DNA from: Leptonemataceae bacterium
Lineage (GTDB): Bacteria > Spirochaetota > Leptospiria > Leptospirales > Leptonemataceae
Assembly: GCA_965227295.1 (NCBI GenBank)
Contig: OZ245742.1
Coordinates: 2,880,001-2,944,000, forward strand
Length of the DNA stretch: 64,000 bases
Direction of reading: 5' to 3'
A model generated the notes under the pieces. It saw only the letters and a list, made by a program, of their open reading frames with translations, did no database searches and was not told the DNA's origin. Position numbers and translations under genes: made by a program. Shown here one piece after another: positions 1-64,000 of the stretch. The number at the start of each line of letters is the position of its first letter. Within the stretch, counting starts at the first letter, position 1.

Positions 1-2962
1 CGCAGCGTGTGAAGTAGAGGTTCGTCTTCGCGCCCTCGATAATGGCATAGGCGCGACCTGTTCCGAAGTTGAAGACCTGAGCGTTGTTTACGCTGCCGAT
101 GTAGGTCGTGGACGACCAGTAAAAGCCGCTCGGTCCACCGGCGTTCGCGGGGAACTCGGTCACGTTGATCAGAGTCGGCGGTCCGTTGGTCCACTCTACG
201 ATCGACAGCAGCTCGCGAAAGTTCGGCAGGCGCCAGTCGGTGTGGCCGCCGTAGCTCAGGTTCTCGCAGACCTGCAGGGCCGCGGCCCAGTTCATGTCGT
301 GGGTGGCCGCGACCGGCAACGTACAGGTACCACCGCCGGCATCGAGAACCGTTCCCGCGCCGTTGACACTGCACTTCGTCCACTTCAGATTCGAGGTGGA
401 GTCGTACACCATGTAGTCGGTCGTGACGTTGCTGGTGGTGTAGTTCGGTGCCGGATACGCCGGGCCCGAAACGCACCGTGCCGTGCGGCTCGCGGAACCG
501 ACGGGATCGTCCTGGATGCGCGGGTAGTTGCCGGCAATGTTGAACTGTTCGCCGCCCACCAGGCCGGAGGCGTCGGCGGTCCAATAGAACGTTCCGCCGG
601 CCGTGCCGATAAAGAGGTTGGCCCCCGTATCCACGGCCGGGTTGGACAGGTTCAGGTTGTAGTGCATGAGTAACTCACGCGTGGTCGGCAGGCGCCAGGT
701 CAGGCCGGCCGTGCCCAGGGCTGCGCACGAGGTCGAGGCGGTGGTCGGATCAACGGTTCCGATACTACCCACGCCGTTTTCAAAAATGAGACCGGTCGTA
801 CTTTCCGTGACCGTGGTGTTGCCGTTCGTCGGCGTCAGCGTAAACGCTGCCGGCGTGTCCGTATAGTGTGCGTCCTGTCCGAAGGGATACGTAGCATCGC
901 CCGGGACGTAGGCGCCGGCAGAACACGTGGCATCTGCGTTCCAGGTGCCCGGCGGCGATTCATAGAAGCAGGTGGTCTGTCCGGTATCCGGCAGCATCGA
1001 CGTGACCACGCCGTTCACGACCAGCGCCTTGTTCGCGCCCAGCGATCCAGCCGCGCCGGGCGATGCGAGCAGAACCGTGGCATCGTTACCTGCGGCATCC
1101 TGAATCATTGCCGGCGCTGTCACTACCAGTGCGTTCGACGCCTGGTAGTCGAGGTCCGCCGACGAATGGCCCACGGCGACGGTATAATCGAACTCGGCGG
1201 TATCGCCGCCGGTGGTCGTGGTATAGTTTACGGTGGCGTCGGTGGCCCCGGTTTCCAGGGTGATCGTTACCGAACCGCCGCCGACGGTTACGGTGATGGG
1301 TTCGCTGAACTGCACCTGTACGGTAATGGTTCCGCCGGCGCCGTATGTCGCGTCCGCCGTACTGGATGTTACGTTCGAAACGGTCGGCGGCACGCCGTCG
1401 ATGACGATGGCTTTGTTGTTGCCGAGGGACCCGGCCGCGGCCGGCGCGGGCAGCGTGAGCACGGCGTTGTTTGCGGAGCCGTCCTGAATCGTGCCGCCGT
1501 TGGCCACCAGGGCGGCGGTGCTGATGTAATCCAGGTCCGCGGCGACGTGCGGGTTCGCGACGGTAAACGTGAAGTTCATGGTGTCACCGCCGGTCACCGT
1601 GGTGAACGAGGCGTTCACGTCGGTGCCGCCGGTCTCCAGTGTAATGTACGGAGTTCCGCCGCCGGTGTTGACCGTGATGTTCTCGGTGAATTGTACCTGC
1701 ACGTTGATGACACTGCCGATGCCGTATGTCGCGTCCGCCGTCGTCGACGTTACGTTCGCGACAGTCGGTGCCGTGAAGTCGCCGGTGGTGTAGCCCGGGC
1801 TCTGGTTGAACGCCGCGCCGAGCGCGTTGCCGGCCGCATCCTGCGCCGCCGTCGTCACATTGATGCGGTACTCAATGAGATCGAGATGATTGCCCGCCGG
1901 CGTGAACGTATACGTGATGCTGTCGCTGGTGCTGACCGTGAAGCCCTTGCACGTTGCGAAACCCGGCCCGACCTGCACCTGAATTGACCCGACGCACGCG
2001 CCGTCCGAAGTCGCGCCGCCGATGGTGCCGTTGGTCATGGGTTCGCTGAATGTAACGCTGACCGTCTGGTTCAGCGCGATGCCGGAGGCGCTGCTGACGG
2101 GGCTGACGCTTACGACCGTGGGGCCGACCGTATCGTTGGAAGTCGCCGTGGTCTGCGCACCCGGGCCGGCGCCCGGCGCGAAGTTACCGGCGGTATCGTA
2201 GGCGAAGATGGTATAGCAGTACTGTTGACCATGGGTGAGACCGGTGTCCGTGAAGCTCGTACCGCCGCTGTTGTACACGACCGTGGCCGCGCCGTCGTTC
2301 GGATCGGTGGTGCACACGGCGCCGAGGACGCGCAGGACCCTGACACCGGCGAAGTCGGAGTCCGTGGGGTTCGTCCAGTTGACGTCGATGTCGCCGTTGG
2401 CCTGGGGCGCGGAGCCGGCCACGGTGACGTCCGCGGGCGCAGTGGTGTCCGCCGGGGCCGCAGTCGTAAACTCAAGGACCGTTTGCGCTCCCAGCGGCTG
2501 ACCGTCGATGCTGCTTACCGCGGCGGTGATGCGCAGCCGGTATGTTGTGTTTGACGCGAGATCCGCCAGGGGTTGAAACAGCAGGCGGGGATTCCGTGAA
2601 AGGTCCACCGACATGCCGACGCAGGACGCGAAATTGTCCGGGCTGAGCTGGATGCTTCCGCTGCAATCCCCGTCGCTGTCCTGGACGGTGACGGTGTTCG
2701 GGTCGACCTGGCGATTGAACTCCATCTCGACGTTGGAGTTGACCGCCACGTCGCTGGTGGAACTTGCCGGTGTTACGACCAGAATGGCGAACGTAACGTC
2801 GCCGAGGAAGGAAGATAGGAGCCAGAAAGCGGGCGAGCCCGGATCCGTAATGTCCGATGAGTTGCGCTTAAAGTAGAGACACTGTGTTGCAACGAGGAAA
2901 AGCAGTACCAGTCCCGCTAACATACGGGGAATTTTCCGTTGGGCTGTCTTGCGGATACTCAT
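1..2962 (-). CDS. Large surface lipoprotein with Ig-like/FN3-like domains, two 127-aa repeats and two C-terminal DUF1566 (Lcl-C-like) domains; 3' end truncated by the window edge
   Basis: Manual minus-strand translation from ATG 2962: MSIRKTAQRKIPRMLAGLVLLFLVATQC (spirochaetal lipobox-like), open to base 1. Contains PTVVSVSP...VSVTFSEPM (Big-like), LPDTGQTTC, WRLPTTREL and DWRLPNFRELLSIV...FYWSSTT (DUF1566 hallmarks). Not in the ORF track because it has no stop in the window. Confidence 0.88.
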   Translation of the reverse strand, partial: MSIRKTAQRKIPRMLAGLVLLFLVATQCLYFKRNSSDITDPGSPAFWLLSSFLGDVTFAILVVTPASSTSDVAVNSNVEMEFNRQVDPNTVTVQDSDGDCSGSIQLSPDNFASCVGMSVDLSRNPRLLFQPLADLASNTTYRLRITAAVSSIDGQPLGAQTVLEFTTAAPADTTAPADVTVAGSAPQANGDIDVNWTNPTDSDFAGVRVLRVLGAVCTTDPNDGAATVVYNSGGTSFTDTGLTHGQQYCYTIFAYDTAGNFAPGAGPGAQTTATSNDTVGPTVVSVSPVSSASGIALNQTVSVTFSEPMTNGTIGGATSDGACVGSIQVQVGPGFATCKGFTVSTSDSITYTFTPAGNHLDLIEYRINVTTAAQDAAGNALGAAFNQSPGYTTGDFTAPTVANVTSTTADATYGIGSVINVQVQFTENITVNTGGGTPYITLETGGTDVNASFTTVTGGDTMNFTFTVANPHVAADLDYISTAALVANGGTIQDGSANNAVLTLPAPAAAGSLGNNKAIVIDGVPPTVSNVTSSTADATYGAGGTITVQVQFSEPITVTVGGGSVTITLETGATDATVNYTTTTGGDTAEFDYTVAVGHSSADLDYQASNALVVTAPAMIQDAAGNDATVLLASPGAAGSLGANKALVVNGVVTSMLPDTGQTTCFYESPPGTWNADATCSAGAYVPGDATYPFGQDAHYTDTPAAFTLTPTNGNTTVTESTTGLIFENGVGSIGTVDPTTASTSCAALGTAGLTWRLPTTRELLMHYNLNLSNPAVDTGANLFIGTAGGTFYWTADASGLVGGEQFNIAGNYPRIQDDPVGSASRTARCVSGPAYPAPNYTTSNVTTDYMVYDSTSNLKWTKCSVNGAGTVLDAGGGTCTLPVAATHDMNWAAALQVCENLSYGGHTDWRLPNFRELLSIVEWTNGPPTLINVTEFPANAGGPSGFYWSSTTYIGSVNNAQVFNFGTGRAYAIIEGAKTNLYFTRC
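1012..1773 (-). repeat. Two tandem intragenic repeats with 381-bp (127-aa) period
   Basis: CCGTATGTCGCGTCCGCCGT at 1341 and 1722; peptide repeat PTVxNVTSxTADATYG...ITLETGxTD...ADLDY...AAGSLGxNKA. Boundaries approximate. Confidence 0.85.
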
Positions 2963-3173
2963 GCCGATGGACTGTGAAACAGTTGGATATAGTATTGGAC
3001 GGCACTGCTACGGTACGGGCCATTACTTTTTGATGATCTTCGCCGTGCCCCCGGTTTTTCAGCGAAAAACACGAGAACTTTGATGTACGGGCGTATGATC
3101 CTGACGTTTTGCTTATGAATATTTGTGTTTTTGTAGGGTATTGTGCCCTATGCGGTAACTGGAAAGTTTGCAC

Positions 3174-4268
3174 ATGACAATGCACCTGAGAAAGGCCGGG
3201 CGGGTCGTCGACGGCGAGATGCATCTCGCCGATCTGGATCTCAGCCTCGAAGACGGCGGCTTTTACGTCGTGCTCGGGCAAACCCTGGCCGGCAAGACCT
3301 CGTTGTTGCGCGTTCTTGCGGGCCTGGACGCCGTCCACAGCGGCGAGTTCTTCGAAAGCAACGGATTAAGTTCCGAGAAAATAAACTTAGCAAACGTGGA
3401 TGTGCGGCGACGCAACGTGGCGTTCGTGTACCAGGCCTTTGTGAACTATCCGTCGCTCTCGGTCTTTGAAAACATTGCGTCACCGTTGCGCGTGGCCGGC
3501 GTTCCGGCGGAGGAACTCCAGGATCGCGTGCGCGCCGCGGCCCGGCTGCTCCATATCGAAGAGCTCCTGGATCGCCTGCCGGGCGAACTGAGCGGGGGCC
3601 AGCAGCAGCGTGTGGCCATCGCCCGGGCCCTGGTGAAACGGGCGCGCTTAACTTTACTCGATGAGCCCTTTGCGAACCTGGACTACAAGCTTCGGGAACG
3701 CCTGCGTCGGGAACTACGGACGATCTTTGCGCAGTCCTCGGCGCAGGGCGGTCGGCAGGAACAGGGCATTGCCGTGTACGCCACGTCGGACCCGGCGGAG
3801 GCGTTGATGTTTGGTGAACACGCCGGCTTGATTGTTCTCGACGCCGGGCGTATCGTCGCGCAGGGACCGGCGCTGGAGATCTACGAACGTCCGCCGAACC
3901 TGCGAGCCGCGGTCTTGCTCAGTGATCCGCCCATGAATCTGTTGCCGGTGCCGCAGGAATGGCGGGCGATTTTTTCCGGTGTCCACCAGTTTGGTGTCCG
4001 GGCGCACAAAATCCAACTGCGGCGCGGGCACGCGGTCGGGAGCAACGAAAATGAGTTGCGGCTACAGGGCACGGTGGACCTGGGCGAGGTGGGCGGTTCC
4101 GAAACTTTCGTGCATGTGAAGTTAACGGACGTCGCCTTTCCGGATGCCGGCTTGATCGTCCGCCTGGACGGGCCGGTGCATTTCGCCCTCGATGAGGCGG
4201 TGACGTGCGTTCTGAACCCTCGGTACCTTTTTCGTTTTCGGGAGGACGGGACGGCCTATGGACGATGA
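3174..4268 (+). CDS. glpS: Glycerol-type ABC transporter ATP-binding subunit (GlpS-like)
   Basis: Walker A GQTLAGKTS, VYQAFVNYPSLSVFENIASPL, LSGGQQQR, LLDEPFANLDYKLRE; typical of Rhizobium-type GlpS. Confidence 0.85.
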   Translation: MTMHLRKAGRVVDGEMHLADLDLSLEDGGFYVVLGQTLAGKTSLLRVLAGLDAVHSGEFFESNGLSSEKINLANVDVRRRNVAFVYQAFVNYPSLSVFENIASPLRVAGVPAEELQDRVRAAARLLHIEELLDRLPGELSGGQQQRVAIARALVKRARLTLLDEPFANLDYKLRERLRRELRTIFAQSSAQGGRQEQGIAVYATSDPAEALMFGEHAGLIVLDAGRIVAQGPALEIYERPPNLRAAVLLSDPPMNLLPVPQEWRAIFSGVHQFGVRAHKIQLRRGHAVGSNENELRLQGTVDLGEVGGSETFVHVKLTDVAFPDAGLIVRLDGPVHFALDEAVTCVLNPRYLFRFREDGTAYGR

Positions 4269-4515
4269 TTTTTCGAACAGCGGCTGGACGGAGAAGGGCC
4301 GCACGAACGTCTTCGACTGCGGCTGGTTCCGGGTGGATCGCCAGGACCGCGTGTCGCAGAGCAGCGGGGTGGAACACGATTTTTATTTGATCAAGACGGC
4401 GGACCGGGTGAACGTCATTCCCGTTCGCAGCGACGGTTGCGCTTTGATTCGCAACGGGGAAATCAACAACGCCATTGCCATCGCCGTCCTGCATCTCTGG
4501 CTGGCCGATCGCTGA
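4258..4515 (+). pseudogene. Nudix (ADP-ribose pyrophosphatase-like) remnant with the central Nudix box deleted in frame
   Basis: N-term WxxxxRxxVFxxGWFRV...GVEHDFYLI...DRVNVIPV..DG joined directly to C-term LIRNGEINNAIAIAVL; no GX5EX7REUXEEXGU motif; only 85 aa. Confidence 0.55.
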
Positions 4516-5508
4516 TTATGCCGTAACCACCCGGTTTTTGCCGCTCGCCTTGGCCGCATAGAGCGCGCGGTCCGCGTGGAGAAAAAGCTCCCCGGGGTCC
4601 GTGGCATGTTTGGGATACGCAGCAATGCCCGCGCTGATCGTAACATGGCCGTGGGCGAAAACGTGGGCGCCCATGCGTTCGACGACGCGCCGGGCCACCA
4701 GGGCGGCCTTTTCGGCGCCGGTCTCGGGCAGGATGGCGATGAACTCCTCGCCGCCGTACCGGCACGCCGTATCCTCGTCGCGCATGCTTTCTTTTAGAAT
4801 CTTCCCAACGTAACTTAAGATCTCGTCCCCGGCGGCGTGGCCGTGACGATCGTTGTACTGTTTGAAGTCGTCCACGTCGAACAAGACCAGGGCGAACTCG
4901 TGATTGTGACGATTCGCGCGATTGACCTCCCGGGCCAGGCTGCGGTCGAAGTAGCGCCGGTTGTAGAGCCCCGTGAGTTCGTCGGTGAGCGAGGAGCGCA
5001 TGACCTCGTCGAAGAGCGAGATCTCGATGACCTTGGGCGAACGCAGGATGCGGTTGCGGTCGATGAAGTAGTCCAGCATGGCCGTGCGGAAACTCACGCG
5101 CCGTTCGAGGCTGCTGCTCATCATCTCGCGGTGTTTTAGAATATTCTCCCAGTGTTCGAGGGCCTCTTCGGCGCTGAAGTCGTAGTGCACGAGAACGCGA
5201 AAGAGATCCGAGTAAAAATCCTCGCCGGAGCTGCGGCGCAGCGCTTCCAGTTCCTGGAGGATGGCCGTTTCGTTGTTCGTGTCCTCGGAGAGGATCGTCT
5301 TGATGCGTTCTTCCAGGGGGATGTCGCCGGTCTTCAGCTCGTCGATTTCCCGATAGAGGCGTTTCATCTCCTCGCGCGACAGGTCCTGGACGCGTTCGTG
5401 GGCCTCCAGCATGCGGTCGGCTTCGAGCAATTCCTCGCGGCTGTAGAGGGTCAGCTTCTCGTACGCGTCGATGATCCGCTGTAGTCGATCGATTTCGGCC
5501 CTGGACAT
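4516..5508 (-). CDS. Diguanylate cyclase (GGDEF) with N-terminal helical region
   Basis: TDELTGLYNRRYF, DVDDFKQYNDRHGHAAGD, RYGGEEF, ADRALYAAKASGKNRV. Confidence 0.95.
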   Translation of the reverse strand: MSRAEIDRLQRIIDAYEKLTLYSREELLEADRMLEAHERVQDLSREEMKRLYREIDELKTGDIPLEERIKTILSEDTNNETAILQELEALRRSSGEDFYSDLFRVLVHYDFSAEEALEHWENILKHREMMSSSLERRVSFRTAMLDYFIDRNRILRSPKVIEISLFDEVMRSSLTDELTGLYNRRYFDRSLAREVNRANRHNHEFALVLFDVDDFKQYNDRHGHAAGDEILSYVGKILKESMRDEDTACRYGGEEFIAILPETGAEKAALVARRVVERMGAHVFAHGHVTISAGIAAYPKHATDPGELFLHADRALYAAKASGKNRVVTA

Positions 5509-5611
5509 GGGTGAATTCTACGGAAGCCGCAGATGCACGCAAGCGTTTCCCGTTGCAAAAATGAAGGGGAGCGGTACGAATGTACGAATTCTTCTCGAAG
5601 CCTTGTTTGTT

Positions 5612-6685
5612 ATGGCCACCATCGAGTTCCACAACGTTGAGCATGAATACGTTCCCGGCACGTCGGCGCTCCGGTTGCCGGAACTCGTCTTTGAAGACGG
5701 CGGGGCCTATGCGCTGCTCGGGCCGTCCGGCTGCGGCAAGTCCACGACGTTGAATCTCGTCTCGGGTCTCCTGCGACCCACCCGTGGCAGCATAACATTC
5801 GACGGCAGCGACGTGCGGGAACTCGATCCCCGGGAACGGAACGTCGCGCAGATGTTTCAGTTCCCGGTGGTCTACGATACCATGACCGTCTACGATAACC
5901 TGGCCTTCCCGCTGCGCAATCGGCGGGTGCCTCGCGCGGAGATCGAACGCACGGTGCGGGAAACGGCGGAGCTGCTGGAACTGGAACGGCTGTTGTCCGA
6001 ACGCGCCGCCTCGTTAGGTGCGGACGGCAAACAGTTAGTATCTCTGGGGCGCGGCCTGGTGCGCCGGGACACGGCGGCGATGCTGCTCGACGAACCGCTT
6101 ACCGTCATCGATCCGGAGCGCCGTTGGGTCCTGCGACGTACCCTGAAACGCGCGGTCGAGCGCTATCGCATCACGATGATCTACGTCACCCACGATCAAA
6201 TGGAAGCGTTGACTTTCGCCGACGAGATCTTTGTCATGAACGCGGGCGAGGTCTTGCAGCGCGGCGATGCGGGCTCGTTGTTCGAGCGGCCGGCGCACGA
6301 GTTTGTCGGACGCTTCATCGGCAGTCCGGGCATGAACTTCTTTCCCTGCACGCTGGAAGGCGCAACGGCAGTCCTGGCCGGGGGATTGCGCCTTCCCCTC
6401 CGTAACCCCAACGTTCCCGGTGACGGCGAGTGGACCGTGGGCATTCGCCCGGAGTTCCTGGAGATCGTCCTCGATGCGGGGGACGCGCGGCCCCATCTTC
6501 CGGCGACTGTTGTCGATGTCGAACATCACGGCGCCTATCGTTTGTTGCATACGGAACTGGGACCGCAGAAACTGGAATGTATCGTGCGCTGGAACGACAC
6601 GGCGGCGGATGTTCCGCCATCCGGGACGGAGATCCGGGTCCGGTTCCCGGAGGAACGATTGAGCTTCTTCCCGGTGAGTGTTTAA
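5612..6685 (+). CDS. glpT: Glycerol-type ABC transporter ATP-binding subunit (rhizobial GlpT-like, not the E. coli MFS GlpT)
   Basis: GPSGCGKST, QFPVVYDTMTVYDNLAFPLRNR, degenerate signature LGADGKQLVSLGRGLVR, LDEPLTVIDP; start taken at ATG 5612. Confidence 0.85.
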   Translation: MATIEFHNVEHEYVPGTSALRLPELVFEDGGAYALLGPSGCGKSTTLNLVSGLLRPTRGSITFDGSDVRELDPRERNVAQMFQFPVVYDTMTVYDNLAFPLRNRRVPRAEIERTVRETAELLELERLLSERAASLGADGKQLVSLGRGLVRRDTAAMLLDEPLTVIDPERRWVLRRTLKRAVERYRITMIYVTHDQMEALTFADEIFVMNAGEVLQRGDAGSLFERPAHEFVGRFIGSPGMNFFPCTLEGATAVLAGGLRLPLRNPNVPGDGEWTVGIRPEFLEIVLDAGDARPHLPATVVDVEHHGAYRLLHTELGPQKLECIVRWNDTAADVPPSGTEIRVRFPEERLSFFPVSV

Positions 6686-6731
6686 GATTGTTTCTGGACG
6701 AACTTAGCGCGGCCTGAGACAACGACGGCGT

Positions 6732-7571
6732 ATGCTGGGAGCCATTGCAGGAGACATCATCGGCAGCATCTACGAGGCGAAGGACCGGGCCATCAAGAGC
6801 ACGGACTTCCCGTTGTTTTCAGCGGAGTCGCGCTTTACGGACGACACGGTGCTTACGATCGCCGCCGCCGAGTGCCAGTTGAAGTTCGGGCGTGAGGGCA
6901 TTGACTTCGGCGACAGCTCCGCTCTCAAAGAGGCCGCCCGACTCTACGCGCACACCATGCAGATCTACGGCCGGCGCTTTCCGAACGCCGGTTACGGCGC
7001 GAACTTTCGCCGCTGGATCTTTGCCGATGTTCCGCAGCCCTACGGCAGCTTCGGCAACGGAGCGGCCATGCGTGTGAGTCCCATCGCCTTCGCCGGAGTG
7101 GCGCGCAAACAATCCCTCGACGATACCCTGGCCGACGCCCGGCTGAGCGCGGCGATCACCCACGATCATGAAGACGGCCACCGCGGCGCGCGGGCCGTGG
7201 CGGCAGTCATTCATCTGGCGCGGAACGGCAAAGACAAAGACGCCATCCGCGCGGCGGTCAGTGAGCGCTTTGAGTACGATCTTACGCGGACGACCGAGGA
7301 AATCCGTAAGGATTATTCATTCGATGTTAGTGCCCAGGGGAGCGTGCCCGAGGCGATGCTCTGTTTTCTGGAAAGCAGCGACTTCGAAACCGCCGTCCGC
7401 CTCGCGGTCTCCCTGGGCGGCGATGCCGACACCCAGGCCTGCATGGCCGGAGCCATGGCCCAGGCGTTCTACGGCCCCGTGCCGGATGCCATCGCCCACG
7501 AAGTGCACGAACGATTGCCGCCGGAGTTTCGCGGCGTACTGGAACGTTTCGAAGAGATGTTCGGGGAATAG
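6732..7571 (+). CDS. ADP-ribosylglycohydrolase (DraG/ARH family)
   Basis: MLGAIAGDIIGS, FTDDT, SFGNGAAMRVSP, ITH, GGDADT. Confidence 0.92.
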   Translation: MLGAIAGDIIGSIYEAKDRAIKSTDFPLFSAESRFTDDTVLTIAAAECQLKFGREGIDFGDSSALKEAARLYAHTMQIYGRRFPNAGYGANFRRWIFADVPQPYGSFGNGAAMRVSPIAFAGVARKQSLDDTLADARLSAAITHDHEDGHRGARAVAAVIHLARNGKDKDAIRAAVSERFEYDLTRTTEEIRKDYSFDVSAQGSVPEAMLCFLESSDFETAVRLAVSLGGDADTQACMAGAMAQAFYGPVPDAIAHEVHERLPPEFRGVLERFEEMFGE

Positions 7572-7638
7572 GCCGTCGCAACCCGCGCACCCTGTGATTT
7601 TTCTTGCGCGCCGCCGGCCCGCGCGCATACATGCGTCC

Positions 7639-8520
7639 GTGCGTAAGACCGAGGACAACCGCGCCTGGTTTCTGGTATTACCGGTATTGATCGTGGTCGC
7701 CTTCAGCGCCGTCGTGCCGCTGATCACCGTGGTGAACTACAGCGTGCAGGACATACTGGGACCGGACCAGCGCTTGTTCACCGGCTTCCAGTGGTATCGC
7801 GAGGTGCTGCGGAATCCGGAGGTGCACGCCGCCTTCGGCCGACAGCTAATGTTCAGTGGATGCGTGTTAGCGATCGAGATCCCCCTGGGCATCGGCGTGG
7901 CGTTGCTCCTGCCCCGGAGCGGGCGCGCCGTGGGGCCGTGCCTGGTGCTGTTGGCCCTGCCGCTTTTGATCCCCTACAACGTCGTCGGTACCATCTTTCA
8001 AATTCTCTGCCGCACGGACATCGGCCTGCTCGGCGCCGCTCTGGCCGGCCTGGGCTTCGACTACAACTACAGCAGCGATCCCTTCGACGCCTGGTGGACC
8101 GTGGTAATGCTGGACGTCTGGCACTGGACGCCGCTGGTCGCGTTGTTGTGCTACGCGGCCCTGCGCTCGATCCCCGCAGCCTACTACCAGGCCGCGTCCA
8201 TCGACGGCGCGAGCGGCCCGGCCACGTTCCGGTACATTCAGTTACCGAAAATGAAAGGCGTGCTCATCATCGCGATCCTGCTACGGTTCATGGATTCGTT
8301 CATGATCTACACCGAACCCTTCGTGCTGACCGGCGGCGGGCCGGGCAACGCGACCACCTTTCTTTCGCAGATGCTCGCGCGCATGGCCGTGGGGCAGTTC
8401 GATCTCGGTCGCTCGGCGGCCTTTTCCCTGGTGTACTTCGTCATGATCCTTACCGTCAGCTATGTCTTTTATACGATGATGACCGCGAAGCCGGGCGGGC
8501 GTCCGGATTCCGGCCGCTGA
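7639..8520 (+). CDS. glpP: Carbohydrate (glycerol-type) ABC transporter permease (GlpP-like)
   Basis: GTG start; NRAWFLVLPVL..VAFSAVVPLITVVNYSVQD, DVWHWTPLV, EAA-loop YYQAASIDGAS, LRFMDSFMIYTEPFVLTGGGPG. Confidence 0.88.
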   Translation: MRKTEDNRAWFLVLPVLIVVAFSAVVPLITVVNYSVQDILGPDQRLFTGFQWYREVLRNPEVHAAFGRQLMFSGCVLAIEIPLGIGVALLLPRSGRAVGPCLVLLALPLLIPYNVVGTIFQILCRTDIGLLGAALAGLGFDYNYSSDPFDAWWTVVMLDVWHWTPLVALLCYAALRSIPAAYYQAASIDGASGPATFRYIQLPKMKGVLIIAILLRFMDSFMIYTEPFVLTGGGPGNATTFLSQMLARMAVGQFDLGRSAAFSLVYFVMILTVSYVFYTMMTAKPGGRPDSGR

Positions 8521-8574
8521 ACGCGACTAATTTCTGATTGCCAGATTCTACTTGCTGGAACATAGTCCGCGAGA

Positions 8575-10179
8575 ATGAATGCCGGCCCGAGAACCGTGAA
8601 TCAAGAAGAAGCCGGCGACCTGGAGATCCGCGGTGAGCAGACGGCCATCAGCATGAGGATCTTCCTGGCGGTCGTCTTCGGCATCGGCACCCTCGCGGCG
8701 TATTCCACGGGAGCGATCTCCGGCCGCCTGGTCGTCTACTACATTGTGGGCTGCGCAGGCTTCGTCGTCCTGGCCGGCGTGTCCGCCCTCCTGTTGCGCC
8801 TGAATCTGTATCGGCGGAGCTGGAAGTACTGGCTCGCCGCTGCGGAGTACCTGTGTTTCGGCATCGTCCTGGCCGGCTACATATTCACCCCCGGCGCCGA
8901 TCCGTACTTTACCGTTCGCAACGTTCCCGTGAACACGGTATACTTCGTCATTCTTACCGGCGCTGTCTTGCGTTTCTCTCCGCGCCTGGCCATCGTCAGT
9001 TCCATCTACGCGATCGTCCTCCTGGCACTGGTACATCTCGGACTTGTTCTTGTACATCAGAGCGCACTCAAGCTCAACGCCGCCGGCGCGGAGAAAGTTG
9101 TCGGTGTGGATGCGTGGGCCGTAATCAGTATCTTTCTGGCCGGGACCGGCCTGGCCCTCGCGGCGGCGGCCGGACGCGTGCGCAGTCTGGTGATTCAGGC
9201 GCGCGGTCACGAAACCGACGCTCGCCGAAACTTAAGCAGCATTCAGGATCTCCTGGAGGGTATCCGCACCACGGCTCGTGAACTCAGCGCGTCGGTGCAG
9301 GACATTGACCGGGCGGTGGCGGAGAACGAAGACATGTCCCGGGATCAGATGGCATCCGTTGAGGAAACCGGTGCCACCATGGAACAGATGTCGGCGTCCA
9401 CGCGATCCGTGGTGGACCGGGCTCAGGCCCAGGAGGAGCTCTGCGAAAAGAACGCCGCGAGCATGCAGGGATTGAACGATCTGGTCCAGAAGATCCTCGA
9501 CGTTTCGAACAACGCTTCCATGCGCAGCCGCGATACCCTCGAAGACGCTCGCCGCGGCGAACAAGAACTCGGCCGCGTCGGTGAGATCATCGAATCCATT
9601 CACGAAAGCTCCGAAAAGGTGGCGGACATCGTCACCGTGATCAACGGCATCTCCGATAAAACCAATCTGCTCGCGCTCAACGCCGCCATCGAAGCGGCCC
9701 GGGCCGGCGAGGAAGGCCGCGGTTTTTCAGTGGTCGCCGACGAGGTGGGCAAGCTCGCGGAGTTGTCCTCGCGCAACGCAAAAGAAATCGAGAAGCTCAT
9801 ACACGAAACCAGGCAGACGACCGCGGGCGGCGTCGAAAGCATCGGCGCGACAGTGCGCACGTTGCAGGGAATCATCGACGGCATCAAAGACATCGTGGAG
9901 ATGATTCGTCACGCCAACGGACTGGTGCAGGAACAGAGCGGGGTGAGTTCGGAAGTGGCGCAGCAAACGCAACGCATCCAGAGCATGGCCCGGGAGGTCC
10001 GGGACGCCGTGGAAGAACAAATGAACGGCGCACGGGAAATCCTCGGTGCGGTGGACGCCCTGAACAAGACCTCGGAGAGTTTCGTGCAAACCTCGGAAAA
10101 GCTGCGCCGGGCCGGCCAGTCCTTAACAGAGAGCAGTACAAAGTTAAGCGATCGCGCCGAGGCTTTCGCGGATTACTGA
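8575..10179 (+). CDS. Methyl-accepting chemotaxis protein with multi-TM N-terminus
   Basis: INGISDKTNLLALNAAIEAARAGEEGRGFSVVADEVGKLAE; about 6 hydrophobic segments at the N-terminus. Confidence 0.95.
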   Translation: MNAGPRTVNQEEAGDLEIRGEQTAISMRIFLAVVFGIGTLAAYSTGAISGRLVVYYIVGCAGFVVLAGVSALLLRLNLYRRSWKYWLAAAEYLCFGIVLAGYIFTPGADPYFTVRNVPVNTVYFVILTGAVLRFSPRLAIVSSIYAIVLLALVHLGLVLVHQSALKLNAAGAEKVVGVDAWAVISIFLAGTGLALAAAAGRVRSLVIQARGHETDARRNLSSIQDLLEGIRTTARELSASVQDIDRAVAENEDMSRDQMASVEETGATMEQMSASTRSVVDRAQAQEELCEKNAASMQGLNDLVQKILDVSNNASMRSRDTLEDARRGEQELGRVGEIIESIHESSEKVADIVTVINGISDKTNLLALNAAIEAARAGEEGRGFSVVADEVGKLAELSSRNAKEIEKLIHETRQTTAGGVESIGATVRTLQGIIDGIKDIVEMIRHANGLVQEQSGVSSEVAQQTQRIQSMAREVRDAVEEQMNGAREILGAVDALNKTSESFVQTSEKLRRAGQSLTESSTKLSDRAEAFADY

Positions 10180-10188
10180 GGTTCGCGC

Positions 10189-10419
10189 TTACTTGCGGAC
10201 GGACGCTTCCAGTTTCGACTGGATGTCCCGGGCGCGGCTTACTCCCTGGTCGAGGAGGCCGCGCAGGTGAACGGCTCCCTCGCTCTGATCGGCGGCGCCT
10301 TTGGCCACAAGATCGGCGTAGCCTTTTTCAATGTTCTCCGCCAGTTCGCCGAGCCGGCGTTCCAGGGAACGATAGATCCCCAGACCGACGTTCAGGGCAT
10401 TGTTTGCGCGCTCTGCCAT
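10189..10419 (-). CDS. Small helical phasin-like protein (76 aa)
   Basis: MAERANNALNVGLGIYRSLERRLGELAENIEKGYADLVAKGAADQSEGAVHLRGLLD; resembles the phasin-related pattern (GxG...LVxKG); it is the 3' end of the otherwise spurious 515-aa antisense ORF. Confidence 0.65.
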   Translation of the reverse strand: MAERANNALNVGLGIYRSLERRLGELAENIEKGYADLVAKGAADQSEGAVHLRGLLDQGVSRARDIQSKLEASVRK

Positions 10420-10590
10420 GCTGTTGCTCCTCTTCGCAAAACGGCACGGCTCCGCGCCTGGTGCGATGCGCCATTTTGTGGTGCGCCGTGCAATCGCGCA
10501 AGCGGAAATTCGAACAGGGATGCCGGAATCGAGTCCTGAACCGAAAAAATCCTGGTGGCAAAGCCGCGGGGCCTGTCGCAGAACGGAGCC

Positions 10591-12321
10591 ATGATCCACC
10601 GTACCTGTGCCGCGTTCTTGTTGTTCACCCTTATCAATTTTTGCGGCGATAAGCCGGACCCGAACGTCGATTATACGGCGAAGTGGCTCGAAGAGTTTTC
10701 GCCGAGTACGCTGAGCCGGGACGAGCAGCTCGCTGAAATCCGCTGGTTCCAGGAGCAGGCGAAACCCTTCGCCGAGAAGGGCCTCACCATCAAGGTCGTC
10801 TCGGAAACCATCGATACCCACGCCTACGAATCGAAGGTGCTCGCGAAGGCCTTCTACGAACTCACCGGCGTGCGTGTCGTGCACGACCTCATTCAAGAAG
10901 GCGACGTCATCGAAAAGCTGCAAACCCAGATGCAGAGCGGGCGATCCATCTACGACATGTACGTCAACGATACCGACCTCATCGGCACGCACTATCGGTA
11001 CGGCCACGTGGTGCCGCTTTCGGACTTCATGAGCGGCGAGGGCAAAGACGTGACGCTGCCCACGCTGGATCTCGACGATTTTATCGGCAAAGACTTCGGC
11101 ACCGGGCCGGACGGGAAACTCTACCAGTTGCCGGATCAACAATTTGCGAATCTCTACTGGTTTCGCTACGACTGGTTCAGCCGGGACGATCTCAAGCGGC
11201 AATTCAAAGAAAAGTACGGCTACGAACTGGGCGTGCCGGTCAACTGGAGTGCCTACGAAGACATCGCTAACTTTTTCACGAATGATGTTAAAGAAATCGA
11301 CGGGGAGCGTGTCTATGGTCACATGGATTACGGAAAAAAAGATCCGTCTCTGGGATGGCGTTTTACGGACGCCTGGCTGAGCATGGCCGGCGTCGGTTCG
11401 AAGGGCCTGCCCAACGGCCGTCCCGTGGACGAGTGGGGCATCCGCATTGACGACGCGGCGTGTTCGCCGGTGGGCGCCTCGGTGGCTCGCGGCGGCGCGA
11501 CCAACAGTCCCGCCGCAGTATATGCATTGCGCAAGTATATCGAGTGGTTGCAAAAGTACGCGCCGCCGGAGGCCCCGGGCATGACATTCTCGGAGGCCGG
11601 CCCGGTTCCCGGCCAGGGTAACGTCGCGCAACAGATATTCTGGTACACCGCGTTTACCGCGGCGCTTACGAAAGAGGGCCTGCCCGTGGTGAACGAGGAC
11701 GGCACGCCGAAGTGGCGCATGGCCCCGTCGCCCCACGGCCCGTACTGGGAACAGGGCATGAAACTCGGCTATCAGGACGCCGGCGGCTGGACCATGCTCA
11801 AGAGCACGCCCCTGGAGCGTCGCCGGGCCGCGTGGCTCTACGCCCAGTTTACGGTGTCGAAGACCGTCTCGCTTAAGAAATTCTTAGCAGGACTTACGCC
11901 GATCCGCAAGAGCGATCTTATGAGCGAGGCCGTCAGCGAACGCGCCGCGCGCTACGGCGGTCTCGTGGAGTTCTATCGCAGTCCCGCCCGCGTGAGCTGG
12001 ACGCCCACGGGCATCAACGTTCCGGACTATCCGCGTCTCGCGCAACTGTGGTGGAAGAACATTTCGCAGGCGGTTACCGGGGACGCCGCACCCCAGGCTG
12101 CCATGGATCGACTGGCCGAAGAGATGGACGATGTGATGGGACGCCTGGAGAACATCGGCATGGAGCGTTGCGCGCCGAAATTGAACGAGGCCGTGGATCC
12201 GGAGACCTGGCTCAAGCGCCCCGGTTCACCGAAGCAGAAACTCGCGAACGAAAAGCCGCGCGGCCAAACCATCGCTTACGAGAAGTTACTGAACGCCTGG
12301 AAACAGGGCCGCGTGCGGTGA
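10591..12321 (+). CDS. glpV: Glycerol-type ABC transporter substrate-binding lipoprotein (GlpV-like)
   Basis: Lipobox-like LLFTLINFC; EFSPSTLSRDEQLAEIRWF, YQLPDQQFANLYWFRYDWF, GHMDYGKKDPSLGWRFTDAWLSMAG, WRMAPSPHGPYW. Confidence 0.9.
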   Translation: MIHRTCAAFLLFTLINFCGDKPDPNVDYTAKWLEEFSPSTLSRDEQLAEIRWFQEQAKPFAEKGLTIKVVSETIDTHAYESKVLAKAFYELTGVRVVHDLIQEGDVIEKLQTQMQSGRSIYDMYVNDTDLIGTHYRYGHVVPLSDFMSGEGKDVTLPTLDLDDFIGKDFGTGPDGKLYQLPDQQFANLYWFRYDWFSRDDLKRQFKEKYGYELGVPVNWSAYEDIANFFTNDVKEIDGERVYGHMDYGKKDPSLGWRFTDAWLSMAGVGSKGLPNGRPVDEWGIRIDDAACSPVGASVARGGATNSPAAVYALRKYIEWLQKYAPPEAPGMTFSEAGPVPGQGNVAQQIFWYTAFTAALTKEGLPVVNEDGTPKWRMAPSPHGPYWEQGMKLGYQDAGGWTMLKSTPLERRRAAWLYAQFTVSKTVSLKKFLAGLTPIRKSDLMSEAVSERAARYGGLVEFYRSPARVSWTPTGINVPDYPRLAQLWWKNISQAVTGDAAPQAAMDRLAEEMDDVMGRLENIGMERCAPKLNEAVDPETWLKRPGSPKQKLANEKPRGQTIAYEKLLNAWKQGRVR

Positions 12322-12349
12322 GAATGTCGCGGTCAAAGCGAGTAGGCCC

Positions 12350-13132
12350 TTAATTCTCACACAAATGAATCCCGGTAAACGCCACGTTGTTGAGAAAAAA
12401 CGTCGGCGGGACACCGAACATTTCTTTGAACGTACGGCTGAGGTGGGCGGCGTCCGAGAAGCCCGCGGAGTGTGCTCCCTCGGTAACACTGACCCCGTCC
12501 TGGATCATCATGGCGACGCGGCGGAGTTTCAGCCACAGCAGATAGCGACGCAACGGCAGGCCCATGTGTTGCTTGAACAGATGCATGAGCCGGTTGTCCG
12601 AGACGCCGACGGCCGCCGCGAGTTCGTAGATGGAAACGTCGCTCAGATCCTCGGTGGCCTTGATCAGCTCCAGCACTTTCGGAATGCGTTCGTCCCACTC
12701 GCGCTTCGGCGCGGAGAGATCCGCGCAGTGCAGGAGCACTTCGTTGAGCAGGGCGTAGGCGTCCCGGCAGCTCGCCCGGCCTTCCATGACGGCGTTCAGG
12801 GCGCCCTGCAACGGGGCGAAGTCGTTGGGATCCAGGGCGCGGATCTGCTCACGGTAATTCGCGTCGTCGCTGAAGAAGCGGAACTCTTCGCCGTCGGGAT
12901 CCACCATGAAAACCAGCAGCGGGGTGTCGCCGGCCAGGAGCTCGTGTTCCGTATTCGGAGCGATCATGGCGGCGCCGTACTCCTCTTCACCGTCCGCGGT
13001 GCGCAGACGAAACGAGCCGCCGGGGGAAATTAAGATTTCAGCCGCAAAGTGTTTGTGAAGTTCGGTTTGCATTCCACCGCAGGCGTAGAGGATGCGTCCT
13101 TCTTCGTATAGGTAGATTTGTTCGCCGGCCAT
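12350..13132 (-). CDS. AraC-family transcriptional regulator
   Basis: C-terminal HTH ELAAAVGVSDNRLMHLFKQHMG...AHSAGFSDAAHLSRTFKEMFGVPP; N-terminal cupin HxH. Confidence 0.93.
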   Translation of the reverse strand: MAGEQIYLYEEGRILYACGGMQTELHKHFAAEILISPGGSFRLRTADGEEEYGAAMIAPNTEHELLAGDTPLLVFMVDPDGEEFRFFSDDANYREQIRALDPNDFAPLQGALNAVMEGRASCRDAYALLNEVLLHCADLSAPKREWDERIPKVLELIKATEDLSDVSIYELAAAVGVSDNRLMHLFKQHMGLPLRRYLLWLKLRRVAMMIQDGVSVTEGAHSAGFSDAAHLSRTFKEMFGVPPTFFLNNVAFTGIHLCEN

Positions 13133-13149
13133 CCGGATGCACTCCGCAC

Positions 13150-13473
13150 TCAGTTCTCGATGATGAAGAGGTCGTCCAGGAAGCCCGCTTCCAGTATGCC
13201 TCGAATGCGGCGACCCGGGTGGGACAGGACGAAATCGGCTCCTATTTCGCGGACTTTCTTTTGAAGATTGGCGAGCAGGGCGATGCCCGAGGAGTCGAGA
13301 TTGCTGAGATCGGTCATGTCCACGCGGAAGACCTCCACGCCGTCCGTGCTTTCGTCGAGGAAGCTGAAGACGGCTCGCTTCAGCCGCGTTACGGAGTTCA
13401 TGTCGAGTTCTCCGATTAGACGCAGAAGGACGCCCCCGGCATCGACGTGACTGATCTCATGATCGAGAGACAC
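13150..13473 (-). CDS. STAS-domain anti-sigma factor antagonist
   Basis: LIGELDM...VDMTDLSNLDSSGIALL. Confidence 0.9.
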   Translation of the reverse strand: MSLDHEISHVDAGGVLLRLIGELDMNSVTRLKRAVFSFLDESTDGVEVFRVDMTDLSNLDSSGIALLANLQKKVREIGADFVLSHPGRRIRGILEAGFLDDLFIIEN

Positions 13474-13487
13474 GAGCCAGAATCACC

Positions 13488-14558
13488 GTGAATTCTCGAT
13501 CACGCAAGCCAAATCCTTTGCAAAAACAGGTTGGATCTACCGTGCCGCGCCGGAGGCTGGCCGCAGTCGTGGAACCGAATTTCTACATTGATCACGTCCC
13601 GGTGTTCGGCGATGTTTCGCTGTCGCCCATGGCCGGTTTCTCGGACAGCCCTTACCGGCGTCTGTGTCGCCGGCGCGGGGCGGCCTTCGCCTTCACCGAA
13701 TTTGTCAGCGCGGAGTACCTCTGCCGGGGTTCGCAACGCTCCATCGATCTGTTTCGTTTTGAAGACGAGGAGCGGCCCGTAATTTTCCAAATCTTCGGCC
13801 ACGATCCGCGTACACTGCTGTATGCGGCCCAGGCGGCCGAAGAACTCGGCCCCGACGTGATCGACATCAACATGGGTTGTTCCGTAAAGGCCGTGGCCCA
13901 TAGGGGCTCCGGTGCCGGCATGCTCCGCGATCCCCGACGCACCGCTCACATCTTCCGCCTGTTGCGGCGCCATCTGCACGTTCCGCTCACGGCGAAGATT
14001 CGTCTGGGCTGGGATGATACGTCGCGCAATTCCGTGGAACTCGCGCAGGTGCTTTTTGAAAGCGGCGCCGCCATGATCTCGGTGCACGGGCGCACGAAGC
14101 AACAGGGCTATCAGGGGCAGGCGGATTGGGAGGCCATCGGCGAAACCGCGGCGGCCGTTCCGATTCCCGTGCTGGGCAACGGGGATGTGCGCTCGCTTTC
14201 CGAAGCCCGGGCGCGCCGACGGCAGTACGGAACGGCCGGCGTGCTGATCGGCCGGGCGGCCATTGGCAATCCCTGGGTATTCTCTTCAGAATTTGACGGC
14301 CGCACGCCGGCGGCCCCGGTGACTCTCGACGGCATGCTGGAACACCTCGCACACAGCCTGGAATTCCAGCACGGCAAAGAACCGCCGGAGCGCAGCCTGC
14401 GTCTCTTCCGCAAACACGCCGCGCGCTACCTGGGGCTGCATCCCGAACTCGCCGGCGTGAAAACACGTCTACTAACCGTCGAGGACGTGGACGACTTCCG
14501 GCGGATAAGCCTTGACTGCCTGGAAAAACACGAAAAACTCGCGAGTTTGACGGTATAA
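13488..14558 (+). CDS. dusB: tRNA-dihydrouridine synthase (DusB-like)
   Basis: LSPMAGFSD, IDINMGC, GSGAGML, TAKIRLGWD, VHGRT, GNGDV, GRAAIGNPW; start uncertain. Confidence 0.92.
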   Translation: MNSRSRKPNPLQKQVGSTVPRRRLAAVVEPNFYIDHVPVFGDVSLSPMAGFSDSPYRRLCRRRGAAFAFTEFVSAEYLCRGSQRSIDLFRFEDEERPVIFQIFGHDPRTLLYAAQAAEELGPDVIDINMGCSVKAVAHRGSGAGMLRDPRRTAHIFRLLRRHLHVPLTAKIRLGWDDTSRNSVELAQVLFESGAAMISVHGRTKQQGYQGQADWEAIGETAAAVPIPVLGNGDVRSLSEARARRRQYGTAGVLIGRAAIGNPWVFSSEFDGRTPAAPVTLDGMLEHLAHSLEFQHGKEPPERSLRLFRKHAARYLGLHPELAGVKTRLLTVEDVDDFRRISLDCLEKHEKLASLTV

Positions 14559-14601
14559 CATGCATTTCTTGTTTCTCTCACGTTTCCCCATTTTTCGAAC
14601 G

Positions 14602-15642
14602 ATGCGCGCAAGCGTTCTCACGATGTTGCTGGCGCTCGCCGTTGCCTGCGGTTCGAGCGGCGAAGTCCGCGAAGGCGGATCGTCCGCGGACACAGCGAAC
14701 GGCGCGGGTCAGAGCGGCACGGATGCCGGCGCGGCCGGCACCACGGCTGCCGCCGCCGACTACGGCGAGGCCGTCAACCGCGTGCGTTACGTTGTCGGCG
14801 AGGTCGCCATCACTGAGGTGGACATCCAGAAGATGGCGGAAATCCTCCGGCAGACCCGCGAGGGCGGTCCCAATCCGGAGCGCAAGGCCGTCGACGTCCT
14901 GGTCGAACGGGCCATCGTAAACATGGAAGCCGAGCGCGAGTCCATCATCGTCAGCGCCGAGCGCATGGAAAACGAAATCCGTCGCCGGCAGTTGGCCAGC
15001 GGGGCGGAGACCCTCGAAGACTTTCGCAAGAACGTCGAGCGTCAGACCGGTGCATCCTTTGAAGCCTGGGTGGATCAACTGCGCTTCGAAATCATCAAAC
15101 GCCAGCTGATTCAAATCAAACTGACCGTGGAGCAGCCGGGCGAAGACGAAGTCGAAAAGTTCTACCGGCAACATCGTTCGCAGGTGGGCATCGAAGTGCG
15201 TTACCGCGAAATGATCTTCGTCCCCCGTTCCGGCAGCATCGAAGAAGAGGCCCGTGTTTCCCGCCTGGCGCAGCAGGCCCACGATCGCGTACGATCCAAC
15301 CCTTCTTCTTTCGGCGACATCGCGCGCTCCATACCCGAGAACGTCTCTCCGTTGCGCGGCCTCGGCGGTTTGCAGGATTACATTCCCATCCAGTCCGTGG
15401 CCGAGCGCGATGTCACCCTCGCCGGCGTGTTATTCAACGCATCTCCGGGCATGACGCCGCGTCCTTTTCGCATCAGCGGGAACCGTTACATGGTTGTGCG
15501 CGTGGAAGGCAAACGCCCGGTGCCCCTGTCCCGGGTGCGCGATCAAATTCGCCAGCGCCTGTACTTCGATAAAGAGAACGAAGCCTTCGAGAAATGGATG
15601 GCGAAGCGGCGCAAAGAAATCGCCATCGTCACGCCGGAATAA
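14602..15642 (+). CDS. SurA/parvulin-like periplasmic chaperone lipoprotein
   Basis: Lipobox LAVAC; SurA-N-like VNRVRYVVGEVAITEVD; rotamase-like SFGDIARS...GGL; C-terminal FEKWMAKRRKE. Confidence 0.75.
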   Translation: MRASVLTMLLALAVACGSSGEVREGGSSADTANGAGQSGTDAGAAGTTAAAADYGEAVNRVRYVVGEVAITEVDIQKMAEILRQTREGGPNPERKAVDVLVERAIVNMEAERESIIVSAERMENEIRRRQLASGAETLEDFRKNVERQTGASFEAWVDQLRFEIIKRQLIQIKLTVEQPGEDEVEKFYRQHRSQVGIEVRYREMIFVPRSGSIEEEARVSRLAQQAHDRVRSNPSSFGDIARSIPENVSPLRGLGGLQDYIPIQSVAERDVTLAGVLFNASPGMTPRPFRISGNRYMVVRVEGKRPVPLSRVRDQIRQRLYFDKENEAFEKWMAKRRKEIAIVTPE

Positions 15643-15644
15643 CG

Positions 15645-17129
15645 GTGTCCACATCCATCGAGACAAAGATCATTGCCGCCCTGGTGTTTCGCGAGGCCGG
15701 GAGTCCGGAACCGCCGCAGCATCTTCTCGGCGAAGCGCGGCGTCGCCTGCAGGCGCTCTATCCGGACGTTCCCGTGCACGTCGCACATCAGGGACGGCTC
15801 ATCGATGCGCTGCGCTCGGCGCTTGCGGCCGCGGAAACAACGTCTTCGCAAAATGAGCAGGATAGTGTCGCCGTTTTCTACGACTGGTATCCGCTGCTCG
15901 ATGCCGAACTCAGCCGGGAAGCCGCCGACGAACACGGCCGTTACCTGGCTCACTTTACGTACGGCGAAAACATTCCCCGCGGCCTCATCCCCGATTTCGC
16001 TTCGGCGGAGTTCATCGCCTCGTTGCCGGACGAAGTGCCCGACGACCTGCGAACGTTCGTCTTTCGCAAGATCGATCAGTACGACGTCGAACTCTTTTAC
16101 CGCACGCCGGATCTGCGACAGTATCGCCTGGACGTTTCGTGCAGCAGCCCGCGTTCGCAGCAACTTGCCGCGAGCATTCTGAAACGTGCACCGGAGTTGA
16201 ACTTTGCCGGCCTCGCGGAATTCCTGCGCCGGGAACCGGAGGTGTTGCGCCCGTATCCCTCGTACTTCGAAATCGAAGCATGTGCGGTCTCCGGGGTGCG
16301 GCCCGGGTATTTGCCGCAACCGTTGCAACCACGTGATGCCGTGTTGGACGACGCCCTCATTCAGAAGCTGCGCGAGGATATTCAGAGCAACGGATTGTCC
16401 GGTGACGTCACCGTATCTTTTGCCGGTCCGGGCGACGTCCTCTGGCATCCGCGCTGGCCGGAACTGATCGAGCACTTTACGAAACTCGACGCCGTGCGGC
16501 GGGTCTTCGTCGAAACCTACGGAGTGCTGAGCGATGAGAACGCGCTGTCCGTCGTGGAGCAACTCGCGAAGCTGGAGCAGGCTCACAAAGTTGCGATGAT
16601 CGTACGTTTGTCCACTCTGCGCGGCGATCGTTACGCGGAACTCTACGGCAGCAATCGCCTGGCCGACGTCGAAAGGTTTCTTGCGGCGTTGCAGTCGGCT
16701 CTGTCCGGCGGCCCGGCGACGTTTTCGGCGTACGTGGAAATGCTGCGCCTCAAAGACAGTGACGATGAGGTCGGCGCATTCATGGATCGCTTCGAGGCGG
16801 ACGGATCGCGGGTGCAGCCGCTGCTGGGAAAATACAACAACTACGCCGGGCGCCTACCGGAGCGCCGCGCGGCGGACCTCACGCCCCTGGGGCGGGATTT
16901 CTGCTGGCATCTGGCGCGGGATCTGTACGTAACCGCAGAAGGCCGGGTGCCTCTCTGCAAACAAGACGTGTTTGCCGAACGCGAGACGGCCCTGGATCTC
17001 CGCGAGTACGACGTCGCCGGCATCCTTGCAAAAACGGCCGAACATCACGCGGCTTCGATTCGCGGCGAACATGAACGGATCCCCATGCCGTGCCTGCAAT
17101 GCGATGAATGGTACACGTTCAACGGCTAA
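15645..17129 (+). CDS. Spiro-SPASM protein (cytidylyltransferase-like N-term, degenerate radical SAM domain, C-terminal SPASM)
   Basis: YLAHFTYGENIPRGLIP, DQYDVELFY, LRPYPSYFEIE; C-term DLTPLGRDFCWHLARDLYVTAEGRVPLCKQD...CLQCDEWYTFNG; no CxxxCxxC motif; GTG start 15645. Confidence 0.88.
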   Translation: MSTSIETKIIAALVFREAGSPEPPQHLLGEARRRLQALYPDVPVHVAHQGRLIDALRSALAAAETTSSQNEQDSVAVFYDWYPLLDAELSREAADEHGRYLAHFTYGENIPRGLIPDFASAEFIASLPDEVPDDLRTFVFRKIDQYDVELFYRTPDLRQYRLDVSCSSPRSQQLAASILKRAPELNFAGLAEFLRREPEVLRPYPSYFEIEACAVSGVRPGYLPQPLQPRDAVLDDALIQKLREDIQSNGLSGDVTVSFAGPGDVLWHPRWPELIEHFTKLDAVRRVFVETYGVLSDENALSVVEQLAKLEQAHKVAMIVRLSTLRGDRYAELYGSNRLADVERFLAALQSALSGGPATFSAYVEMLRLKDSDDEVGAFMDRFEADGSRVQPLLGKYNNYAGRLPERRAADLTPLGRDFCWHLARDLYVTAEGRVPLCKQDVFAERETALDLREYDVAGILAKTAEHHAASIRGEHERIPMPCLQCDEWYTFNG

Positions 17130-17153
17130 TGCTCAGCCACGGAAAGTTAGCGC

Positions 17154-18083
17154 TCACATTAAAAACAAGGACCGTTCTTCCGGCGTGGGCAACCGGCAGC
17201 TTTCTTTTTTTCCGAACCAACGATAGCGATTCGCGGCGATGAGATCATACAGACCGTTGCGCCAGGAGCGCGGCAGGAGCAATGCAATCCGGGCGGACTT
17301 CCAGAGTCCGCCGAGACGCAGACCGATGGCGAGTACGGCGTCGGAGCGTTCGTGCAGACCGTGTTCGTCCAGATACAGCATGGTATTCATATCTTCCACG
17401 AGATCCGCGGCGAGTGTACGTTGCGCGAACTCGCCCTGGATCGGAGCATAACGAAAGATGCGGCCTCGATCCTCGACAATGATCCAGTCCACGGCCGTGT
17501 TGCAGAGGCCGCAGAAACCGTCGAAGAAAACCACCGGTGCCTGCCCGGGATGTGTCGCAGGGCGTCCGGGCCCCGGCCATCGGAACGCGAACAGGAACAA
17601 CAGCACCGCCGCCGGAATCAGCGAGGCCAGATAGGCGGCGGCGAAGAAACACAGGATGATGAGTGCAGCCGTTCCGGCCCAGGCGAGCGCGATGAGCCAT
17701 CGCTCGTGCCGCAGGGACCAGGCCGGGTTCGTCTGCCCGGCGAGGCGCCAGGGTTCGCCGCCGGGAGCCAGGACAATCAGGATCAACGGAAACGTACTGA
17801 GCCCGGCGGCCGCGGTTTCCGGCCAGGCGTTCAGGGCGCCGCCGCCTTGCAATGTAGGAGTTCCTACAAAGAGCATCGCGGCAATGACGGCCAGGCTGCT
17901 CAGCCGTCGGACGACTCCAACCATTACGAGTGCCCCTGCAAGTGCGCCCCCGCCGGCGGCCAGCAGGGCGCCGGGATCCGGTGCCGGGACACACATCGCG
18001 GCTCCCCAGGCCACGGCGAACAGGCCGGCCAAAATCCGATACATCGCGAATTGGTGCGGGCTGAGCTGCATTCGAGGCGACAT
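17154..18083 (-). CDS. DCC1/YuxK (DUF393) thiol-disulfide oxidoreductase-like domain fused to a membrane domain
   Basis: VVFFDGFCGLCN, RSDAVL, RNGLYDLIAANRYRWFGKKESCRLPT; hydrophobic N-terminal half. Confidence 0.88.
   Translation of the reverse strand: MSPRMQLSPHQFAMYRILAGLFAVAWGAAMCVPAPDPGALLAAGGGALAGALVMVGVVRRLSSLAVIAAMLFVGTPTLQGGGALNAWPETAAAGLSTFPLILIVLAPGGEPWRLAGQTNPAWSLRHERWLIALAWAGTAALIILCFFAAAYLASLIPAAVLLFLFAFRWPGPGRPATHPGQAPVVFFDGFCGLCNTAVDWIIVEDRGRIFRYAPIQGEFAQRTLAADLVEDMNTMLYLDEHGLHERSDAVLAIGLRLGGLWKSARIALLLPRSWRNGLYDLIAANRYRWFGKKESCRLPTPEERSLFLM
17853..17868. repeat. 16-bp palindromic motif, copy 1 (TGTAGGAGTTCCTACA)
   Basis: Seen directly; inside the DCC-like CDS, encoding VGTPT. 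Confidence 0.9.
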
Positions 18084-18084
18084 T

Positions 18085-18100
18085 TGTAGGAACTCCTACA
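18085..18100. repeat. 16-bp palindromic motif, copy 2 (TGTAGGAACTCCTACA)
   Basis: Seen directly; intergenic, just upstream of the DCC-like start codon. Confidence 0.9.
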
Positions 18101-18185
18101 ATCAAGGAGCCAGAAGGGGCCACGCGCGGCTGTAAAAATCCCGTGCAGGGCTCGATTTTCCCGCCCGAATGACGATAAAACACGT

Positions 18186-18977
18186 ATGAGCACGGAGCGT
18201 ACTTCCCCTCGCGTCGGCGTATTTATCCAGGCGCGCAGCAATTCCAGCCGTCTGCCGGGAAAGATCTATGCCGGCCTGCCGAACGAGCAGAGCGAATCCG
18301 TACTCGAGCACATCTACCGCCGGTTGTCCACGATGAGCCGGGCCGCCATTGTCGTCCTCGTTCCGGACAGTGACGCCTTTCTGCAACAATGGTGTCGGTC
18401 GCGAGGCATGACTGTCTTTGCCGGTCCGGAGGATGATGTGCGCGAGCGTTATCGTCGCGCAGCGACGCACTTCGGCGTGGATGTGATTGTCCGGGCGACC
18501 GGCGACAATCCCTGCGTGGATCCGGAAATCGCCGTGGATACGGTGCGCGAGCTCATGCATCGGAACGTGGACCTGCTTTCCTTCGGCAATCTGCCGCTCG
18601 GTGTCGCCGTTGAAGCGATGACCGTGGACGCGCTCATGTCCGATCGTGCCCATACCGACGGGACCGTACCGCCCATTCATCGGGAACACGTGAGCCTGCA
18701 CATCAAACATCATCCTGAACAATACAGCATTGAACACCCTGAACATCCTGTAATCGAACAGGTGCTCGGAGTCGCGTCGCCGGGTGCCGAGCACCTGCCC
18801 CGTCTCACGGTGGACACGCCGGAAGACCTCACTGTCGTCCGGCAGCTCTATCGTGAACTGGGCGGGCGCTTTCGGCTGCGGCAGATCCTGCATCTCTTTC
18901 GCGCACGCCCGGAAATGTTTGTCGGCAACCGGCGCATCGTTCAGCGCAGCTTCGCGCCGGTACGCTCGGTGTCTTGA
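18186..18977 (+). CDS. SpsF-like cytidylyltransferase
   Basis: FIQARSNSSRLPGK, GPEDDVRERY, VRATGDNP, LPLGVAVE, REHVS, RLTVDTPEDL. Confidence 0.9.
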   Translation: MSTERTSPRVGVFIQARSNSSRLPGKIYAGLPNEQSESVLEHIYRRLSTMSRAAIVVLVPDSDAFLQQWCRSRGMTVFAGPEDDVRERYRRAATHFGVDVIVRATGDNPCVDPEIAVDTVRELMHRNVDLLSFGNLPLGVAVEAMTVDALMSDRAHTDGTVPPIHREHVSLHIKHHPEQYSIEHPEHPVIEQVLGVASPGAEHLPRLTVDTPEDLTVVRQLYRELGGRFRLRQILHLFRARPEMFVGNRRIVQRSFAPVRSVS

Positions 18978-19870
18978 AGATCGCGATCATCACCGGCGCC
19001 GGCAGGATCGGCGGCATCCAGTACGGCAGCGGTCACTTCGAACGCATGTCGGAACTCCGACGGCGACTGGAGCGACGCGGGGATTCCGCGGAGATCGTTC
19101 CACCGGGTGCGGCCCCGATCCCGGCCGATCTCTACGTCGTCGACGCGCGGGACCTGGATCCGGGGCCCTTCCGCGCCACCGGCCGTCCCGTCCTGGCCCT
19201 CGACAATCGCCACGAATCTCGCCCGCATCACGATCCGCATGCCGACGGAGTCATCTTCTACGATACGATCCCGCATCCCGACGCCGATCTCAGGGCAACT
19301 CTGCGCCGTGCTCTGATCGGGGAAGATGTCATCGAATGTCGGAGTTCCTACAAGGGCGGACCGGGCCCCCGGGACGATCCGGGCCGGGGGCGACCGCGGA
19401 TCTTTGCATACAGCGGCGCATTCCCCGATGTAGCGGGTCTGGACGATTTCCTGGCAGCCGCGGCGCGGCGCGGCCAGGTGGTCAAGCGCTGCGGCACGGC
19501 ACCGCCGACGGCCTCGCTACAGGCGGCCGGTGGTCATCACATCGGGCGCGAATCTCGCGCCGAATTCCTGGCCGATCTTATCTCCGCGGACTGCGTCATC
19601 ACTTACTTCGGAATGACGCTTCTCGAAGCCTGGTATCTGGAAACCGTGCCCGTACTCTACGAAACCACGAGCCCGGTGCACGAAGAACTCGGAGACTACC
19701 TTGCCGGCGCCGCGGGGATACAGCGCCTGCGGTGGAGCGACACATCTCCGGTCGAAAACGAACACCGGCTGGAGCGCCTGGCTGCCGACGATTGGCCGTT
19801 GCCTCCCGGTGGACCAGGCGGCAACGGCTATGACCTTTTAATAGAAGAAATCGACCGACTGAGCCTTTGA
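18974..19870 (+). CDS. Divergent SpsG/PseG-like GT-B fold protein
   Basis: N-term IITGAG...GSGHFERM resembles the PseG/SpsG GxGHxxR motif; ADCVITYFGMTLLEA resembles the GT-B C-terminal motif; overlaps the spsF stop. Confidence 0.65.
   Translation: MKIAIITGAGRIGGIQYGSGHFERMSELRRRLERRGDSAEIVPPGAAPIPADLYVVDARDLDPGPFRATGRPVLALDNRHESRPHHDPHADGVIFYDTIPHPDADLRATLRRALIGEDVIECRSSYKGGPGPRDDPGRGRPRIFAYSGAFPDVAGLDDFLAAAARRGQVVKRCGTAPPTASLQAAGGHHIGRESRAEFLADLISADCVITYFGMTLLEAWYLETVPVLYETTSPVHEELGDYLAGAAGIQRLRWSDTSPVENEHRLERLAADDWPLPPGGPGGNGYDLLIEEIDRLSL
19337..19352. repeat. 16-bp palindromic motif, copy 3 (TGTCGGAGTTCCTACA, 1 mismatch)
   Basis: Inside the SpsG-like CDS, encoding CRSSY. Confidence 0.8.
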
Positions 19871-20506
19871 TCAACGATTGGGTTGCGGCGTCAGGCGCAG
19901 ATACGGTTTCACCGCACGGTAGCCTTTCGGAAACTTCTTGTCCGCCTCTTCGTTGGAAACAGCCGGCACGATCACGCAGTCCTCGCCGTCCTTCCAGTTT
20001 GCCGGCGTGGCCACCTGATGGTTCGCCGTCAGTTGCAGCGAATCGATGACACGCAGCAGCTCGTCGAAGTTCCTGCCGGTGGACGCCGGATAGGTGAGCG
20101 TGAGTTTGACCTTCTTGTCCGGCCCGATCACGAAGACCGAACGCACTGTCAGGCTGTCCGAGGCGTTCGGGTGAATCATGTCGTACAGCTCCGAAACCTT
20201 GCGATTCTCGTCGGCGATCATCGGAAAGTTCACCGTCGTGCTCTGGGTTTCGTTGATATCGTTGATCCAGCCCTTGTGATCGTCCAGGCCGTCCACCGAC
20301 AGGCCGATCACCTTCACGTTGCGTTTGTCAAACTCGCTCTTCATTTTTGCCACGTAGCCAAGTTCCGTGGTGCACACCGGCGTGTAATCCGCCGGATGCG
20401 AAAACAAAACGCCCCATTGGTCGCCGAGCCACTCGTGAAATTTGAGCTTGCCCTCGGTTGTGTCGGCCTCGAAGTCCGGGGCCGTATCGCCTAATCTGAG
20501 TCCCAT
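19871..20506 (-). CDS. 1-Cys peroxiredoxin (Prx6 family)
   Basis: FSHPADYTPVCTTELG, YPASTGRNFDE, ATPANW; GGAGGAGG RBS before ATG 20506. Confidence 0.96.
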   Translation of the reverse strand: MGLRLGDTAPDFEADTTEGKLKFHEWLGDQWGVLFSHPADYTPVCTTELGYVAKMKSEFDKRNVKVIGLSVDGLDDHKGWINDINETQSTTVNFPMIADENRKVSELYDMIHPNASDSLTVRSVFVIGPDKKVKLTLTYPASTGRNFDELLRVIDSLQLTANHQVATPANWKDGEDCVIVPAVSNEEADKKFPKGYRAVKPYLRLTPQPNR

Positions 20507-20539
20507 AATAATTCCTCCTCCGCCGTTTGTCGGCGGCAA

Positions 20540-20560
20540 TTCCTACTGTTTTAGTAGGAA
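20540..20560. promoter_or_regulatory. Inverted repeat TTCCTACT-N5-AGTAGGAA in the divergent prx/hydrolase intergenic region
   Basis: Perfect 8-bp arms about 34 bp upstream of the prx start. Confidence 0.4.
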
Positions 20561-20682
20561 AAAAGGATTTCGCTCCGTCCGCGGCAAGTGAAAATTTTTC
20601 CGGGGAATTTTTGTCGCGGCTTGTCCAGGATAGCGAATCCTCGGCCAGAATAGATATTCACTCCTGAAGTGAGGAAGAGCTC

Positions 20683-21684
20683 ATGTTGAAACGCATCGTC
20701 GGCATTTTTCTGGCCGTTCTGGTTCTGCTCGTGCTGTTGGCCGGGTTCGGCGTCGCCTGGTATTTCACATCCCAGGCCCTGTATCCTGCATGGCAGGGCA
20801 AAGATCTGGATACCTGCCCGGAGCATCGCATTGCCGGATGGGGAGAGGCCTGCGGCAATCTGAGAAATCAGGGCCGGTTGAAGTTCCAGGAAGTCACCTT
20901 TCCGACGTCCCGTGGCTACAGCGTACCCGCCTGGAAATTGTCGTCCGTGGAGAACCGCCGCGTACTTCCGGCCAGTCCCGGTGCCGGGGCGTATCGCTGT
21001 GCTCGCGCCGGTCGTTGCGCCGCCTTTTTTGTCCACGGCGGAGGAGCCGATCGCCGCGAAGGCTACCGATTTGCCCCGTACTTCCTCGGCCGCGGATTCG
21101 ATTTCTACATGCCCGACCTGGTTTGCCACGGGGAGGCCGCCTGCATGCGCCGGGGGCTGAGCTTCGGCGTCCGCGAGCACCTGGACGTGCTTTCGGTCTA
21201 TGATGCCCTGAGCGCCGGTGATCGTTACGACACCATCGTTGTCATGGGCACGTCGGTCGGCGGCATTTCGGTCCTGATGGCTCTGCCGGAGATGGACGAG
21301 GTCTCCGCAGTCGTGGTTGAGAACCCCATGTACAGTGTGCGGCGTTTTGTGCGCGAAACCTCCCGGGCCCCGGCCTTCTTTCCGCTCTGGTATCGGGATT
21401 TCCTGTACTTCATGCTGTCCTTGCGCGGTGGATTCGACGCGAGCGAAGGCGCCGCGGCCGGATTGCAGCGGGCCGGCGAGTCGGGAGAGGACGTCCCGGT
21501 CTTTCTCATGCACGGAACCGCGGACGATCTGATCCCCATCGACCACACCCGGGAGATGTACGAGGAGTACAGCGGTCCCAAAGAGCTACGTATCGTCGAA
21601 GGCGCTGAACACGCGCGCCTCTGGAACGCCGACCCGGGCGAGTATGAGCGTCGTCTGGACCTTTTCTTTCGAAAGCACCTCTGA
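20683..21684 (+). CDS. Membrane-anchored alpha/beta hydrolase
   Basis: N-terminal TM; FVHGG, nucleophile GTSVGG, MHGTADDLIP, GAEH. Confidence 0.88.
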   Translation: MLKRIVGIFLAVLVLLVLLAGFGVAWYFTSQALYPAWQGKDLDTCPEHRIAGWGEACGNLRNQGRLKFQEVTFPTSRGYSVPAWKLSSVENRRVLPASPGAGAYRCARAGRCAAFFVHGGGADRREGYRFAPYFLGRGFDFYMPDLVCHGEAACMRRGLSFGVREHLDVLSVYDALSAGDRYDTIVVMGTSVGGISVLMALPEMDEVSAVVVENPMYSVRRFVRETSRAPAFFPLWYRDFLYFMLSLRGGFDASEGAAAGLQRAGESGEDVPVFLMHGTADDLIPIDHTREMYEEYSGPKELRIVEGAEHARLWNADPGEYERRLDLFFRKHL

Positions 21685-21980
21685 GCCGCGGTTGCCGGCC
21701 GGGCCGGCCCACTTTTTTAGTGGACCGGCCTGTTCTAAGGTGACATAATCCGGTTCATTTTTCGCGGGTTCTGACCGATGCATCCTGAGAGGAGGCGAGA
21801 CCGGATACAATAGTTCCTTGACGCTGGTGCGCCGCGTAAAAAACTGACGAAAGGCTTTGTGCGGCGCACAAAGGTCGCCTGGAAAACCGGGCTGAGCGTC
21901 GCTATACTGAGAAACATAGATACAGATACGAACGAAAACCTCATGCGAAGCCTCGGAGTTCGGAAAAGGGGGGAAACAAG

Positions 21981-22661
21981 ATGACCTACAACATTGAATC
22001 GAAAGTCAAACAAGACATGGACTGGAACAAACTGCGTAGCCTGCTCCTGAAAAAACGAGTCCTGATCCCGGCCCTGGCCGTGCTCCTCGTTTTTGCAGTA
22101 CGGATCGACCTGTCCGGCACCCCGGACCCGGCCGTTCAGCGGGAGCGCATTAGCGCCTACATTGACCACTTCGAACCGCGGGGTATGACCCCGGCGGAAC
22201 ACGATCGCCTGGTGGATGCCATCATGGAGGCCGGCGCAGAAATGGAAATCCCTTCCACGATGCGGATCGATGGACGCCGGATTGTCGGCTCGTATCTGAT
22301 CGCGGCCTACATTCGAGTGGAGTCCTCGTTCCAGCGGCGCGCCCGGTCCATTTCCGACGCTCGGGGTTACATGCAACTGAAGCCGGTCACAGCCCGGTGG
22401 ATCAACTCGGTCGGGCAGCGTCGTTATACCGCCGCTCAGGTGAATCTCTGGGACACGGAGGTAAACGTGGACCTGGGTGCCGAGTATATCAGCTACCTCA
22501 TGACCGAGATGGTGGATGCGCGTAAGGTGGCGCTGGCTTACAATGCCGGCCCGAACAGCGTCCGCCGGGGCATCTACATCGAGGATTACTGGGAAAAGAT
22601 CCTCCACACCTATCGCCAGCTTCGCACCGGTGAGTTTACGGAAGAGGGCGTTCGGCTCTAA
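21981..22661 (+). CDS. Lytic transglycosylase (SLT domain)
   Basis: IRVESSF...ARS..ARGYMQLKP, NVDLGAEY, ALAYNAGP. Confidence 0.9.
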   Translation: MTYNIESKVKQDMDWNKLRSLLLKKRVLIPALAVLLVFAVRIDLSGTPDPAVQRERISAYIDHFEPRGMTPAEHDRLVDAIMEAGAEMEIPSTMRIDGRRIVGSYLIAAYIRVESSFQRRARSISDARGYMQLKPVTARWINSVGQRRYTAAQVNLWDTEVNVDLGAEYISYLMTEMVDARKVALAYNAGPNSVRRGIYIEDYWEKILHTYRQLRTGEFTEEGVRL

Positions 22662-23230
22662 TCCTCTCGCTCGAACCTGGCCTGCTCCAGATATACGTAG
22701 CCGCCGCGCTTGGGAGACTCCCAGCCGCGGCGGCGCAGTTCCCGCCCCAGCAACCACAGAAAAAAACCATGCGAGTACAGCGCCACCTGGCGCTGCGGAA
22801 CGTCGGTGACCTTGCGCTCCAGATAGTCTGCCGCCGCGCGGACGCGGTGTAGCGACTCCCGCCTGCTTTCGGCCGCGGGCTGCCAGCCGGTAAACCAGCC
22901 CCAGCGCACGATCAGCAATAACAGCCAGGTCGGCAGGTGCAGACCTTCATTGCGAAAGCGGCCCAGAGGGATCTCCCGGAACATGGCATTGATTTCGATG
23001 TCTGTGACGCTCAGGCCGGTATAGAGGACGGCCGTGTCCAGGGCGCGAGGAAGATCGGAAGAGATGGGATGCGCGGTTTCCGGAGGGATCGGTCCGGGGA
23101 GACGCTCGCGGTTCCACGTCGGTTCCAGGCCGGCGTCGTCGTAGGCGTCGAGCAGGCGATTCATCTCACCGGCGCGGAGCCAACGACGCGGTTCACCGCT
23201 GTAGCGCAGAGTCGGTCGACCGTGACGCAC
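22658..23230 (-). CDS. Histidine phosphatase (PGM-like) family protein; true start probably slightly upstream
   Basis: In-frame IILVRHG, SSDLPRALDTA, FREIP, ALYSHGFF. Confidence 0.75.
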   Translation of the reverse strand: MRHGRPTLRYSGEPRRWLRAGEMNRLLDAYDDAGLEPTWNRERLPGPIPPETAHPISSDLPRALDTAVLYTGLSVTDIEINAMFREIPLGRFRNEGLHLPTWLLLLIVRWGWFTGWQPAAESRRESLHRVRAAADYLERKVTDVPQRQVALYSHGFFLWLLGRELRRRGWESPKRGGYVYLEQARFERED

Positions 23231-23283
23231 CAGGATGATGCCGGCGCGGGTGTTTGACGGAGATGATGCGTATGCCGGAGGGC

Positions 23284-23502
23284 TCAGTCGCCGCGCTCCA
23301 GTTTTCCGAGCAGGCGCTCCAGGTCTCCCAGGTTCGCATCGTCCGGAGCCTGAGGGGCCGGCATGTCGCTCAGATCGTACTGTTCCAGTTTCTTGTTGAG
23401 CAGTTCGAGGTGCTGCTGTAGTCGCCGTCGGGTGTTGAACCAGATGTTCACCCGGTGTTTCTCGATGAGATCGAGTTCTGAGTACTTCTTACGGGCGGGC
23501 AT
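23284..23502 (-). CDS. Hypothetical small protein (72 aa)
   Basis: ATG 23502 immediately after the upstream stop; coiled-coil-like MPARKKYSELDLIEKHRVNIWFN... Confidence 0.6.
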   Translation of the reverse strand: MPARKKYSELDLIEKHRVNIWFNTRRRLQQHLELLNKKLEQYDLSDMPAPQAPDDANLGDLERLLGKLERGD

Positions 23503-23503
23503 G

Positions 23504-24139
23504 TCAGTTCTCTTCGAATTCGATGCGCTTGACGACGTCCTTGTGGCAGACGACGCGATGGCCGTTGGAAGGCCCCTCGATACCGGTGTACCACTTGCCG
23601 TCTTTATCCTGGAAGTCCATCCAGTAGCTGAATAATTGCACGGTTCCGTTGGGATTTTCAACGACGAATTGCGAGAGAAACGGAAAAAGCTCTCCGTCCC
23701 GGATGAGGCTGCGTCCGCCGTGCAACTCCACCACGCTGCGATCCGCATCGAAGCGATAGATCCAGCCGCTTTCCCGCTGCTTGACCATGGATCCCTTCCA
23801 GCGCTTGAGTTCGATGGAGCGAATTTCCCGGGGGCGCACGTCCTTGCGGTAGCGCACGCCGTCCACCTGGTGGAAGATTGAAATCACTTCCGGTACGCGT
23901 ACGGTGATATCGCCACCCACACGCCGTCCGTCACAGAGTTCCACTTTTACGGAGAAGCGGCGTTCTTCCAACTGCGGCCCTTTTTGTTCGCCGCTCTCCC
24001 CTTCCCGGGCGGTCGGCCCGGCGGTCTTCTCGACAGGCTCCGAACTAGTCGTCGACCCCTGGGAGTGCAGGTTACCCCGGGCGGGCAGCAGTACCAGCAG
24101 GGCAGCGATTAGAACGGGGCTGTACGCTGCTAATTTCAT
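23504..24139 (-). CDS. Hypothetical exported protein
   Basis: Signal peptide MKLAAYSPVLIAALLVLLPA; beta-rich mature part; operonic spacing. Confidence 0.7.
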   Translation of the reverse strand: MKLAAYSPVLIAALLVLLPARGNLHSQGSTTSSEPVEKTAGPTAREGESGEQKGPQLEERRFSVKVELCDGRRVGGDITVRVPEVISIFHQVDGVRYRKDVRPREIRSIELKRWKGSMVKQRESGWIYRFDADRSVVELHGGRSLIRDGELFPFLSQFVVENPNGTVQLFSYWMDFQDKDGKWYTGIEGPSNGHRVVCHKDVVKRIEFEEN

Positions 24140-24170
24140 CTTGCTAATCTTCAGTCAATCGAACTCAGTC

Positions 24171-25349
24171 CTAGATCAGGCCGCGGAGCGACATGGCGAT
24201 GCGTTCGACGTTATTTGCCGTGAGCGCGGGATAGATCGGAATCGCCACGGCTTTCTGGTAGATGCGTTCGGCGTTCGGGAATTCCAGGCGGGCCCGGCCC
24301 AGAAGATGGTGCAGGGGCGGGTCCACCGCGCGGCCGACACCGATCTGGAGCGAAGCGAAGTAGCGCAGGACCTCTTCGTTGCTCTTGTTGATGATAACCG
24401 GAAAGCGCAGATACGCGTCCGTGCCCGTGTTCTTAAAGTAGGTCTCGTGTTTCGTGGTCCGCAGGGTCTCTAAGTACTTCTGCGCGATCTTTTTGCGGCG
24501 GGCGAGGGTCACTCCCAGGCGCGAGAGTTGATCGAGGCCCATGGCGGCCTGAAAATCTTCCAGGCCGTAGTCGAAGGCGATGGAGCCGGCGGTACGTTTG
24601 CCGCCGTAGCGGTAGTTATGCAGGGTCTTGTAGACCTTCGGGTCCTGGGTGACGATCACGGCACCGTTGCCCGTCGTCAAAAGATCGTACTCGGAGAGAC
24701 CGCAGACGCCGACGTGGCCGCCCTTGCCGAAGTACTCGCCTTCTTGATCGGAACCCACCAGACCGGTGAAGTCTTCGATGATCTTAACGCCGCGTTCCTG
24801 AAGTGTCTCCGGAACGATCGGCGAAACGCTGCCGAAGGTATGATCGTACACATAAAAGATTTTGCGGCCTTCCTCGGTGACGGGTGCTGCTTCTTCCGCG
24901 TCGGGCTCTCCGGAAGAAGCCGGTTCTACCGGCACGGCCGGGCTGTCCTCGATCAGGGCGTCGATCTTTTCCAGGAGAGTCTCCGGGTCCGGATGGAACG
25001 AACCGCGGCCGACGTCGATGACCACCGGCTCCGCGCCGACGTAACGCACGGCATCGATGGCCTGCACGGGGGAGAGCGCGCTCATGACCACGACATCGCC
25101 GGGCTGCATGCCGAGAGTGAGGTACGAAAGATGATAGGCCGCTGCCAGCGAGTTGACTGCCAGCACGTGTTTGTAAGCAAACGCATGCGCGAAGCTGCGC
25201 TCGAAGCGGCGCGTGATATCGCCCTGGCCGAGGCGATCCTGGATCAAGCAGTCCAGGACCGATTCCAGTTCCTGTTTGGACAGGGTCGGGCGGTGAGCCT
25301 CGATGGGTTTCGGTTTCTTTTCGTTTAGATACAGACTAACCGATGACAC
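24171..25349 (-). CDS. DegT/DnrJ/EryC1/StrS aminotransferase-like protein lacking the PLP lysine
   Basis: AVNS..AYHL, PGDVV, GAEPVVIDV, IIED, LTTGNGA, QAAMGLDQL, RRKKIAQKY, FPNAE, IPIYPAL; the expected FSFxxxK reads CGLSEYD. Confidence 0.85.
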   Translation of the reverse strand: MSSVSLYLNEKKPKPIEAHRPTLSKQELESVLDCLIQDRLGQGDITRRFERSFAHAFAYKHVLAVNSLAAAYHLSYLTLGMQPGDVVVMSALSPVQAIDAVRYVGAEPVVIDVGRGSFHPDPETLLEKIDALIEDSPAVPVEPASSGEPDAEEAAPVTEEGRKIFYVYDHTFGSVSPIVPETLQERGVKIIEDFTGLVGSDQEGEYFGKGGHVGVCGLSEYDLLTTGNGAVIVTQDPKVYKTLHNYRYGGKRTAGSIAFDYGLEDFQAAMGLDQLSRLGVTLARRKKIAQKYLETLRTTKHETYFKNTGTDAYLRFPVIINKSNEEVLRYFASLQIGVGRAVDPPLHHLLGRARLEFPNAERIYQKAVAIPIYPALTANNVERIAMSLRGLI

Positions 25350-25426
25350 AGATCACCTCAAGAGTACAGATTGGCGCATGTTCATAACGCGGGGACAAGT
25401 CTACGGGGCCGGGACTCGATGAAAAC

Positions 25427-25497
25427 TATTTAATGTGCCATCGAGCCGGATTATGTCGCATTAAATACCGCGAGAATTGGACACACTTATGTCACAT
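25427..25497. promoter_or_regulatory. AT-rich inverted and direct repeats upstream of the DegT-like operon
   Basis: TATTTAATGTGCCAT-N11-ATGTCGCATTAAATA plus TTATGTCACAT 36 bp after TTATGTCGCAT. Confidence 0.4.
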
Positions 25498-25583
25498 GGC
25501 ATCCGCGATTTGTACCCCCGTCAATCGAAATTGTGGAAAATTTGTGCACGGTGCTTTGCCCGGCGGCGAGGGGAGTTCGTGCA

Positions 25584-26957
25584 CTAGCGAAAATCGCGGC
25601 TGACCGTGGCCTGGTACACCAGCGCCGGTCCGGCCGCAGCACGGAGCCGGACGTTCCAGCCGCGATCGGCGAGATCGCCGGGCAGATAGAGGACGGTGCC
25701 GCGAGCGATCCGTCCCCCGTGTTCCCGACTCCCGTCCGTGGCGCGGACGATTTCCAGGTCGTAGCCGCCCGGGCTCAGGCCGAGCAGGATGGACGGGCGA
25801 TCGCTGTGGTCGAGCTCCAGCGGCGGGGCAATGCCGTCAATGCTCGCGCTCCGCAGGGCGAACCGGTGGACTTCGAATTCACGGACCGGAACTTTGTAGG
25901 AACTCTTACACGAGGTGTCTCTGGCGGCCGGGGAGGCCTTCGGCTCATGGACCTCGGGCGGGCCGTAGCGATAGTGCAGCATGTCCACGAGTGTGTCGAC
26001 ATCCATGAACTTCGGGGTGAGGCCGGCGCGGACCACGTTGTCCGAGGCTGCCATGCATTCGAGGATGCGCCCGCCCAGGTACGCGTGGGGTTCGTTGGGA
26101 CCCAGGAAGAGGGCCTGGTCCGGTTTTAGTTCCAGGTAGTTCAGGAAGTAGGCCGAAAACAGGCCGCGGTCGCTTTCGCCGTAGATTTCGGCGAGCTGCA
26201 GAAAGAGCGCGTCGGCCGGATCCAGGTTGGTGGCCGGATCTCCGTCTTCGCCCCAGGCGGTGAGTCGAAGCTTCTGGGCGCGCACGGCCTCGGTGATTTC
26301 CCCCGGACTGGAACGCATGAGACGGCCGTAGGCGTCCTTGATCCAGGCGCGCTGCTGTACCTCATTCCCCGCCGGTTCCGGAAGTGGGGAGGAATCTTCG
26401 CCTTCGCTACAGGGCTCGTACAGAAAGCCCGCGTCCGAACACAGGGCGGCCAGTTCGGGGATACGCTGGAGATAGCCGGCGATTTCCTGAGGGCTGCGAA
26501 AGCCGATCAGAGCGGTCATGCCGGCCAGACAGACGGCCAGTTCCGGCTTGTGATTGGCGTCGGGATAGTGCTCTGGATCCCGGGCGTGGAGCTGCGGCGC
26601 GAGTTCCAGGTCCGGATGAGCCTGGATGGATAGCGGTTCCGCGGCGTCCAGAATCTTGAATAAGAACGGAAGCTGCCGATGACCGGCCTGCGCCAGGTCC
26701 GGCCCCAGGAAGTGCCGCGGGTCTTCGGCGATGGCCTTGTCCAGGCTCCGTCCGTCAAAGGTTGCGCCCGGCGCACGCAGGACGGACGGCGCCTTCGGAT
26801 GCGCACCCATCCAGAGCTCGGCGGCGGGCCGGTCGTCGGCGGGAGTCGTGCCGCGCAATTCGTGGATGAATGCGGCCTTCCCGCGGGAGCCCCATGCATA
26901 GTCCATGACGCTGCAGTCCAGTTCGTAGAATACGGGATGTTCGCTCGGCTCTGGCAC
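25584..26957 (-). CDS. manA: Mannose-6-phosphate isomerase, class I
   Basis: YAWGS, AELWMGAHP, LPFLFKIL...LSIQAHP, YPDANHKPE, PHAYLGG..ECMAASDNVVRAGLTPK. Confidence 0.96.
   Translation of the reverse strand: MPEPSEHPVFYELDCSVMDYAWGSRGKAAFIHELRGTTPADDRPAAELWMGAHPKAPSVLRAPGATFDGRSLDKAIAEDPRHFLGPDLAQAGHRQLPFLFKILDAAEPLSIQAHPDLELAPQLHARDPEHYPDANHKPELAVCLAGMTALIGFRSPQEIAGYLQRIPELAALCSDAGFLYEPCSEGEDSSPLPEPAGNEVQQRAWIKDAYGRLMRSSPGEITEAVRAQKLRLTAWGEDGDPATNLDPADALFLQLAEIYGESDRGLFSAYFLNYLELKPDQALFLGPNEPHAYLGGRILECMAASDNVVRAGLTPKFMDVDTLVDMLHYRYGPPEVHEPKASPAARDTSCKSSYKVPVREFEVHRFALRSASIDGIAPPLELDHSDRPSILLGLSPGGYDLEIVRATDGSREHGGRIARGTVLYLPGDLADRGWNVRLRAAAGPALVYQATVSRDFR
25895..25910. repeat. 16-bp palindromic motif, copy 4 (TGTAGGAACTCTTACA, 1 mismatch)
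   Basis: Inside manA, encoding CKSSY. Confidence 0.85.
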
Positions 26958-26961
26958 TTGC

Positions 26962-27216
26962 TTAGATTCGTTCCGTGTCGCTCACGTCCGGTCGTGGTTG
27001 CTCAATGGCCGGCGGCTCCGTGGCCGGCGGTGCATCCCGGATGATGCTGCGAAACGTAAACAACCCGGGCGCAAACAGCCGCAGGGCGAACAGAAAGAGT
27101 GCCACGTAAAGGACAAGTCTCAGGATCGACTCCCGGTTCAACGGCAGTCCCGATCCCGGTATCAATGCGCCCAGGTCTTCGCGGACCAGGTCGGCGAGAC
27201 GGCGTAGTACGGGCAT
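26962..27216 (-). CDS. Hypothetical single-TM membrane protein
   Basis: Fills the gap in a co-directional run; TM ILRLVLYVALFLFALRLFA. Confidence 0.55.
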   Translation of the reverse strand: MPVLRRLADLVREDLGALIPGSGLPLNRESILRLVLYVALFLFALRLFAPGLFTFRSIIRDAPPATEPPAIEQPRPDVSDTERI

Positions 27217-27258
27217 GAGGCAGTCTTTCCCACACCATACTTTGCGAAAACAAAAATC

Positions 27259-27753
27259 TTACTCCGTCGCGGCCCGATGTAGTTGATGGGTGGAGTAGTG
27301 GTGCGGTTCGTAGATGCGCAGAAAGAGCGTATCGTCCCGTTGCCAGAGCTTGCATCGGTAGGCGGCACTGGCGGAGGGGACGATGATTCGGCCGAGCACG
27401 TACTCGCCGCCTTCGGCGCGCAGCCCGCTGATCATTTTCATTCCCAGGAGCGGTTGGTTCGCGGCGGGAGCGGGACAGCCCGTGCACCTGGCCGACATGG
27501 AATCGTTTGTACCGGGCAGGGCGATGATACGCGCGCCCAGGAAGGTCCGGGCGCCGGCCGGGCCATTGTCGGCGACCTGGTTGTGAAATTCGAGAACGAC
27601 GTCGCCGGGAAAGAGGCGATCATCGGCGGGGAGGACGTAGCGCCCTTCCGGCGGAGATGAGGGAGCCGCATCTGCGTGGGCTGCCACGAAGGCCGTTGCC
27701 GCGACAAGCAGCAGGACAATGATTCGCTGCTTTGAAGAACTTATCGCGTCCAC
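27259..27753 (-). CDS. DUF2147-family exported protein (divergent copy)
   Basis: CTGCP...NQPLLGMKMISGL...Y..GRI..P....YRCKLW...LFLR. Confidence 0.7.
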   Translation of the reverse strand: MDAISSSKQRIIVLLLVAATAFVAAHADAAPSSPPEGRYVLPADDRLFPGDVVLEFHNQVADNGPAGARTFLGARIIALPGTNDSMSARCTGCPAPAANQPLLGMKMISGLRAEGGEYVLGRIIVPSASAAYRCKLWQRDDTLFLRIYEPHHYSTHQLHRAATE

Positions 27754-28202
27754 TCCTGAACTTCTCCCATGGCGGGAATACTCAGGAAGCTGAAGACACG
27801 CAGCTTCTTGCCGTCGTCGGCGAGTTCGATGTAGCAGTTGTAGGTCTTACCTTCGTCGGCCCGGTAGATCTTACCACCGCTCCACTTCTCACCGTCGAAG
27901 CGGAGACCGTGGATGATTTCCAGTTCGGTGAGTTTGACGCCGCGTTCCCGGGGATTGGGATTGTTCACGTCGGTGCGGGCCGTGCCGTCGGCGTTGTTCG
28001 GTTCCGCCATCCAACTGATGCGACCGCAGTACTTATCGCCGCACTGGACGAAGGTGACCTTGCTTTTTCCGTCGGGGCGCGTCCATTCGTGCAGGATGGC
28101 GTCGGCGCCCGGTTGGGCGAGCAGAGCCCCGGTGGTGAGCAGGGCGAAGAGAGCGGCGCACAGAACCGTGCGCCGCCGTAAGTTGTTAAGTTTTCTTTGC
28201 AT
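27741..28202 (-). CDS. DUF2147-family exported protein
   Basis: WTRPDG..KVTF..CGDKYCGRISW, DVNNPNP, WSGGKIY...GKTYNC; start ATG 28202. Confidence 0.88.
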   Translation of the reverse strand: MQRKLNNLRRRTVLCAALFALLTTGALLAQPGADAILHEWTRPDGKSKVTFVQCGDKYCGRISWMAEPNNADGTARTDVNNPNPRERGVKLTELEIIHGLRFDGEKWSGGKIYRADEGKTYNCYIELADDGKKLRVFSFLSIPAMGEVQEWTR

Positions 28203-28206
28203 GATG

Positions 28207-28695
28207 TTAGCGAGTCCAGTGGACGGTCTTGCCGAGGTACGAGACGCCGACATAACCGCGGACCTTTAGTTTTTTCGGGTTTTCCAGCTCCATGTAGCAG
28301 CTGTAGGTCTTGCCGTCCTTTGGATTGTAGATATTACCGCCGGACCACTTGTCGCCGTCCCAGGTGAAGCCCCACACCAGAAACATGCCCTGGATCGGAC
28401 GGTCACGCTTGGAGGCGTCGGGATTGTTGCGGTCGTGTTTGGGCTGACCCGCTTCGGCATCACCGGCAGGATAGTTCGGCTCTTTGAGCCAGGTGATTTT
28501 TCCGCAGAGCTTGTCCTTGGAGCCGTCGCCGTCGGTATCTTTGCCGCAGCGAAACAGGGTGACGCGAGAATCGCCGTCCTGGGTCGTCCAGGTTCCGGCG
28601 TAGTCGTCGGCCGAGGCTGCATGCAGGATGCCGGCGAAGGCGATGCCCGCAATGAGCGCGGCCAGCGCGAGCATTCGGTTGCGTACGTAGTTCAT
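28207..28695 (-). CDS. DUF2147-family exported protein
   Basis: GTWTTQDG, LCGKITWLKEP, DRNNPD, WSGGNIYNPKDGKTYSC, LKVRGYVG..LGKTVHWTR. Confidence 0.92.
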   Translation of the reverse strand: MNYVRNRMLALAALIAGIAFAGILHAASADDYAGTWTTQDGDSRVTLFRCGKDTDGDGSKDKLCGKITWLKEPNYPAGDAEAGQPKHDRNNPDASKRDRPIQGMFLVWGFTWDGDKWSGGNIYNPKDGKTYSCYMELENPKKLKVRGYVGVSYLGKTVHWTR

Positions 28696-28809
28696 AGTTT
28701 CCCCCTTGAGGTGTGCATTTTTTTATGATGCAAGTCTTAGATACGATGCCGCGCAAGAATTGTTTGAATTTTTTCGGGAAAATCTCTCGACGGGGTTTGC
28801 TTTTGTGCG

Positions 28810-30147
28810 GTGCAAATTGGTGTGCGCGGTGATTCTTTGGATGTAAGGCGTGCCGGAGATGTTCTGCTCGCGCCGGGATTGGTGGGCCGGGATGACTGGT
28901 CGGAGCTCGGGCCGTTTGCTCTCGCCATTTCCGGCGGCCGGGATTCCATGCTGTTGCTGCACGCCTTCGTGGATCTCCGGGAACGCGGCCTGTTCGGTCG
29001 TGATTTCGTGGTCTTTCATCTGGACCATCGTTTGCGCGAAGACTCGGGCGCGGACCTGGATTTCGTCGCCGCTGAATCCCATCGTCTTGACGTTTCCTTC
29101 TATTGTACGTCGCGCGATGTGCGTGTGTTCGCGCGACGTTCTCGTATCGGCTCTCTGGAAGCGGCCGGCAGAACTCTGCGGTATCGTTCGCTGCGCCGGC
29201 TGTGTGAGCGGCGGTTCGGCGGAACGGGCATCGTGGTCACGGCCCATCATGCGGATGATTACCTGGAAAGTGTGCTCGTACACTGGATTCGCGGCGGAGG
29301 GCGTGCCGCCCTGGGGACGTTGCCCGTGATGGATCGCGGTCCGGAAGGGCTGACGCTGCTCCGACCGCTGCTCGCGCTTTCGCGCGCGGATGTTTCGGAG
29401 ATTGTGGCGCGGTTGGGCATTGCGTTTCGCGACGATCCTTCGAACGAGTCACCGGAGTTTTTGCGGAATCGTCTGCGGTCCGGCGTGATTCCGGCGCTGC
29501 GCCAGGAGGGCCTCGATGCCGTAAAGCTCTGGCGGAACTTTCACGATGCGCCCGGCGGGTCGGCCGGATTTGTAGGAACTCCTACAAAAGGGGGCGGCGC
29601 CGGCCCGGTGGAGGTTCTCTGTCTGGACCGCCGCCTTCTTGTAGGAACTCTTACGGAGCTGAAGGCCGTGCTGGACGTTGCGCTGCGACGCCTGGGATTG
29701 CCGCCGTCGGAGCGGGCGTTGCTCGCCGAACTCCGTTCCCAGCAGGCTCACGATGCCGCGGCGTTCCGGCAGGTTTTCGAATCTAAGTCGCTGCGGATCT
29801 GGTCGGATCGCCGCGGGCCGGTGTGGTTGTTTCGCCAGGACGCCGACGTGTTCCGCGCGCCGCGCTTCGAACGGGCCGGGAAAATCCTGCGCATCCACTG
29901 GAACGGCCGAACCCGGGAGTACGCTGCGACGGCGGGGCAGCGCCCGGGCGGTTTTGAGCCGGGTATGCGCGCGCCGCTGCCGGGAGGCGGGCACTTGCTC
30001 GTGAAAAAGATTTTTCAAGATGCCGGTGTGCCGGGCCCGCTGCGCCCGCTCATTCCCCTGCTCATCGACGAGGATTCGGGCCTGGTCTCGTGCATTTGCC
30101 TGTCGTTCTGGGAACACGGCAAGGATCGGCATTTCTTTTCTCCGTGA
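28810..30147 (+). CDS. tilS: tRNA(Ile)-lysidine synthetase
   Basis: AISGGRDSM, DHRLRE, LEAAGR..RY, TAHHADDYLE, RPLL, DPSN....RNRLR; start uncertain. Confidence 0.93.
   Translation: MQIGVRGDSLDVRRAGDVLLAPGLVGRDDWSELGPFALAISGGRDSMLLLHAFVDLRERGLFGRDFVVFHLDHRLREDSGADLDFVAAESHRLDVSFYCTSRDVRVFARRSRIGSLEAAGRTLRYRSLRRLCERRFGGTGIVVTAHHADDYLESVLVHWIRGGGRAALGTLPVMDRGPEGLTLLRPLLALSRADVSEIVARLGIAFRDDPSNESPEFLRNRLRSGVIPALRQEGLDAVKLWRNFHDAPGGSAGFVGTPTKGGGAGPVEVLCLDRRLLVGTLTELKAVLDVALRRLGLPPSERALLAELRSQQAHDAAAFRQVFESKSLRIWSDRRGPVWLFRQDADVFRAPRFERAGKILRIHWNGRTREYAATAGQRPGGFEPGMRAPLPGGGHLLVKKIFQDAGVPGPLRPLIPLLIDEDSGLVSCICLSFWEHGKDRHFFSP
29571..29586. repeat. 16-bp palindromic motif, copy 5 (extends to TTTGTAGGAACTCCTACAAA)
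   Basis: Inside tilS, encoding VGTPT. Confidence 0.9.
29640..29655. repeat. 16-bp palindromic motif, copy 6 (TGTAGGAACTCTTACG, 2 mismatches)
   Basis: Inside tilS, encoding VGTLT. Confidence 0.75.
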
Positions 30148-30208
30148 AGATGTTGACAGTGGTTTCTCGCAAGATGTAAGTATTTGCTCCTGCGCTTTGA
30201 GGTCGTCT

Positions 30209-30994
30209 GTGGGTTTCAAGAAGTACTGCGAGTCGCCGAATCCTGAGGAGTTCCAGGGCAAGTCCCTGGAATACCGCATGCTGCGCGGATTGCCGCACGC
30301 CTTCCTGGACTGGCTGCGCGGTTATACGCGACTCGAGGCCGAGGGATTGGATAACATTCCGAAGACCGGACCGGCCCTCATTGTGCCGAATCACAGCGGC
30401 GTGCTGGGCTGGGATTCCTTCGCGGTGCAGAACGAGATCATTAAGTTTCGCAAGCGCATTCCGCGGACCATGTCGCATAACTTCTGGCACGAGAACGAGT
30501 TTTTTTCGTATCTCTCGGATCGCATGGGGTTCATCCCCCAGGACTTCAAGCGGGCCATTCGTGTCTTAAGAAACAATAATCTGCTGTTAATCTTTCCCGA
30601 GGCGGAGCACGGGAACTTCAAGCCCAGCACGCAGATGTATCAGCTCGTGGACTTCAATCCCGGCTTCGTGTCCCTGGCCATCATGGCGAGGGCGCCCATC
30701 ATTCCGGCCTGCGTCATCGGTGCGGAAGAAGCGCATTTGAATCTTGGGACAATTGATTGGGCCGAGAAGTACATCGGCGCGAAACTGCCGCTGCCGGTGA
30801 ATCTCATTCCCCTGCCGGTACAATGGAAGCTGATTTTTTTGGAACCCGTGCGGCTGGATAAATACGGGCGTAAGGACGCAAAGAACATTCGCTTTCTGGA
30901 AGAGGTGGCCCAGAACATTCGGCTCCAGGTGCAGCAACGCATCAACAAGGAACTGGTGAAGCGGGGCATGTTTCATTTTATTCTGGACGGTTGA
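30209..30994 (+). CDS. Lysophospholipid/PlsC-family acyltransferase
   Basis: GLDNIPKTGPALIVPNHSGVLGWD, LIFPE, APIIPACVIG; GTG start after GAGGT. Confidence 0.9.
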   Translation: MGFKKYCESPNPEEFQGKSLEYRMLRGLPHAFLDWLRGYTRLEAEGLDNIPKTGPALIVPNHSGVLGWDSFAVQNEIIKFRKRIPRTMSHNFWHENEFFSYLSDRMGFIPQDFKRAIRVLRNNNLLLIFPEAEHGNFKPSTQMYQLVDFNPGFVSLAIMARAPIIPACVIGAEEAHLNLGTIDWAEKYIGAKLPLPVNLIPLPVQWKLIFLEPVRLDKYGRKDAKNIRFLEEVAQNIRLQVQQRINKELVKRGMFHFILDG

Positions 30995-31012
30995 TGTTTA
31001 CGGCGGTTTGCA

Positions 31013-31495
31013 ATGGTAACGAAAGACGAAGACCTCAGAGAATTCCTGCTACAGCGGACCCAGCGCATGCTGGATGCCATCGTGGAAGATGTGATGACCC
31101 GGGATGTCCTCTCGGTGGACGTGAACGATCTCTCGGCGAAGGCGGCGCGGCTGATCCTGGAGAACGGCGTGCTGGGCGTGCTGGTTATGAAAGACGGCCG
31201 GGCGTTCAACATGGTTACGGCCGCCGATTTGCTGCGCCTCTCGTACGAAGAGGTCTTCGACGAGAACCGCGACTTTCTGCGGCTTACCGTCGGCAAGCTA
31301 GTGGAGGAAAAGGAATTCGTTTCTGTTCCCTCGGGCACGCGCCTGCGCGAATTGCTGACCGTCATGGTGGATCGCCACGTGCGCTCGGTTCCCATCATCG
31401 ACGGCGGTATGGTGCGCGGCATTGTTTCCATGACGGATCTGATCGCCTGGTACCGGAACACCCACGACGAAGTCCGTACCGGTAAGCTGTCTTGA
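31013..31495 (+). CDS. Stand-alone CBS-pair protein
   Basis: VEDVMTRDV...GVLVM...VTAADL; second repeat RSVPIID..VRGIVSMTDL. Confidence 0.9.
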   Translation: MVTKDEDLREFLLQRTQRMLDAIVEDVMTRDVLSVDVNDLSAKAARLILENGVLGVLVMKDGRAFNMVTAADLLRLSYEEVFDENRDFLRLTVGKLVEEKEFVSVPSGTRLRELLTVMVDRHVRSVPIIDGGMVRGIVSMTDLIAWYRNTHDEVRTGKLS

Positions 31496-31526
31496 TTTTC
31501 GCAAGCGCCGCGCCTTTCTTGCTCTG

Positions 31527-31847
31527 ATGGCCATCGATTTCTCCGAATTCGGCAGCGGCCCGATGGTGGACCCGCTGACGCTGAAGCGCGAAAAAGAACG
31601 CGCCCGGGAGTTGCGCAAGTCCACCTGGTGGAAGCGTAAGATTTCATCGGGGGAATGTTACTACTGCGGGCGTAAGTTTGAGCAAAAAGATCTTACGATG
31701 GATCATAAGATCCCGCTGTCCCGCGGTGGCCGTTCTTCGAAGGACAACCTGGTGCCGGCGTGCAAAGAGTGCAACAACGCGAAGAAGAACCTGCTGCCGG
31801 CTGAGTGGACGGAGTATCTGGAAAGGTTGCGGGGCAAGCAGGACTGA
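31527..31847 (+). CDS. Small HNH endonuclease-family protein
   Basis: CYYCG...TMDHKIPLSRGG.S...NLVPACKECNNAK. Confidence 0.92.
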   Translation: MAIDFSEFGSGPMVDPLTLKREKERARELRKSTWWKRKISSGECYYCGRKFEQKDLTMDHKIPLSRGGRSSKDNLVPACKECNNAKKNLLPAEWTEYLERLRGKQD

Positions 31848-31960
31848 TGAACACCGAGGGCGAGGGGCCGAGGTTGCGATGATAGCGCCTGGACGCGTGC
31901 GGGTTTCGATCACCCTCATCTTCTACTCGATACCTCGGTCCCCGGTGTTAAGTCACCTTC

Positions 31961-32992
31961 TTACAAATTCACATCGTATGACAGCGCCAGATACCACAGT
32001 CCCTTGATCTGAGTCTCCTCGTTGCCGTAGAAGATGCGGTCGGTCAGCAGTTCGGCGAAGCTGTTGTTCAAAAGCTCGCTGCCGCTCGGGAACGACGTGC
32101 CGCGCACGATGATCGGGATCGCGAAGTACTCCGGATAACGCTGGGCCAGTTGTTCCTGGCGAAAACCGGTGCTCACGCTGAGTTCTTCGGTCACGTCGTA
32201 CTGTACGCCCAGGGCCCAGCGGAAGATGTCGATTTCGTAGCCGGCTTCGCCGCGTTCCAGGGAGTAGGTCGGCGGTGCGAGCGATGAATCGAAGGGCGAC
32301 GGCGGGGAAGAGGCGATGCCGTAGGTCGTGCGAGAGTAGGTCATGTAACCGCTCCAGCCCGGTAGTCCGGTGCTGAACATCACGTCGCCGACGATGGAAA
32401 GTTTATCCATTACGTAGAACTGAAAGTCCAGGCCCATGTACATGCCCTTGGCCGCGCCGTCGAAAACACTGGAGTCGCTGAAAAGTACGACGGGGTTCGT
32501 TCCGAAGGAAAACTCGCTGTATACGAACTCCTTGAAGTGCTGGCGGTAACCCAGGCGCGGCGTGATGAATAACTCGCCCGGGATCACCGGATATTCGTAG
32601 CCGGCTTCGAACTCCCAGTCCGTGCTCTTGTAGTTCGTCAGTTGGACGTCGGATAAGTAGAGCAGGCCGTAGCCGTCGAAGCTGTACTCGGGTTGATAGC
32701 GAATGTAATTCCCGCCCAGAACGACCCGTCCCGGGCCGGCGTTGATCAGAAATTCCAGGCCCAAAGGATAGATCGTGTTCGTATGTTTGCCGTTCCAGTC
32801 CTGGTTGATGCGGCCGAAGCCGTTGCCCTGGATGAGATCGTCCTTTTCCATACGCGATTCCATCTCGGGCGTGAGGTTGCCGGGCCAGTAGCCGGCGTTG
32901 ATGCGCATGGTGGTCTGCGCGGACAGGGGTGCTGTCGCTAAGATCAGTCCGGCAGTCATTAGTGCCGCGGCCGTGAGCAGGCGTGATATCAT
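31961..32992 (-). CDS. Outer-membrane beta-barrel protein
   Basis: Signal peptide; alternating aromatic/hydrophobic beta strands; C-terminal GLWYLALSYDVNL. Confidence 0.75.
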   Translation of the reverse strand: MISRLLTAAALMTAGLILATAPLSAQTTMRINAGYWPGNLTPEMESRMEKDDLIQGNGFGRINQDWNGKHTNTIYPLGLEFLINAGPGRVVLGGNYIRYQPEYSFDGYGLLYLSDVQLTNYKSTDWEFEAGYEYPVIPGELFITPRLGYRQHFKEFVYSEFSFGTNPVVLFSDSSVFDGAAKGMYMGLDFQFYVMDKLSIVGDVMFSTGLPGWSGYMTYSRTTYGIASSPPSPFDSSLAPPTYSLERGEAGYEIDIFRWALGVQYDVTEELSVSTGFRQEQLAQRYPEYFAIPIIVRGTSFPSGSELLNNSFAELLTDRIFYGNEETQIKGLWYLALSYDVNL

Positions 32993-33155
32993 AAATCAGT
33001 TCCTCCGTATGCGTTTGTATGTCGAATGTTGCTAATCTATTGACTGTCGCACGGTTCGGCAACACCGGCGCTTCGTTAGCCGGAAGACGATCGGGGCGGC
33101 CCGGCGGTTCCCCGGATTCCGTTGACGTTCGCGGGATAGCGAGGAATTACGAAAC

Positions 33156-34103
33156 ATGCGGCCCTCCGACGAAAACGAAGAGCGCTGGATGTCCATCGGT
33201 GATTCGCGGGCCCGGGCGGAGACGTCGAAGTCGGAACTGCACCTGGATGAATCGTTGCCGCCGCCCGCCCTGCCGATTCGCGAAGGGCCCGTGGCACGGT
33301 CGCGGCTTTCGTCGCAGCCGGCCCTGCAACGACTGGAAGACTTGCGTGCGAGCGAGGTCGCTCAACAATCACGCAATAGACTCTACATTCGGCTTGCGAA
33401 GTTTCTCGCATTCGCCGGCGCGGCCGGCTGCATTTATCTCTTCGCTCCGGCCGGCTACATGGTAAGTCTCTATCTCCTGCTCGGCATGGTGGTGTACTTC
33501 ACTCTCTTGCCGTCGATCTACGGGAGTAGTGTACCGGAGTCACCGCCGGGCTATCCACTGGAGCTGCGCCGGATCTATGCCAGCGAAGTTGTTCCGATGG
33601 TGTTGCGCGACGAGGCGCCGGAGCTGTCTTTTCAGAGCGGCGCTGAGCCCGCGCGGGAAACCATCGCCGCGATCTTCAAGCGGAACGTTGACGACATGCG
33701 CGGCCTGCGCAGTGCGGATCGCTACGAAGGCAAGATCGACGGTGTGTACGTTGAATCATGGCATGTGACGTTTCGCTTTCGAGAGCGTAGCGGTCCTCAT
33801 ACTTACAGCGGCCGGCGGCATTCCGGTCGAATGATTCGATTGCATTTACCCGATCCGGATTTGTCCGCCGCGGAACTGGAAGATGTTGTAACGCGCGTCA
33901 ATCAGCAAGTCGGACGAAGCGGTGCCTTCAGAATCTTACAGGCAGGCGCAGATCTATACGTTTTCCTGAGTGGCGCGGCCGAACTGAGACCGGCCCTCGA
34001 CACGAGCCTCCTGGCCGATCCGGGGCTCGGTGACTTGCGGATGAGCCTGCGCCTGGCCCGTAAGCTCGCAGCCGCACTGAACGCGTATACTCCCGGCGCT
34101 TAG
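33156..34103 (+). CDS. Hypothetical membrane protein (2 TM)
   Basis: Long ORF with two adjacent hydrophobic helices; no recognised motif. Confidence 0.6.
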   Translation: MRPSDENEERWMSIGDSRARAETSKSELHLDESLPPPALPIREGPVARSRLSSQPALQRLEDLRASEVAQQSRNRLYIRLAKFLAFAGAAGCIYLFAPAGYMVSLYLLLGMVVYFTLLPSIYGSSVPESPPGYPLELRRIYASEVVPMVLRDEAPELSFQSGAEPARETIAAIFKRNVDDMRGLRSADRYEGKIDGVYVESWHVTFRFRERSGPHTYSGRRHSGRMIRLHLPDPDLSAAELEDVVTRVNQQVGRSGAFRILQAGADLYVFLSGAAELRPALDTSLLADPGLGDLRMSLRLARKLAAALNAYTPGA

Positions 34104-34138
34104 CATGATTTAAATATAACTTTGCGCTCTGCGTCGCT

Positions 34139-34918
34139 CTAAATCTTCACGCCCCCGCTGATCTCGAGCACCACGCCGTTTACCAGTTCGTTCTCCGCGA
34201 TGAACGCCACCGTTTGCGCGATCTCTTCCGGTTCGCCCAGGCGGCCGATGGGAATGCGCGCCTGCCAGGTCTCCAGGGCCTTCTGGTTCATATCTTTTAG
34301 CACCATTTCCGTGGCGATGAAACCCGGCGCGATGCCGGCCACGCGGATGTTGTAGCGAGCGAGTTCGTGGGCCCAGAGCTTCGTCATGGCGGCGACGCCG
34401 GCCTTGGCCGCGGAGTAGTTCGTCTGCCCGGGATTGCCGTGCATGGCCACCGAGGCGATGGGGACGATGACGCCGCCGTTTCCGAGTTCCGCCATGTGGC
34501 AGGCCGCCTCGCGACCGGTGAGAAAAACGCCGGTCAAATTGACGTCGATCACCGACTGCCACTGACTTAAACTCATCTTACCTTTGACCTTGCCCGTTTC
34601 ACGATCCAGGCGCACGAGAAAACCGTCGCGCAAGATGCCGGCGTTCAACACGGCGATGTCGATGCGGCCGCACTGCTCGCTGATCTTCGCGAACAGCTCT
34701 TCCACGCTCGCTTCGTTCGAGACATCGCAGGCGAAGCCGAAGGCTTTCACGCCGCGCCCTTCCAGTTCCGTGCGCACGGCTTCCACGCCGTCGGCGTTGA
34801 TGTCCGTTACGACACACACGGCGCCGCGTTCGCCGAGATGTTCCAGCATGGCGCGGCCCAGTCCGCCGGCGGAACCGGTGACCACGGCGACTCGATCCAA
34901 CAAAGGCTTCTCACTCAT
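34139..34918 (-). CDS. SDR oxidoreductase (3-oxoacyl-ACP reductase-like)
   Basis: [38 protein letters not shown]. Confidence 0.95.
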
Positions 34919-35024
34919 GCTGCGAGGATTTTTCCATTGAGCCGCATGACAATGCTTTTTCCCGGCGACGCGCCCGCGTTATCATGCTCGACTCGAAATC
35001 CGTCGAAGATCAAAATAGTATTCG

Positions 35025-35867
35025 ATGATTCCTCGCATCTTCATCATCAGTGCGGCTGCCGTACTCTGCGGCACGCTCTTCGCCCAGGAAGCCGTGTCGA
35101 ATCAGGAGTACCTCGCGCGCGTGGATCGTTTGCGCGGTTTCGAGGACGGCGTCTACAACGGGCGGCTGACGATCGCCAAGCGCGGCGCGGCGGACGGCGC
35201 AGGCCGCACCGTGTTCGACGTCACGTTGTATCAGCGGGGCGACGCAAGATTGTTTGAGTTCGCGAGCGCGCGGCGCGGCCTGGAAGCGCAGTTGTTCTGT
35301 CTGGATGATGGGCGGACAATCTGGTATCGCGATCACGTCCGCCGGCGGCTGCGGCGCATCGAGGACGCGGCGCGCCTGGAACCTGTACTCGGCAGCGGCT
35401 TTGCTTACGTCGATCTCTCCGGCCTGGCCTTCGAGACGCAGTACACCGGTGTGCGTTTACAGGAGTTTCAGCCGGCCGACGGCGGCGGAACCGGCGGCGT
35501 GCCGGCCGGTGCGCAGTACCGGCGCCTGGAACTGCGGCCCATTTCGGCGAACGATGCTACCAGTCCGGCGTCGCCTTACGGTCGAGCGGTGTTAATCTTC
35601 GACGTCGCCGATCCGGAGCAGTACCGTCCCATCCGTCTGGACCTTTTCGACGACGAGCGCATTCTCTACAAGACGTTGCTCTATCACTATGACCGGCGCC
35701 TGATCCGCCGGAGCACGGGTACGGCGTTCGTGCCGGAGCGACCGGCGGGCCTGGAAATGCTGGACCTGAACGGCCGTACCGTTTCACGGTTCGAATTGGA
35801 TCGCTACGACGACGTCCGCGGGATGGCGGACGCGCTCTTCGATCCGCGCCGTCCCTATGCTCATTGA
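35025..35867 (+). CDS. LolA-like outer-membrane lipoprotein-sorting protein
   Basis: Signal peptide; IWY...RRI....VLGSGFAYVDLS, LELRP...SPYGR...P.R.D.FD....LYKTL pattern. Confidence 0.7.
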   Translation: MIPRIFIISAAAVLCGTLFAQEAVSNQEYLARVDRLRGFEDGVYNGRLTIAKRGAADGAGRTVFDVTLYQRGDARLFEFASARRGLEAQLFCLDDGRTIWYRDHVRRRLRRIEDAARLEPVLGSGFAYVDLSGLAFETQYTGVRLQEFQPADGGGTGGVPAGAQYRRLELRPISANDATSPASPYGRAVLIFDVADPEQYRPIRLDLFDDERILYKTLLYHYDRRLIRRSTGTAFVPERPAGLEMLDLNGRTVSRFELDRYDDVRGMADALFDPRRPYAH

Positions 35868-37065
35868 AGATACCATCCGCCTGTTCCTCGACAGCATCGG
35901 TCGCAGTGAAGAGTACGAGTTCTATCTCAAGAAATTCCTGTCCGATCGTTCCTCCTGTTTCGCGCTGCTGTGTCCCGACGAGGGCGCCCTAACTGACGGT
36001 GGAGAGAACCTACGCTTCGCCCTGGCCTTTCTGCGTCGCCTGGAACTGCTGCCCGCCGTGCTCTTCACCGGCCCCCGGGCGGAGGAGCTGTTCGCCCACC
36101 TCGGTGCCGCTGAGGAGACCGTCGTCTATCGTCCCTTCGAAAGTACGGAAATGGAGGACGATGTCCCGCGGCGCATGCCCCGGCGCAGCCTGGCCGAAGC
36201 GGACAGCGCCGGCGCAGCCCTGGAAGTGGAGCTCCTCTGCGAACTTTCGGCGGCGATCATGGAAGCACGAAGTCGCGGCCGGTCTCTGGCCATCGTCTGC
36301 GAAAACGAAACGTTGCTCTCGGCACTGCAGTTTCTGACGCGCCAGGTTGCGCCCCGGGCCTACTTCATTCGCAACGCCGGCGCTCTGCGCGATCCTGACG
36401 GCCGGGAGTTGTTGTACTATCACTTTCGTTCCGGGCGGGAGAAGCTGCATCCCGAGGACGGCGGACTGGCGCATCTCACCCAGGCGCTGCTCGAGTACGC
36501 GGCCGAGCGCCGACGGCACGGCGAGAAACGCAACTATCTGCATCTTTCCGTGACGGCGCCCTTTAACTTACTCAAAGAGATCTTTACGGTGAAAGGTGCC
36601 GGTACCATCGTTCGCCCCGGTTCGGTTTTGTTGCATCTTACGAACGCGGCCGACGTCGATCGCGAGCGGCTGGTGGAACTCCTGGGGCAGAGCTTTCGTA
36701 AAAAGCTGGTGAACCAAAACTTTCTCGAACACGCGGCCCACGTGTACGTGGAAGAGAATTATCAGGGCGCCATCATTCTCGAAGAGCAGCCCATGGGTTT
36801 GTATCTTTCCAAGTTCGCCGTAGACAAGCAAGCCCGCGGCCTCGGCATCGCCCAGGAATTATGGGAGGAGGTCATCCACAAACATCCGGCACTCTTCTGG
36901 CGTTCGCGTACGAGTAACTCCATCAATCGCTGGTACGCGAGCCTGGCCGACGGAATGCACCGGGTGGCTCCCTGGAACATATTCTGGCGCGGCGTGAACC
37001 CGGCGGACATTCCGCAGATTGTAGAGTTTTGTACGCAACGTCCGGAAGACTTTGCGGCCATGTAG
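35857..37065 (+). CDS. Acetylglutamate kinase-like/NAT (DUF619) fusion, candidate N-acetylglutamate synthase
   Basis: LLKEIFTVKGAGTIV, L.ELL.QSF, YLSKFAV...ARGLGIAQELW, LFWRSR..NSINRWY. Confidence 0.8.
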   Translation: MLIEDTIRLFLDSIGRSEEYEFYLKKFLSDRSSCFALLCPDEGALTDGGENLRFALAFLRRLELLPAVLFTGPRAEELFAHLGAAEETVVYRPFESTEMEDDVPRRMPRRSLAEADSAGAALEVELLCELSAAIMEARSRGRSLAIVCENETLLSALQFLTRQVAPRAYFIRNAGALRDPDGRELLYYHFRSGREKLHPEDGGLAHLTQALLEYAAERRRHGEKRNYLHLSVTAPFNLLKEIFTVKGAGTIVRPGSVLLHLTNAADVDRERLVELLGQSFRKKLVNQNFLEHAAHVYVEENYQGAIILEEQPMGLYLSKFAVDKQARGLGIAQELWEEVIHKHPALFWRSRTSNSINRWYASLADGMHRVAPWNIFWRGVNPADIPQIVEFCTQRPEDFAAM

Positions 37066-37122
37066 AACGTGTTTTTCTTTTCACGGCGGGGTGCGGCGAT
37101 TTTACTGTCACCGTCAGCATTC

Positions 37123-38739
37123 ATGAAACTTCGAATTCCTTCTATTATTCTCGCGACCGCGGTCGTCGCGGTTCCGATCTTCCCTCCGGCCGCGCACGGG
37201 CAAAGTGCTCTCGACTTCGCGAAACTCGATCGTGAGATGAACGTGCTCGTTCCGGAGCTCATGAACGAACACGGCGTGGCCGGCGCGCAGGTTTTCGTGT
37301 TCGACGGCACGCGCACGCAGAGCTTCGCCTTCGGTCATCGCGATCCCGACTTCAGCGTGCCCGTGGAAACAAAGACGATATTCCAGGCGGCCGATCTCGT
37401 GCGTCCGCTTACCGCGTATCTCACGTTGCAGGATTTGCACGCAGAAGCGCGCGGTACGCAGGATGATCCGGCCGCACTGCTACAAAGCGAACTGCCGGCG
37501 GATGCCGTGCCGGATTTTCCCGTGCGCAGCGACGTCGCCGATGCGTCTCTGCAACTGGAACGCCTGCTGACCATGACCGCCGGTTTCGCCGCGTCTCGCG
37601 ACGGTCTCCTGCGCGGTGAAGAAGAGCGTCCCGATGCGGCGCAGTATCTTCGGGAACGTCTGCGGGTGCGCACCAAACCGGGCACGCTCATTGCGATTTC
37701 GCCGGAGTCGTACGCCTATCTCGGTCGTCGCCTCGAACATCGCCGGCAACGGCCGTTCTCCGAAATTGCCCGGGACGCGTTGCGCGGCGAACTCCGCATG
37801 CGATCGTCGTGCATACAAAAAGAGGATTGCGCCGACGCGGAACGCATCACCGCGGGGCTCACTCACGTGGATCGATTTTTCTTCGTGCAGCAGGAACCGC
37901 ACGTCCTCTATCCCGCCGCCGATTCGCTGTATACCACCGCCGACGAGTACGGCGCGTTCCTGCGCGAACTCGCGCGGCGCTACCGATCCGGGGACCCCGT
38001 GGTGCAGGCCATGTTCGAACGGGTCTATCGCTACGATCCGCGCCTGGGCGGCATGTCCGCCGGGGCCTTTCACGCCATGTGCCCGCCGCCCGCTAATGAT
38101 TCCGAAGCAGAAGTTAGCAATTGTCGCGCGGAGACGTCGATCTATCGCGTTGAGGGCCGGCAGCCCGGGTTCGCGGCGCTGGCCTTTCTGTCGCTGTCCG
38201 GCGGCGGCCGCGGTGCCGTGATTCTCGCGAACGGGAACGAACGTTTTTTTCCGCGCGAGGTCTTCGCGTATCTCGTGGATCGTTTCGGCCTGCTCCCGCA
38301 GAATCCGGGCGCCGTACCGCACGCGCAGAGCTACGAGGTATACGAGGGCACGTATCGCCCGCGAAACGTATTGCCGGCCGGGGCGCGCTTGTTTTCGTTT
38401 CTGAGCGACGTGCGCATCGGCATCGACAGCGAGGGCGGCCGGGCGCACATTGCCCTCGGCAGCGTCTTGCAGGAAGACGCGGACGTAAGCCTCTATCCGC
38501 TGAATGTTAGCGACGTCCCGGCGGATCTTTTTCTCGCGCGCGGTCAGGCGGAAATGGACGGCTGGCGCCTGCGCATGCGCGAGGACGGCGGCTTCGATAC
38601 GGATCTGGTGCGCTTCGACGCCGTCCCGTTTTTATTCAGCGCCCTGGCGATTTTCGTGTATCTGGGATTGCTGACGTCTTTGCCGGTGTTGTTGTTTATG
38701 TTGTATCTCATTCGAAGAGGGCACCTGGAGAAGCATTGA
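37123..38739 (+). CDS. Beta-lactamase/serine hydrolase-fold protein lacking catalytic residues, with C-terminal TM anchor
   Basis: HGVAGAQV, PV...TIFQAADLVRPLTA (SxxK position reads DLVR), LLTMTAGF, PAADSLYTTADEYG; signal peptide and C-terminal TM. Confidence 0.75.
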   Translation: MKLRIPSIILATAVVAVPIFPPAAHGQSALDFAKLDREMNVLVPELMNEHGVAGAQVFVFDGTRTQSFAFGHRDPDFSVPVETKTIFQAADLVRPLTAYLTLQDLHAEARGTQDDPAALLQSELPADAVPDFPVRSDVADASLQLERLLTMTAGFAASRDGLLRGEEERPDAAQYLRERLRVRTKPGTLIAISPESYAYLGRRLEHRRQRPFSEIARDALRGELRMRSSCIQKEDCADAERITAGLTHVDRFFFVQQEPHVLYPAADSLYTTADEYGAFLRELARRYRSGDPVVQAMFERVYRYDPRLGGMSAGAFHAMCPPPANDSEAEVSNCRAETSIYRVEGRQPGFAALAFLSLSGGGRGAVILANGNERFFPREVFAYLVDRFGLLPQNPGAVPHAQSYEVYEGTYRPRNVLPAGARLFSFLSDVRIGIDSEGGRAHIALGSVLQEDADVSLYPLNVSDVPADLFLARGQAEMDGWRLRMREDGGFDTDLVRFDAVPFLFSALAIFVYLGLLTSLPVLLFMLYLIRRGHLEKH

Positions 38740-38764
38740 CTCCGGGGAGAGATCAGGAGCGCTC

Positions 38765-40183
38765 ATGAATCAGAACGAAAAACGAGTCGTGATCGTCGGC
38801 GGCGGAGGGTTCGCGGGCATCAATGCCGCGCGTACCCTGGGAAACCGGGCCGGCGTGAAAGTGACCATCATCGATCAGCGGAACCATCATCTCTTTCAGC
38901 CGCTGCTCTACCAGGTGGCCCTCGCGGCCCTCTCGCCCGCGGACATCGCCACGCCCATCCGCACCGTCGTCTCCGATAAACGCAACGTCGACGTCATCAT
39001 GGCCAATGTCGAACGCGTGGACGTAAAAAACCGCGTGGTCCACTACGGGGATCGTTCTCTAAGTTACGATTACCTCGTGTTAAGCTGCGGCGCGTCGCAC
39101 TCGTACTTCGGCAACGATCACTGGGAGACCTTCGCTCCGGGTCTCAAGTCCGTGGAGGAAGCCACCGAAATTCGCCGGCGCGTGCTCATGGCCTTCGAGC
39201 TCGCGGAGCGGGAACGGGAAAACTCGGCGCGCAAAGAATTCCTGACATTCGTCATCGTCGGCGGCGGGCCCACCGGTGTCGAACTGGCCGGCGCCATCGG
39301 CGAAATCTCGCGCTATACGCTCGCCCGCGACTTCCGCCACATCGACCCGCGGCTCACGCGCATCATTTTAATCGAAGCCGGCCCGCGTATCCTGGCCGGC
39401 TTCGATCCGGAGCTGTCCGCGAAGGCGGCGCGCGGTCTCGAACGATTGGGCGTAACCGTGTGGACGAACACTCGCGTCACCGACATGGGCGTGGACGGGG
39501 TCACCGCGGGCGGTGAAGTGATCAAAGCGCGCACGGTCCTGTGGGCGGCCGGGGTGCGTCCGTCTTCGTTGAATCAAAGCCTGGGCGCGCCGCTGGACAA
39601 ACAGGGGCGCGTCATCGTCGAGGCCGATTGTTCGATCCCCGCGCATCCCGAGGTCTTCGTCCTGGGTGATCAGGCGAACTTTACGCATCACGGCAAGAAC
39701 ACGCTGCCGGGCCTCGCCCCGGTGGCCATCCAGCAGGGCCGGCACGTCGCTAAGAATATTTTACGTGAACTTAAGGGCGAAGAGCGCCGGGACTTCGAGT
39801 ACGTGGATAAGGGCATCATGGCGACGATCGGCCGGGCCCACGCCGTAGTGCAGACGGGCTTCCTGAAGTTCAGCGGCTTCACGGCCTGGCTGGCCTGGTT
39901 GTTCGTGCACATCTTTTTTTTGATCGGCTTTCGCAATCGGTTCTTCGTCTTTTTGCAATGGACCTGGTCGTACATGACCTTCGGCCGCGGCGCGCGCCTC
40001 ATAACTTCGCGGAACTGGACGTCCGCACGTCGACGGGACCTCATGGGCCGATACGAGGCCGCCTTCGAACGCAAAATGTCCGCGCGAAAAAAAGGCGGCG
40101 GTTCCAAACGCGACGGTGTGGCCGCGAAGAAACGTGTTTCGAAGAAAAAGAGCGCACGTAAGGTTTCGAAGAAGAAAGGTTAG
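38765..40183 (+). CDS. ndh: Type II NADH:quinone oxidoreductase
   Basis: VVIVGGGFAG, HLFQPLLYQVA, VGGGPTGVELAG, LWAAGV, PGLAPVAIQQG, WLAWLFVHI. Confidence 0.95.
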   Translation: MNQNEKRVVIVGGGGFAGINAARTLGNRAGVKVTIIDQRNHHLFQPLLYQVALAALSPADIATPIRTVVSDKRNVDVIMANVERVDVKNRVVHYGDRSLSYDYLVLSCGASHSYFGNDHWETFAPGLKSVEEATEIRRRVLMAFELAERERENSARKEFLTFVIVGGGPTGVELAGAIGEISRYTLARDFRHIDPRLTRIILIEAGPRILAGFDPELSAKAARGLERLGVTVWTNTRVTDMGVDGVTAGGEVIKARTVLWAAGVRPSSLNQSLGAPLDKQGRVIVEADCSIPAHPEVFVLGDQANFTHHGKNTLPGLAPVAIQQGRHVAKNILRELKGEERRDFEYVDKGIMATIGRAHAVVQTGFLKFSGFTAWLAWLFVHIFFLIGFRNRFFVFLQWTWSYMTFGRGARLITSRNWTSARRRDLMGRYEAAFERKMSARKKGGGSKRDGVAAKKRVSKKKSARKVSKKKG

Positions 40184-40293
40184 TGCGATGGAGCATCCCT
40201 GGCGCTTGTGGTTCGCGGCTCTTATCTTGTTGATCCTCCATGCTTTTCTCCGCGATGCTTCGCGTCAGCGATTGGAGCGATGGCCGAAGGCCA

Positions 40294-42161
40294 GGGGCTG
40301 ACCAAAAAGTGGCCTGCCAGAAGAGATAGGGCATTCATTTTATTGGGGGGAGCTCCGCTCCCCCTGGCTCCGACCCGCGTCGCTACGCGAACGCCCGGGC
40401 CTCGCCTTCGGCGAACGGCTCACCCTCCGGGCAAGCCTGTCCCGGGCTCGCGGTTCTCCGCCACCCCCTCGGTGTGCAGGCTCCGTTCGCAGCTCATTCT
40501 TTTAACATTATGGGCAAGATAGAACAACCCGGCGTCGGCTTGTGCGCCGGCAAGGCCCCGGGTTACATACCGGCGCCGCTTTTGATTGAATTTGCCGTCT
40601 CCGAAAACGGTTTCCACAGCATGGCCCCGCATTCGTTGAAACTCACGACCCTGCGGGCTGTTAAGATTCTCTCGTGTGATGTTACGCAGCCTCTCCAGAT
40701 TCGGACGCACGGTCAGCGTGCCGGAACTACCCGGCGTGCATTTCTGCCGTAACGGACACTGTATGCAATCCGGAGGCGCGCTGTACTCACGGCTGTGCTC
40801 CACATACCCCGTGCGACTCAGACGACTCTTCGTTCGCTGAAAAGGCAAACGTCCCCCGGCCGGGCAGGTATAGACGTCACTGAATTCATCATACGAAAAA
40901 CGGTTCAAGCGTACACGTTCTTCATTCCATTTTGGAGATCTTTCACGAGCGTAGTGACTGTATTTTGCATAGCTCCGGATGCCGTGTCGTTCGAGGTACG
41001 CGAGGTTTTCTTCCGTACCGTAAGCGCCGTCGGCAATCACGGCTTCTGCCTCGGGGAGATGTTCGCGGACACTGTCCATCAATTCCGGGAAGCTTACCGG
41101 ATCGCTGCCGTTGTCGCTGACAACATACGCCGTAACGAAAAGATTCGATACCGCGATGCCCTCGTTATAACCGGGCCGCATGATGCCGTCTTTCATGCGC
41201 ATCGGCCGGGCGTCATGATCCGTGCGCGAACAGCCATTGCGATTTTGCAGGATTTCCCGCTGTTTTTCGTACTTTTCGCGCCGGCGTTCTAACTCACGCG
41301 TTCTGCGGAGTTTTTTTTAGTGTCTGCGGCAGTCTCCGCATCTATCCGGTCGGCTTTGAGCGCCGCGTTTGTAGATTCAACCAACGATTGCAGCGCTTCC
41401 GGAGAAACTCTGCCGCGCTCCATCTCCTCCAGATCGCGTTCGCCGTATTCGAGATCTTCGGCTTCGCTCAATGCTTTGATGTGTTTGAAGAGTTCATCGA
41501 GTTCCGTCTGGATTTCGGTAAGCTTACGATCCGCGGTCTTGCGCCAGTAAAAACGATGCCGGTTCGCGTTTGCTTCCATCTTCGTGTGATCCACAAATAC
41601 TTCGCGACCGGTAATGACTCCCTCATCCAGCGCGAACATTACGATCTGTTGAAAGATCGAACGCATCGGCTTCTCCAGGCGTTTGCGAAACAGATTCAAC
41701 GTCCGAAAGTCCGGTCGCTGACTGCCGCTGATCCAGAGAAATGTAATGTTCTCGCGCAGGGCTTTTGCCAGTTGCCGGCCCGTGTAAATTCGGTTGAGAT
41801 AACCCAGCACCCAGACCTTGAGCATCATGCGCGGATCATACGCACTCGTGCCGCCGCCGCGATAGGCAGTGTAGAGTTCACTGAGGTCCATCCTGTCAAT
41901 CAACTCGCTGACAATCCGTGCCAGATGCCCCGGCTCCACGTAGTCTTCTGTACTCGGCGGGAAAAGATAACTCTCGTTTTGAACATACGGCTTGAACTTC
42001 TGCGTCCTGGGCTTTCGCGAGGCACCGCTCAATTCGGTCGTTTCAGGGAAAAGTTCGTCTGCGTGCGGATCTGACATGGGCAGAGCCTCAACCGGCCGTC
42101 GCCTTTTTCCAGGAATTTTCGTTGTGTCAAGTCCGTATCCAGGACCTTTTTGGTCAGCCCC
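40294..42161 (-). mobile_element. IS1182-family insertion sequence (1868 bp)
   Basis: Perfect 16-bp terminal inverted repeats GGGGCTGACCAAAAAG (40294-40309) and CTTTTTGGTCAGCCCC (42146-42161) flanking a DDE transposase; no clear target duplication. Confidence 0.9.
40420..42077 (-). CDS. IS1182-family DDE transposase split in two frames at an A8 run (41311-41318)
   Basis: ORF1 YxxGGTSAYDPRMMLKV, PDFRTLNLFR, VDHTKMEANAN; the -1 frame continues RNGCSRTDHDARPMRMKDG..RPGYN, ADGAYG.EEN, YTCPAG, VETVFG, AHNVKR. Confidence 0.9.
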
Positions 42162-42491
42162 CGGAGCGAAGCATGGAATCGGCGGAGCCGATTCCCCACC
42201 CGACGACGCGTAAGACGCGTCGCTACTTTCACTTCGCGGAAAGCGCGGTCGCCCGGCCGCTTCCGACGCGGCCGGGCGAGACGCCCAAAAAGAAACCGGG
42301 CAATCCCCTTACCACCTCGGGTCGTCTACGAATCACAGATCCCCACGAAACAATCTTCACAACCGCGCTCCCAACCTCACATCCTTCCGTTAAAATTAAC
42401 AGCACCGAAACACACCCGCGCAAATGCAACTTGCCGGGCAGCCCTGCCGCCAGAATTCGTCCATAACGCACATTAGCGCGCCGGCACAACC

Positions 42492-44330
42492 ATGGAAATC
42501 CGTAACATCTCAATCATCGCCCACGTCGACCACGGCAAGACGACCCTTGTCGACGGCCTGCTCGACCTCACGGGGTCGCTGGCCTCCAAAGAACGCACCG
42601 ACCGCGTCATGGACAGCATGGACCTGGAACGCGAGCGGGGCATTACCATCAAAAGCAAGAATGCTTCCATCGATTACAAGGGCACGAAGATCAACATCAT
42701 CGACACCCCGGGCCACGCCGACTTCGGCGGCGAAGTCGAGCGGGTCCTGTCCATGGCCGATACGTCGCTCTTGCTCGTCGACGCCTTCGACGGACCCATG
42801 CCGCAGACGCGTTTTGTTTTGCAAAAGAGCCTCGCGCTCGGCCATCGGCCCATCCTGGTCATCAACAAAATCGATCGTGACGGCGCGAACCCCGACATGG
42901 TCCTCGACAAAGTCTTCGATCTCTTCGACGAACTCGGCGCCACTGCCGAACAACACGACTTCCCCGTGGTCTACTGCTCCGCCAAGATGGGCTTTGCTTC
43001 GCTGGAACTCGAACGCGCCGGCACCGAGGACAAAGACTTCACGCCGCTGCTGGATCTCGTACTGAAACACGTGGGACCGTCCGCCGAGGGCAAAGAGAAC
43101 GAGCCCGTGCAGTTCCAGGTCATGAACCTCGACTACGATTCGTTCGTCGGTCGCCTGGGCGTGGGCCGGGTCTTTCAGGGTACGCTCAAGGTCGGCGAGA
43201 CCGTGAAGATTCTGCATCAGGGCAGCGGCAAAGACGAAGAGTTCCGCGTCTCGAAGCTGTACGGCTTCGCGGGCATCAAACGCGTGGAGGTGGATCACGC
43301 CGGGGCCGGAGACATCGTGGCGCTGGCCGGTCGCGAGGACGTCTACATCGGCGATACCATCACCCATCCCGAGCACCCGAACGCCCGCCCGCCCATTACC
43401 GTGGACGAGCCGACGGTGAGCATGGGCTTTCTCGTAAACGATTCGCCCTTCGCCGGCCGCGAGGGCAAGTTCGTCACCACGCGGCAAATCCGCGAACGTT
43501 TGCTGCGCGAAACGCTGACCAACGTCGCGCTCCGCGTGAACGACGACCCGCAGCGTCCGGATCGTTTCGTGGTGCAGGGCCGGGGCGATCTGCATCTCGC
43601 CGTGCTCATCGAAACCATGCGTCGCGAAGGCTACGAACTCCAGGTCTCGCGCCCGGAAGTCATCGTCAAAGAGATCGACGGCAAGAACTACGAACCCGTC
43701 GAGGAAGTCGTCATCGACGTGGACGAGGAATACAGCGGCGCGGTGATCAACGAACTGAACCGTCGCAAGGGCACCATGCGTTCCATGGAAACGACGGCCC
43801 ACGGAACCACGCGCGTCGAATACATCGTCCCCACGCGCGGTTTGATCGGCTTTCGCAGTTACGTACTGACCGAGAGCCGCGGCACGGCGGCGCTCACGTC
43901 GCGTTTTCTCGAGTATGCTCCGTACGCCGGCGAGATCCCCGGTCGCAAGAACGGCGCACTGGTTTCCATGGAAACCGGTGAAACCGTGCCGTTCGCTTTG
44001 TGGAACATTCAGGAACGCGGCACGTTGTTCGTCGGCTCCGGCATTCCCGTGTATGGAGGCATGGTCCTCGGCGAATGCGCGCGGGAAAACGATCTGGACG
44101 TGAATCCGTGTAAGGAAAAAAAGTTAACGAACATCCGCGCCGCCGGATCGGACGAAGCCGTGCGTCTCACGCCGCCGCGTCAAATGAACCTCGATCGTTC
44201 CATCGAATTCATCGACGACGACGAACTCGTGGAAGTAACACCGCACAGCATCCGCATCCGCAAGAAGTACCTCGATCCGAACGAACGAAAGAAAAAAGCG
44301 AAACAGAAGGCCGCTGCGGCGGCCGGCTGA
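42492..44330 (+). CDS. typA: Translational GTPase TypA/BipA
   Basis: [64 protein letters not shown]. Confidence 0.98.
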
Positions 44331-44379
44331 GTTCGTCCTCATCGAAACCGGGGCCGACGGCTCCGGTGCGGATCGTGGC

Positions 44380-46248
44380 ATGCTTTTTCGCGATCCGGTG
44401 GAAGTCGTTCGGTGTTACGATCCGACCGAAGTGCCCGCGGCCCTGGCGCGTCTGGATCGCGCGCTCTCGGATTCCCTCTACGTTGCCGGCTACATCCACT
44501 ACGATGCCCTGCCGCATCACGGCGCGGTGCCGGCCGGGCGGCAGTCGATCCCGCTGGTCCATTGTCTCGTCTGCGATCGACCGGAGCCGGTGGACGTCGC
44601 CGCCTTTCTTCGAGAGCAAACGAACTTCGAGTACCGGGAGGACGGTGTCCCCGTTCCGCGGCAGCGCCCGGCGGAGTACAGCCTCACCGACGCCGCCGAT
44701 CGCCTGCCGGGCCGCGAGGAACAACAGCGCTTCATGCGCAGCGTCGAACGCATTCGTGAGGATATCGCCGCGGGTCGCGTCTACCAGGTGAACTACACGC
44801 GACGCAACCGCTTCGATTTTTCCGGCGACGCCCTGGCCCTGTATCAGGAGTTGCGCCGGCATCAGCCCACGCCGTACTCGGCTTACATCGAACACCGGGA
44901 CGGCGCCGTGCTGTCGTTCTCGCCGGAGCTGTTCTTTGCCCTGCACGAAAGCGAGGAATCCTTAAGTGCGTCGGAGTTACGATTAGAGACGCGTCCCATG
45001 AAAGGGACCGCGCCCCGGCATCCGGACCCCGGCATCGACGCGGAAATCCGGGACGGCCTGGCCGCCGACCCCAAGAACCGGGCGGAGCTGGCGATGATCG
45101 TCGATTTGCTGCGCAACGACCTCGGCCGACACGCCAAGTTCGGCGGCGTCGAAGTGCCGCCCGACCTCCTGTTTCGTTGCGAAACACATCCCACGCTGCA
45201 CCAGATGACCGCAACGATCCGCGCGCGCTTCGACGTGCGCACGCACGGCGAGCGTTTGTTTCAAAAGATTTTTCCCGCCATTTTTCCGTGCGGTTCCATT
45301 ACCGGTGCGCCGAAGCTGGCCGCGCGTAAGATCATCGCCGAACTCGAGGACGACGCGCGCGGAGTATACACCGGCGCCGTGGGTTACGCCCATCGTAGCG
45401 ACGCGCGCTTCAACGTGGCCATCCGCACCCTCGAAATCCGCGGCGAGCGTGCGTCGTACGGCAGCGGTTGCGGCATCGTATGGGACTCCGTTCCCGAAGA
45501 CGAGTATCGCGAGTATTTATTGAAGCAATCGTTTCTGCGCCCGGCCGTGGACGGCTTTGCGTTGATTGAAACGATGTTCGTCCGCGAGCAGGGCGCCGCC
45601 GCGCCGGAAGATCGCGTGTTGTTCTTAGAAGAACATTTGCAAAGGTTAGCAGGATCCGCCGGTCGTTTCGGATTCCCGGCGGAGCGTAGAGCGTCGGTGG
45701 CGGCGATTCTGGCGGAACTGGCGCTGTATCCCGATCGCCGCCGGCTGCGTCTCCGCGTGGATCGTCGCGGACACGTTCGCGTCGATAGCAGCGCCTGGGA
45801 GCGCGACTTTGTTCCGCTGGAAGAACACTTTCGTGCGCCGGAAGTTCGCCTCACGACGGCGAGCGAGCCCGTGTGGGCCGACAACATCTTTCGGCGCCAC
45901 AAAACCACGGAGCGCGGGATTTACAATCGCGGCCTGGCCGAAGCGCAGGCCGCCGGTTTCGACGACGCCGTTTACGTCAACGAGGCCGGAGAGGTGGTCG
46001 AGACATCGATCGCGAATCTATTGATTCTTACGCCGGAAGGTCGCTGGCTCACCCCCCACGAAGACTGCGGTGCGTTGCGCGGCGTGTATCTGGAAGTGCT
46101 GTCACGGTCCTTAACTATCGAACAAGTAAAGTTAAACCTCGCGGACGCCCTGGCCGCGGGTCGCTGGTTCGTCGTAAACTCACTGCGCGGTGTTTCTAAG
46201 GTATCCGAAGTTCGCAGGGGGGCTGAGCTGAAGAGCCAGGGTAACTAA
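44380..46248 (+). CDS. pabB: Aminodeoxychorismate synthase component I fused to a class IV aminotransferase/ADC lyase (PabB-PabC)
   Basis: YQVNYT, SFSPELFF, RPMKGT, KNRAELAMIVDLLRNDLGR, FPCGSITGAPK, FNVAIRT; C-term LIETM, HKTT.R..Y, NEAGEV.E.SIAN. Confidence 0.93.
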   Translation: MLFRDPVEVVRCYDPTEVPAALARLDRALSDSLYVAGYIHYDALPHHGAVPAGRQSIPLVHCLVCDRPEPVDVAAFLREQTNFEYREDGVPVPRQRPAEYSLTDAADRLPGREEQQRFMRSVERIREDIAAGRVYQVNYTRRNRFDFSGDALALYQELRRHQPTPYSAYIEHRDGAVLSFSPELFFALHESEESLSASELRLETRPMKGTAPRHPDPGIDAEIRDGLAADPKNRAELAMIVDLLRNDLGRHAKFGGVEVPPDLLFRCETHPTLHQMTATIRARFDVRTHGERLFQKIFPAIFPCGSITGAPKLAARKIIAELEDDARGVYTGAVGYAHRSDARFNVAIRTLEIRGERASYGSGCGIVWDSVPEDEYREYLLKQSFLRPAVDGFALIETMFVREQGAAAPEDRVLFLEEHLQRLAGSAGRFGFPAERRASVAAILAELALYPDRRRLRLRVDRRGHVRVDSSAWERDFVPLEEHFRAPEVRLTTASEPVWADNIFRRHKTTERGIYNRGLAEAQAAGFDDAVYVNEAGEVVETSIANLLILTPEGRWLTPHEDCGALRGVYLEVLSRSLTIEQVKLNLADALAAGRWFVVNSLRGVSKVSEVRRGAELKSQGN

Positions 46249-46257
46249 GTTCTTTTT

Positions 46258-46365
46258 GGGCGCGTCGGCGCTTCGCGCCGACCGCGCTGCTCCGGGCTCG
46301 CTAATCGCTCGGCCTCGCCTTCGGCGAGTCGGCCGCTTTGCGGCCCCCTCCGCATCGCTCGCGCG
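46258..46365 (+). ncRNA. Flavo-1-like structured repeat/ncRNA, copy A
   Basis: GGGCGCG-hairpin(GTCGGCGC TTC GCGCCGAC)-CGCGCT...CATCGCTCGCGCG; shares architecture with copy B; resembles the Flavo-1 consensus as recalled. Confidence 0.55.
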
Positions 46366-46540
46366 AAGAGCCGTGAATCACAAGCGCCAGGCGTGCTTCG
46401 GGCGCCCAAATAGATTTTAGCCGATATACCTTATCATCTCGGGCCGTTTCCGGGCCGCAGATCAGCCGAATTCGCCCCGGTGTGTACGTTGACGCCCCGC
46501 GCGGCCGGAAAAAACTGGCACGGACCGAAGCGTTGCGAGG

Positions 46541-46978
46541 ATGGCCGAGAGCACCACACAGGGGCCGCCGCCGTTAGAACGGGTGCGGATGCAGGTACCG
46601 TCTCATCCGCGCTATGTGAGCTTTGCCCGCGATTCGATCTACCGGCTCTGCCGGCAACACGGCTTTTCCCCGGCCGGCGCCTTTGACCTTAAAATCGTGG
46701 CGGGTGAGGCCCTGACGAACATCATCAAACACGCGTACAACGGAAAAACCGACCAGGCCATCTTCATCGAAGTACTCATGTTCAGAAATTACATCGAGAT
46801 GCGTTTTCGAGACATGGGCGAGCAGCGGCCGATTACGGCCCGGCACGCCCACGATCTTTCGGACTACCGCGAGCGCGGTCTCGGCGTGTACCTCATCAGC
46901 CAGCTTACGGACTATCATTACTACAACCAGGCGCGCCGCATCGGCACCGAACTGGTCGTGAAGAAGAGGATCGGCTGA
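46541..46978 (+). CDS. RsbW-like anti-sigma factor (HATPase_c_2)
   Basis: EALTNIIKHAY, RDMG, RERGLGVYLISQL, GTEL. Confidence 0.9.
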   Translation: MAESTTQGPPPLERVRMQVPSHPRYVSFARDSIYRLCRQHGFSPAGAFDLKIVAGEALTNIIKHAYNGKTDQAIFIEVLMFRNYIEMRFRDMGEQRPITARHAHDLSDYRERGLGVYLISQLTDYHYYNQARRIGTELVVKKRIG

Positions 46979-47862
46979 TGGCGTTCGAACTGCTGGACCT
47001 CAAGCCGCGTAATCCGTTCCTCTCCGTCGCCCTGGACGAGGCGCTCTGTCGTTACGTGGCGCGCACCGGGGGCACCGGCGGTCTGCGGCTCTGGTCGAAT
47101 CCTCAGTCGATCATTTTCGGTCGCACGTGCGATGCCGCAAAGAACATCAAAGACCCCCAGGCCGTGCTGAACGTTTCGCACAAACGTTCGCGCTGGTCCA
47201 CGCAGCCCATGTTGCTGCGGCGCGCATCCGGCGGGGGCACGGTCTTACACGGGCCGGGCAATCTGAACTACAGCATCTTCGTATCGTTAGGCCGTTATCC
47301 GGAAATGTTTTCGCTGCGCCATTCGTACGAGGCACTGCTCGGCATCGTGGCGCGCGCGCTGGAAGCCCAGGGCATCCCGGCACACTTTCGCGGCCAGTCG
47401 GACCTCGTCATCGAAACGCCGCTCGGAGAACGAAAGATCTCCGGCAACGCGCAGTTTCGCAAACACAACGTCCTGGTCTTGCACGGCACGCTGATTACGC
47501 GCGGCGAACTCATCGAACAAATCAGCGAGATGCTGCCGCATCCGCCGAAGGAACCGGAGTACCGGGCCGGCCGGGAGCACCGGCAATTCCTGGGCAGCCT
47601 CCCGGATTCCTTCGATATTTCCGCATTTTATCATTGCCTCTCCGGAGAATTCCGGAGTCTCCTCGGCGTAGATCGTCTCGTGGCCCTTTCGACAAAGGCT
47701 CGCCGTGAGGTCTACGGTCTGGCCCGGGCCCTCGTTTATGAGTACTATGCAGGTCGAGAGTGGATCCTCGACGGCAGTGCCAGACACGGCAAACGTCCGG
47801 CGGCCGACAGCCGTGAACAAGAAACAACACCGGCCGGTCTTCTGAACCGCGATGCCGGCTGA
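46978..47862 (+). CDS. Lipoate-protein ligase A family protein
   Basis: ALDEAL, RRASGGGTVLHGPGNLNYS, RKISGNAQ, LHGTL. Confidence 0.9.
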   Translation: MAFELLDLKPRNPFLSVALDEALCRYVARTGGTGGLRLWSNPQSIIFGRTCDAAKNIKDPQAVLNVSHKRSRWSTQPMLLRRASGGGTVLHGPGNLNYSIFVSLGRYPEMFSLRHSYEALLGIVARALEAQGIPAHFRGQSDLVIETPLGERKISGNAQFRKHNVLVLHGTLITRGELIEQISEMLPHPPKEPEYRAGREHRQFLGSLPDSFDISAFYHCLSGEFRSLLGVDRLVALSTKARREVYGLARALVYEYYAGREWILDGSARHGKRPAADSREQETTPAGLLNRDAG

Positions 47863-47925
47863 GCGCCTACAATTTGCACTTAATACAGCCATCATGCTGA
47901 TTCACTGAATACAAGGAGTTTCATT

Positions 47926-49206
47926 ATGTCCGATACCAAAGCCGTACTGCGCAGCAAAGCCCACGTCGCCGAAGTCGATCCGGAAACCTACGAGATCCTG
48001 GTCAACGAGGACCGGCGCCAGCAGAACAACCTGGAGATGATCGCGTCCGAGAACTTCGTCAGCCGCGCGGTGCTCGAGGCCTACTCTTCCACGTTCACGA
48101 ACAAGTACGCCGAGGGTTATCCGGGCAAGCGGTACTACAACGGCTGCGAGAACGCCGACGCCATCGAAAGCCTCGCCATCGAGCGCTTAAAGAAACTCTT
48201 CGGCGCGAACTTCGCCAACGTGCAGCCGCACTCCGGCGCTCAGGCGAACACCGCGGTCTTTCAAGGATTCCTGAAAGCCGGCGATACCTTCATCGGCATG
48301 GACCTGGCCCACGGCGGCCACCTTTCTCACGGATCTAAAGTGAACTTTTCCGGACGTTACTTCAACGTCGTTTCGTACGGCGTGCGTCAGGACGACCATC
48401 GCATCGACTACGACGCCCTGCACAAGCTCGCGAAAGAAAACAAACCGAAGCTCATCATCGCCGGTTTCTCGGCTTACCCGCGCGTCCTCGACTTCGCGAA
48501 GTTTCGGGAGATTGCCGACGACGTGGGCGCGGTGTTACTCGCGGACATTGCGCACATCGCCGGTCTTGTGGCCGTGGGCGAACATCCCACGAGCGTCGGC
48601 GTCGCGCACATCACCACGTCCACCACGCATAAGACACTCCGCGGTCCGCGCGGCGGTCTCATCCTTTCAAACACGGAAGAACACAACAAACTCATGAACT
48701 CCCGGGTCTTCCCCGGTACCCAGGGCGGGCCGCTCATGCACGTCATCGCGGCCAAGGCCGTGGCCTTCGGCGAGGCGCTGCGCCCGGACTTCAAAGACTA
48801 CATCGTGAAAGTGAAAGCGAATGCAAAAGTGCTCGCGGAGACCTTTCTGGAACGCGGCCTGGACGTGGTCAGCGGCGGCACGGACAATCATCTCGTGTTG
48901 CTCGATGTAACGAAGAGCGGTGCCACCGGCGCCGTGGCCGCGGACGCCCTGGACGAAGTGGGCATCACCGCGAACAAAAACGGCATCCCGTTCGATCCGC
49001 ATCCGCCGGCGGTTACCAGCGGCGTGCGCTTCGGTTCACCGGCGCTCACCACGCGCGGCTTCGGCACCGACGAGTTCCGTCAGGTCGGCCACCTCATCTG
49101 CGATTTGTTGAGCAACGTCGAGGACGAAGCCACCCGCGGTCGCGTGCGCGACGGCGTGCGGGAACTCACGCAACGATTCCCCATGGATCGTTTTCGGCTG
49201 GATTGA
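47926..49206 (+). CDS. glyA: Serine hydroxymethyltransferase
   Basis: [59 protein letters not shown]. Confidence 0.98.
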
Positions 49207-49291
49207 AGATCCAGGCAAAGAGTAACTCATATAAAGTTAGGGAGCCTTCGATTTTAGCTTAAAAATAAGGAGTTTAGTCTGTTTTTATTAT

Positions 49292-49404
49292 GGGCGCGTC
49301 GCCTTCGGCGACCGGGCTTTCCAGGGCTCCGCTATCGCTGCGGTCCTTCGCGCTCCGCGCTACGGACTCGCGCTTGACGCGCGACCCTTCCAATCCCTCG
49401 CGCG
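49292..49404 (+). ncRNA. Flavo-1-like structured repeat/ncRNA, copy B
   Basis: GGGCGCGTCGCCTTCGGCGACCGGGCTTTCC...CCAATCCCTCGCGCG, close to the Flavo-1 pattern (GGGCGYG-hairpin-CGGGCTwTCC...AATCCCT.rCGC) as recalled. Confidence 0.6.
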
Positions 49405-49631
49405 AAGACCGGGCCATCTGGCGTTTTTTTGATGCAAAGGGGCCTCTTGCGGGCTTTTTAGTCGGCCCCCGCAGCGAAGCGGACGCCCGGAACGGATAAC
49501 CTGACCCACCACACCATCGTTCGGGTCGGCCACGAGCTACCAATACTGCAATTAAGTACTTGCCCCACCTCCGATGTACGATAAACTGAGTTAAAGGGCG
49601 AAGTATGCCCTGACAATTTACGGAGGTTGCA

Positions 49632-50321
49632 TTGGCAAAACGGAGATATCATCGCCCGCCGCCGCGTGAGCGCGAGCCCCGCATCAATCAGCGCATTCGA
49701 GTACCGAAGTTGCGTGTCATTGTGGACGGAGAAGCACGAATCATTCCCACCGAGGAAGCCCTGCAAATGGCGAAGGCCCAGGGGCTGGATCTGGTGGAGG
49801 TCTCGCCGGATCAAGATCCGCCGGTGGCCAAAATCATCGACTACGGAAAATATAAGTACGAGCAACAGAAGAAAAAGAAAGAGGCCGCTCGCAATCAGCA
49901 TACCATTCACATCAAAGAAGTGAAGCTGCGGCCGAAGATCGCCGACCACGACTACGATCTCAAGCGTCGGAACGCCCACTCGTTCCTGGAAGCGGGTGAC
50001 AAGGTCAAGGTAACGCTGCGCTTTCGTGGCCGGGAAATCACCCACCCGGAACTGGGCATGAAGCTCATGGACAAGCTCGCCAAAGATCTCACCGAGGTCG
50101 GCCAGGTGGAAGCCCCGGCCCGGCAGGACGGCCGGCAAATCGTCATGGTGCTTGCACCGCGGCCCGGCATGCGCAAGAAAGTGCAGGAGAAGCAAGGATC
50201 CGAGCAGGGCAAGAAGGGCGACGGCGGCGGCAAAGCGCCGAAGAAATCCGGAGACGAGCAGGGTGGCGGTAAAAAAGAAGTTGCCGGGCAACCCTCTTCT
50301 GAAACCGTGTCCGCTTCATAA
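49632..50321 (+). CDS. infC: Translation initiation factor IF-3
   Basis: [14 protein letters not shown]...[43 protein letters not shown] start after GGAGGT. Confidence 0.97.
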
Positions 50322-50332
50322 GCAGGGAAAGT

Positions 50333-50530
50333 ATGCCGAAGCTGAAGACCAACAAAGCAGCAAAGAAGCGCTTCCGGTTCACCGCGTCCGGAAAGGTGAA
50401 GCGTTCCAGCGCGAACGTGAACCACATTCTTACGAAGAAGAACATGAAACGCAAGCGGCAACTGCGCGGTACGACCATCGTGCACACCGCGGACGTAAAA
50501 GCAATCCGCGACCTTCTACCGAATCAGTAA
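50333..50530 (+). CDS. rpmI: 50S ribosomal protein L35
   Basis: [24 protein letters not shown]...HILTKK. Confidence 0.97.
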
Positions 50531-50572
50531 CAGTACAGGGCGCCGGCCCCGGGCCGGCGGACGTCAGGAATC

Positions 50573-50914
50573 ATGAGAGCAACGAACGGAAAGATTCACA
50601 AGAATCGCCGCAACAAAATCCTCAAGCAGGCCAAAGGCTTTCGCGGAGCGCGGCATCGCCTCCAGAAAGCTGCAACCCAGGCCGTCCTCAAGGCCGGGCA
50701 GCATGCCTTCGTTTCCCGTCGCCAGAAAAAGCGGGAAATGCGCGCCCTCTGGATCGTGCGGATCAACGCCGCCGCCCGCGTGAACGGTGTTTCCTACTCG
50801 CAGCTCATCCATCGCCTTACGAAAGCGGGCGTGGCCATGGATCGCAAGGCCCTGGCCGACATGGCTTACGCCGATCCGGACGGCTTCAAACAACTCGTCG
50901 AGTCGGTCAGCTGA
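50573..50914 (+). CDS. rplT: 50S ribosomal protein L20
   Basis: KILKQAKGFRG, RRQKKREMRALWIVRINAAAR, SYSQLI, DRKALADMA. Confidence 0.97.
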   Translation: MRATNGKIHKNRRNKILKQAKGFRGARHRLQKAATQAVLKAGQHAFVSRRQKKREMRALWIVRINAAARVNGVSYSQLIHRLTKAGVAMDRKALADMAYADPDGFKQLVESVS

Positions 50915-50949
50915 GTCGACGTAACGATTCTGCGACCCCCGGTCGCCGT

Positions 50950-50980
50950 AAAAATCCCGGAGCCCGCTCCGGGATTTTTT
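50950..50980 (+). terminator. Rho-independent terminator after rplT
   Basis: AAAAATCCCGGAG-CCCG-CTCCGGGATTTTTT. Confidence 0.88.
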
Positions 50981-51190
50981 ATGTACCGGCCGGTGCGGCT
51001 TTTCACCGCGGTCCCGATTTTCCCGCATTTTTCCCGGTCCTGACGGATTTTTATCCGAACCGGCGAAAAAAACTTCTTGTTTTCAGTCAATCGGCCGTCA
51101 TTCACAGTAACGCGGTGTCGCCCCGACGCCGGTTCATTCTATAGCCAGTACTTGTAGAACTTAAGCTGCACAAATCAGGAGCACTGATTC

Positions 51191-51985
51191 ATGATTACGA
51201 TTGAACAACTGGACGAGCTGGAAGGCCGGATCCTTCGCGCGCTGGAACTCATCGGCGACCTTCGCTCAGAAAATTCCAGGTTGGAGTCGGAGAACGAAAC
51301 CCTCCGCAAAGAGCACGACGAACTCAAACTCGCCCTCGAACAGAAAGAGAAAGAATTCAAAGAAGTCAAAGACAAGCTCGACGAGACCTCGCGTGAGCTG
51401 AACGAACTCAAGTCTCGCGAAGAAGTCCTCGAACGCAAGATCAACGAAATGCTCGGCAAGCTGTCGGACATGGGCGGCGGTGCCGCCGTGGCTTCGGCCG
51501 CTGCCGCTGCCGCTCCGGCTCCCACCCCGGAACCGGTGGCGCCGGCACCCGAACCTGAGCCCGCTCCGGAACCGGAACCGGTCGCCGAAGAACCGGCCCC
51601 GGCTCCCGCTCCGGAACCGCCCGCGGCCGCGCCGGCTCCCGCCTCCGACGAAGATGAGAGCGTGGTCATCATTGAAGACGATCTGCCCGAATCGAAGGCC
51701 GCGGAAACACCTGCCGCCGAACCGGCCCCGGACAAAGAAGACGAAATCATCATCCTGGACGACGATGACGACGACGTCATCCTCTCCGAGGAAACTCCGG
51801 TGGAATCGGTTGCGGCTCCGGAACCCGAACCCGCGGCTCCGGCCGTGGACGATTCTCCGGCCGCCTCCGCGGCCATGGTCGACGACGCCGACGATGAGAT
51901 CATCCTGGAAGACGACGACGATTCCCTGGGAGTCTTCGACGTCGACGATGACGACGATTTCCTGATCGTTGAAGAAGACGCCTGA
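51191..51985 (+). CDS. zapB: ZapB-like coiled-coil protein with long Pro/Ala/acidic disordered tail
   Basis: IEQLDELEGRILRALELIGDLRSENSRL coiled coil; directly upstream of zapA. Confidence 0.7.
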   Translation: MITIEQLDELEGRILRALELIGDLRSENSRLESENETLRKEHDELKLALEQKEKEFKEVKDKLDETSRELNELKSREEVLERKINEMLGKLSDMGGGAAVASAAAAAAPAPTPEPVAPAPEPEPAPEPEPVAEEPAPAPAPEPPAAAPAPASDEDESVVIIEDDLPESKAAETPAAEPAPDKEDEIIILDDDDDDVILSEETPVESVAAPEPEPAAPAVDDSPAASAAMVDDADDEIILEDDDDSLGVFDVDDDDDFLIVEEDA

Positions 51986-52016
51986 TCCATACTTCACGGT
52001 GGTATGAAGAGGAGCG

Positions 52017-52355
52017 ATGCCGGAGCAGAATGATGCGCAAAGTCCCGATGAGCGGGTCAGCGTAGAAATTCTCGGTGAGCGCTACGTCATTCGCGGGCAC
52101 GCCGATCCCGGCTACATTGCCGAGGTCGCGCGGCTCGTGGACGAACGCATGCGTGAACTCCAGGGCTCCGCGCGGGGCATCAACCGCAGTCGCCTGGCCG
52201 TGCTCACCGCCATCAACCTGGCCGACGAACTTTTACAGGAACGCGACCGCGATTCGGAAGAGCGCCACGAATTCGACGAGGTCACCGCGCGTACGCGGCA
52301 GTTGATAACACTGCTGGATGAGGGCTTGATCGGGGACGCGGGCGAGAACGTTTGA
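52017..52355 (+). CDS. zapA: Cell division protein ZapA
   Basis: VSVEILGERYVIRG..DPGYI.EVARLVDERMREL...LAVLTAINLADEL. Confidence 0.92.
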   Translation: MPEQNDAQSPDERVSVEILGERYVIRGHADPGYIAEVARLVDERMRELQGSARGINRSRLAVLTAINLADELLQERDRDSEERHEFDEVTARTRQLITLLDEGLIGDAGENV

Positions 52356-52372
52356 GTCGGCCCGAAGAGGGT

Positions 52373-52544
52373 GAGACCGCCTGTGCCGGTACTGCAAGAT
52401 TTTTGGGACCCTGTACAAACAGGTGGGTTTCCTATCGACGCCTTCAACCTTCCCCGCGGGGGCCTGGCATCCCGCGCCGAACTCCGGAATCCCGTATTAA
52501 GAGAGTTGGCCCAAAAATTTTGTGTTCCCGAGCACCGCAGTCTC
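52373..52544 (+). ncRNA. ssrS: 6S RNA
   Basis: Canonical position between zapA and 5-FTHF cyclo-ligase; about 170-nt rod in which GAGAC..GTGC pairs with GCAC..GTCTC and GCAAGATTTTTGGG pairs with CCCAAAAATTTTGT; ends approximate. Confidence 0.78.
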
Positions 52545-52611
52545 AGAGGTAAATTAGCGAAGTAAGGCCGCGGTGGTCAAGTAAGTCCCAGGCGGTGGTC
52601 TCTCGTTCGGC

Positions 52612-53166
52612 ATGCTGGAAAAAATCGAAGCACGACGGCTGGCCCGCGCGGCCTGGAAAGATTTCCTGCGCGAGCCGGACCGAATAGAACGCCTCGGCGC
52701 ATTGTTGCGCGCGGAACTTGTGAGTGCCCGCGGTCGCCTGCTGATCTACCTCGCCCTGCCGGATGAATTCGATCTCCTGCCCTGGCTTCGCGAGTTGCCG
52801 GAATCGGTGGAACTCTTTGCGCCGGTCACTTTTGCCGATCGTATGGAGTTTCGCCGCTTCTTGTTGAAAAGCGATCGGGCCGTGCCCGGGTATCGAAACG
52901 TTCCCGGCCCGTCGCCGCGGGCCGAGGCCCTGGCCTGGCCGCTGCAACCGGAGGACGTTGCCGTGATTCCCTGCCTCGGCGTGAATGATCGCGGTTTTCG
53001 TCTGGGCCGGGGCGGAGGATACTACGATCGTATGCGCGCGGAGCTTATGCCGGCGCGGCGCATCGCGCTTTTGCCGCGCGAGTTAAGTGTTATGTCGTTC
53101 GCGGAAGAGGCGCACGATTTACAACTGAACGATATTCTAACGGACGGGGGAATCGTCCGAAGATAA
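52612..53166 (+). CDS. 5-formyltetrahydrofolate cyclo-ligase
   Basis: YLALPDEFD, VIPCLG...GFRLGRGGGYYDR, EAHD....ILT. Confidence 0.92.
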   Translation: MLEKIEARRLARAAWKDFLREPDRIERLGALLRAELVSARGRLLIYLALPDEFDLLPWLRELPESVELFAPVTFADRMEFRRFLLKSDRAVPGYRNVPGPSPRAEALAWPLQPEDVAVIPCLGVNDRGFRLGRGGGYYDRMRAELMPARRIALLPRELSVMSFAEEAHDLQLNDILTDGGIVRR

Positions 53167-53219
53167 ATATTGTTGTTCCCCCTGGAACTCGCTCTGTATA
53201 CTGTCCCGGACTCAAGCGC

Positions 53220-53735
53220 ATGGACTACGGCAAACTCATACCCGGCGTCGAATTTCTCGGCGATAACCCCGATGAAGAAGGCGCCGGCGAAGACATTCAT
53301 CAGTTTTTAACCTTCGCCGTGGCCGGTGGTGAGTACGGCATCGACGTCCTCGACACCCATGAAATCCTGAAGCCCGTGCTCGTTACGCGGCTGCCGAACG
53401 TAGAAGACGACGTCCTGGGCGTCATCAATTTACGCGGAAACATCATCCCCATTATCGATTTGAATCGCAAGTTTCGCGGCGAGTTCAGCGTCGTGGACGT
53501 GCAGTCGCGCATCATCGTCGTTCACCATCGTGGCAAGTACACCGGACTGTTGGTGGATCGGGTCCTGGAAGTCGCCCAGGTGCCGGAGTCCGGCCTGGAA
53601 GGCTCCGAGGTGCGCGGCCTGTCGAACGAGTACATCGAGGGCGTGGGTCGCAGCAAGGAGCGCCTGTTTCTGATCCTGAACCTGGACATCATCATCAATC
53701 GTCCCGCGGCGGAAATCCAGGAGGCACAGAGCTGA
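53220..53735 (+). CDS. cheW: Chemotaxis coupling protein CheW
   Basis: QFLTF....EYGID, TRLPN....LGVINLRGNIIPIIDL, GLLVD.V.EV. Confidence 0.95.
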   Translation: MDYGKLIPGVEFLGDNPDEEGAGEDIHQFLTFAVAGGEYGIDVLDTHEILKPVLVTRLPNVEDDVLGVINLRGNIIPIIDLNRKFRGEFSVVDVQSRIIVVHHRGKYTGLLVDRVLEVAQVPESGLEGSEVRGLSNEYIEGVGRSKERLFLILNLDIIINRPAAEIQEAQS

Positions 53736-56700
53736 TGTCCGACAGCAATCAGGAACGGTACCTCGACATCTTCCTCGAAGAGGCGTCCGAGCAAATCGAC
53801 AATCTCAACGAGAGCCTGCTGCGCCTCGAAAAAGAAGGCGCTCAGGACGGAATCATCAACGAACTCTTTCGCAGCGCGCATACGCTGAAATCGGCGGCGG
53901 CTTTCGTCGGCTTCGATCGCCTCAGCGCGCTCTCGCACAGCATGGAGGATCTGCTCCAGAAGGTTCGCGACGACGAACTGCAAATCAGTACCGAACTGGC
54001 GAACCTCTTTTTTCAGATTGTAGACCGCATTCGCTCGTTTCTTTCGAAGGTTTCCGCGGGTCAGGAAGCGCCGGAGGAATTCGACGATCTTACCCAGGCC
54101 ATCGAGAGTTACGCCGCCGGTGGCGGATCCGTCGCGCAAAGTACATCTGAGCAAAAGTTAGCGGACCCGCCGCCCGCCGCTCCCGCGGTTACGGCCGAAC
54201 CGGCAGGTGCCGCTGCGCCCGCGGAGTCGTCGCCGCCCGCTGCATCGACCGCGTCCGCAAGCGGCGGCGATAAAATGGAATTCATCCAGCTCAGCGCGGA
54301 AGAAGAAGAGGAACTGCGTTCTCTCGCCGGGAGTAAGAACATCTTCGACGGCTGCGTCCGCCTGGACCGCGATTCGGCCATGAAGAACATGCGCTACCTG
54401 CTGCTCTTCGAAAATCTCAAACGCGAGGCGAATCTCTTTCGCTCGCATCCCGGGTCGGAGGCCCTGGAAGGTGACGAGGACATTGAGGCCCTGCGGTTCA
54501 TCGTCTACGGCGACATCGATCGGGCGAAGCTCGCTGCCGTCTGCCAGGTGGATATGGTGGAAGAAGTCCGCCTCGCGGAGCACGCCGTGCCCGGAGCGGC
54601 ACGCCGCCGCCAGGACATGGACAGCGGCCAGGAATCCCGCATTCAATCCAAGAACATCAAGGTGTCGTCCGAGAAGATCGACTACCTCATGAACAACGTC
54701 GGCGAGTTGGTCATCATCAACTCGGGTTTGCAGAAGATCTACGAAGACATGCAAACGAACATGGGCGAATCGGCGGCCCTCTCCGAACTCAAAAACAAGA
54801 TCGACCAGGCCGAGCGCATTGCCCGCGATTTGCAGTCGGGTATCATGAAGACGCGCATGATCCCGGTGGGGCTGGTCTTTCATCGCTTCACGCGACCGGT
54901 GCGGGACCTGTCTCTGGAAATGAACAAGGACGTGGAGCTGGAGTTCCACGGCGAAGACACCGAACTCGACAAGAACATCATCGACGCCCTTTCGGAACCG
55001 CTGTTGCACCTGCTGCGGAACTCCATGGACCACGGCATTGAATCGGCGGAAGAGCGGGCGAAGACCGGCAAACCCCCCGCCGCGAAACTTGCACTCAACT
55101 CGTATCAGAGCGGGAACAACATTATCATCGAGGTCTCCGACGACGGCCGCGGCCTCAATCGCCAGCGCATCTTTCAGCAGGCCGTGAAGAAAGGCCTGGT
55201 GAACCCCGACGCGGACCTGCGCGACGAAGAAGTCTACGACTTAATCTTTCACTCCGGCTTCTCCACGGCGGACGCCGTGACCGACATCAGCGGCCGCGGC
55301 GTGGGCATGAACGTCGTAAAGAAGATGGTCGAAGACTTTAAGGGCAACGTGCAGATTGTCTCCACTCCGGGCCAGGGCACCACGTTTCTGCTGTCGTTCC
55401 CGCTGACGCTGGCCATCTTTTCGGCCATCATTGTTTCGCTGAAAGACGAAGAATACGCCTTCCCCCTGGCCGATGTCGTGGAAACCATTAAGGTCTCCCA
55501 GGATGAAATTACGTCTTTGCAGGGCCGCGACATCATTAACCTGCGCGGCGACATCCTGCCGGTCTTTCACCTGGGCGAGATCATGGGTTTCCCGCCGGAA
55601 GAGGAAGTCGAAGAGTTCCCCGTGCTCATTGCCATGTCAGCGAACCGCAAGGTCGGCTTCATCGTCGACGGACTCAACGGCAAACGTGAAATCGTAATCA
55701 AATCTCTGGAGCAAAACTTCAAGAGTGTGCGCGGACTCATCGGCGCGTCGATCATGGGGGACGGCCGCATCATCATGGTCGTCGACGTCCAGGGCCTGCT
55801 GGACATGACCCAGCGGCGCGGCCTCAAGGAACTGCCCGGGCGCCAGCTCGAAGAAGTCCACGACGCCACCGAAGCTTACGCTGCGGTGCAGGCCTACAAC
55901 GAACGCGTGGCGGAGCTGATCGAACAGCAACGCCAGTCGGCCATGGAATGGGAGTTCGGTTTCGACGAGGAGCTCGCTGAAGAGCGTCGCAAAGTCGAAG
56001 CCCAGGCCCTGGCCACCGGCGTCGCCGCGGGAACGTCCGCTCCCGCCCCGGCGGCGATTCCGGCGGACTCCCGGGCCGGCGACAGCCGCGACACGTCCCG
56101 GATGATGCGCGACGAAATGGAGCGCCGCCCGGACTCCGGCGGCTCCGGACGCGCCGATACCATTCCCGCGCGCCCCGTGGCGCCCATGCCTGGAGAAGCG
56201 GCACCGGCGGCGCCCGCTCCGGAGAAAGAACGCGCCGCGCCCCTGCGCGAACTCTCCGAAGAGGATTATCAAAAATTGTTTTCATTGATCAGCACCGGCA
56301 TGACCAATGCCGGCGGGGTTCTGTCCCAGTTGCTCGGCGTGAAGGTCGAGGTCTCCGTTCCGGAGTTCAAGACCATGGAGTACTCCGATCTCCGCGGCCA
56401 CATGCCGAAGGGCGGTCTGCTCGCTTCGGCGGTGGAGGCCGAGGAGGGCATGGACGCCGTCGTCCTTTTGGTCTTCGACGAAACCACCGGTTACCAGGCG
56501 GCAGGGGATCTCATGGGCGTCCCGCAGGAGCAATGGGGGCCGGACGGCATCAGCGACGAGGACCTGGGGTCCGTGCTCATGGAGTTGATCAACATCGTCG
56601 GCGCCAGCGTTTTGAACGAGATGTCCAACAAGACCGGCCTGACCATTACGCCGACGGTACCCGAGTTCCGGCGCGGCGACTCCGAAAAGATCGTGCAGTG

Positions 56701-56854
56701 GATCGACGAAAAAGAAGGCAAGGGTGCCGAAGCCCGCGGCCTCAAAGTGCTCTACATCACCGCCGACTTCTTCCGCCAGGACCTGGAGTTCCTGGGACGA
56801 CTGTTCATGATTCCGTCGTCACGCTCCCTGGCCAGAGTGGTAAACAAACTCTGA
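53735..56854 (+). CDS. cheA: Chemotaxis histidine kinase CheA with C-terminal CheC-like domain
   Basis: HPt FRSAHTLKS, dimerisation domain KIDYLMNNVGELVI, HATPase HLLRNSMDHGIE...DDGRGL...SGRGVGM, CheW domain, then CheC-like NAGGVLSQLLGVKVEVSVP...LMELINIVG. Confidence 0.95.
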   Translation: MSDSNQERYLDIFLEEASEQIDNLNESLLRLEKEGAQDGIINELFRSAHTLKSAAAFVGFDRLSALSHSMEDLLQKVRDDELQISTELANLFFQIVDRIRSFLSKVSAGQEAPEEFDDLTQAIESYAAGGGSVAQSTSEQKLADPPPAAPAVTAEPAGAAAPAESSPPAASTASASGGDKMEFIQLSAEEEEELRSLAGSKNIFDGCVRLDRDSAMKNMRYLLLFENLKREANLFRSHPGSEALEGDEDIEALRFIVYGDIDRAKLAAVCQVDMVEEVRLAEHAVPGAARRRQDMDSGQESRIQSKNIKVSSEKIDYLMNNVGELVIINSGLQKIYEDMQTNMGESAALSELKNKIDQAERIARDLQSGIMKTRMIPVGLVFHRFTRPVRDLSLEMNKDVELEFHGEDTELDKNIIDALSEPLLHLLRNSMDHGIESAEERAKTGKPPAAKLALNSYQSGNNIIIEVSDDGRGLNRQRIFQQAVKKGLVNPDADLRDEEVYDLIFHSGFSTADAVTDISGRGVGMNVVKKMVEDFKGNVQIVSTPGQGTTFLLSFPLTLAIFSAIIVSLKDEEYAFPLADVVETIKVSQDEITSLQGRDIINLRGDILPVFHLGEIMGFPPEEEVEEFPVLIAMSANRKVGFIVDGLNGKREIVIKSLEQNFKSVRGLIGASIMGDGRIIMVVDVQGLLDMTQRRGLKELPGRQLEEVHDATEAYAAVQAYNERVAELIEQQRQSAMEWEFGFDEELAEERRKVEAQALATGVAAGTSAPAPAAIPADSRAGDSRDTSRMMRDEMERRPDSGGSGRADTIPARPVAPMPGEAAPAAPAPEKERAAPLRELSEEDYQKLFSLISTGMTNAGGVLSQLLGVKVEVSVPEFKTMEYSDLRGHMPKGGLLASAVEAEEGMDAVVLLVFDETTGYQAAGDLMGVPQEQWGPDGISDEDLGSVLMELINIVGASVLNEMSNKTGLTITPTVPEFRRGDSEKIVQWIDEKEGKGAEARGLKVLYITADFFRQDLEFLGRLFMIPSSRSLARVVNKL

Positions 56855-56885
56855 ACGACCGGTTTACTTTTTAATTAATTCATCT

Positions 56886-57956
56886 ATGACCTTTCGCATC
56901 CTACTCGTGGACGACAGTCGCCTCACCCGGCGCATCGTCTCAGATGTACTTACAGGCATAGACGGCGTGAGCATTGCCGGGGAGGCGGGCAACGGCAAGG
57001 AGTGCCTGGAGTTTCTGCGTACCCATGCGGTTCCGGATTTGATCATCATGGACGTGGAGATGCCCGAACTGGACGGCATTGCCACGCTGAAGATGATGCA
57101 GCAGGAAGGCCTGAAAGTACCCGTGCTCATGCTCTCCGTGCTGACCCAGGCCGGAGCCTTTACCACGTTTCGCGCTCTCGATCTGGGCGCCCTGGATTTC
57201 GTACCCAAGCCCGGTCCCGACAGTGACCTGGGCGTGGAACAGATTGAAAGTCTGCTGAAGAATCGTGTGCAGGAAATCATTCAGAGTCGTCAGGATACCG
57301 GCCCGGCCCGGCCGGTACCGGCGGTTTCCGGTTCGCCGGACGGCACCGCGCCCCGGGTCAACCTGTCCACGCCGGCCGTGCCCGGACAGTACGATGTGTT
57401 GCTCATCGGCGCTTCGACGGGCGGCCCCCAGGCGCTTCAGGAAATCTTCCGCAATCTTCCGCAAAACTTTCCAGCACCGGTCATCCTTGTGCAGCACATG
57501 CCGCCGTTTTTTACGGCGGCCTTCGCGGATCGTTTGAACAATCTCGGCTCACTTTCGGTAGTGGAAGCGATCAGCGGGATGCCGCTCAAGCCGGGTCACG
57601 CCTACGTGGCGCCGGGAAATCGACACCTGCTCGTTACAACGAACGGTGACGAAGTTCTTACGGAACTGAACGATGATCCGCCGCTGCGCGCGCATAAACC
57701 GGCGATTGACAGGACACTGCTGTCCGTGGTAGACGCCTACGGTGGACGGGCCGCGGCGCTGATCATGACCGGAATGGGTCGAGACGGCGTCGAAGGCGCG
57801 CAGGCGCTCTGCCGGGCCGGGGGCTTCGTCCTCGCGCAGGATGAGGCGTCCAGTGTTGTGTACGGCATGAACCGCCGGGCGGTGGAAGCCGGAGTGGTGC
57901 ACGAAGTGGTACCGCTAAAAAATATAGTTGAAGTTCTATCCAGATATTTTCCTTAG
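56886..57956 (+). CDS. cheB: Chemotaxis methylesterase CheB
   Basis: REC domain plus GASTGGP, VQHMP, MTGMGRDG, QDEASSVVYGM. Confidence 0.97.
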   Translation: MTFRILLVDDSRLTRRIVSDVLTGIDGVSIAGEAGNGKECLEFLRTHAVPDLIIMDVEMPELDGIATLKMMQQEGLKVPVLMLSVLTQAGAFTTFRALDLGALDFVPKPGPDSDLGVEQIESLLKNRVQEIIQSRQDTGPARPVPAVSGSPDGTAPRVNLSTPAVPGQYDVLLIGASTGGPQALQEIFRNLPQNFPAPVILVQHMPPFFTAAFADRLNNLGSLSVVEAISGMPLKPGHAYVAPGNRHLLVTTNGDEVLTELNDDPPLRAHKPAIDRTLLSVVDAYGGRAAALIMTGMGRDGVEGAQALCRAGGFVLAQDEASSVVYGMNRRAVEAGVVHEVVPLKNIVEVLSRYFP

Positions 57957-57972
57957 ACGGGAGGGGTATACT

Positions 57973-58332
57973 GTGGCTCGCGTGCTCATAGTTGATGATG
58001 CAAAATTTATGCGTACTCTGGTGCGGGATGCTTTAACCGCGGCAGGGCACGAGATCGTCGGAGAGGCCGAAAACGGCAATCAGGCGGTCGCCATGTATGA
58101 CGAAACCAAACCGGATCTTGTGACCATGGACATCACCATGCGCGAGAAGGACGGTCTGGAGGCTGCTCAGGAGATTCTCTCTAAAGACGGAGCGGCGCGC
58201 ATCATCATGGTTACGGCTCTCGGTCAGGAGGATCTCCTGGCGAAGGCCATCAAAATGGGCGTAAAGGACTTTGTAGTCAAACCGTTCCCGCCGGAGCGTC
58301 TCCAGCAGGCCGCGGCGAAAGCCCTGAGCTGA
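57973..58332 (+). CDS. cheY: Chemotaxis response regulator CheY
   Basis: RVLIVDDAKFMR, MDITM, TALGQ, FVVKPF; GTG start after GGAGG. Confidence 0.93.
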   Translation: MARVLIVDDAKFMRTLVRDALTAAGHEIVGEAENGNQAVAMYDETKPDLVTMDITMREKDGLEAAQEILSKDGAARIIMVTALGQEDLLAKAIKMGVKDFVVKPFPPERLQQAAAKALS

Positions 58333-58413
58333 TCCGGCCTCTCTAATCACATCACCGGTACTCGTAAACGAGCGTTGGGCGTGCTTTCGCACGGACCGGA
58401 GAATAGCTATCTT

Positions 58414-59382
58414 ATGTCCAGGCCCGAGAACGAAGGCGATGCCGATGTGCAGAGCGTTGTCGACGCTCCTGCCGATGATCCGTCCCCGGCAGTGCCGGAG
58501 GCGGACGGGGACTTGAATCGTCCGGCCGAAACAGCTTCCGATACAGACGCAACGGAAGCCGAAGCCGGCGAGGCCAGCGCAGAAAACGGCGAGCAAGGCG
58601 AGGGCGGCGTTCGCGATCCCCTCGACGAATTTCCCGTTACCTGGATGAACCAGGAAGGGGAGCCCGAGCAGGGCCCGCTCTATGTCCTCTGGGAACTGAT
58701 CGAAAGCTATCGCGTCGATATCTTCGAAGTCTCGCTGCATCGTATCACCGAGGACTTTCTTCAATTCTTACGGCGTGCTGAGGAGCTGCGCGTGGAGCTG
58801 GCCTCCTCGTTTGCGGTCATGGCCTCGCGCCTCATCTATTACAAAAGCCGCGCGCTGTTGCCCGATCCCGGTTTCGAAGAGGCCGACGACGAAGCCCGCA
58901 TGCCGCCGGAACTCGTACAGCAGCTTTTGGAGTACCGCAAGTTTCAACTGGCGGCGGAGAATCTGCGCCAGTTGGACGAGACCTCGGCGGGCATGCTGAG
59001 CCGGAAGACCGGCCTCGTTCCTCACACCGGTAGCGACGACTCCAACGAGTGGCTGGATGTAAGTCTGGTGGACTTGATCCAGGCCTACTCGAACCTTCTC
59101 AATCGCCACACGGAAGAAGAGGTCGAGGAGGAGCGCTACGAGATCGAGATGGAAGAGTTCTCGGTCGCCGACAAGTCCGAGTACCTGCGCGGTCTCTTAC
59201 AGGAGAACCAGTCCTTCTCGTTCGACGAACTCTTTGAGAACATCGAGGAGATGTCCCGGGGCGAAATCATTGCGACGTTCCTGGCGCTGCTCGAGATGAC
59301 CAAGCAGGGGGAAATCATCCTGCGCCAGAAAGCCAACTTCGAAGAGATTCGCGTCTTCAAAAAGAGCGTGCTCGTCCGCTGA
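58414..59382 (+). CDS. scpA: Segregation and condensation protein A
   Basis: GPLYVLWELI...VDIFEVSL..ITEDFL, MASRLIYYKSRALLP, TFLALLEM. Confidence 0.92.
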   Translation: MSRPENEGDADVQSVVDAPADDPSPAVPEADGDLNRPAETASDTDATEAEAGEASAENGEQGEGGVRDPLDEFPVTWMNQEGEPEQGPLYVLWELIESYRVDIFEVSLHRITEDFLQFLRRAEELRVELASSFAVMASRLIYYKSRALLPDPGFEEADDEARMPPELVQQLLEYRKFQLAAENLRQLDETSAGMLSRKTGLVPHTGSDDSNEWLDVSLVDLIQAYSNLLNRHTEEEVEEERYEIEMEEFSVADKSEYLRGLLQENQSFSFDELFENIEEMSRGEIIATFLALLEMTKQGEIILRQKANFEEIRVFKKSVLVR

Positions 59383-59393
59383 CAATCGAAATC

Positions 59394-60140
59394 GTGGCTG
59401 GAATCATGATGGTCGAGCAAAACGAACAGAGCGACGAAGACGAACTGGATCGCCAGGACGAAGAGCACGACGACGGCGACGTCCAGGCCGCGTCCGCGGA
59501 CGACGAGGCGGAGCACGACCCCGAACAGGGCGAGCTGGTCCGGGTGCCGGTCAGCGAGAGCGCGGACGCCGGCCTGCCGGAGCACCGCGAACTCACCGCC
59601 GAGGAAATGGACTACTACCGCGGCCTCCTCGAAGCAGTGATCTTTATGGGCACCGAACCGGTGTCGCTTTCCGTGCTGGCGAAACGCGCCCAGCTCGATC
59701 GCGTGAACGCCCGCATCCTGGTGGACTCACTCATCGACGACTACTCCGAGCGGGACAGCGGCGTCATCCTGCGCGAAATCGCGGGGGGCTATCAGTTCAT
59801 TACGTCGGAGCGCTACAGCCTGGCGGTCAAAGAAATCTTCAAAGAACAACGTCGCGAAACTTTATCTCGCAGTACCTTAGAGACCCTCGCCATCATCGCG
59901 TACCGTCAGCCCATTACGCTGCCGGAGATCGACGACGTACGCGGCGTGAATTCCCGCGCCATGGTCACGCAACTGCTTCAGCGTAAGTTGATCAAACCCC
60001 AGGGCTACCGCCCGGTGCCGGGTCGGCCAACGCTCTACGTCACCACGCGTCAGTTTCTCTCGCACTTCGCGTTGAACTCCCTCGCCGATATGCCGCCCCT
60101 GGAGGAAGTCAAAGAACTCAAGTTCGACGACCTGGATTGA
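59394..60140 (+). CDS. scpB: Segregation and condensation protein B
   Basis: LEAVIF, AGGYQF, LSRSTLETLAIIAYRQPIT, RGVNS, PGRPTLY.TT..FL..F.L.SL.DMP. Confidence 0.95.
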   Translation: MAGIMMVEQNEQSDEDELDRQDEEHDDGDVQAASADDEAEHDPEQGELVRVPVSESADAGLPEHRELTAEEMDYYRGLLEAVIFMGTEPVSLSVLAKRAQLDRVNARILVDSLIDDYSERDSGVILREIAGGYQFITSERYSLAVKEIFKEQRRETLSRSTLETLAIIAYRQPITLPEIDDVRGVNSRAMVTQLLQRKLIKPQGYRPVPGRPTLYVTTRQFLSHFALNSLADMPPLEEVKELKFDDLD

Positions 60141-61318
60141 TGGCAGCGAGCAACGGCAACCCACCGGCCGGCGCCGACGATCTTCCTGAAGACCTGGCGG
60201 CGCTGCGTGCGGGCATCGACGAGACCGATCGCGAGATCGTGCGTTTGATTCTGCGTCGGGCCGAACTCGCGCGCAAGGTCGGCGAAACGAAGCGCAAGTC
60301 CGGCGGCGTCATCTTCCGTCCCGATCGCGAAAAGCAGGTCTACGCGAACATCGCGCGCATTGCCACCGAACTCTACGGACCGCAGCCGCCGTTTCCCGTG
60401 GAGATCCTGGAACACGTTTACCGTGAAATTATTTCCGGAAGCATCGCCATCGAAGGCGGCCCGGTCGTCGCCTATCTCGGACCACCGTCGTCGTTTTCGC
60501 ACCTGGCGACGCGACTGCGCTTCGGCGCTTCCGTGGACGCGCTGCCCGTCGACACGATTCCCGGTGTCTTTCGCGCGGTGGAGACCAGTCGCGACGCCGC
60601 CTTCGGTGTCGTGCCGGTCGATAACACGAGCGAGGGCGCGGTCGGTGTGACCCTGGATTGTTTTTTATCTTCGGAACTGCGCATCTACTCCGAGCACTAC
60701 ATCCGCGTGGAACTGAATCTCATGCGCAAAGCGCCGGCGAACGGAGACGGGCCGTCCGGCGCGGACGTCGATCTCTCGGATGTGCGCAAGATCTATACGA
60801 TCAAGATCGCGAAGGACCAGTGCCGGCAGTGGCTGGAGAATCATTTAAACATGCGCCGCGTGGAGATCGTGGAGACTTCCAGTACTGCCGCGGCGGCGAA
60901 ACTCGTCGCCGAACGCGGGGATGGCGTGGCCATCGCCTCGGAACTCGCGGCGGAAATGTACGGCCTGGAAATTCTGCGCCGGGGCATTCAGGACAAGGCC
61001 TACAACGTTACGCGTTTTTTCGTGATCGGCACCGAGCAGTGCCCGCCCACCGGAGACGACAAGACGTCGTTCGTCTGCGCGTTGCACGATCGTCCCGGGA
61101 GTCTGTACCAGATGCTCAAGCCCTTCGAGGAACGCGGCATCAATCTTACGCGCATCGAATCCCGGGCGAACCGCGGCACCATTCGCGGCTACAACTTCTT
61201 CGTGGACTGCACCGGCCATCACCAGGATCCGCAGTTGCAGGGTATCCTGGATGAGGTGGAAGAACACACCACCATGCTGAAAATCCTCGGCAGTTATCCG
61301 CGCATGAATCCGCCGTGA
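60140..61318 (+). CDS. pheA: Chorismate mutase/prephenate dehydratase
   Basis: LRAGIDETDREI...RPDRE, AYLGPPSSFSH, SSTAAAA, NVTRFFVIG, DKTS, INLTRIESR, LGSYP. Confidence 0.95.
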   Translation: MAASNGNPPAGADDLPEDLAALRAGIDETDREIVRLILRRAELARKVGETKRKSGGVIFRPDREKQVYANIARIATELYGPQPPFPVEILEHVYREIISGSIAIEGGPVVAYLGPPSSFSHLATRLRFGASVDALPVDTIPGVFRAVETSRDAAFGVVPVDNTSEGAVGVTLDCFLSSELRIYSEHYIRVELNLMRKAPANGDGPSGADVDLSDVRKIYTIKIAKDQCRQWLENHLNMRRVEIVETSSTAAAAKLVAERGDGVAIASELAAEMYGLEILRRGIQDKAYNVTRFFVIGTEQCPPTGDDKTSFVCALHDRPGSLYQMLKPFEERGINLTRIESRANRGTIRGYNFFVDCTGHHQDPQLQGILDEVEEHTTMLKILGSYPRMNPP

Positions 61319-62277
61319 GCCTGCACGAACACAAACCAGACGACGGCGAGTTCCGTTCTATTTTGATTTACGGCATGGGTATGATGGGCGCGTCCCTGGC
61401 CCATGCGTTGCGACATCATTCTTCGGCGCGAGTCGCGGGCGTGGTGCGCAGCGATTCCAGCGCGGCCTTCCTGCGCGGCCACAACCTGGCCGACGAGGTC
61501 CTGGTAATCCCCGACGAGGAAGCCGCCGCCGGCCTGGACCTCGGGCCGTACGATCTCATTGTGCTGGGTACGCCGGTGTCTTCCGTGCTGAAACTGGCCG
61601 GGGCGCTTTCGTTAAGTTCGTTTCGTGGCATCTTAACGGACATGTCCTCGACGCGTCGGGACGTGCAGGCGGCCTTCGCCGGCAAAGACGACGTGACCTT
61701 CGTGGGTTCGCATCCCATGTGCGGTTCCGAGGATCGCGGGCCGCAGGCGGCGGTGCCGGAGTTGTTCTTGAATCGATTGTGTATTCTTACCCCGCTCCAA
61801 CCCGACGAGCGTCCGCATCTTCCGGAGGCGGTGTATGCCTCGGCGCTGGCGCGCGTCGAATCGTTCTGGCAGAGCCTCGGTATGAAGACCTTCGTCCTGG
61901 ACGCCGACGATCACGATGAGGTACTCGCCTACTTGAGTCACGGCCCGCACTTGATTTCGAGTTTGCTTTCGCTCTGGGCGGAGTCGCCGGCCGTGCTGAA
62001 CGCGGGCGAGCGCGCGCCCATGCCGATCACCGGGGGCGGTTTCAAAGGCATGGCGCGCATTGCGGGATCGAATCCGGAAATGTGGACGGCCATCTTGCAG
62101 AGCAATCGCGATCACTTACGCGCGGCCATGCGCGGCTTTCGCGCGCAACTTGACGCCCTGATCGATGACCTCGACAAGGCTCTCCCCGGTGATGCGGACA
62201 GCGAACGCTGGCAGGAGTGGTTTCGCCGGGCGCGCCTCGCTCGCAATCGTCTCTGTGGTTATCCGGAGGACGAGTGA
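61315..62277 (+). CDS. tyrA: Prephenate dehydrogenase
   Basis: YGMGMMGASLA, TDMSST, FVGSHPMCGSE, HDEVLAYLSHGPHL, RIAGSNPEMW. Confidence 0.92.
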   Translation: MSLHEHKPDDGEFRSILIYGMGMMGASLAHALRHHSSARVAGVVRSDSSAAFLRGHNLADEVLVIPDEEAAAGLDLGPYDLIVLGTPVSSVLKLAGALSLSSFRGILTDMSSTRRDVQAAFAGKDDVTFVGSHPMCGSEDRGPQAAVPELFLNRLCILTPLQPDERPHLPEAVYASALARVESFWQSLGMKTFVLDADDHDEVLAYLSHGPHLISSLLSLWAESPAVLNAGERAPMPITGGGFKGMARIAGSNPEMWTAILQSNRDHLRAAMRGFRAQLDALIDDLDKALPGDADSERWQEWFRRARLARNRLCGYPEDE

Positions 62278-62296
62278 GGCGGTCGATCAAACTCTT

Positions 62297-63034
62297 ATGA
62301 AGAATGCGAACACAACCAACTCCGATCACAAGGTCGTCGCCCTGGACGGGCCGGCGGGGTCGGGCAAAAGCACCGTTGCGGGGCGCCTGGCGCGGCGTTT
62401 GAACATGATCCACGCCGATTCCGGGGCCATGTACCGCACGTTGACTCTCGCGTGCATGGATCGTGTGGGGGCCGGCGAGAGTCCGGCGGACTTTTCCGAA
62501 CGGCTGGACGCGGCGAACCTGGACCCGACAAGCCTGGGCGTGGAAGTGGTGATGGATTCCGGCGACGGTTCCGAAGCGCGTCAGTCGAACCGGATCGACG
62601 GTAGAGATGTGGGCGATCGCATTCGCACGCCGGAAGTGACCGCTCGCATTCGTTACATTGCGGATTCGGTGGCGTTTCGGGAAGTGGTCAACGATTTGCT
62701 GAGAGACTTCGCCCGGCAGACGGACCTGGTCGTGGACGGCCGGGACATCGGCACGGTTGTGTTTCCCGACACGCCGTTTAAGTTCTTTCTCGAAGCTTCC
62801 GTGGAAGTGCGGGCGGAGCGGCGCCGACAGGACTTTCTGGCCCAGGGCAAGGCCGCGGACGACATCCCCCTGGAGCAGTTGCAACGCGAAATCGCCGATC
62901 GGGATGAACAGGATCGCCGACGCCCCGTGGGAGCGTTGCGCCAGGCGGATGACGCCATTTTGATTGACACTTCTTCCCTCGATGTGGATGCTGTCGTTCA
63001 CAGGGTCCTGAGTCATTTACAAATAGAGTTTTGA
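62297..63034 (+). CDS. cmk: Cytidylate kinase
   Basis: ALDGPAGSGKSTVA, DSGAMYR, DGRDIGTVVFP, RAERR, RDEQD. Confidence 0.96.
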   Translation: MKNANTTNSDHKVVALDGPAGSGKSTVAGRLARRLNMIHADSGAMYRTLTLACMDRVGAGESPADFSERLDAANLDPTSLGVEVVMDSGDGSEARQSNRIDGRDVGDRIRTPEVTARIRYIADSVAFREVVNDLLRDFARQTDLVVDGRDIGTVVFPDTPFKFFLEASVEVRAERRRQDFLAQGKAADDIPLEQLQREIADRDEQDRRRPVGALRQADDAILIDTSSLDVDAVVHRVLSHLQIEF

Positions 63035-63115
63035 TCTCCCCTGCCATTTTTACTCAACGCCTCGCCCGAGCGCAGCAACTTCAATCTCTAAGCTTTTTGG
63101 AATCTACGAACCCCG

Positions 63116-64000
63116 ATGACGGTGCACGCCTCTACCCCGTTTGATCTCGATAAAGAAGAACTCGACTCCATGGAAGAGATCATCGGCTCTTTCAACGGAG
63201 AGTCGGAGCCGGCGAGCATTCAGTCCGGCAACATCATCGAAGCGCGGGTCCTGGACGTGGACGAACGCGACGTTTTCCTCGACATCGGCCAGAAGCAGGA
63301 CGGACGTTGTGCCGTCTCCGAATTCGAAGAGCCGCCGGCCCCCGGCGACACCGTGCGCGTCGTAGTACTTCAGACCCAGACCGACGGCATGATCCGCCTC
63401 TCCCGCAAAGAGGCCGATCGTCGCATTGCCTGGGAGAACTTAAAAGAGGCCGCGGAGGCCGACGCGTCGCTGTCCGGTGTCGTGGAGAAAGCTGTGAACC
63501 ACGGCTACATCGTGGACTGCGGCGGGGTGAGTTTGTTCATGCCGCTTTCCCACAGCGATCTCAAGAATCGCAAGGGCAAGCTGGAAGTCGGCAAGGCCGT
63601 GGACTTCAAGATCCTGGAACTGCGCGAGCGGCATCGCTCGGCCGTGGTCAGCCATCGCCTGGTCATTGAACAACGCAACGACGAGAACTGGAACGAGCTC
63701 GCCGAAAAGTTGAACGAGGGCGACGTGACCGAGGGCACCGTCTCCAAGAAGGTATCCTTCGGCGTGTTTGTGAACGTGCTCGGCGTCGAAGGTCTGCTGC
63801 ATCAATCGGACATCTCCTGGAAAAAGTACGCTCCGTTTAAGAATCGTTTCAAGGTCGGCGAAACCGTGCAGGTGAAAATCCTCGGCATGGATCGCGAAAA
63901 CAATCGGCTGTCCCTGGGACTCAAGCAACTCGTCGAGGATCCCTGGACCTGGGCGGAACGCGAGATCAAAGAAGGCGACGTCGTGCGCGGCACCGTTACC
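63116..64000 (+). CDS. rpsA: 30S ribosomal protein S1 (partial, runs off the right edge)
   Basis: Manual translation: S1 repeats VFLDIGQKQDG, FMPLS, FGVFVNVLGVEGLLHQSDISW, RLSLGLKQL..DPW; follows cmk. Confidence 0.95.
   Translation, partial: MTVHASTPFDLDKEELDSMEEIIGSFNGESEPASIQSGNIIEARVLDVDERDVFLDIGQKQDGRCAVSEFEEPPAPGDTVRVVVLQTQTDGMIRLSRKEADRRIAWENLKEAAEADASLSGVVEKAVNHGYIVDCGGVSLFMPLSHSDLKNRKGKLEVGKAVDFKILELRERHRSAVVSHRLVIEQRNDENWNELAEKLNEGDVTEGTVSKKVSFGVFVNVLGVEGLLHQSDISWKKYAPFKNRFKVGETVQVKILGMDRENNRLSLGLKQLVEDPWTWAEREIKEGDVVRGTVT

Follow-up and report, generated by a model that had tools for sequence, protein, structure and literature searches.

The question raised by this locus is why one 16-base palindrome recurs within a short stretch of a bacterial chromosome, mostly inside genes. 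A motif scan of the window (the whole 64-kb stretch of DNA analyzed here) for this palindrome, hereafter the box, with up to two mismatches returned exactly six copies at positions 17853, 18085, 19337, 25895, 29571 and 29640, which carried 0, 0, 1, 1, 0 and 2 mismatches, respectively, and no further copy elsewhere in the window. Number and positions agree with an earlier note on this DNA, and 100 dinucleotide shuffles of the window contained on average 0.01 copies and at most one. As that note had also recognized, five copies are located within four genes, with the copy at 18085 being intergenic, and the A/T-ending codons imposed by the box run against the preference of the genome, in which the GC3 of long ORFs is 0.735. 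This group of six copies in 12 kb is the densest box cluster of the entire genome (G000; other G numbers denote compared genomes). The copies, including a weak seventh one, are:

17853..17868, perfect box, TGTAGGAGTTCCTACA on the + strand (centre GT on this strand), in the DCC1-like ORF 17154-18083 (−)
18085..18100, perfect box, intergenic between the DCC1-like gene (−) and the cytidylyltransferase gene 18186-18977 (+)
19046..19061, weak seventh box with three mismatches, TGTCGGAACTCCGACG, in ORF 18974-19870, read R-M-S-E-L-R-R
19337..19352, box with one mismatch, in a variable loop of ORF 18974-19870 (+), read C-R-S-S-Y
25895..25910, box with one mismatch, in manA 25584-26957 (−), read C-K-S-S-Y-K
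29571..29586, perfect box, in tilS 28810-30147 (+), in the variable linker between the PP-loop and TilS_C domains, read F-V-G-T-P-T
29640..29655, box with two mismatches, in tilS 28810-30147 (+), 69 bp past the preceding copy, read L-V-G-T-L-T

Site turnover was high, as only one of the six window copies (manA) was kept in G002 and none in G001. In the DCC1-like gene, the 17853 copy falls within the part that encodes the N-terminal membrane region and is read F-V-G-T-P-T; the G002 orthologue, alignable over residues 2-309, contains no box. The 18085 copy precedes the DCC1-like ATG (18083) by 1 nt and the cytidylyltransferase gene by 85 nt, and its minus strand has AGGAG in the position expected of a ribosome-binding site. 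ORF 18974-19870, which matched no Pfam family, has an orthologue in G008 with a similar weak box at the place orthologous to 19046-19061 and a perfect box four alignment columns off the 19337 copy, in another frame (V-G-T-P-T); the orthologues in G001, G002 and G012 had no copy matching 19337. In tilS, the 29571 copy was absent from all 19 orthologous loci examined, and the 29640 copy was not present in the orthologues either. The manA gene of G002 contains a two-mismatch copy, CGTATGAGTTCCTACA, at the orthologous place. The claim that the manA copy overlaps a conserved segment was only partly right: it applies to the right part of the box, AGT TCC TAC AAA, which encodes the conserved SSYK.

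Across G000, the box occurs 78 times with up to two mismatches, and its 11-mer core 70 times. Called ORFs contained 47 copies, compared with a mean of 2.4 and a maximum of 4 in 12 synonymous-codon shuffles, an approximately 20-fold excess over the prediction from amino-acid sequence and codon usage. This codon-aware null model bears out the view that selection or propagation acts on the DNA and not on the proteins, and the recurring palindrome is a real DNA-level signal common to a bacterial order. Low-GC genomes of about 4.4 Mb from the same order carry 27-118 copies, which fits the mention of similar Leptospira repeats in the earlier note. In the low-GC relative G017, the boxes are mostly located downstream of genes. 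Neighboring copies in G000 were separated by 700 bp or less in 14 cases (0.72 expected), and G007 contains tandem arrays with units of 16-17 bp that hold the core. The core of the box is TGTAGGAACTC; one arm and the centre are nearly invariant while the second arm is more variable, an asymmetry that a simple symmetric dimer would not predict. Well inside coding sequence lie 29 of the 78 copies, an uncommon place for operators. Around the G000 copies, conservation did not reach beyond positions −5 and +12 of the core (~18 bp in total).

Sites such as parS (bound by ParB), NBS (Noc), SBS (SlmA) and matS (MatP) are palindromes of 12-16 bp that occur in tens of copies per chromosome and often inside genes. 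The box resembles them in being short, palindromic, often intragenic and present in tens of copies, but it differs in sequence from their consensus motifs, shows no origin or terminus pattern, and its density follows DUF1564 genes (see below). According to GC skew, the origin of G000 is at ~1.2 Mb and the terminus at ~4.1 Mb. The 78 copies were densest at 2.87-3.23, 4.35-4.67 and 5.2-5.6 Mb; a single copy was found between 3.3 and 4.3 Mb and 18 copies at 4.3-4.7 Mb just beyond the terminus, without symmetry. The copies form no few-copy cluster near the origin as a parS/ParB centromere would, and they are neither confined to nor excluded from the terminus on both replichores as expected for matS-, NBS- or SBS-type sites. 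A DNA uptake sequence would require hundreds to thousands of copies, far more than the numbers found here. A MITE would comprise 50-500 bp with shared terminal inverted repeats, and none of the 78 G000 copies had the flank that accompanies boxes in G017; since nothing past ~18 bp is conserved around them, the G000 boxes are not MITE ends. Hence, among the proposals of the earlier note, DNA-level selection and a binding-site function were supported, whereas parS/NBS/matS-like chromosome organization, DNA uptake and, for G000, a MITE relic were not.

The box could also act as an RNA hairpin (7-bp stem, 4-nt loop) that steers translation start, RNA stability or processing, which we regard as very unlikely. 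For perfect copies, the folding energy is −8.1 to −9.0 kcal/mol (z-scores −2.7 to −3.6). Seven copies whose stem includes AGGAG are located 0-10 nt ahead of plausible start codons, a G-U pair is retained on one strand of the commonest variant (C12 to T), and the largely downstream location of the G017 copies can be counted in the same direction. However, the coding-sequence copies occur in both orientations, the mRNA corresponds to the non-folding strand in 8 of the 13 CTTAC-variant copies that lie in coding sequence, folding of the manA sense strand yields just −2.4 kcal/mol, and the A7/T10 pair is conserved although a hairpin would place it in the loop. The box had no match in Rfam.

A candidate partner of the box is encoded by genes that carry it. 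G000 contains six matches to DUF1564 (PF07600), all above the curated cut-off of 25 bits; one protein of 198 amino acids scored 71.9 bits (E 6.4e-20) against the Pfam profile. All six genes have an in-frame box at V-[G/R]-V-P-T, encoded by GTA/GTC GGA GTT CCT ACA, and two of them have an additional box that precedes the start by ~90 nt and is separated from the internal one by 480-505 bp. An identical two-box layout, with the centre flipped and the box read VGTPT, was found in two genes of the same genus (L116 and L117). Furthermore, GGA NNT CC is used by all eight DUF1564 paralogues of G007 that keep Gly-x-Pro, the paralogues of G009 contain TGGAGGAACTCCTCCA, a variant changed symmetrically in both arms, and G008 has the variant TGTCGGAACTCCGACA. 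Judged from these sequences, DNA-level constraint on the internal box extends across genera, but part of its in-gene conservation may be protein-level, since the peptide GVPT is the consensus throughout the DUF1564 family. The genes stand singly among housekeeping genes, and their location shifts between species. The one nearest to the window (2872366-2872962 in G000) lies 7 kb before it; in G001 and G002, carA and the OmpA-like gene have no DUF1564 gene between them, and the syntenic regions of these two genomes contain fewer boxes than G000.

Boxes cluster around DUF1564 genes in the genus of the window and in a sister genus. In G000, 21 of 69 other copies were located within 50 kb of a DUF1564 gene, while 7.0 were expected (P = 2.7e-6 in a post hoc test). 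Four of the 11 copies in G001 are no more than 14 kb away from the only DUF1564 gene of that genome, and 14 of 27 copies in G002 are on two DUF1564 contigs that make up 0.76 of 6.0 Mb. In G008, where the genome mean is one copy per 40 kb, a DUF1564 contig of 16.9 kb bears 12 copies and another of 25.7 kb bears 11. A comparison of 121 genomes from the phylum showed at least 25 copies of the 12-mer core in 11 of them, and PF07600 was detected in those same 11; 109 others had no more than five core copies and lacked DUF1564, although this link is correlative throughout and related genomes are non-independent samples. G111, a member of the family of box-bearing genomes, showed neither box enrichment nor DUF1564, and both were also missing from G004, G006 and G010 of family f1.

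Box number and DUF1564 copy number are not proportional across genomes. G014 has 118 boxes and three DUF1564 genes, dispersed boxes occur neither in G009 (18 DUF1564 genes) nor in G003 (16 weak matches), and G005 has one DUF1564 gene and no box enrichment. In the low-GC relative G018, boxes did not cluster near DUF1564 genes, with 1 of 51 located within 10 kb (4.5 expected) and 11 within 25 kb (10.4 expected). This lack of proportionality and the pattern in G018 would suit a box recognized by another conserved DNA-binding protein or by a nucleoid organizer, for which the DUF1564 genes are just one target. The strict palindrome centre, the paired copies and the boxes at gene starts also fit another binder, and the outline TGTA-N8-TACA resembles CRP/FNR-type sites such as those of NtcA. 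We nevertheless consider this improbable, because the exact co-occurrence of box and DUF1564 in the 121 genomes, including the joint absence from G111, and the DNA-level conservation inside DUF1564 genes with lineage-specific symmetric variants both speak against it, as does the lack of an origin- or terminus-related pattern. Moreover, our analysis named no alternative protein.

In the AlphaFold2 model (pLDDT 92.7), DUF1564, a protein of ~200 residues, has two beta-alpha-alpha units in one chain within the first 130 residues (E21-29, H30-42, H47-57, then E84-92, H93-106, H110-122), and as modeled DUF1564 is a single-chain double ribbon-helix-helix (RHH) protein of the TraY type. The best Foldseek matches were three TraY chains of the F relaxosome (E 0.017, probability 1.0). 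Superposition on TraY (VIA) gave a Z of 8.5 and an rmsd of 3.2 over 98 residues; single-chain Arc (Z 6.6), AvtR (Z 6.4) and VirC2 (Z 3.5) matched as well. The sequence identity of DUF1564 and TraY is 8-14%, and at the sequence level no solved chain was matched. Modeling of a homodimer yielded a score of 0.69 (best control 0.00), with runs sharing at least 57% of contacts and a partner pLDDT of at least 70, a mark that 20 of 30 same-chain pairs of known structure and 1 of 23 proteins solved as single chains also attained. The model supports, but does not prove, that DUF1564 pairs symmetrically via its C-terminal domain. A protein-binding site is the best-supported reading of the box, as the earlier note had suggested, with the TraY-like DUF1564 protein as candidate binder. 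Our tentative preference is that box and protein form a recognition pair, in which the box serves as operator or DNA bridge. The unequal arms, the share of boxes deep in coding sequence, the high site turnover, the pattern in G018 and the lack of proportionality speak against this preference.

The main rival, which we consider rather unlikely, sees in the box a small selfish palindrome of the REP or MITE kind, seeded from a master copy inside and upstream of DUF1564 genes. Some mobilizing activity or short-patch gene conversion would distribute solo copies locally, and these would survive in intergenic gaps and variable protein loops, and DUF1564 would be an accessory DNA-binding protein of the element and no host regulator. 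The local clusters around DUF1564 genes indeed look like local hopping, the intragenic copies are located in indel-rich loops, orthologous places hold the box in either orientation and in differing frames, and the DUF1564 genes themselves relocate. In G017, part of the motif copies lie in MITE-like elements; 13 of 30 copies share a common flank, and element L063 has 23-bp terminal inverted repeats. The Leptospirales are described as unusually MITE-rich in PMC11602168, and intragenic REPs in linkers and loops are documented in PMC3733652. However, conservation around the G000 copies ends at ~18 bp and 16 bp is no multiple of 3, the six DUF1564 genes have no adjacent transposase or integrase, and no recognizable catalytic domain was found in the DUF1564 model. 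Searches for the Y1/RAYT transposase (PF01797) matched control genomes and one of 21 genomes (G004, which is box-less) but none of the 13 genomes with the 16-mer. A REP/RAYT system was rejected for this reason, and also because a REP would be an extragenic palindrome of 20-40 bp with an unpaired GTAG tag at one end, whereas the GTAG of the box is paired with CTAC in the 7-bp arms, the unit spans 16-18 bp, and many copies are deep in coding sequence. In addition, the manA box was kept between G000 and G002, in which the proteins are 57% identical, and conservation of a motif across an order is unusual for selfish repeats that lack a cognate enzyme. A further, improbable reading is that DUF1564 and box together constitute a self-propagating unit of a new kind. 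Here, a DNA-binding gene would carry its own recognition palindrome in its reading frame and seed gene-less copies over the surrounding tens of kilobases, also in frame in host genes, without a recognizable transposase, while MITEs would scatter the same palindrome in Leptospira-like genomes.

Known systems resemble the preferred pairing of box and DUF1564 in part. The lac operator O2 inside lacZ is an auxiliary operator in coding sequence that loops to the promoter operator. Like O2, the upstream box of a DUF1564 gene is accompanied by a second one 480-505 bp downstream in the same gene, with codons constrained by the DNA site; unlike in lac, looping is only postulated and the box also occurs in many unrelated genes. 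According to PMC12117103, F TraY is a monomer containing the whole RHH dimer fold, and three such molecules line up on the DNA as a train, two of them direct and the third inverted. The DUF1564 model shares with TraY, AvtR, VirC2 and engineered single-chain Arc the two beta-alpha-alpha units per chain, and the adjacent direct and inverted sites of TraY have likenesses in the palindromes and close pairs formed by the box and in the 16-17-bp tandem arrays of G007. Unlike TraY, DUF1564 has an extra C-terminal domain, its genes are chromosomal, multi-copy and without a neighboring relaxase, and its candidate sites number from tens to more than 100 per genome, also in coding sequence. GTAG REPs (Di Nocera et al. 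2013, PMC3733652) are likewise short GTAG palindromes in families of 20-100 units that often form close pairs and prefer intergenic places, while a unit occasionally lies in frame inside a gene, in a linker or loop. The box differs in that its GTAG is stem-paired with no unpaired tag, the unit has just 16 bp and no RAYT/Y1 was found in any box-bearing genome; for Spirochaetes, the survey gives CGTC repeats only and no GTAG family.

If DUF1564 recognizes the box, a homodimer may set two RHH modules on both 7-bp arms of one box or, alternatively, bridge two boxes. The internal box of each DUF1564 gene, together with the box ~90 nt upstream of some of them, suggests an autoregulatory loop. Further boxes gathered over tens of kilobases around each DUF1564 gene, at gene starts, between genes and in variable protein loops that tolerate them, would then be additional binding sites, where putative binding may lead to repression, transcription block or DNA bridging; the 18085 box, which overlaps a likely ribosome-binding site and abuts the start codon, might be such a site. 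Box and protein would thus represent a DNA-site system confined to one bacterial order, with DUF1564 as the likeliest binder. What is new here is the tie between the box and DUF1564, an uncharacterized family of small DNA-binding proteins.

A search of the window for the 16-bp palindrome under study (hereafter box) as TGTAGGAACTCCTACA, allowing up to two mismatches, returned copies at positions 17853, 18085, 19337, 25895, 29571 and 29640 and no others in the 64 kb. The cluster of six copies claimed in the earlier note was thus confirmed and lies far above chance, with a mean of 0.01 copies in shuffled window sequence. The source genome, a single contig of 5.94 Mb with 59.8% G+C in which the window spans 2880001-2944000, contains 9 exact copies, 40 copies with at most one mismatch and 78 with at most two, and the 11-mer core GAGTTCCTACA occurs 70 times. 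Alignment of these 70 cores revealed that conservation reaches 5 bases ahead of the core and 2 bases past it (consensus tTGTARGAGTTCCTACAaw), with none further out in the flanks. The two arms are unequal: TGTAGGAACTC is nearly invariant, and the opposite arm is often CTTACA or CCGACA. The genome-wide count was also compared with a codon-aware null model, as the earlier note had proposed, in which synonymous codons were shuffled 12 times within each of 4499 crudely called ORFs, so that proteins and codon usage were kept. The excess held, with 47 in-ORF copies observed versus 2.4 expected (maximum 4) and 44 in-ORF cores versus 1.1 expected (maximum 2), and is therefore a property of the DNA.

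The copies in the window relate to the following genes. Genes without Pfam support were predicted with a crude caller (longest ORF plus codon log-odds), and their start positions are uncertain.

Genes at or next to box copies in the window
17154-18083, minus strand: DCC1-like protein with an N-terminal membrane extension (Pfam)
18186-18977: cytidylyltransferase, CTP_transf_3 (Pfam)
18974-19870: ORF without a Pfam family, orthologues present
25584-26957, minus strand: manA (Pfam)
28810-30147: tilS (Pfam)

Copy 18085, which falls between genes, stops 1 nt short of the DCC1-like start codon (ATG); on the strand of that gene it reads TGTAGGAGTTCCTACAAATG, thereby placing AGGAG at ribosome-binding distance; six other copies in the genome are likewise placed relative to a plausible start codon. 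A promoter and terminator consensus scan of window positions 17700-18300 gave no matches. When an open frame and a positive codon score were required on both sides of a copy, 29 of the 78 genomic copies were strictly intragenic, compared to 60% of 2000 random positions. Hence, the copies favour gene edges and gaps, and a third of them are truly intragenic. These use four stop-free frames, VGT[PL]T, V[GR]VPT, [CR][KR]SSY and SEFLQ, the last of which accompanies a box variant that removes TAG. Both tilS copies sit in an unalignable, indel-rich linker, and neither occurs at any of the 19 orthologous tilS loci examined. The copy in ORF 18974-19870 is located in a variable loop, and the orthologue in genome G008 (genus g7) has a perfect copy four alignment columns off that differs in frame and has a flipped centre. 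The manA copy codes in its right part for a conserved SSYK; of the two compared genomes from the same genus (G001 and G002), G002 retains CGTATGAGTTCCTACA at the same place and G001 is degenerate there.

Several other features of the window were recorded. The region near manA (18186-25349) contains the cytidylyltransferase gene, ORF 18974-19870, which is conserved in G001, G002, G008 and G012, and a DegT/DnrJ aminotransferase gene (24171-25349); these genes may form a nonulosonic or other activated-sugar pathway. Upstream of tilS, three consecutive paralogous DUF2147 genes are located on the minus strand (27259-27753, 27741-28253 and 28207-28695), the first of which matches the family weakly. 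A 511-residue ORF on the plus strand (15594-17129) has a good codon score and no Pfam match, and overlaps a 347-residue ORF on the opposite strand. Two sequencing runs of one study cover the window stretch with 0 differences, and there is thus no strain polymorphism to read at this stretch; a third run does not extend to it, and no RNA run is listed among those that contain it.

Across the genome, 14 gaps between neighbouring copies were 700 bp or shorter versus 0.72 expected (maximum 5 in 2000 simulations), and the window cluster, with six copies in 12 kb, is the densest. No helical phasing was evident across the pair spacings (69-635 bp). The orientation relative to the replication strand, counted by eye, was 19:10 on one replichore and 26:23 on the other, which is not convincing. 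The chromosome-organisation role considered in the earlier note did not hold up, as box density is not tied to the origin (~1.2 Mb) or to the terminus (~4.1 Mb).

Six genomic copies share similar flanks and proved to fall within one reading frame of paralogous genes, which match the Pfam family DUF1564 (PF07600; 71.9 bits) and represent all six DUF1564 matches of the genome. In each, the box lies ~130 residues into the ~200-residue protein and codes for V-[G/R]-V-P-T as GTA/GTC GGA GTT CCT ACA, with GTT and ACA used in six of six genes although the genomic GC3 is 0.735. Two of the six genes have an additional box ~90 nt upstream of the start. The same two-box layout occurs in the DUF1564 genes of G002 and G001 (478 and 505 bp apart), where the in-gene box reads VGTPT, the palindrome being unchanged apart from an inverted AC/GT centre. 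As GVPT is the majority consensus among 85 family members, protein constraint contributes to the conservation of the in-gene box. Comparison across lineages indicates that it is also constrained as DNA. All eight paralogues keeping Gly-x-Pro in G007 (58% G+C) use GGA NNT CC with A, T or V as the middle residue, the paralogues of G009 carry TGGAGGAACTCCTCCA, a palindrome whose two arms have changed to match each other, and G008 has a TGTCGGAACTCCGACA box class. A search for exact shared k-mers across 30 DUF1564 loci of G007 gave nothing striking and was superseded by the aligned-codon and core views. G009 also harbours a recently expanded DUF1564 subfamily (L154-L167) of near-identical ~161-residue genes that end in ...KWNPITLCSIILDSRLRKLTRKLQT and each contain TGGAGGAACTCCTCCA; no clear dispersed TGGAGGAACTCCTCCA copies were found outside these genes.

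Boxes also cluster around DUF1564 genes. Of the 69 source-genome copies that are not part of DUF1564 loci, 21 have a DUF1564 gene within 50 kb versus 7.0 expected (P = 2.7e-6), or 16 of 58 versus 5.9 (P = 1.5e-4) with close pairs merged, in a test devised after the pattern had been seen. The gene nearest to the window is located 7 kb before it.

DUF1564 gene nearest to the window
Source genome 2872366-2872962: DUF1564 gene

Together with a NUDIX gene (pair at L141 5366-6457, corresponding to 2872366-2873457 of the source genome) it is located between carA and an OmpA-like gene, which in G001 and G002 adjoin each other without the pair (740 and 485 bp apart); the regions of these two genomes syntenic to the window contain fewer boxes. 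G001 has a single DUF1564 gene, and four of its 11 copies are no more than 14 kb away from this gene, whereas 14 of the 27 copies in G002 are on two DUF1564-bearing contigs that make up 0.76 of 6.0 Mb. In G008, one DUF1564 contig of 16.9 kb has 12 cores, at close to one for each intergenic gap, and another of 25.7 kb has 11; both contigs carry ordinary housekeeping genes, and two box variant classes occur on the two contigs. By eye, the in-gene variants of the six DUF1564 genes in the source genome did not correlate with the variants nearby.

The phyletic distribution points in the same direction. Among 121 genomes of the phylum, the core has at least 25 copies in the source genome and in 10 of 11 genomes of family f2, the low-GC Leptospira-like relatives in the same order, and at most 5 copies in the 109 genomes outside the order. 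PF07600 was found in exactly those 11 core-rich genomes of the 121 searched, each of the 10 Leptospira-like ones among them having 8-26 copies of the family, and the f2 genome G111 showed neither core enrichment nor PF07600. Within f1, the family of the source genome, G004, G006 and G010 lack both, and G007 and G011 have both. Against such a link, dispersed boxes are missing from G003, G005 and G009 despite their DUF1564 matches, and G014 has 118 boxes with only 3 DUF1564 genes. Furthermore, the 51 merged boxes on the main replicon of the low-GC genome G018 were no nearer to the 18 listed DUF1564 genes than by chance (1 versus 4.5 expected within 10 kb, 11 versus 10.4 within 25 kb, and 22 versus 18.9 within 50 kb).

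At up to one mismatch, the 16-mer occurs 11 times in G001, 27 times in G002, 29 times in G008 and once in G012, is absent from eight other f1 genomes, and has 27-118 copies in all eight f2 genomes counted (reversed-pattern controls, 0-1). The f2 genomes have a low G+C content (34-43% at tilS loci), a size of ~4.4 Mb and in some cases three replicons. One manA relative is labelled Leptospiraceae, and the order is inferred to be Leptospirales, in line with the mention of such repeats in Leptospira in the earlier note. Core counts extend the distribution, with 175 copies of the 12-mer GGAGTTCCKACR in G008 (control 11); G007 has 70 copies (control 4) and G011 has 22 (control 3). In low-GC G017, the 30 examined copies are intergenic, mainly downstream of genes or between convergent genes, and 13 of them share a GTYYYAAAA flank, which none of the 78 copies in the source genome has. 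One G017 copy locus contains a longer element.

Element in G017
L063, about 1473-1634: ~160-bp element with 23-bp terminal inverted repeats ACTAAGAACCCGTCTTAAAACTT ... AAGGTTTTGAGACGGGTTCTTAGT

It encloses two box-like palindromes ~40 bp apart and folds as one long hairpin (z = -3.7). Because the G017 flank is missing from the copies in the source genome, the 16-bp box itself is the conserved unit, and MITE-like carriers are lineage-specific. In the main alternative explanation, DUF1564 genes would have seeded a selfish palindrome of the REP or MITE type, which fits the local clustering, the loop insertions, the orientation flips and the MITE carriers in low-GC relatives; Leptospirales are described as rich in MITEs in the accessible text of PMC11602168. 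However, no enzyme for it was found, with no RAYT and no transposase adjoining DUF1564 genes, and it fails to explain a mobile unit as short as 16-18 bp. A RAYT/REP system in particular was rejected, since PF01797 is absent from all box-bearing genomes searched; the accessible text of PMC3733652 describes GTAG-tagged REPs, some of them intragenic, and names none in Spirochaetes. Selfish spread and binding by DUF1564 might each be right in part. Perfect copies, which fold at -8 to -9 kcal/mol, could form an RNA hairpin, but for the commonest variant the mRNA strand cannot form a hairpin in 8 of 13 coding copies. Rfam searches returned nothing in window positions 16500-31000; at 18 box loci of G017, out of 30, the matches were limited to two tRNAs and one sub-threshold, miRNA-like long hairpin.

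DUF1564 appears in two Leptospira genome papers and, judging by these, would also be present in pathogenic Leptospira. A word-based family search yielded 4 close relatives and a full HMMER search 362. The AlphaFold2 model (pLDDT 92.7, 85-sequence alignment) consists of two successive strand-helix-helix units (residues 21-57 and 84-122), followed by a helix, two strands and a long helix (136-194), and the box-encoded VGVPT maps to a linker. A family-profile sequence search of solved structures gave nothing usable (best E = 0.18). The top nine Foldseek matches were chains E, F and G of F-plasmid relaxosome entries (E = 0.017, probability 1.0), and the best VIA-align match was the same chain (Z = 8.5, 98 residues, rmsd 3.2). 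Further VIA-align matches, all below the Z of 8 under which unrelated pairs are common according to the tool's note, were a CRISPR-associated protein (Z = 7.2), permuted single-chain Arc (6.6), the viral double ribbon-helix-helix (RHH) regulator AvtR (6.4), DndE (5.0) and VirC2 (3.5). According to the accessible text of PMC12117103, the relaxosome entries contain three TraY molecules, from which we infer that chains E, F and G are TraY; F TraY is described there as a monomer with a whole RHH dimer fold, whose molecules bind in a train, two in direct and one in inverted orientation. DUF1564 is accordingly predicted to have a TraY-like double-RHH fold. A two-copy complex prediction passed with a score of 0.69 (best control 0.00), at a mark reached by 20 of 30 proteins whose solved structures are pairs of one chain and by 1 of 23 whose structures are single chains. 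The runs agreed on at least 57% of contacts, and partner pLDDT was at least 70. In the predicted interface, strand 147-155 pairs in antiparallel fashion, with residues 1-18 also taking part. A symmetric DUF1564 dimer is supported by this model, though not demonstrated.

Of the readings offered in the earlier note, protein binding is the best supported, and DUF1564 is newly named here as the candidate binder. We tentatively propose that the box is the recognition site of DUF1564, giving this full statement slightly less than an even chance. A symmetric dimer of two single-chain RHH modules would suit a palindrome of 16 bp whose arms are 7 bp each, or a box pair, and leaves the arm asymmetry unexplained. 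Intergenic tandem arrays containing the box core in G007 resemble the trains or arrays bound by RHH proteins.

Tandem arrays in G007
L146 1463-1735 (G007 contig C5, 82965-83231), L148 1481-1727 and L150 1356-1559: intergenic arrays of 16 units of 17 bp (GATGGAGTTCCTACACC), 15 units of 16 bp and 3.5 units of 58 bp, respectively

The upstream plus in-gene boxes might allow autoregulation of DUF1564 by looping, for which the lac O2 operator inside lacZ offers an analogue. Boxes at gene starts would block initiation, and those in loops of unrelated genes may be tolerated extra sites. As read here, the system belongs with RHH proteins having repeated operator-like sites, but unlike in the usual RHH systems the sites lie in the binder's own frame and in many host genes and are clustered around paralogues. 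We found neither the motif nor a link between box and DUF1564 described in the open-access literature searched, where the literal motif had one unrelated match.

The case illustrates how a DNA site constrains the codons of many unrelated genes, one instance being a palindrome maintained within the reading frame of its own candidate binder, with compensating symmetric changes from lineage to lineage. The uncharacterised DUF1564 family gains a predicted fold, a predicted dimer and a specific candidate DNA ligand, and its function thereby becomes directly testable.
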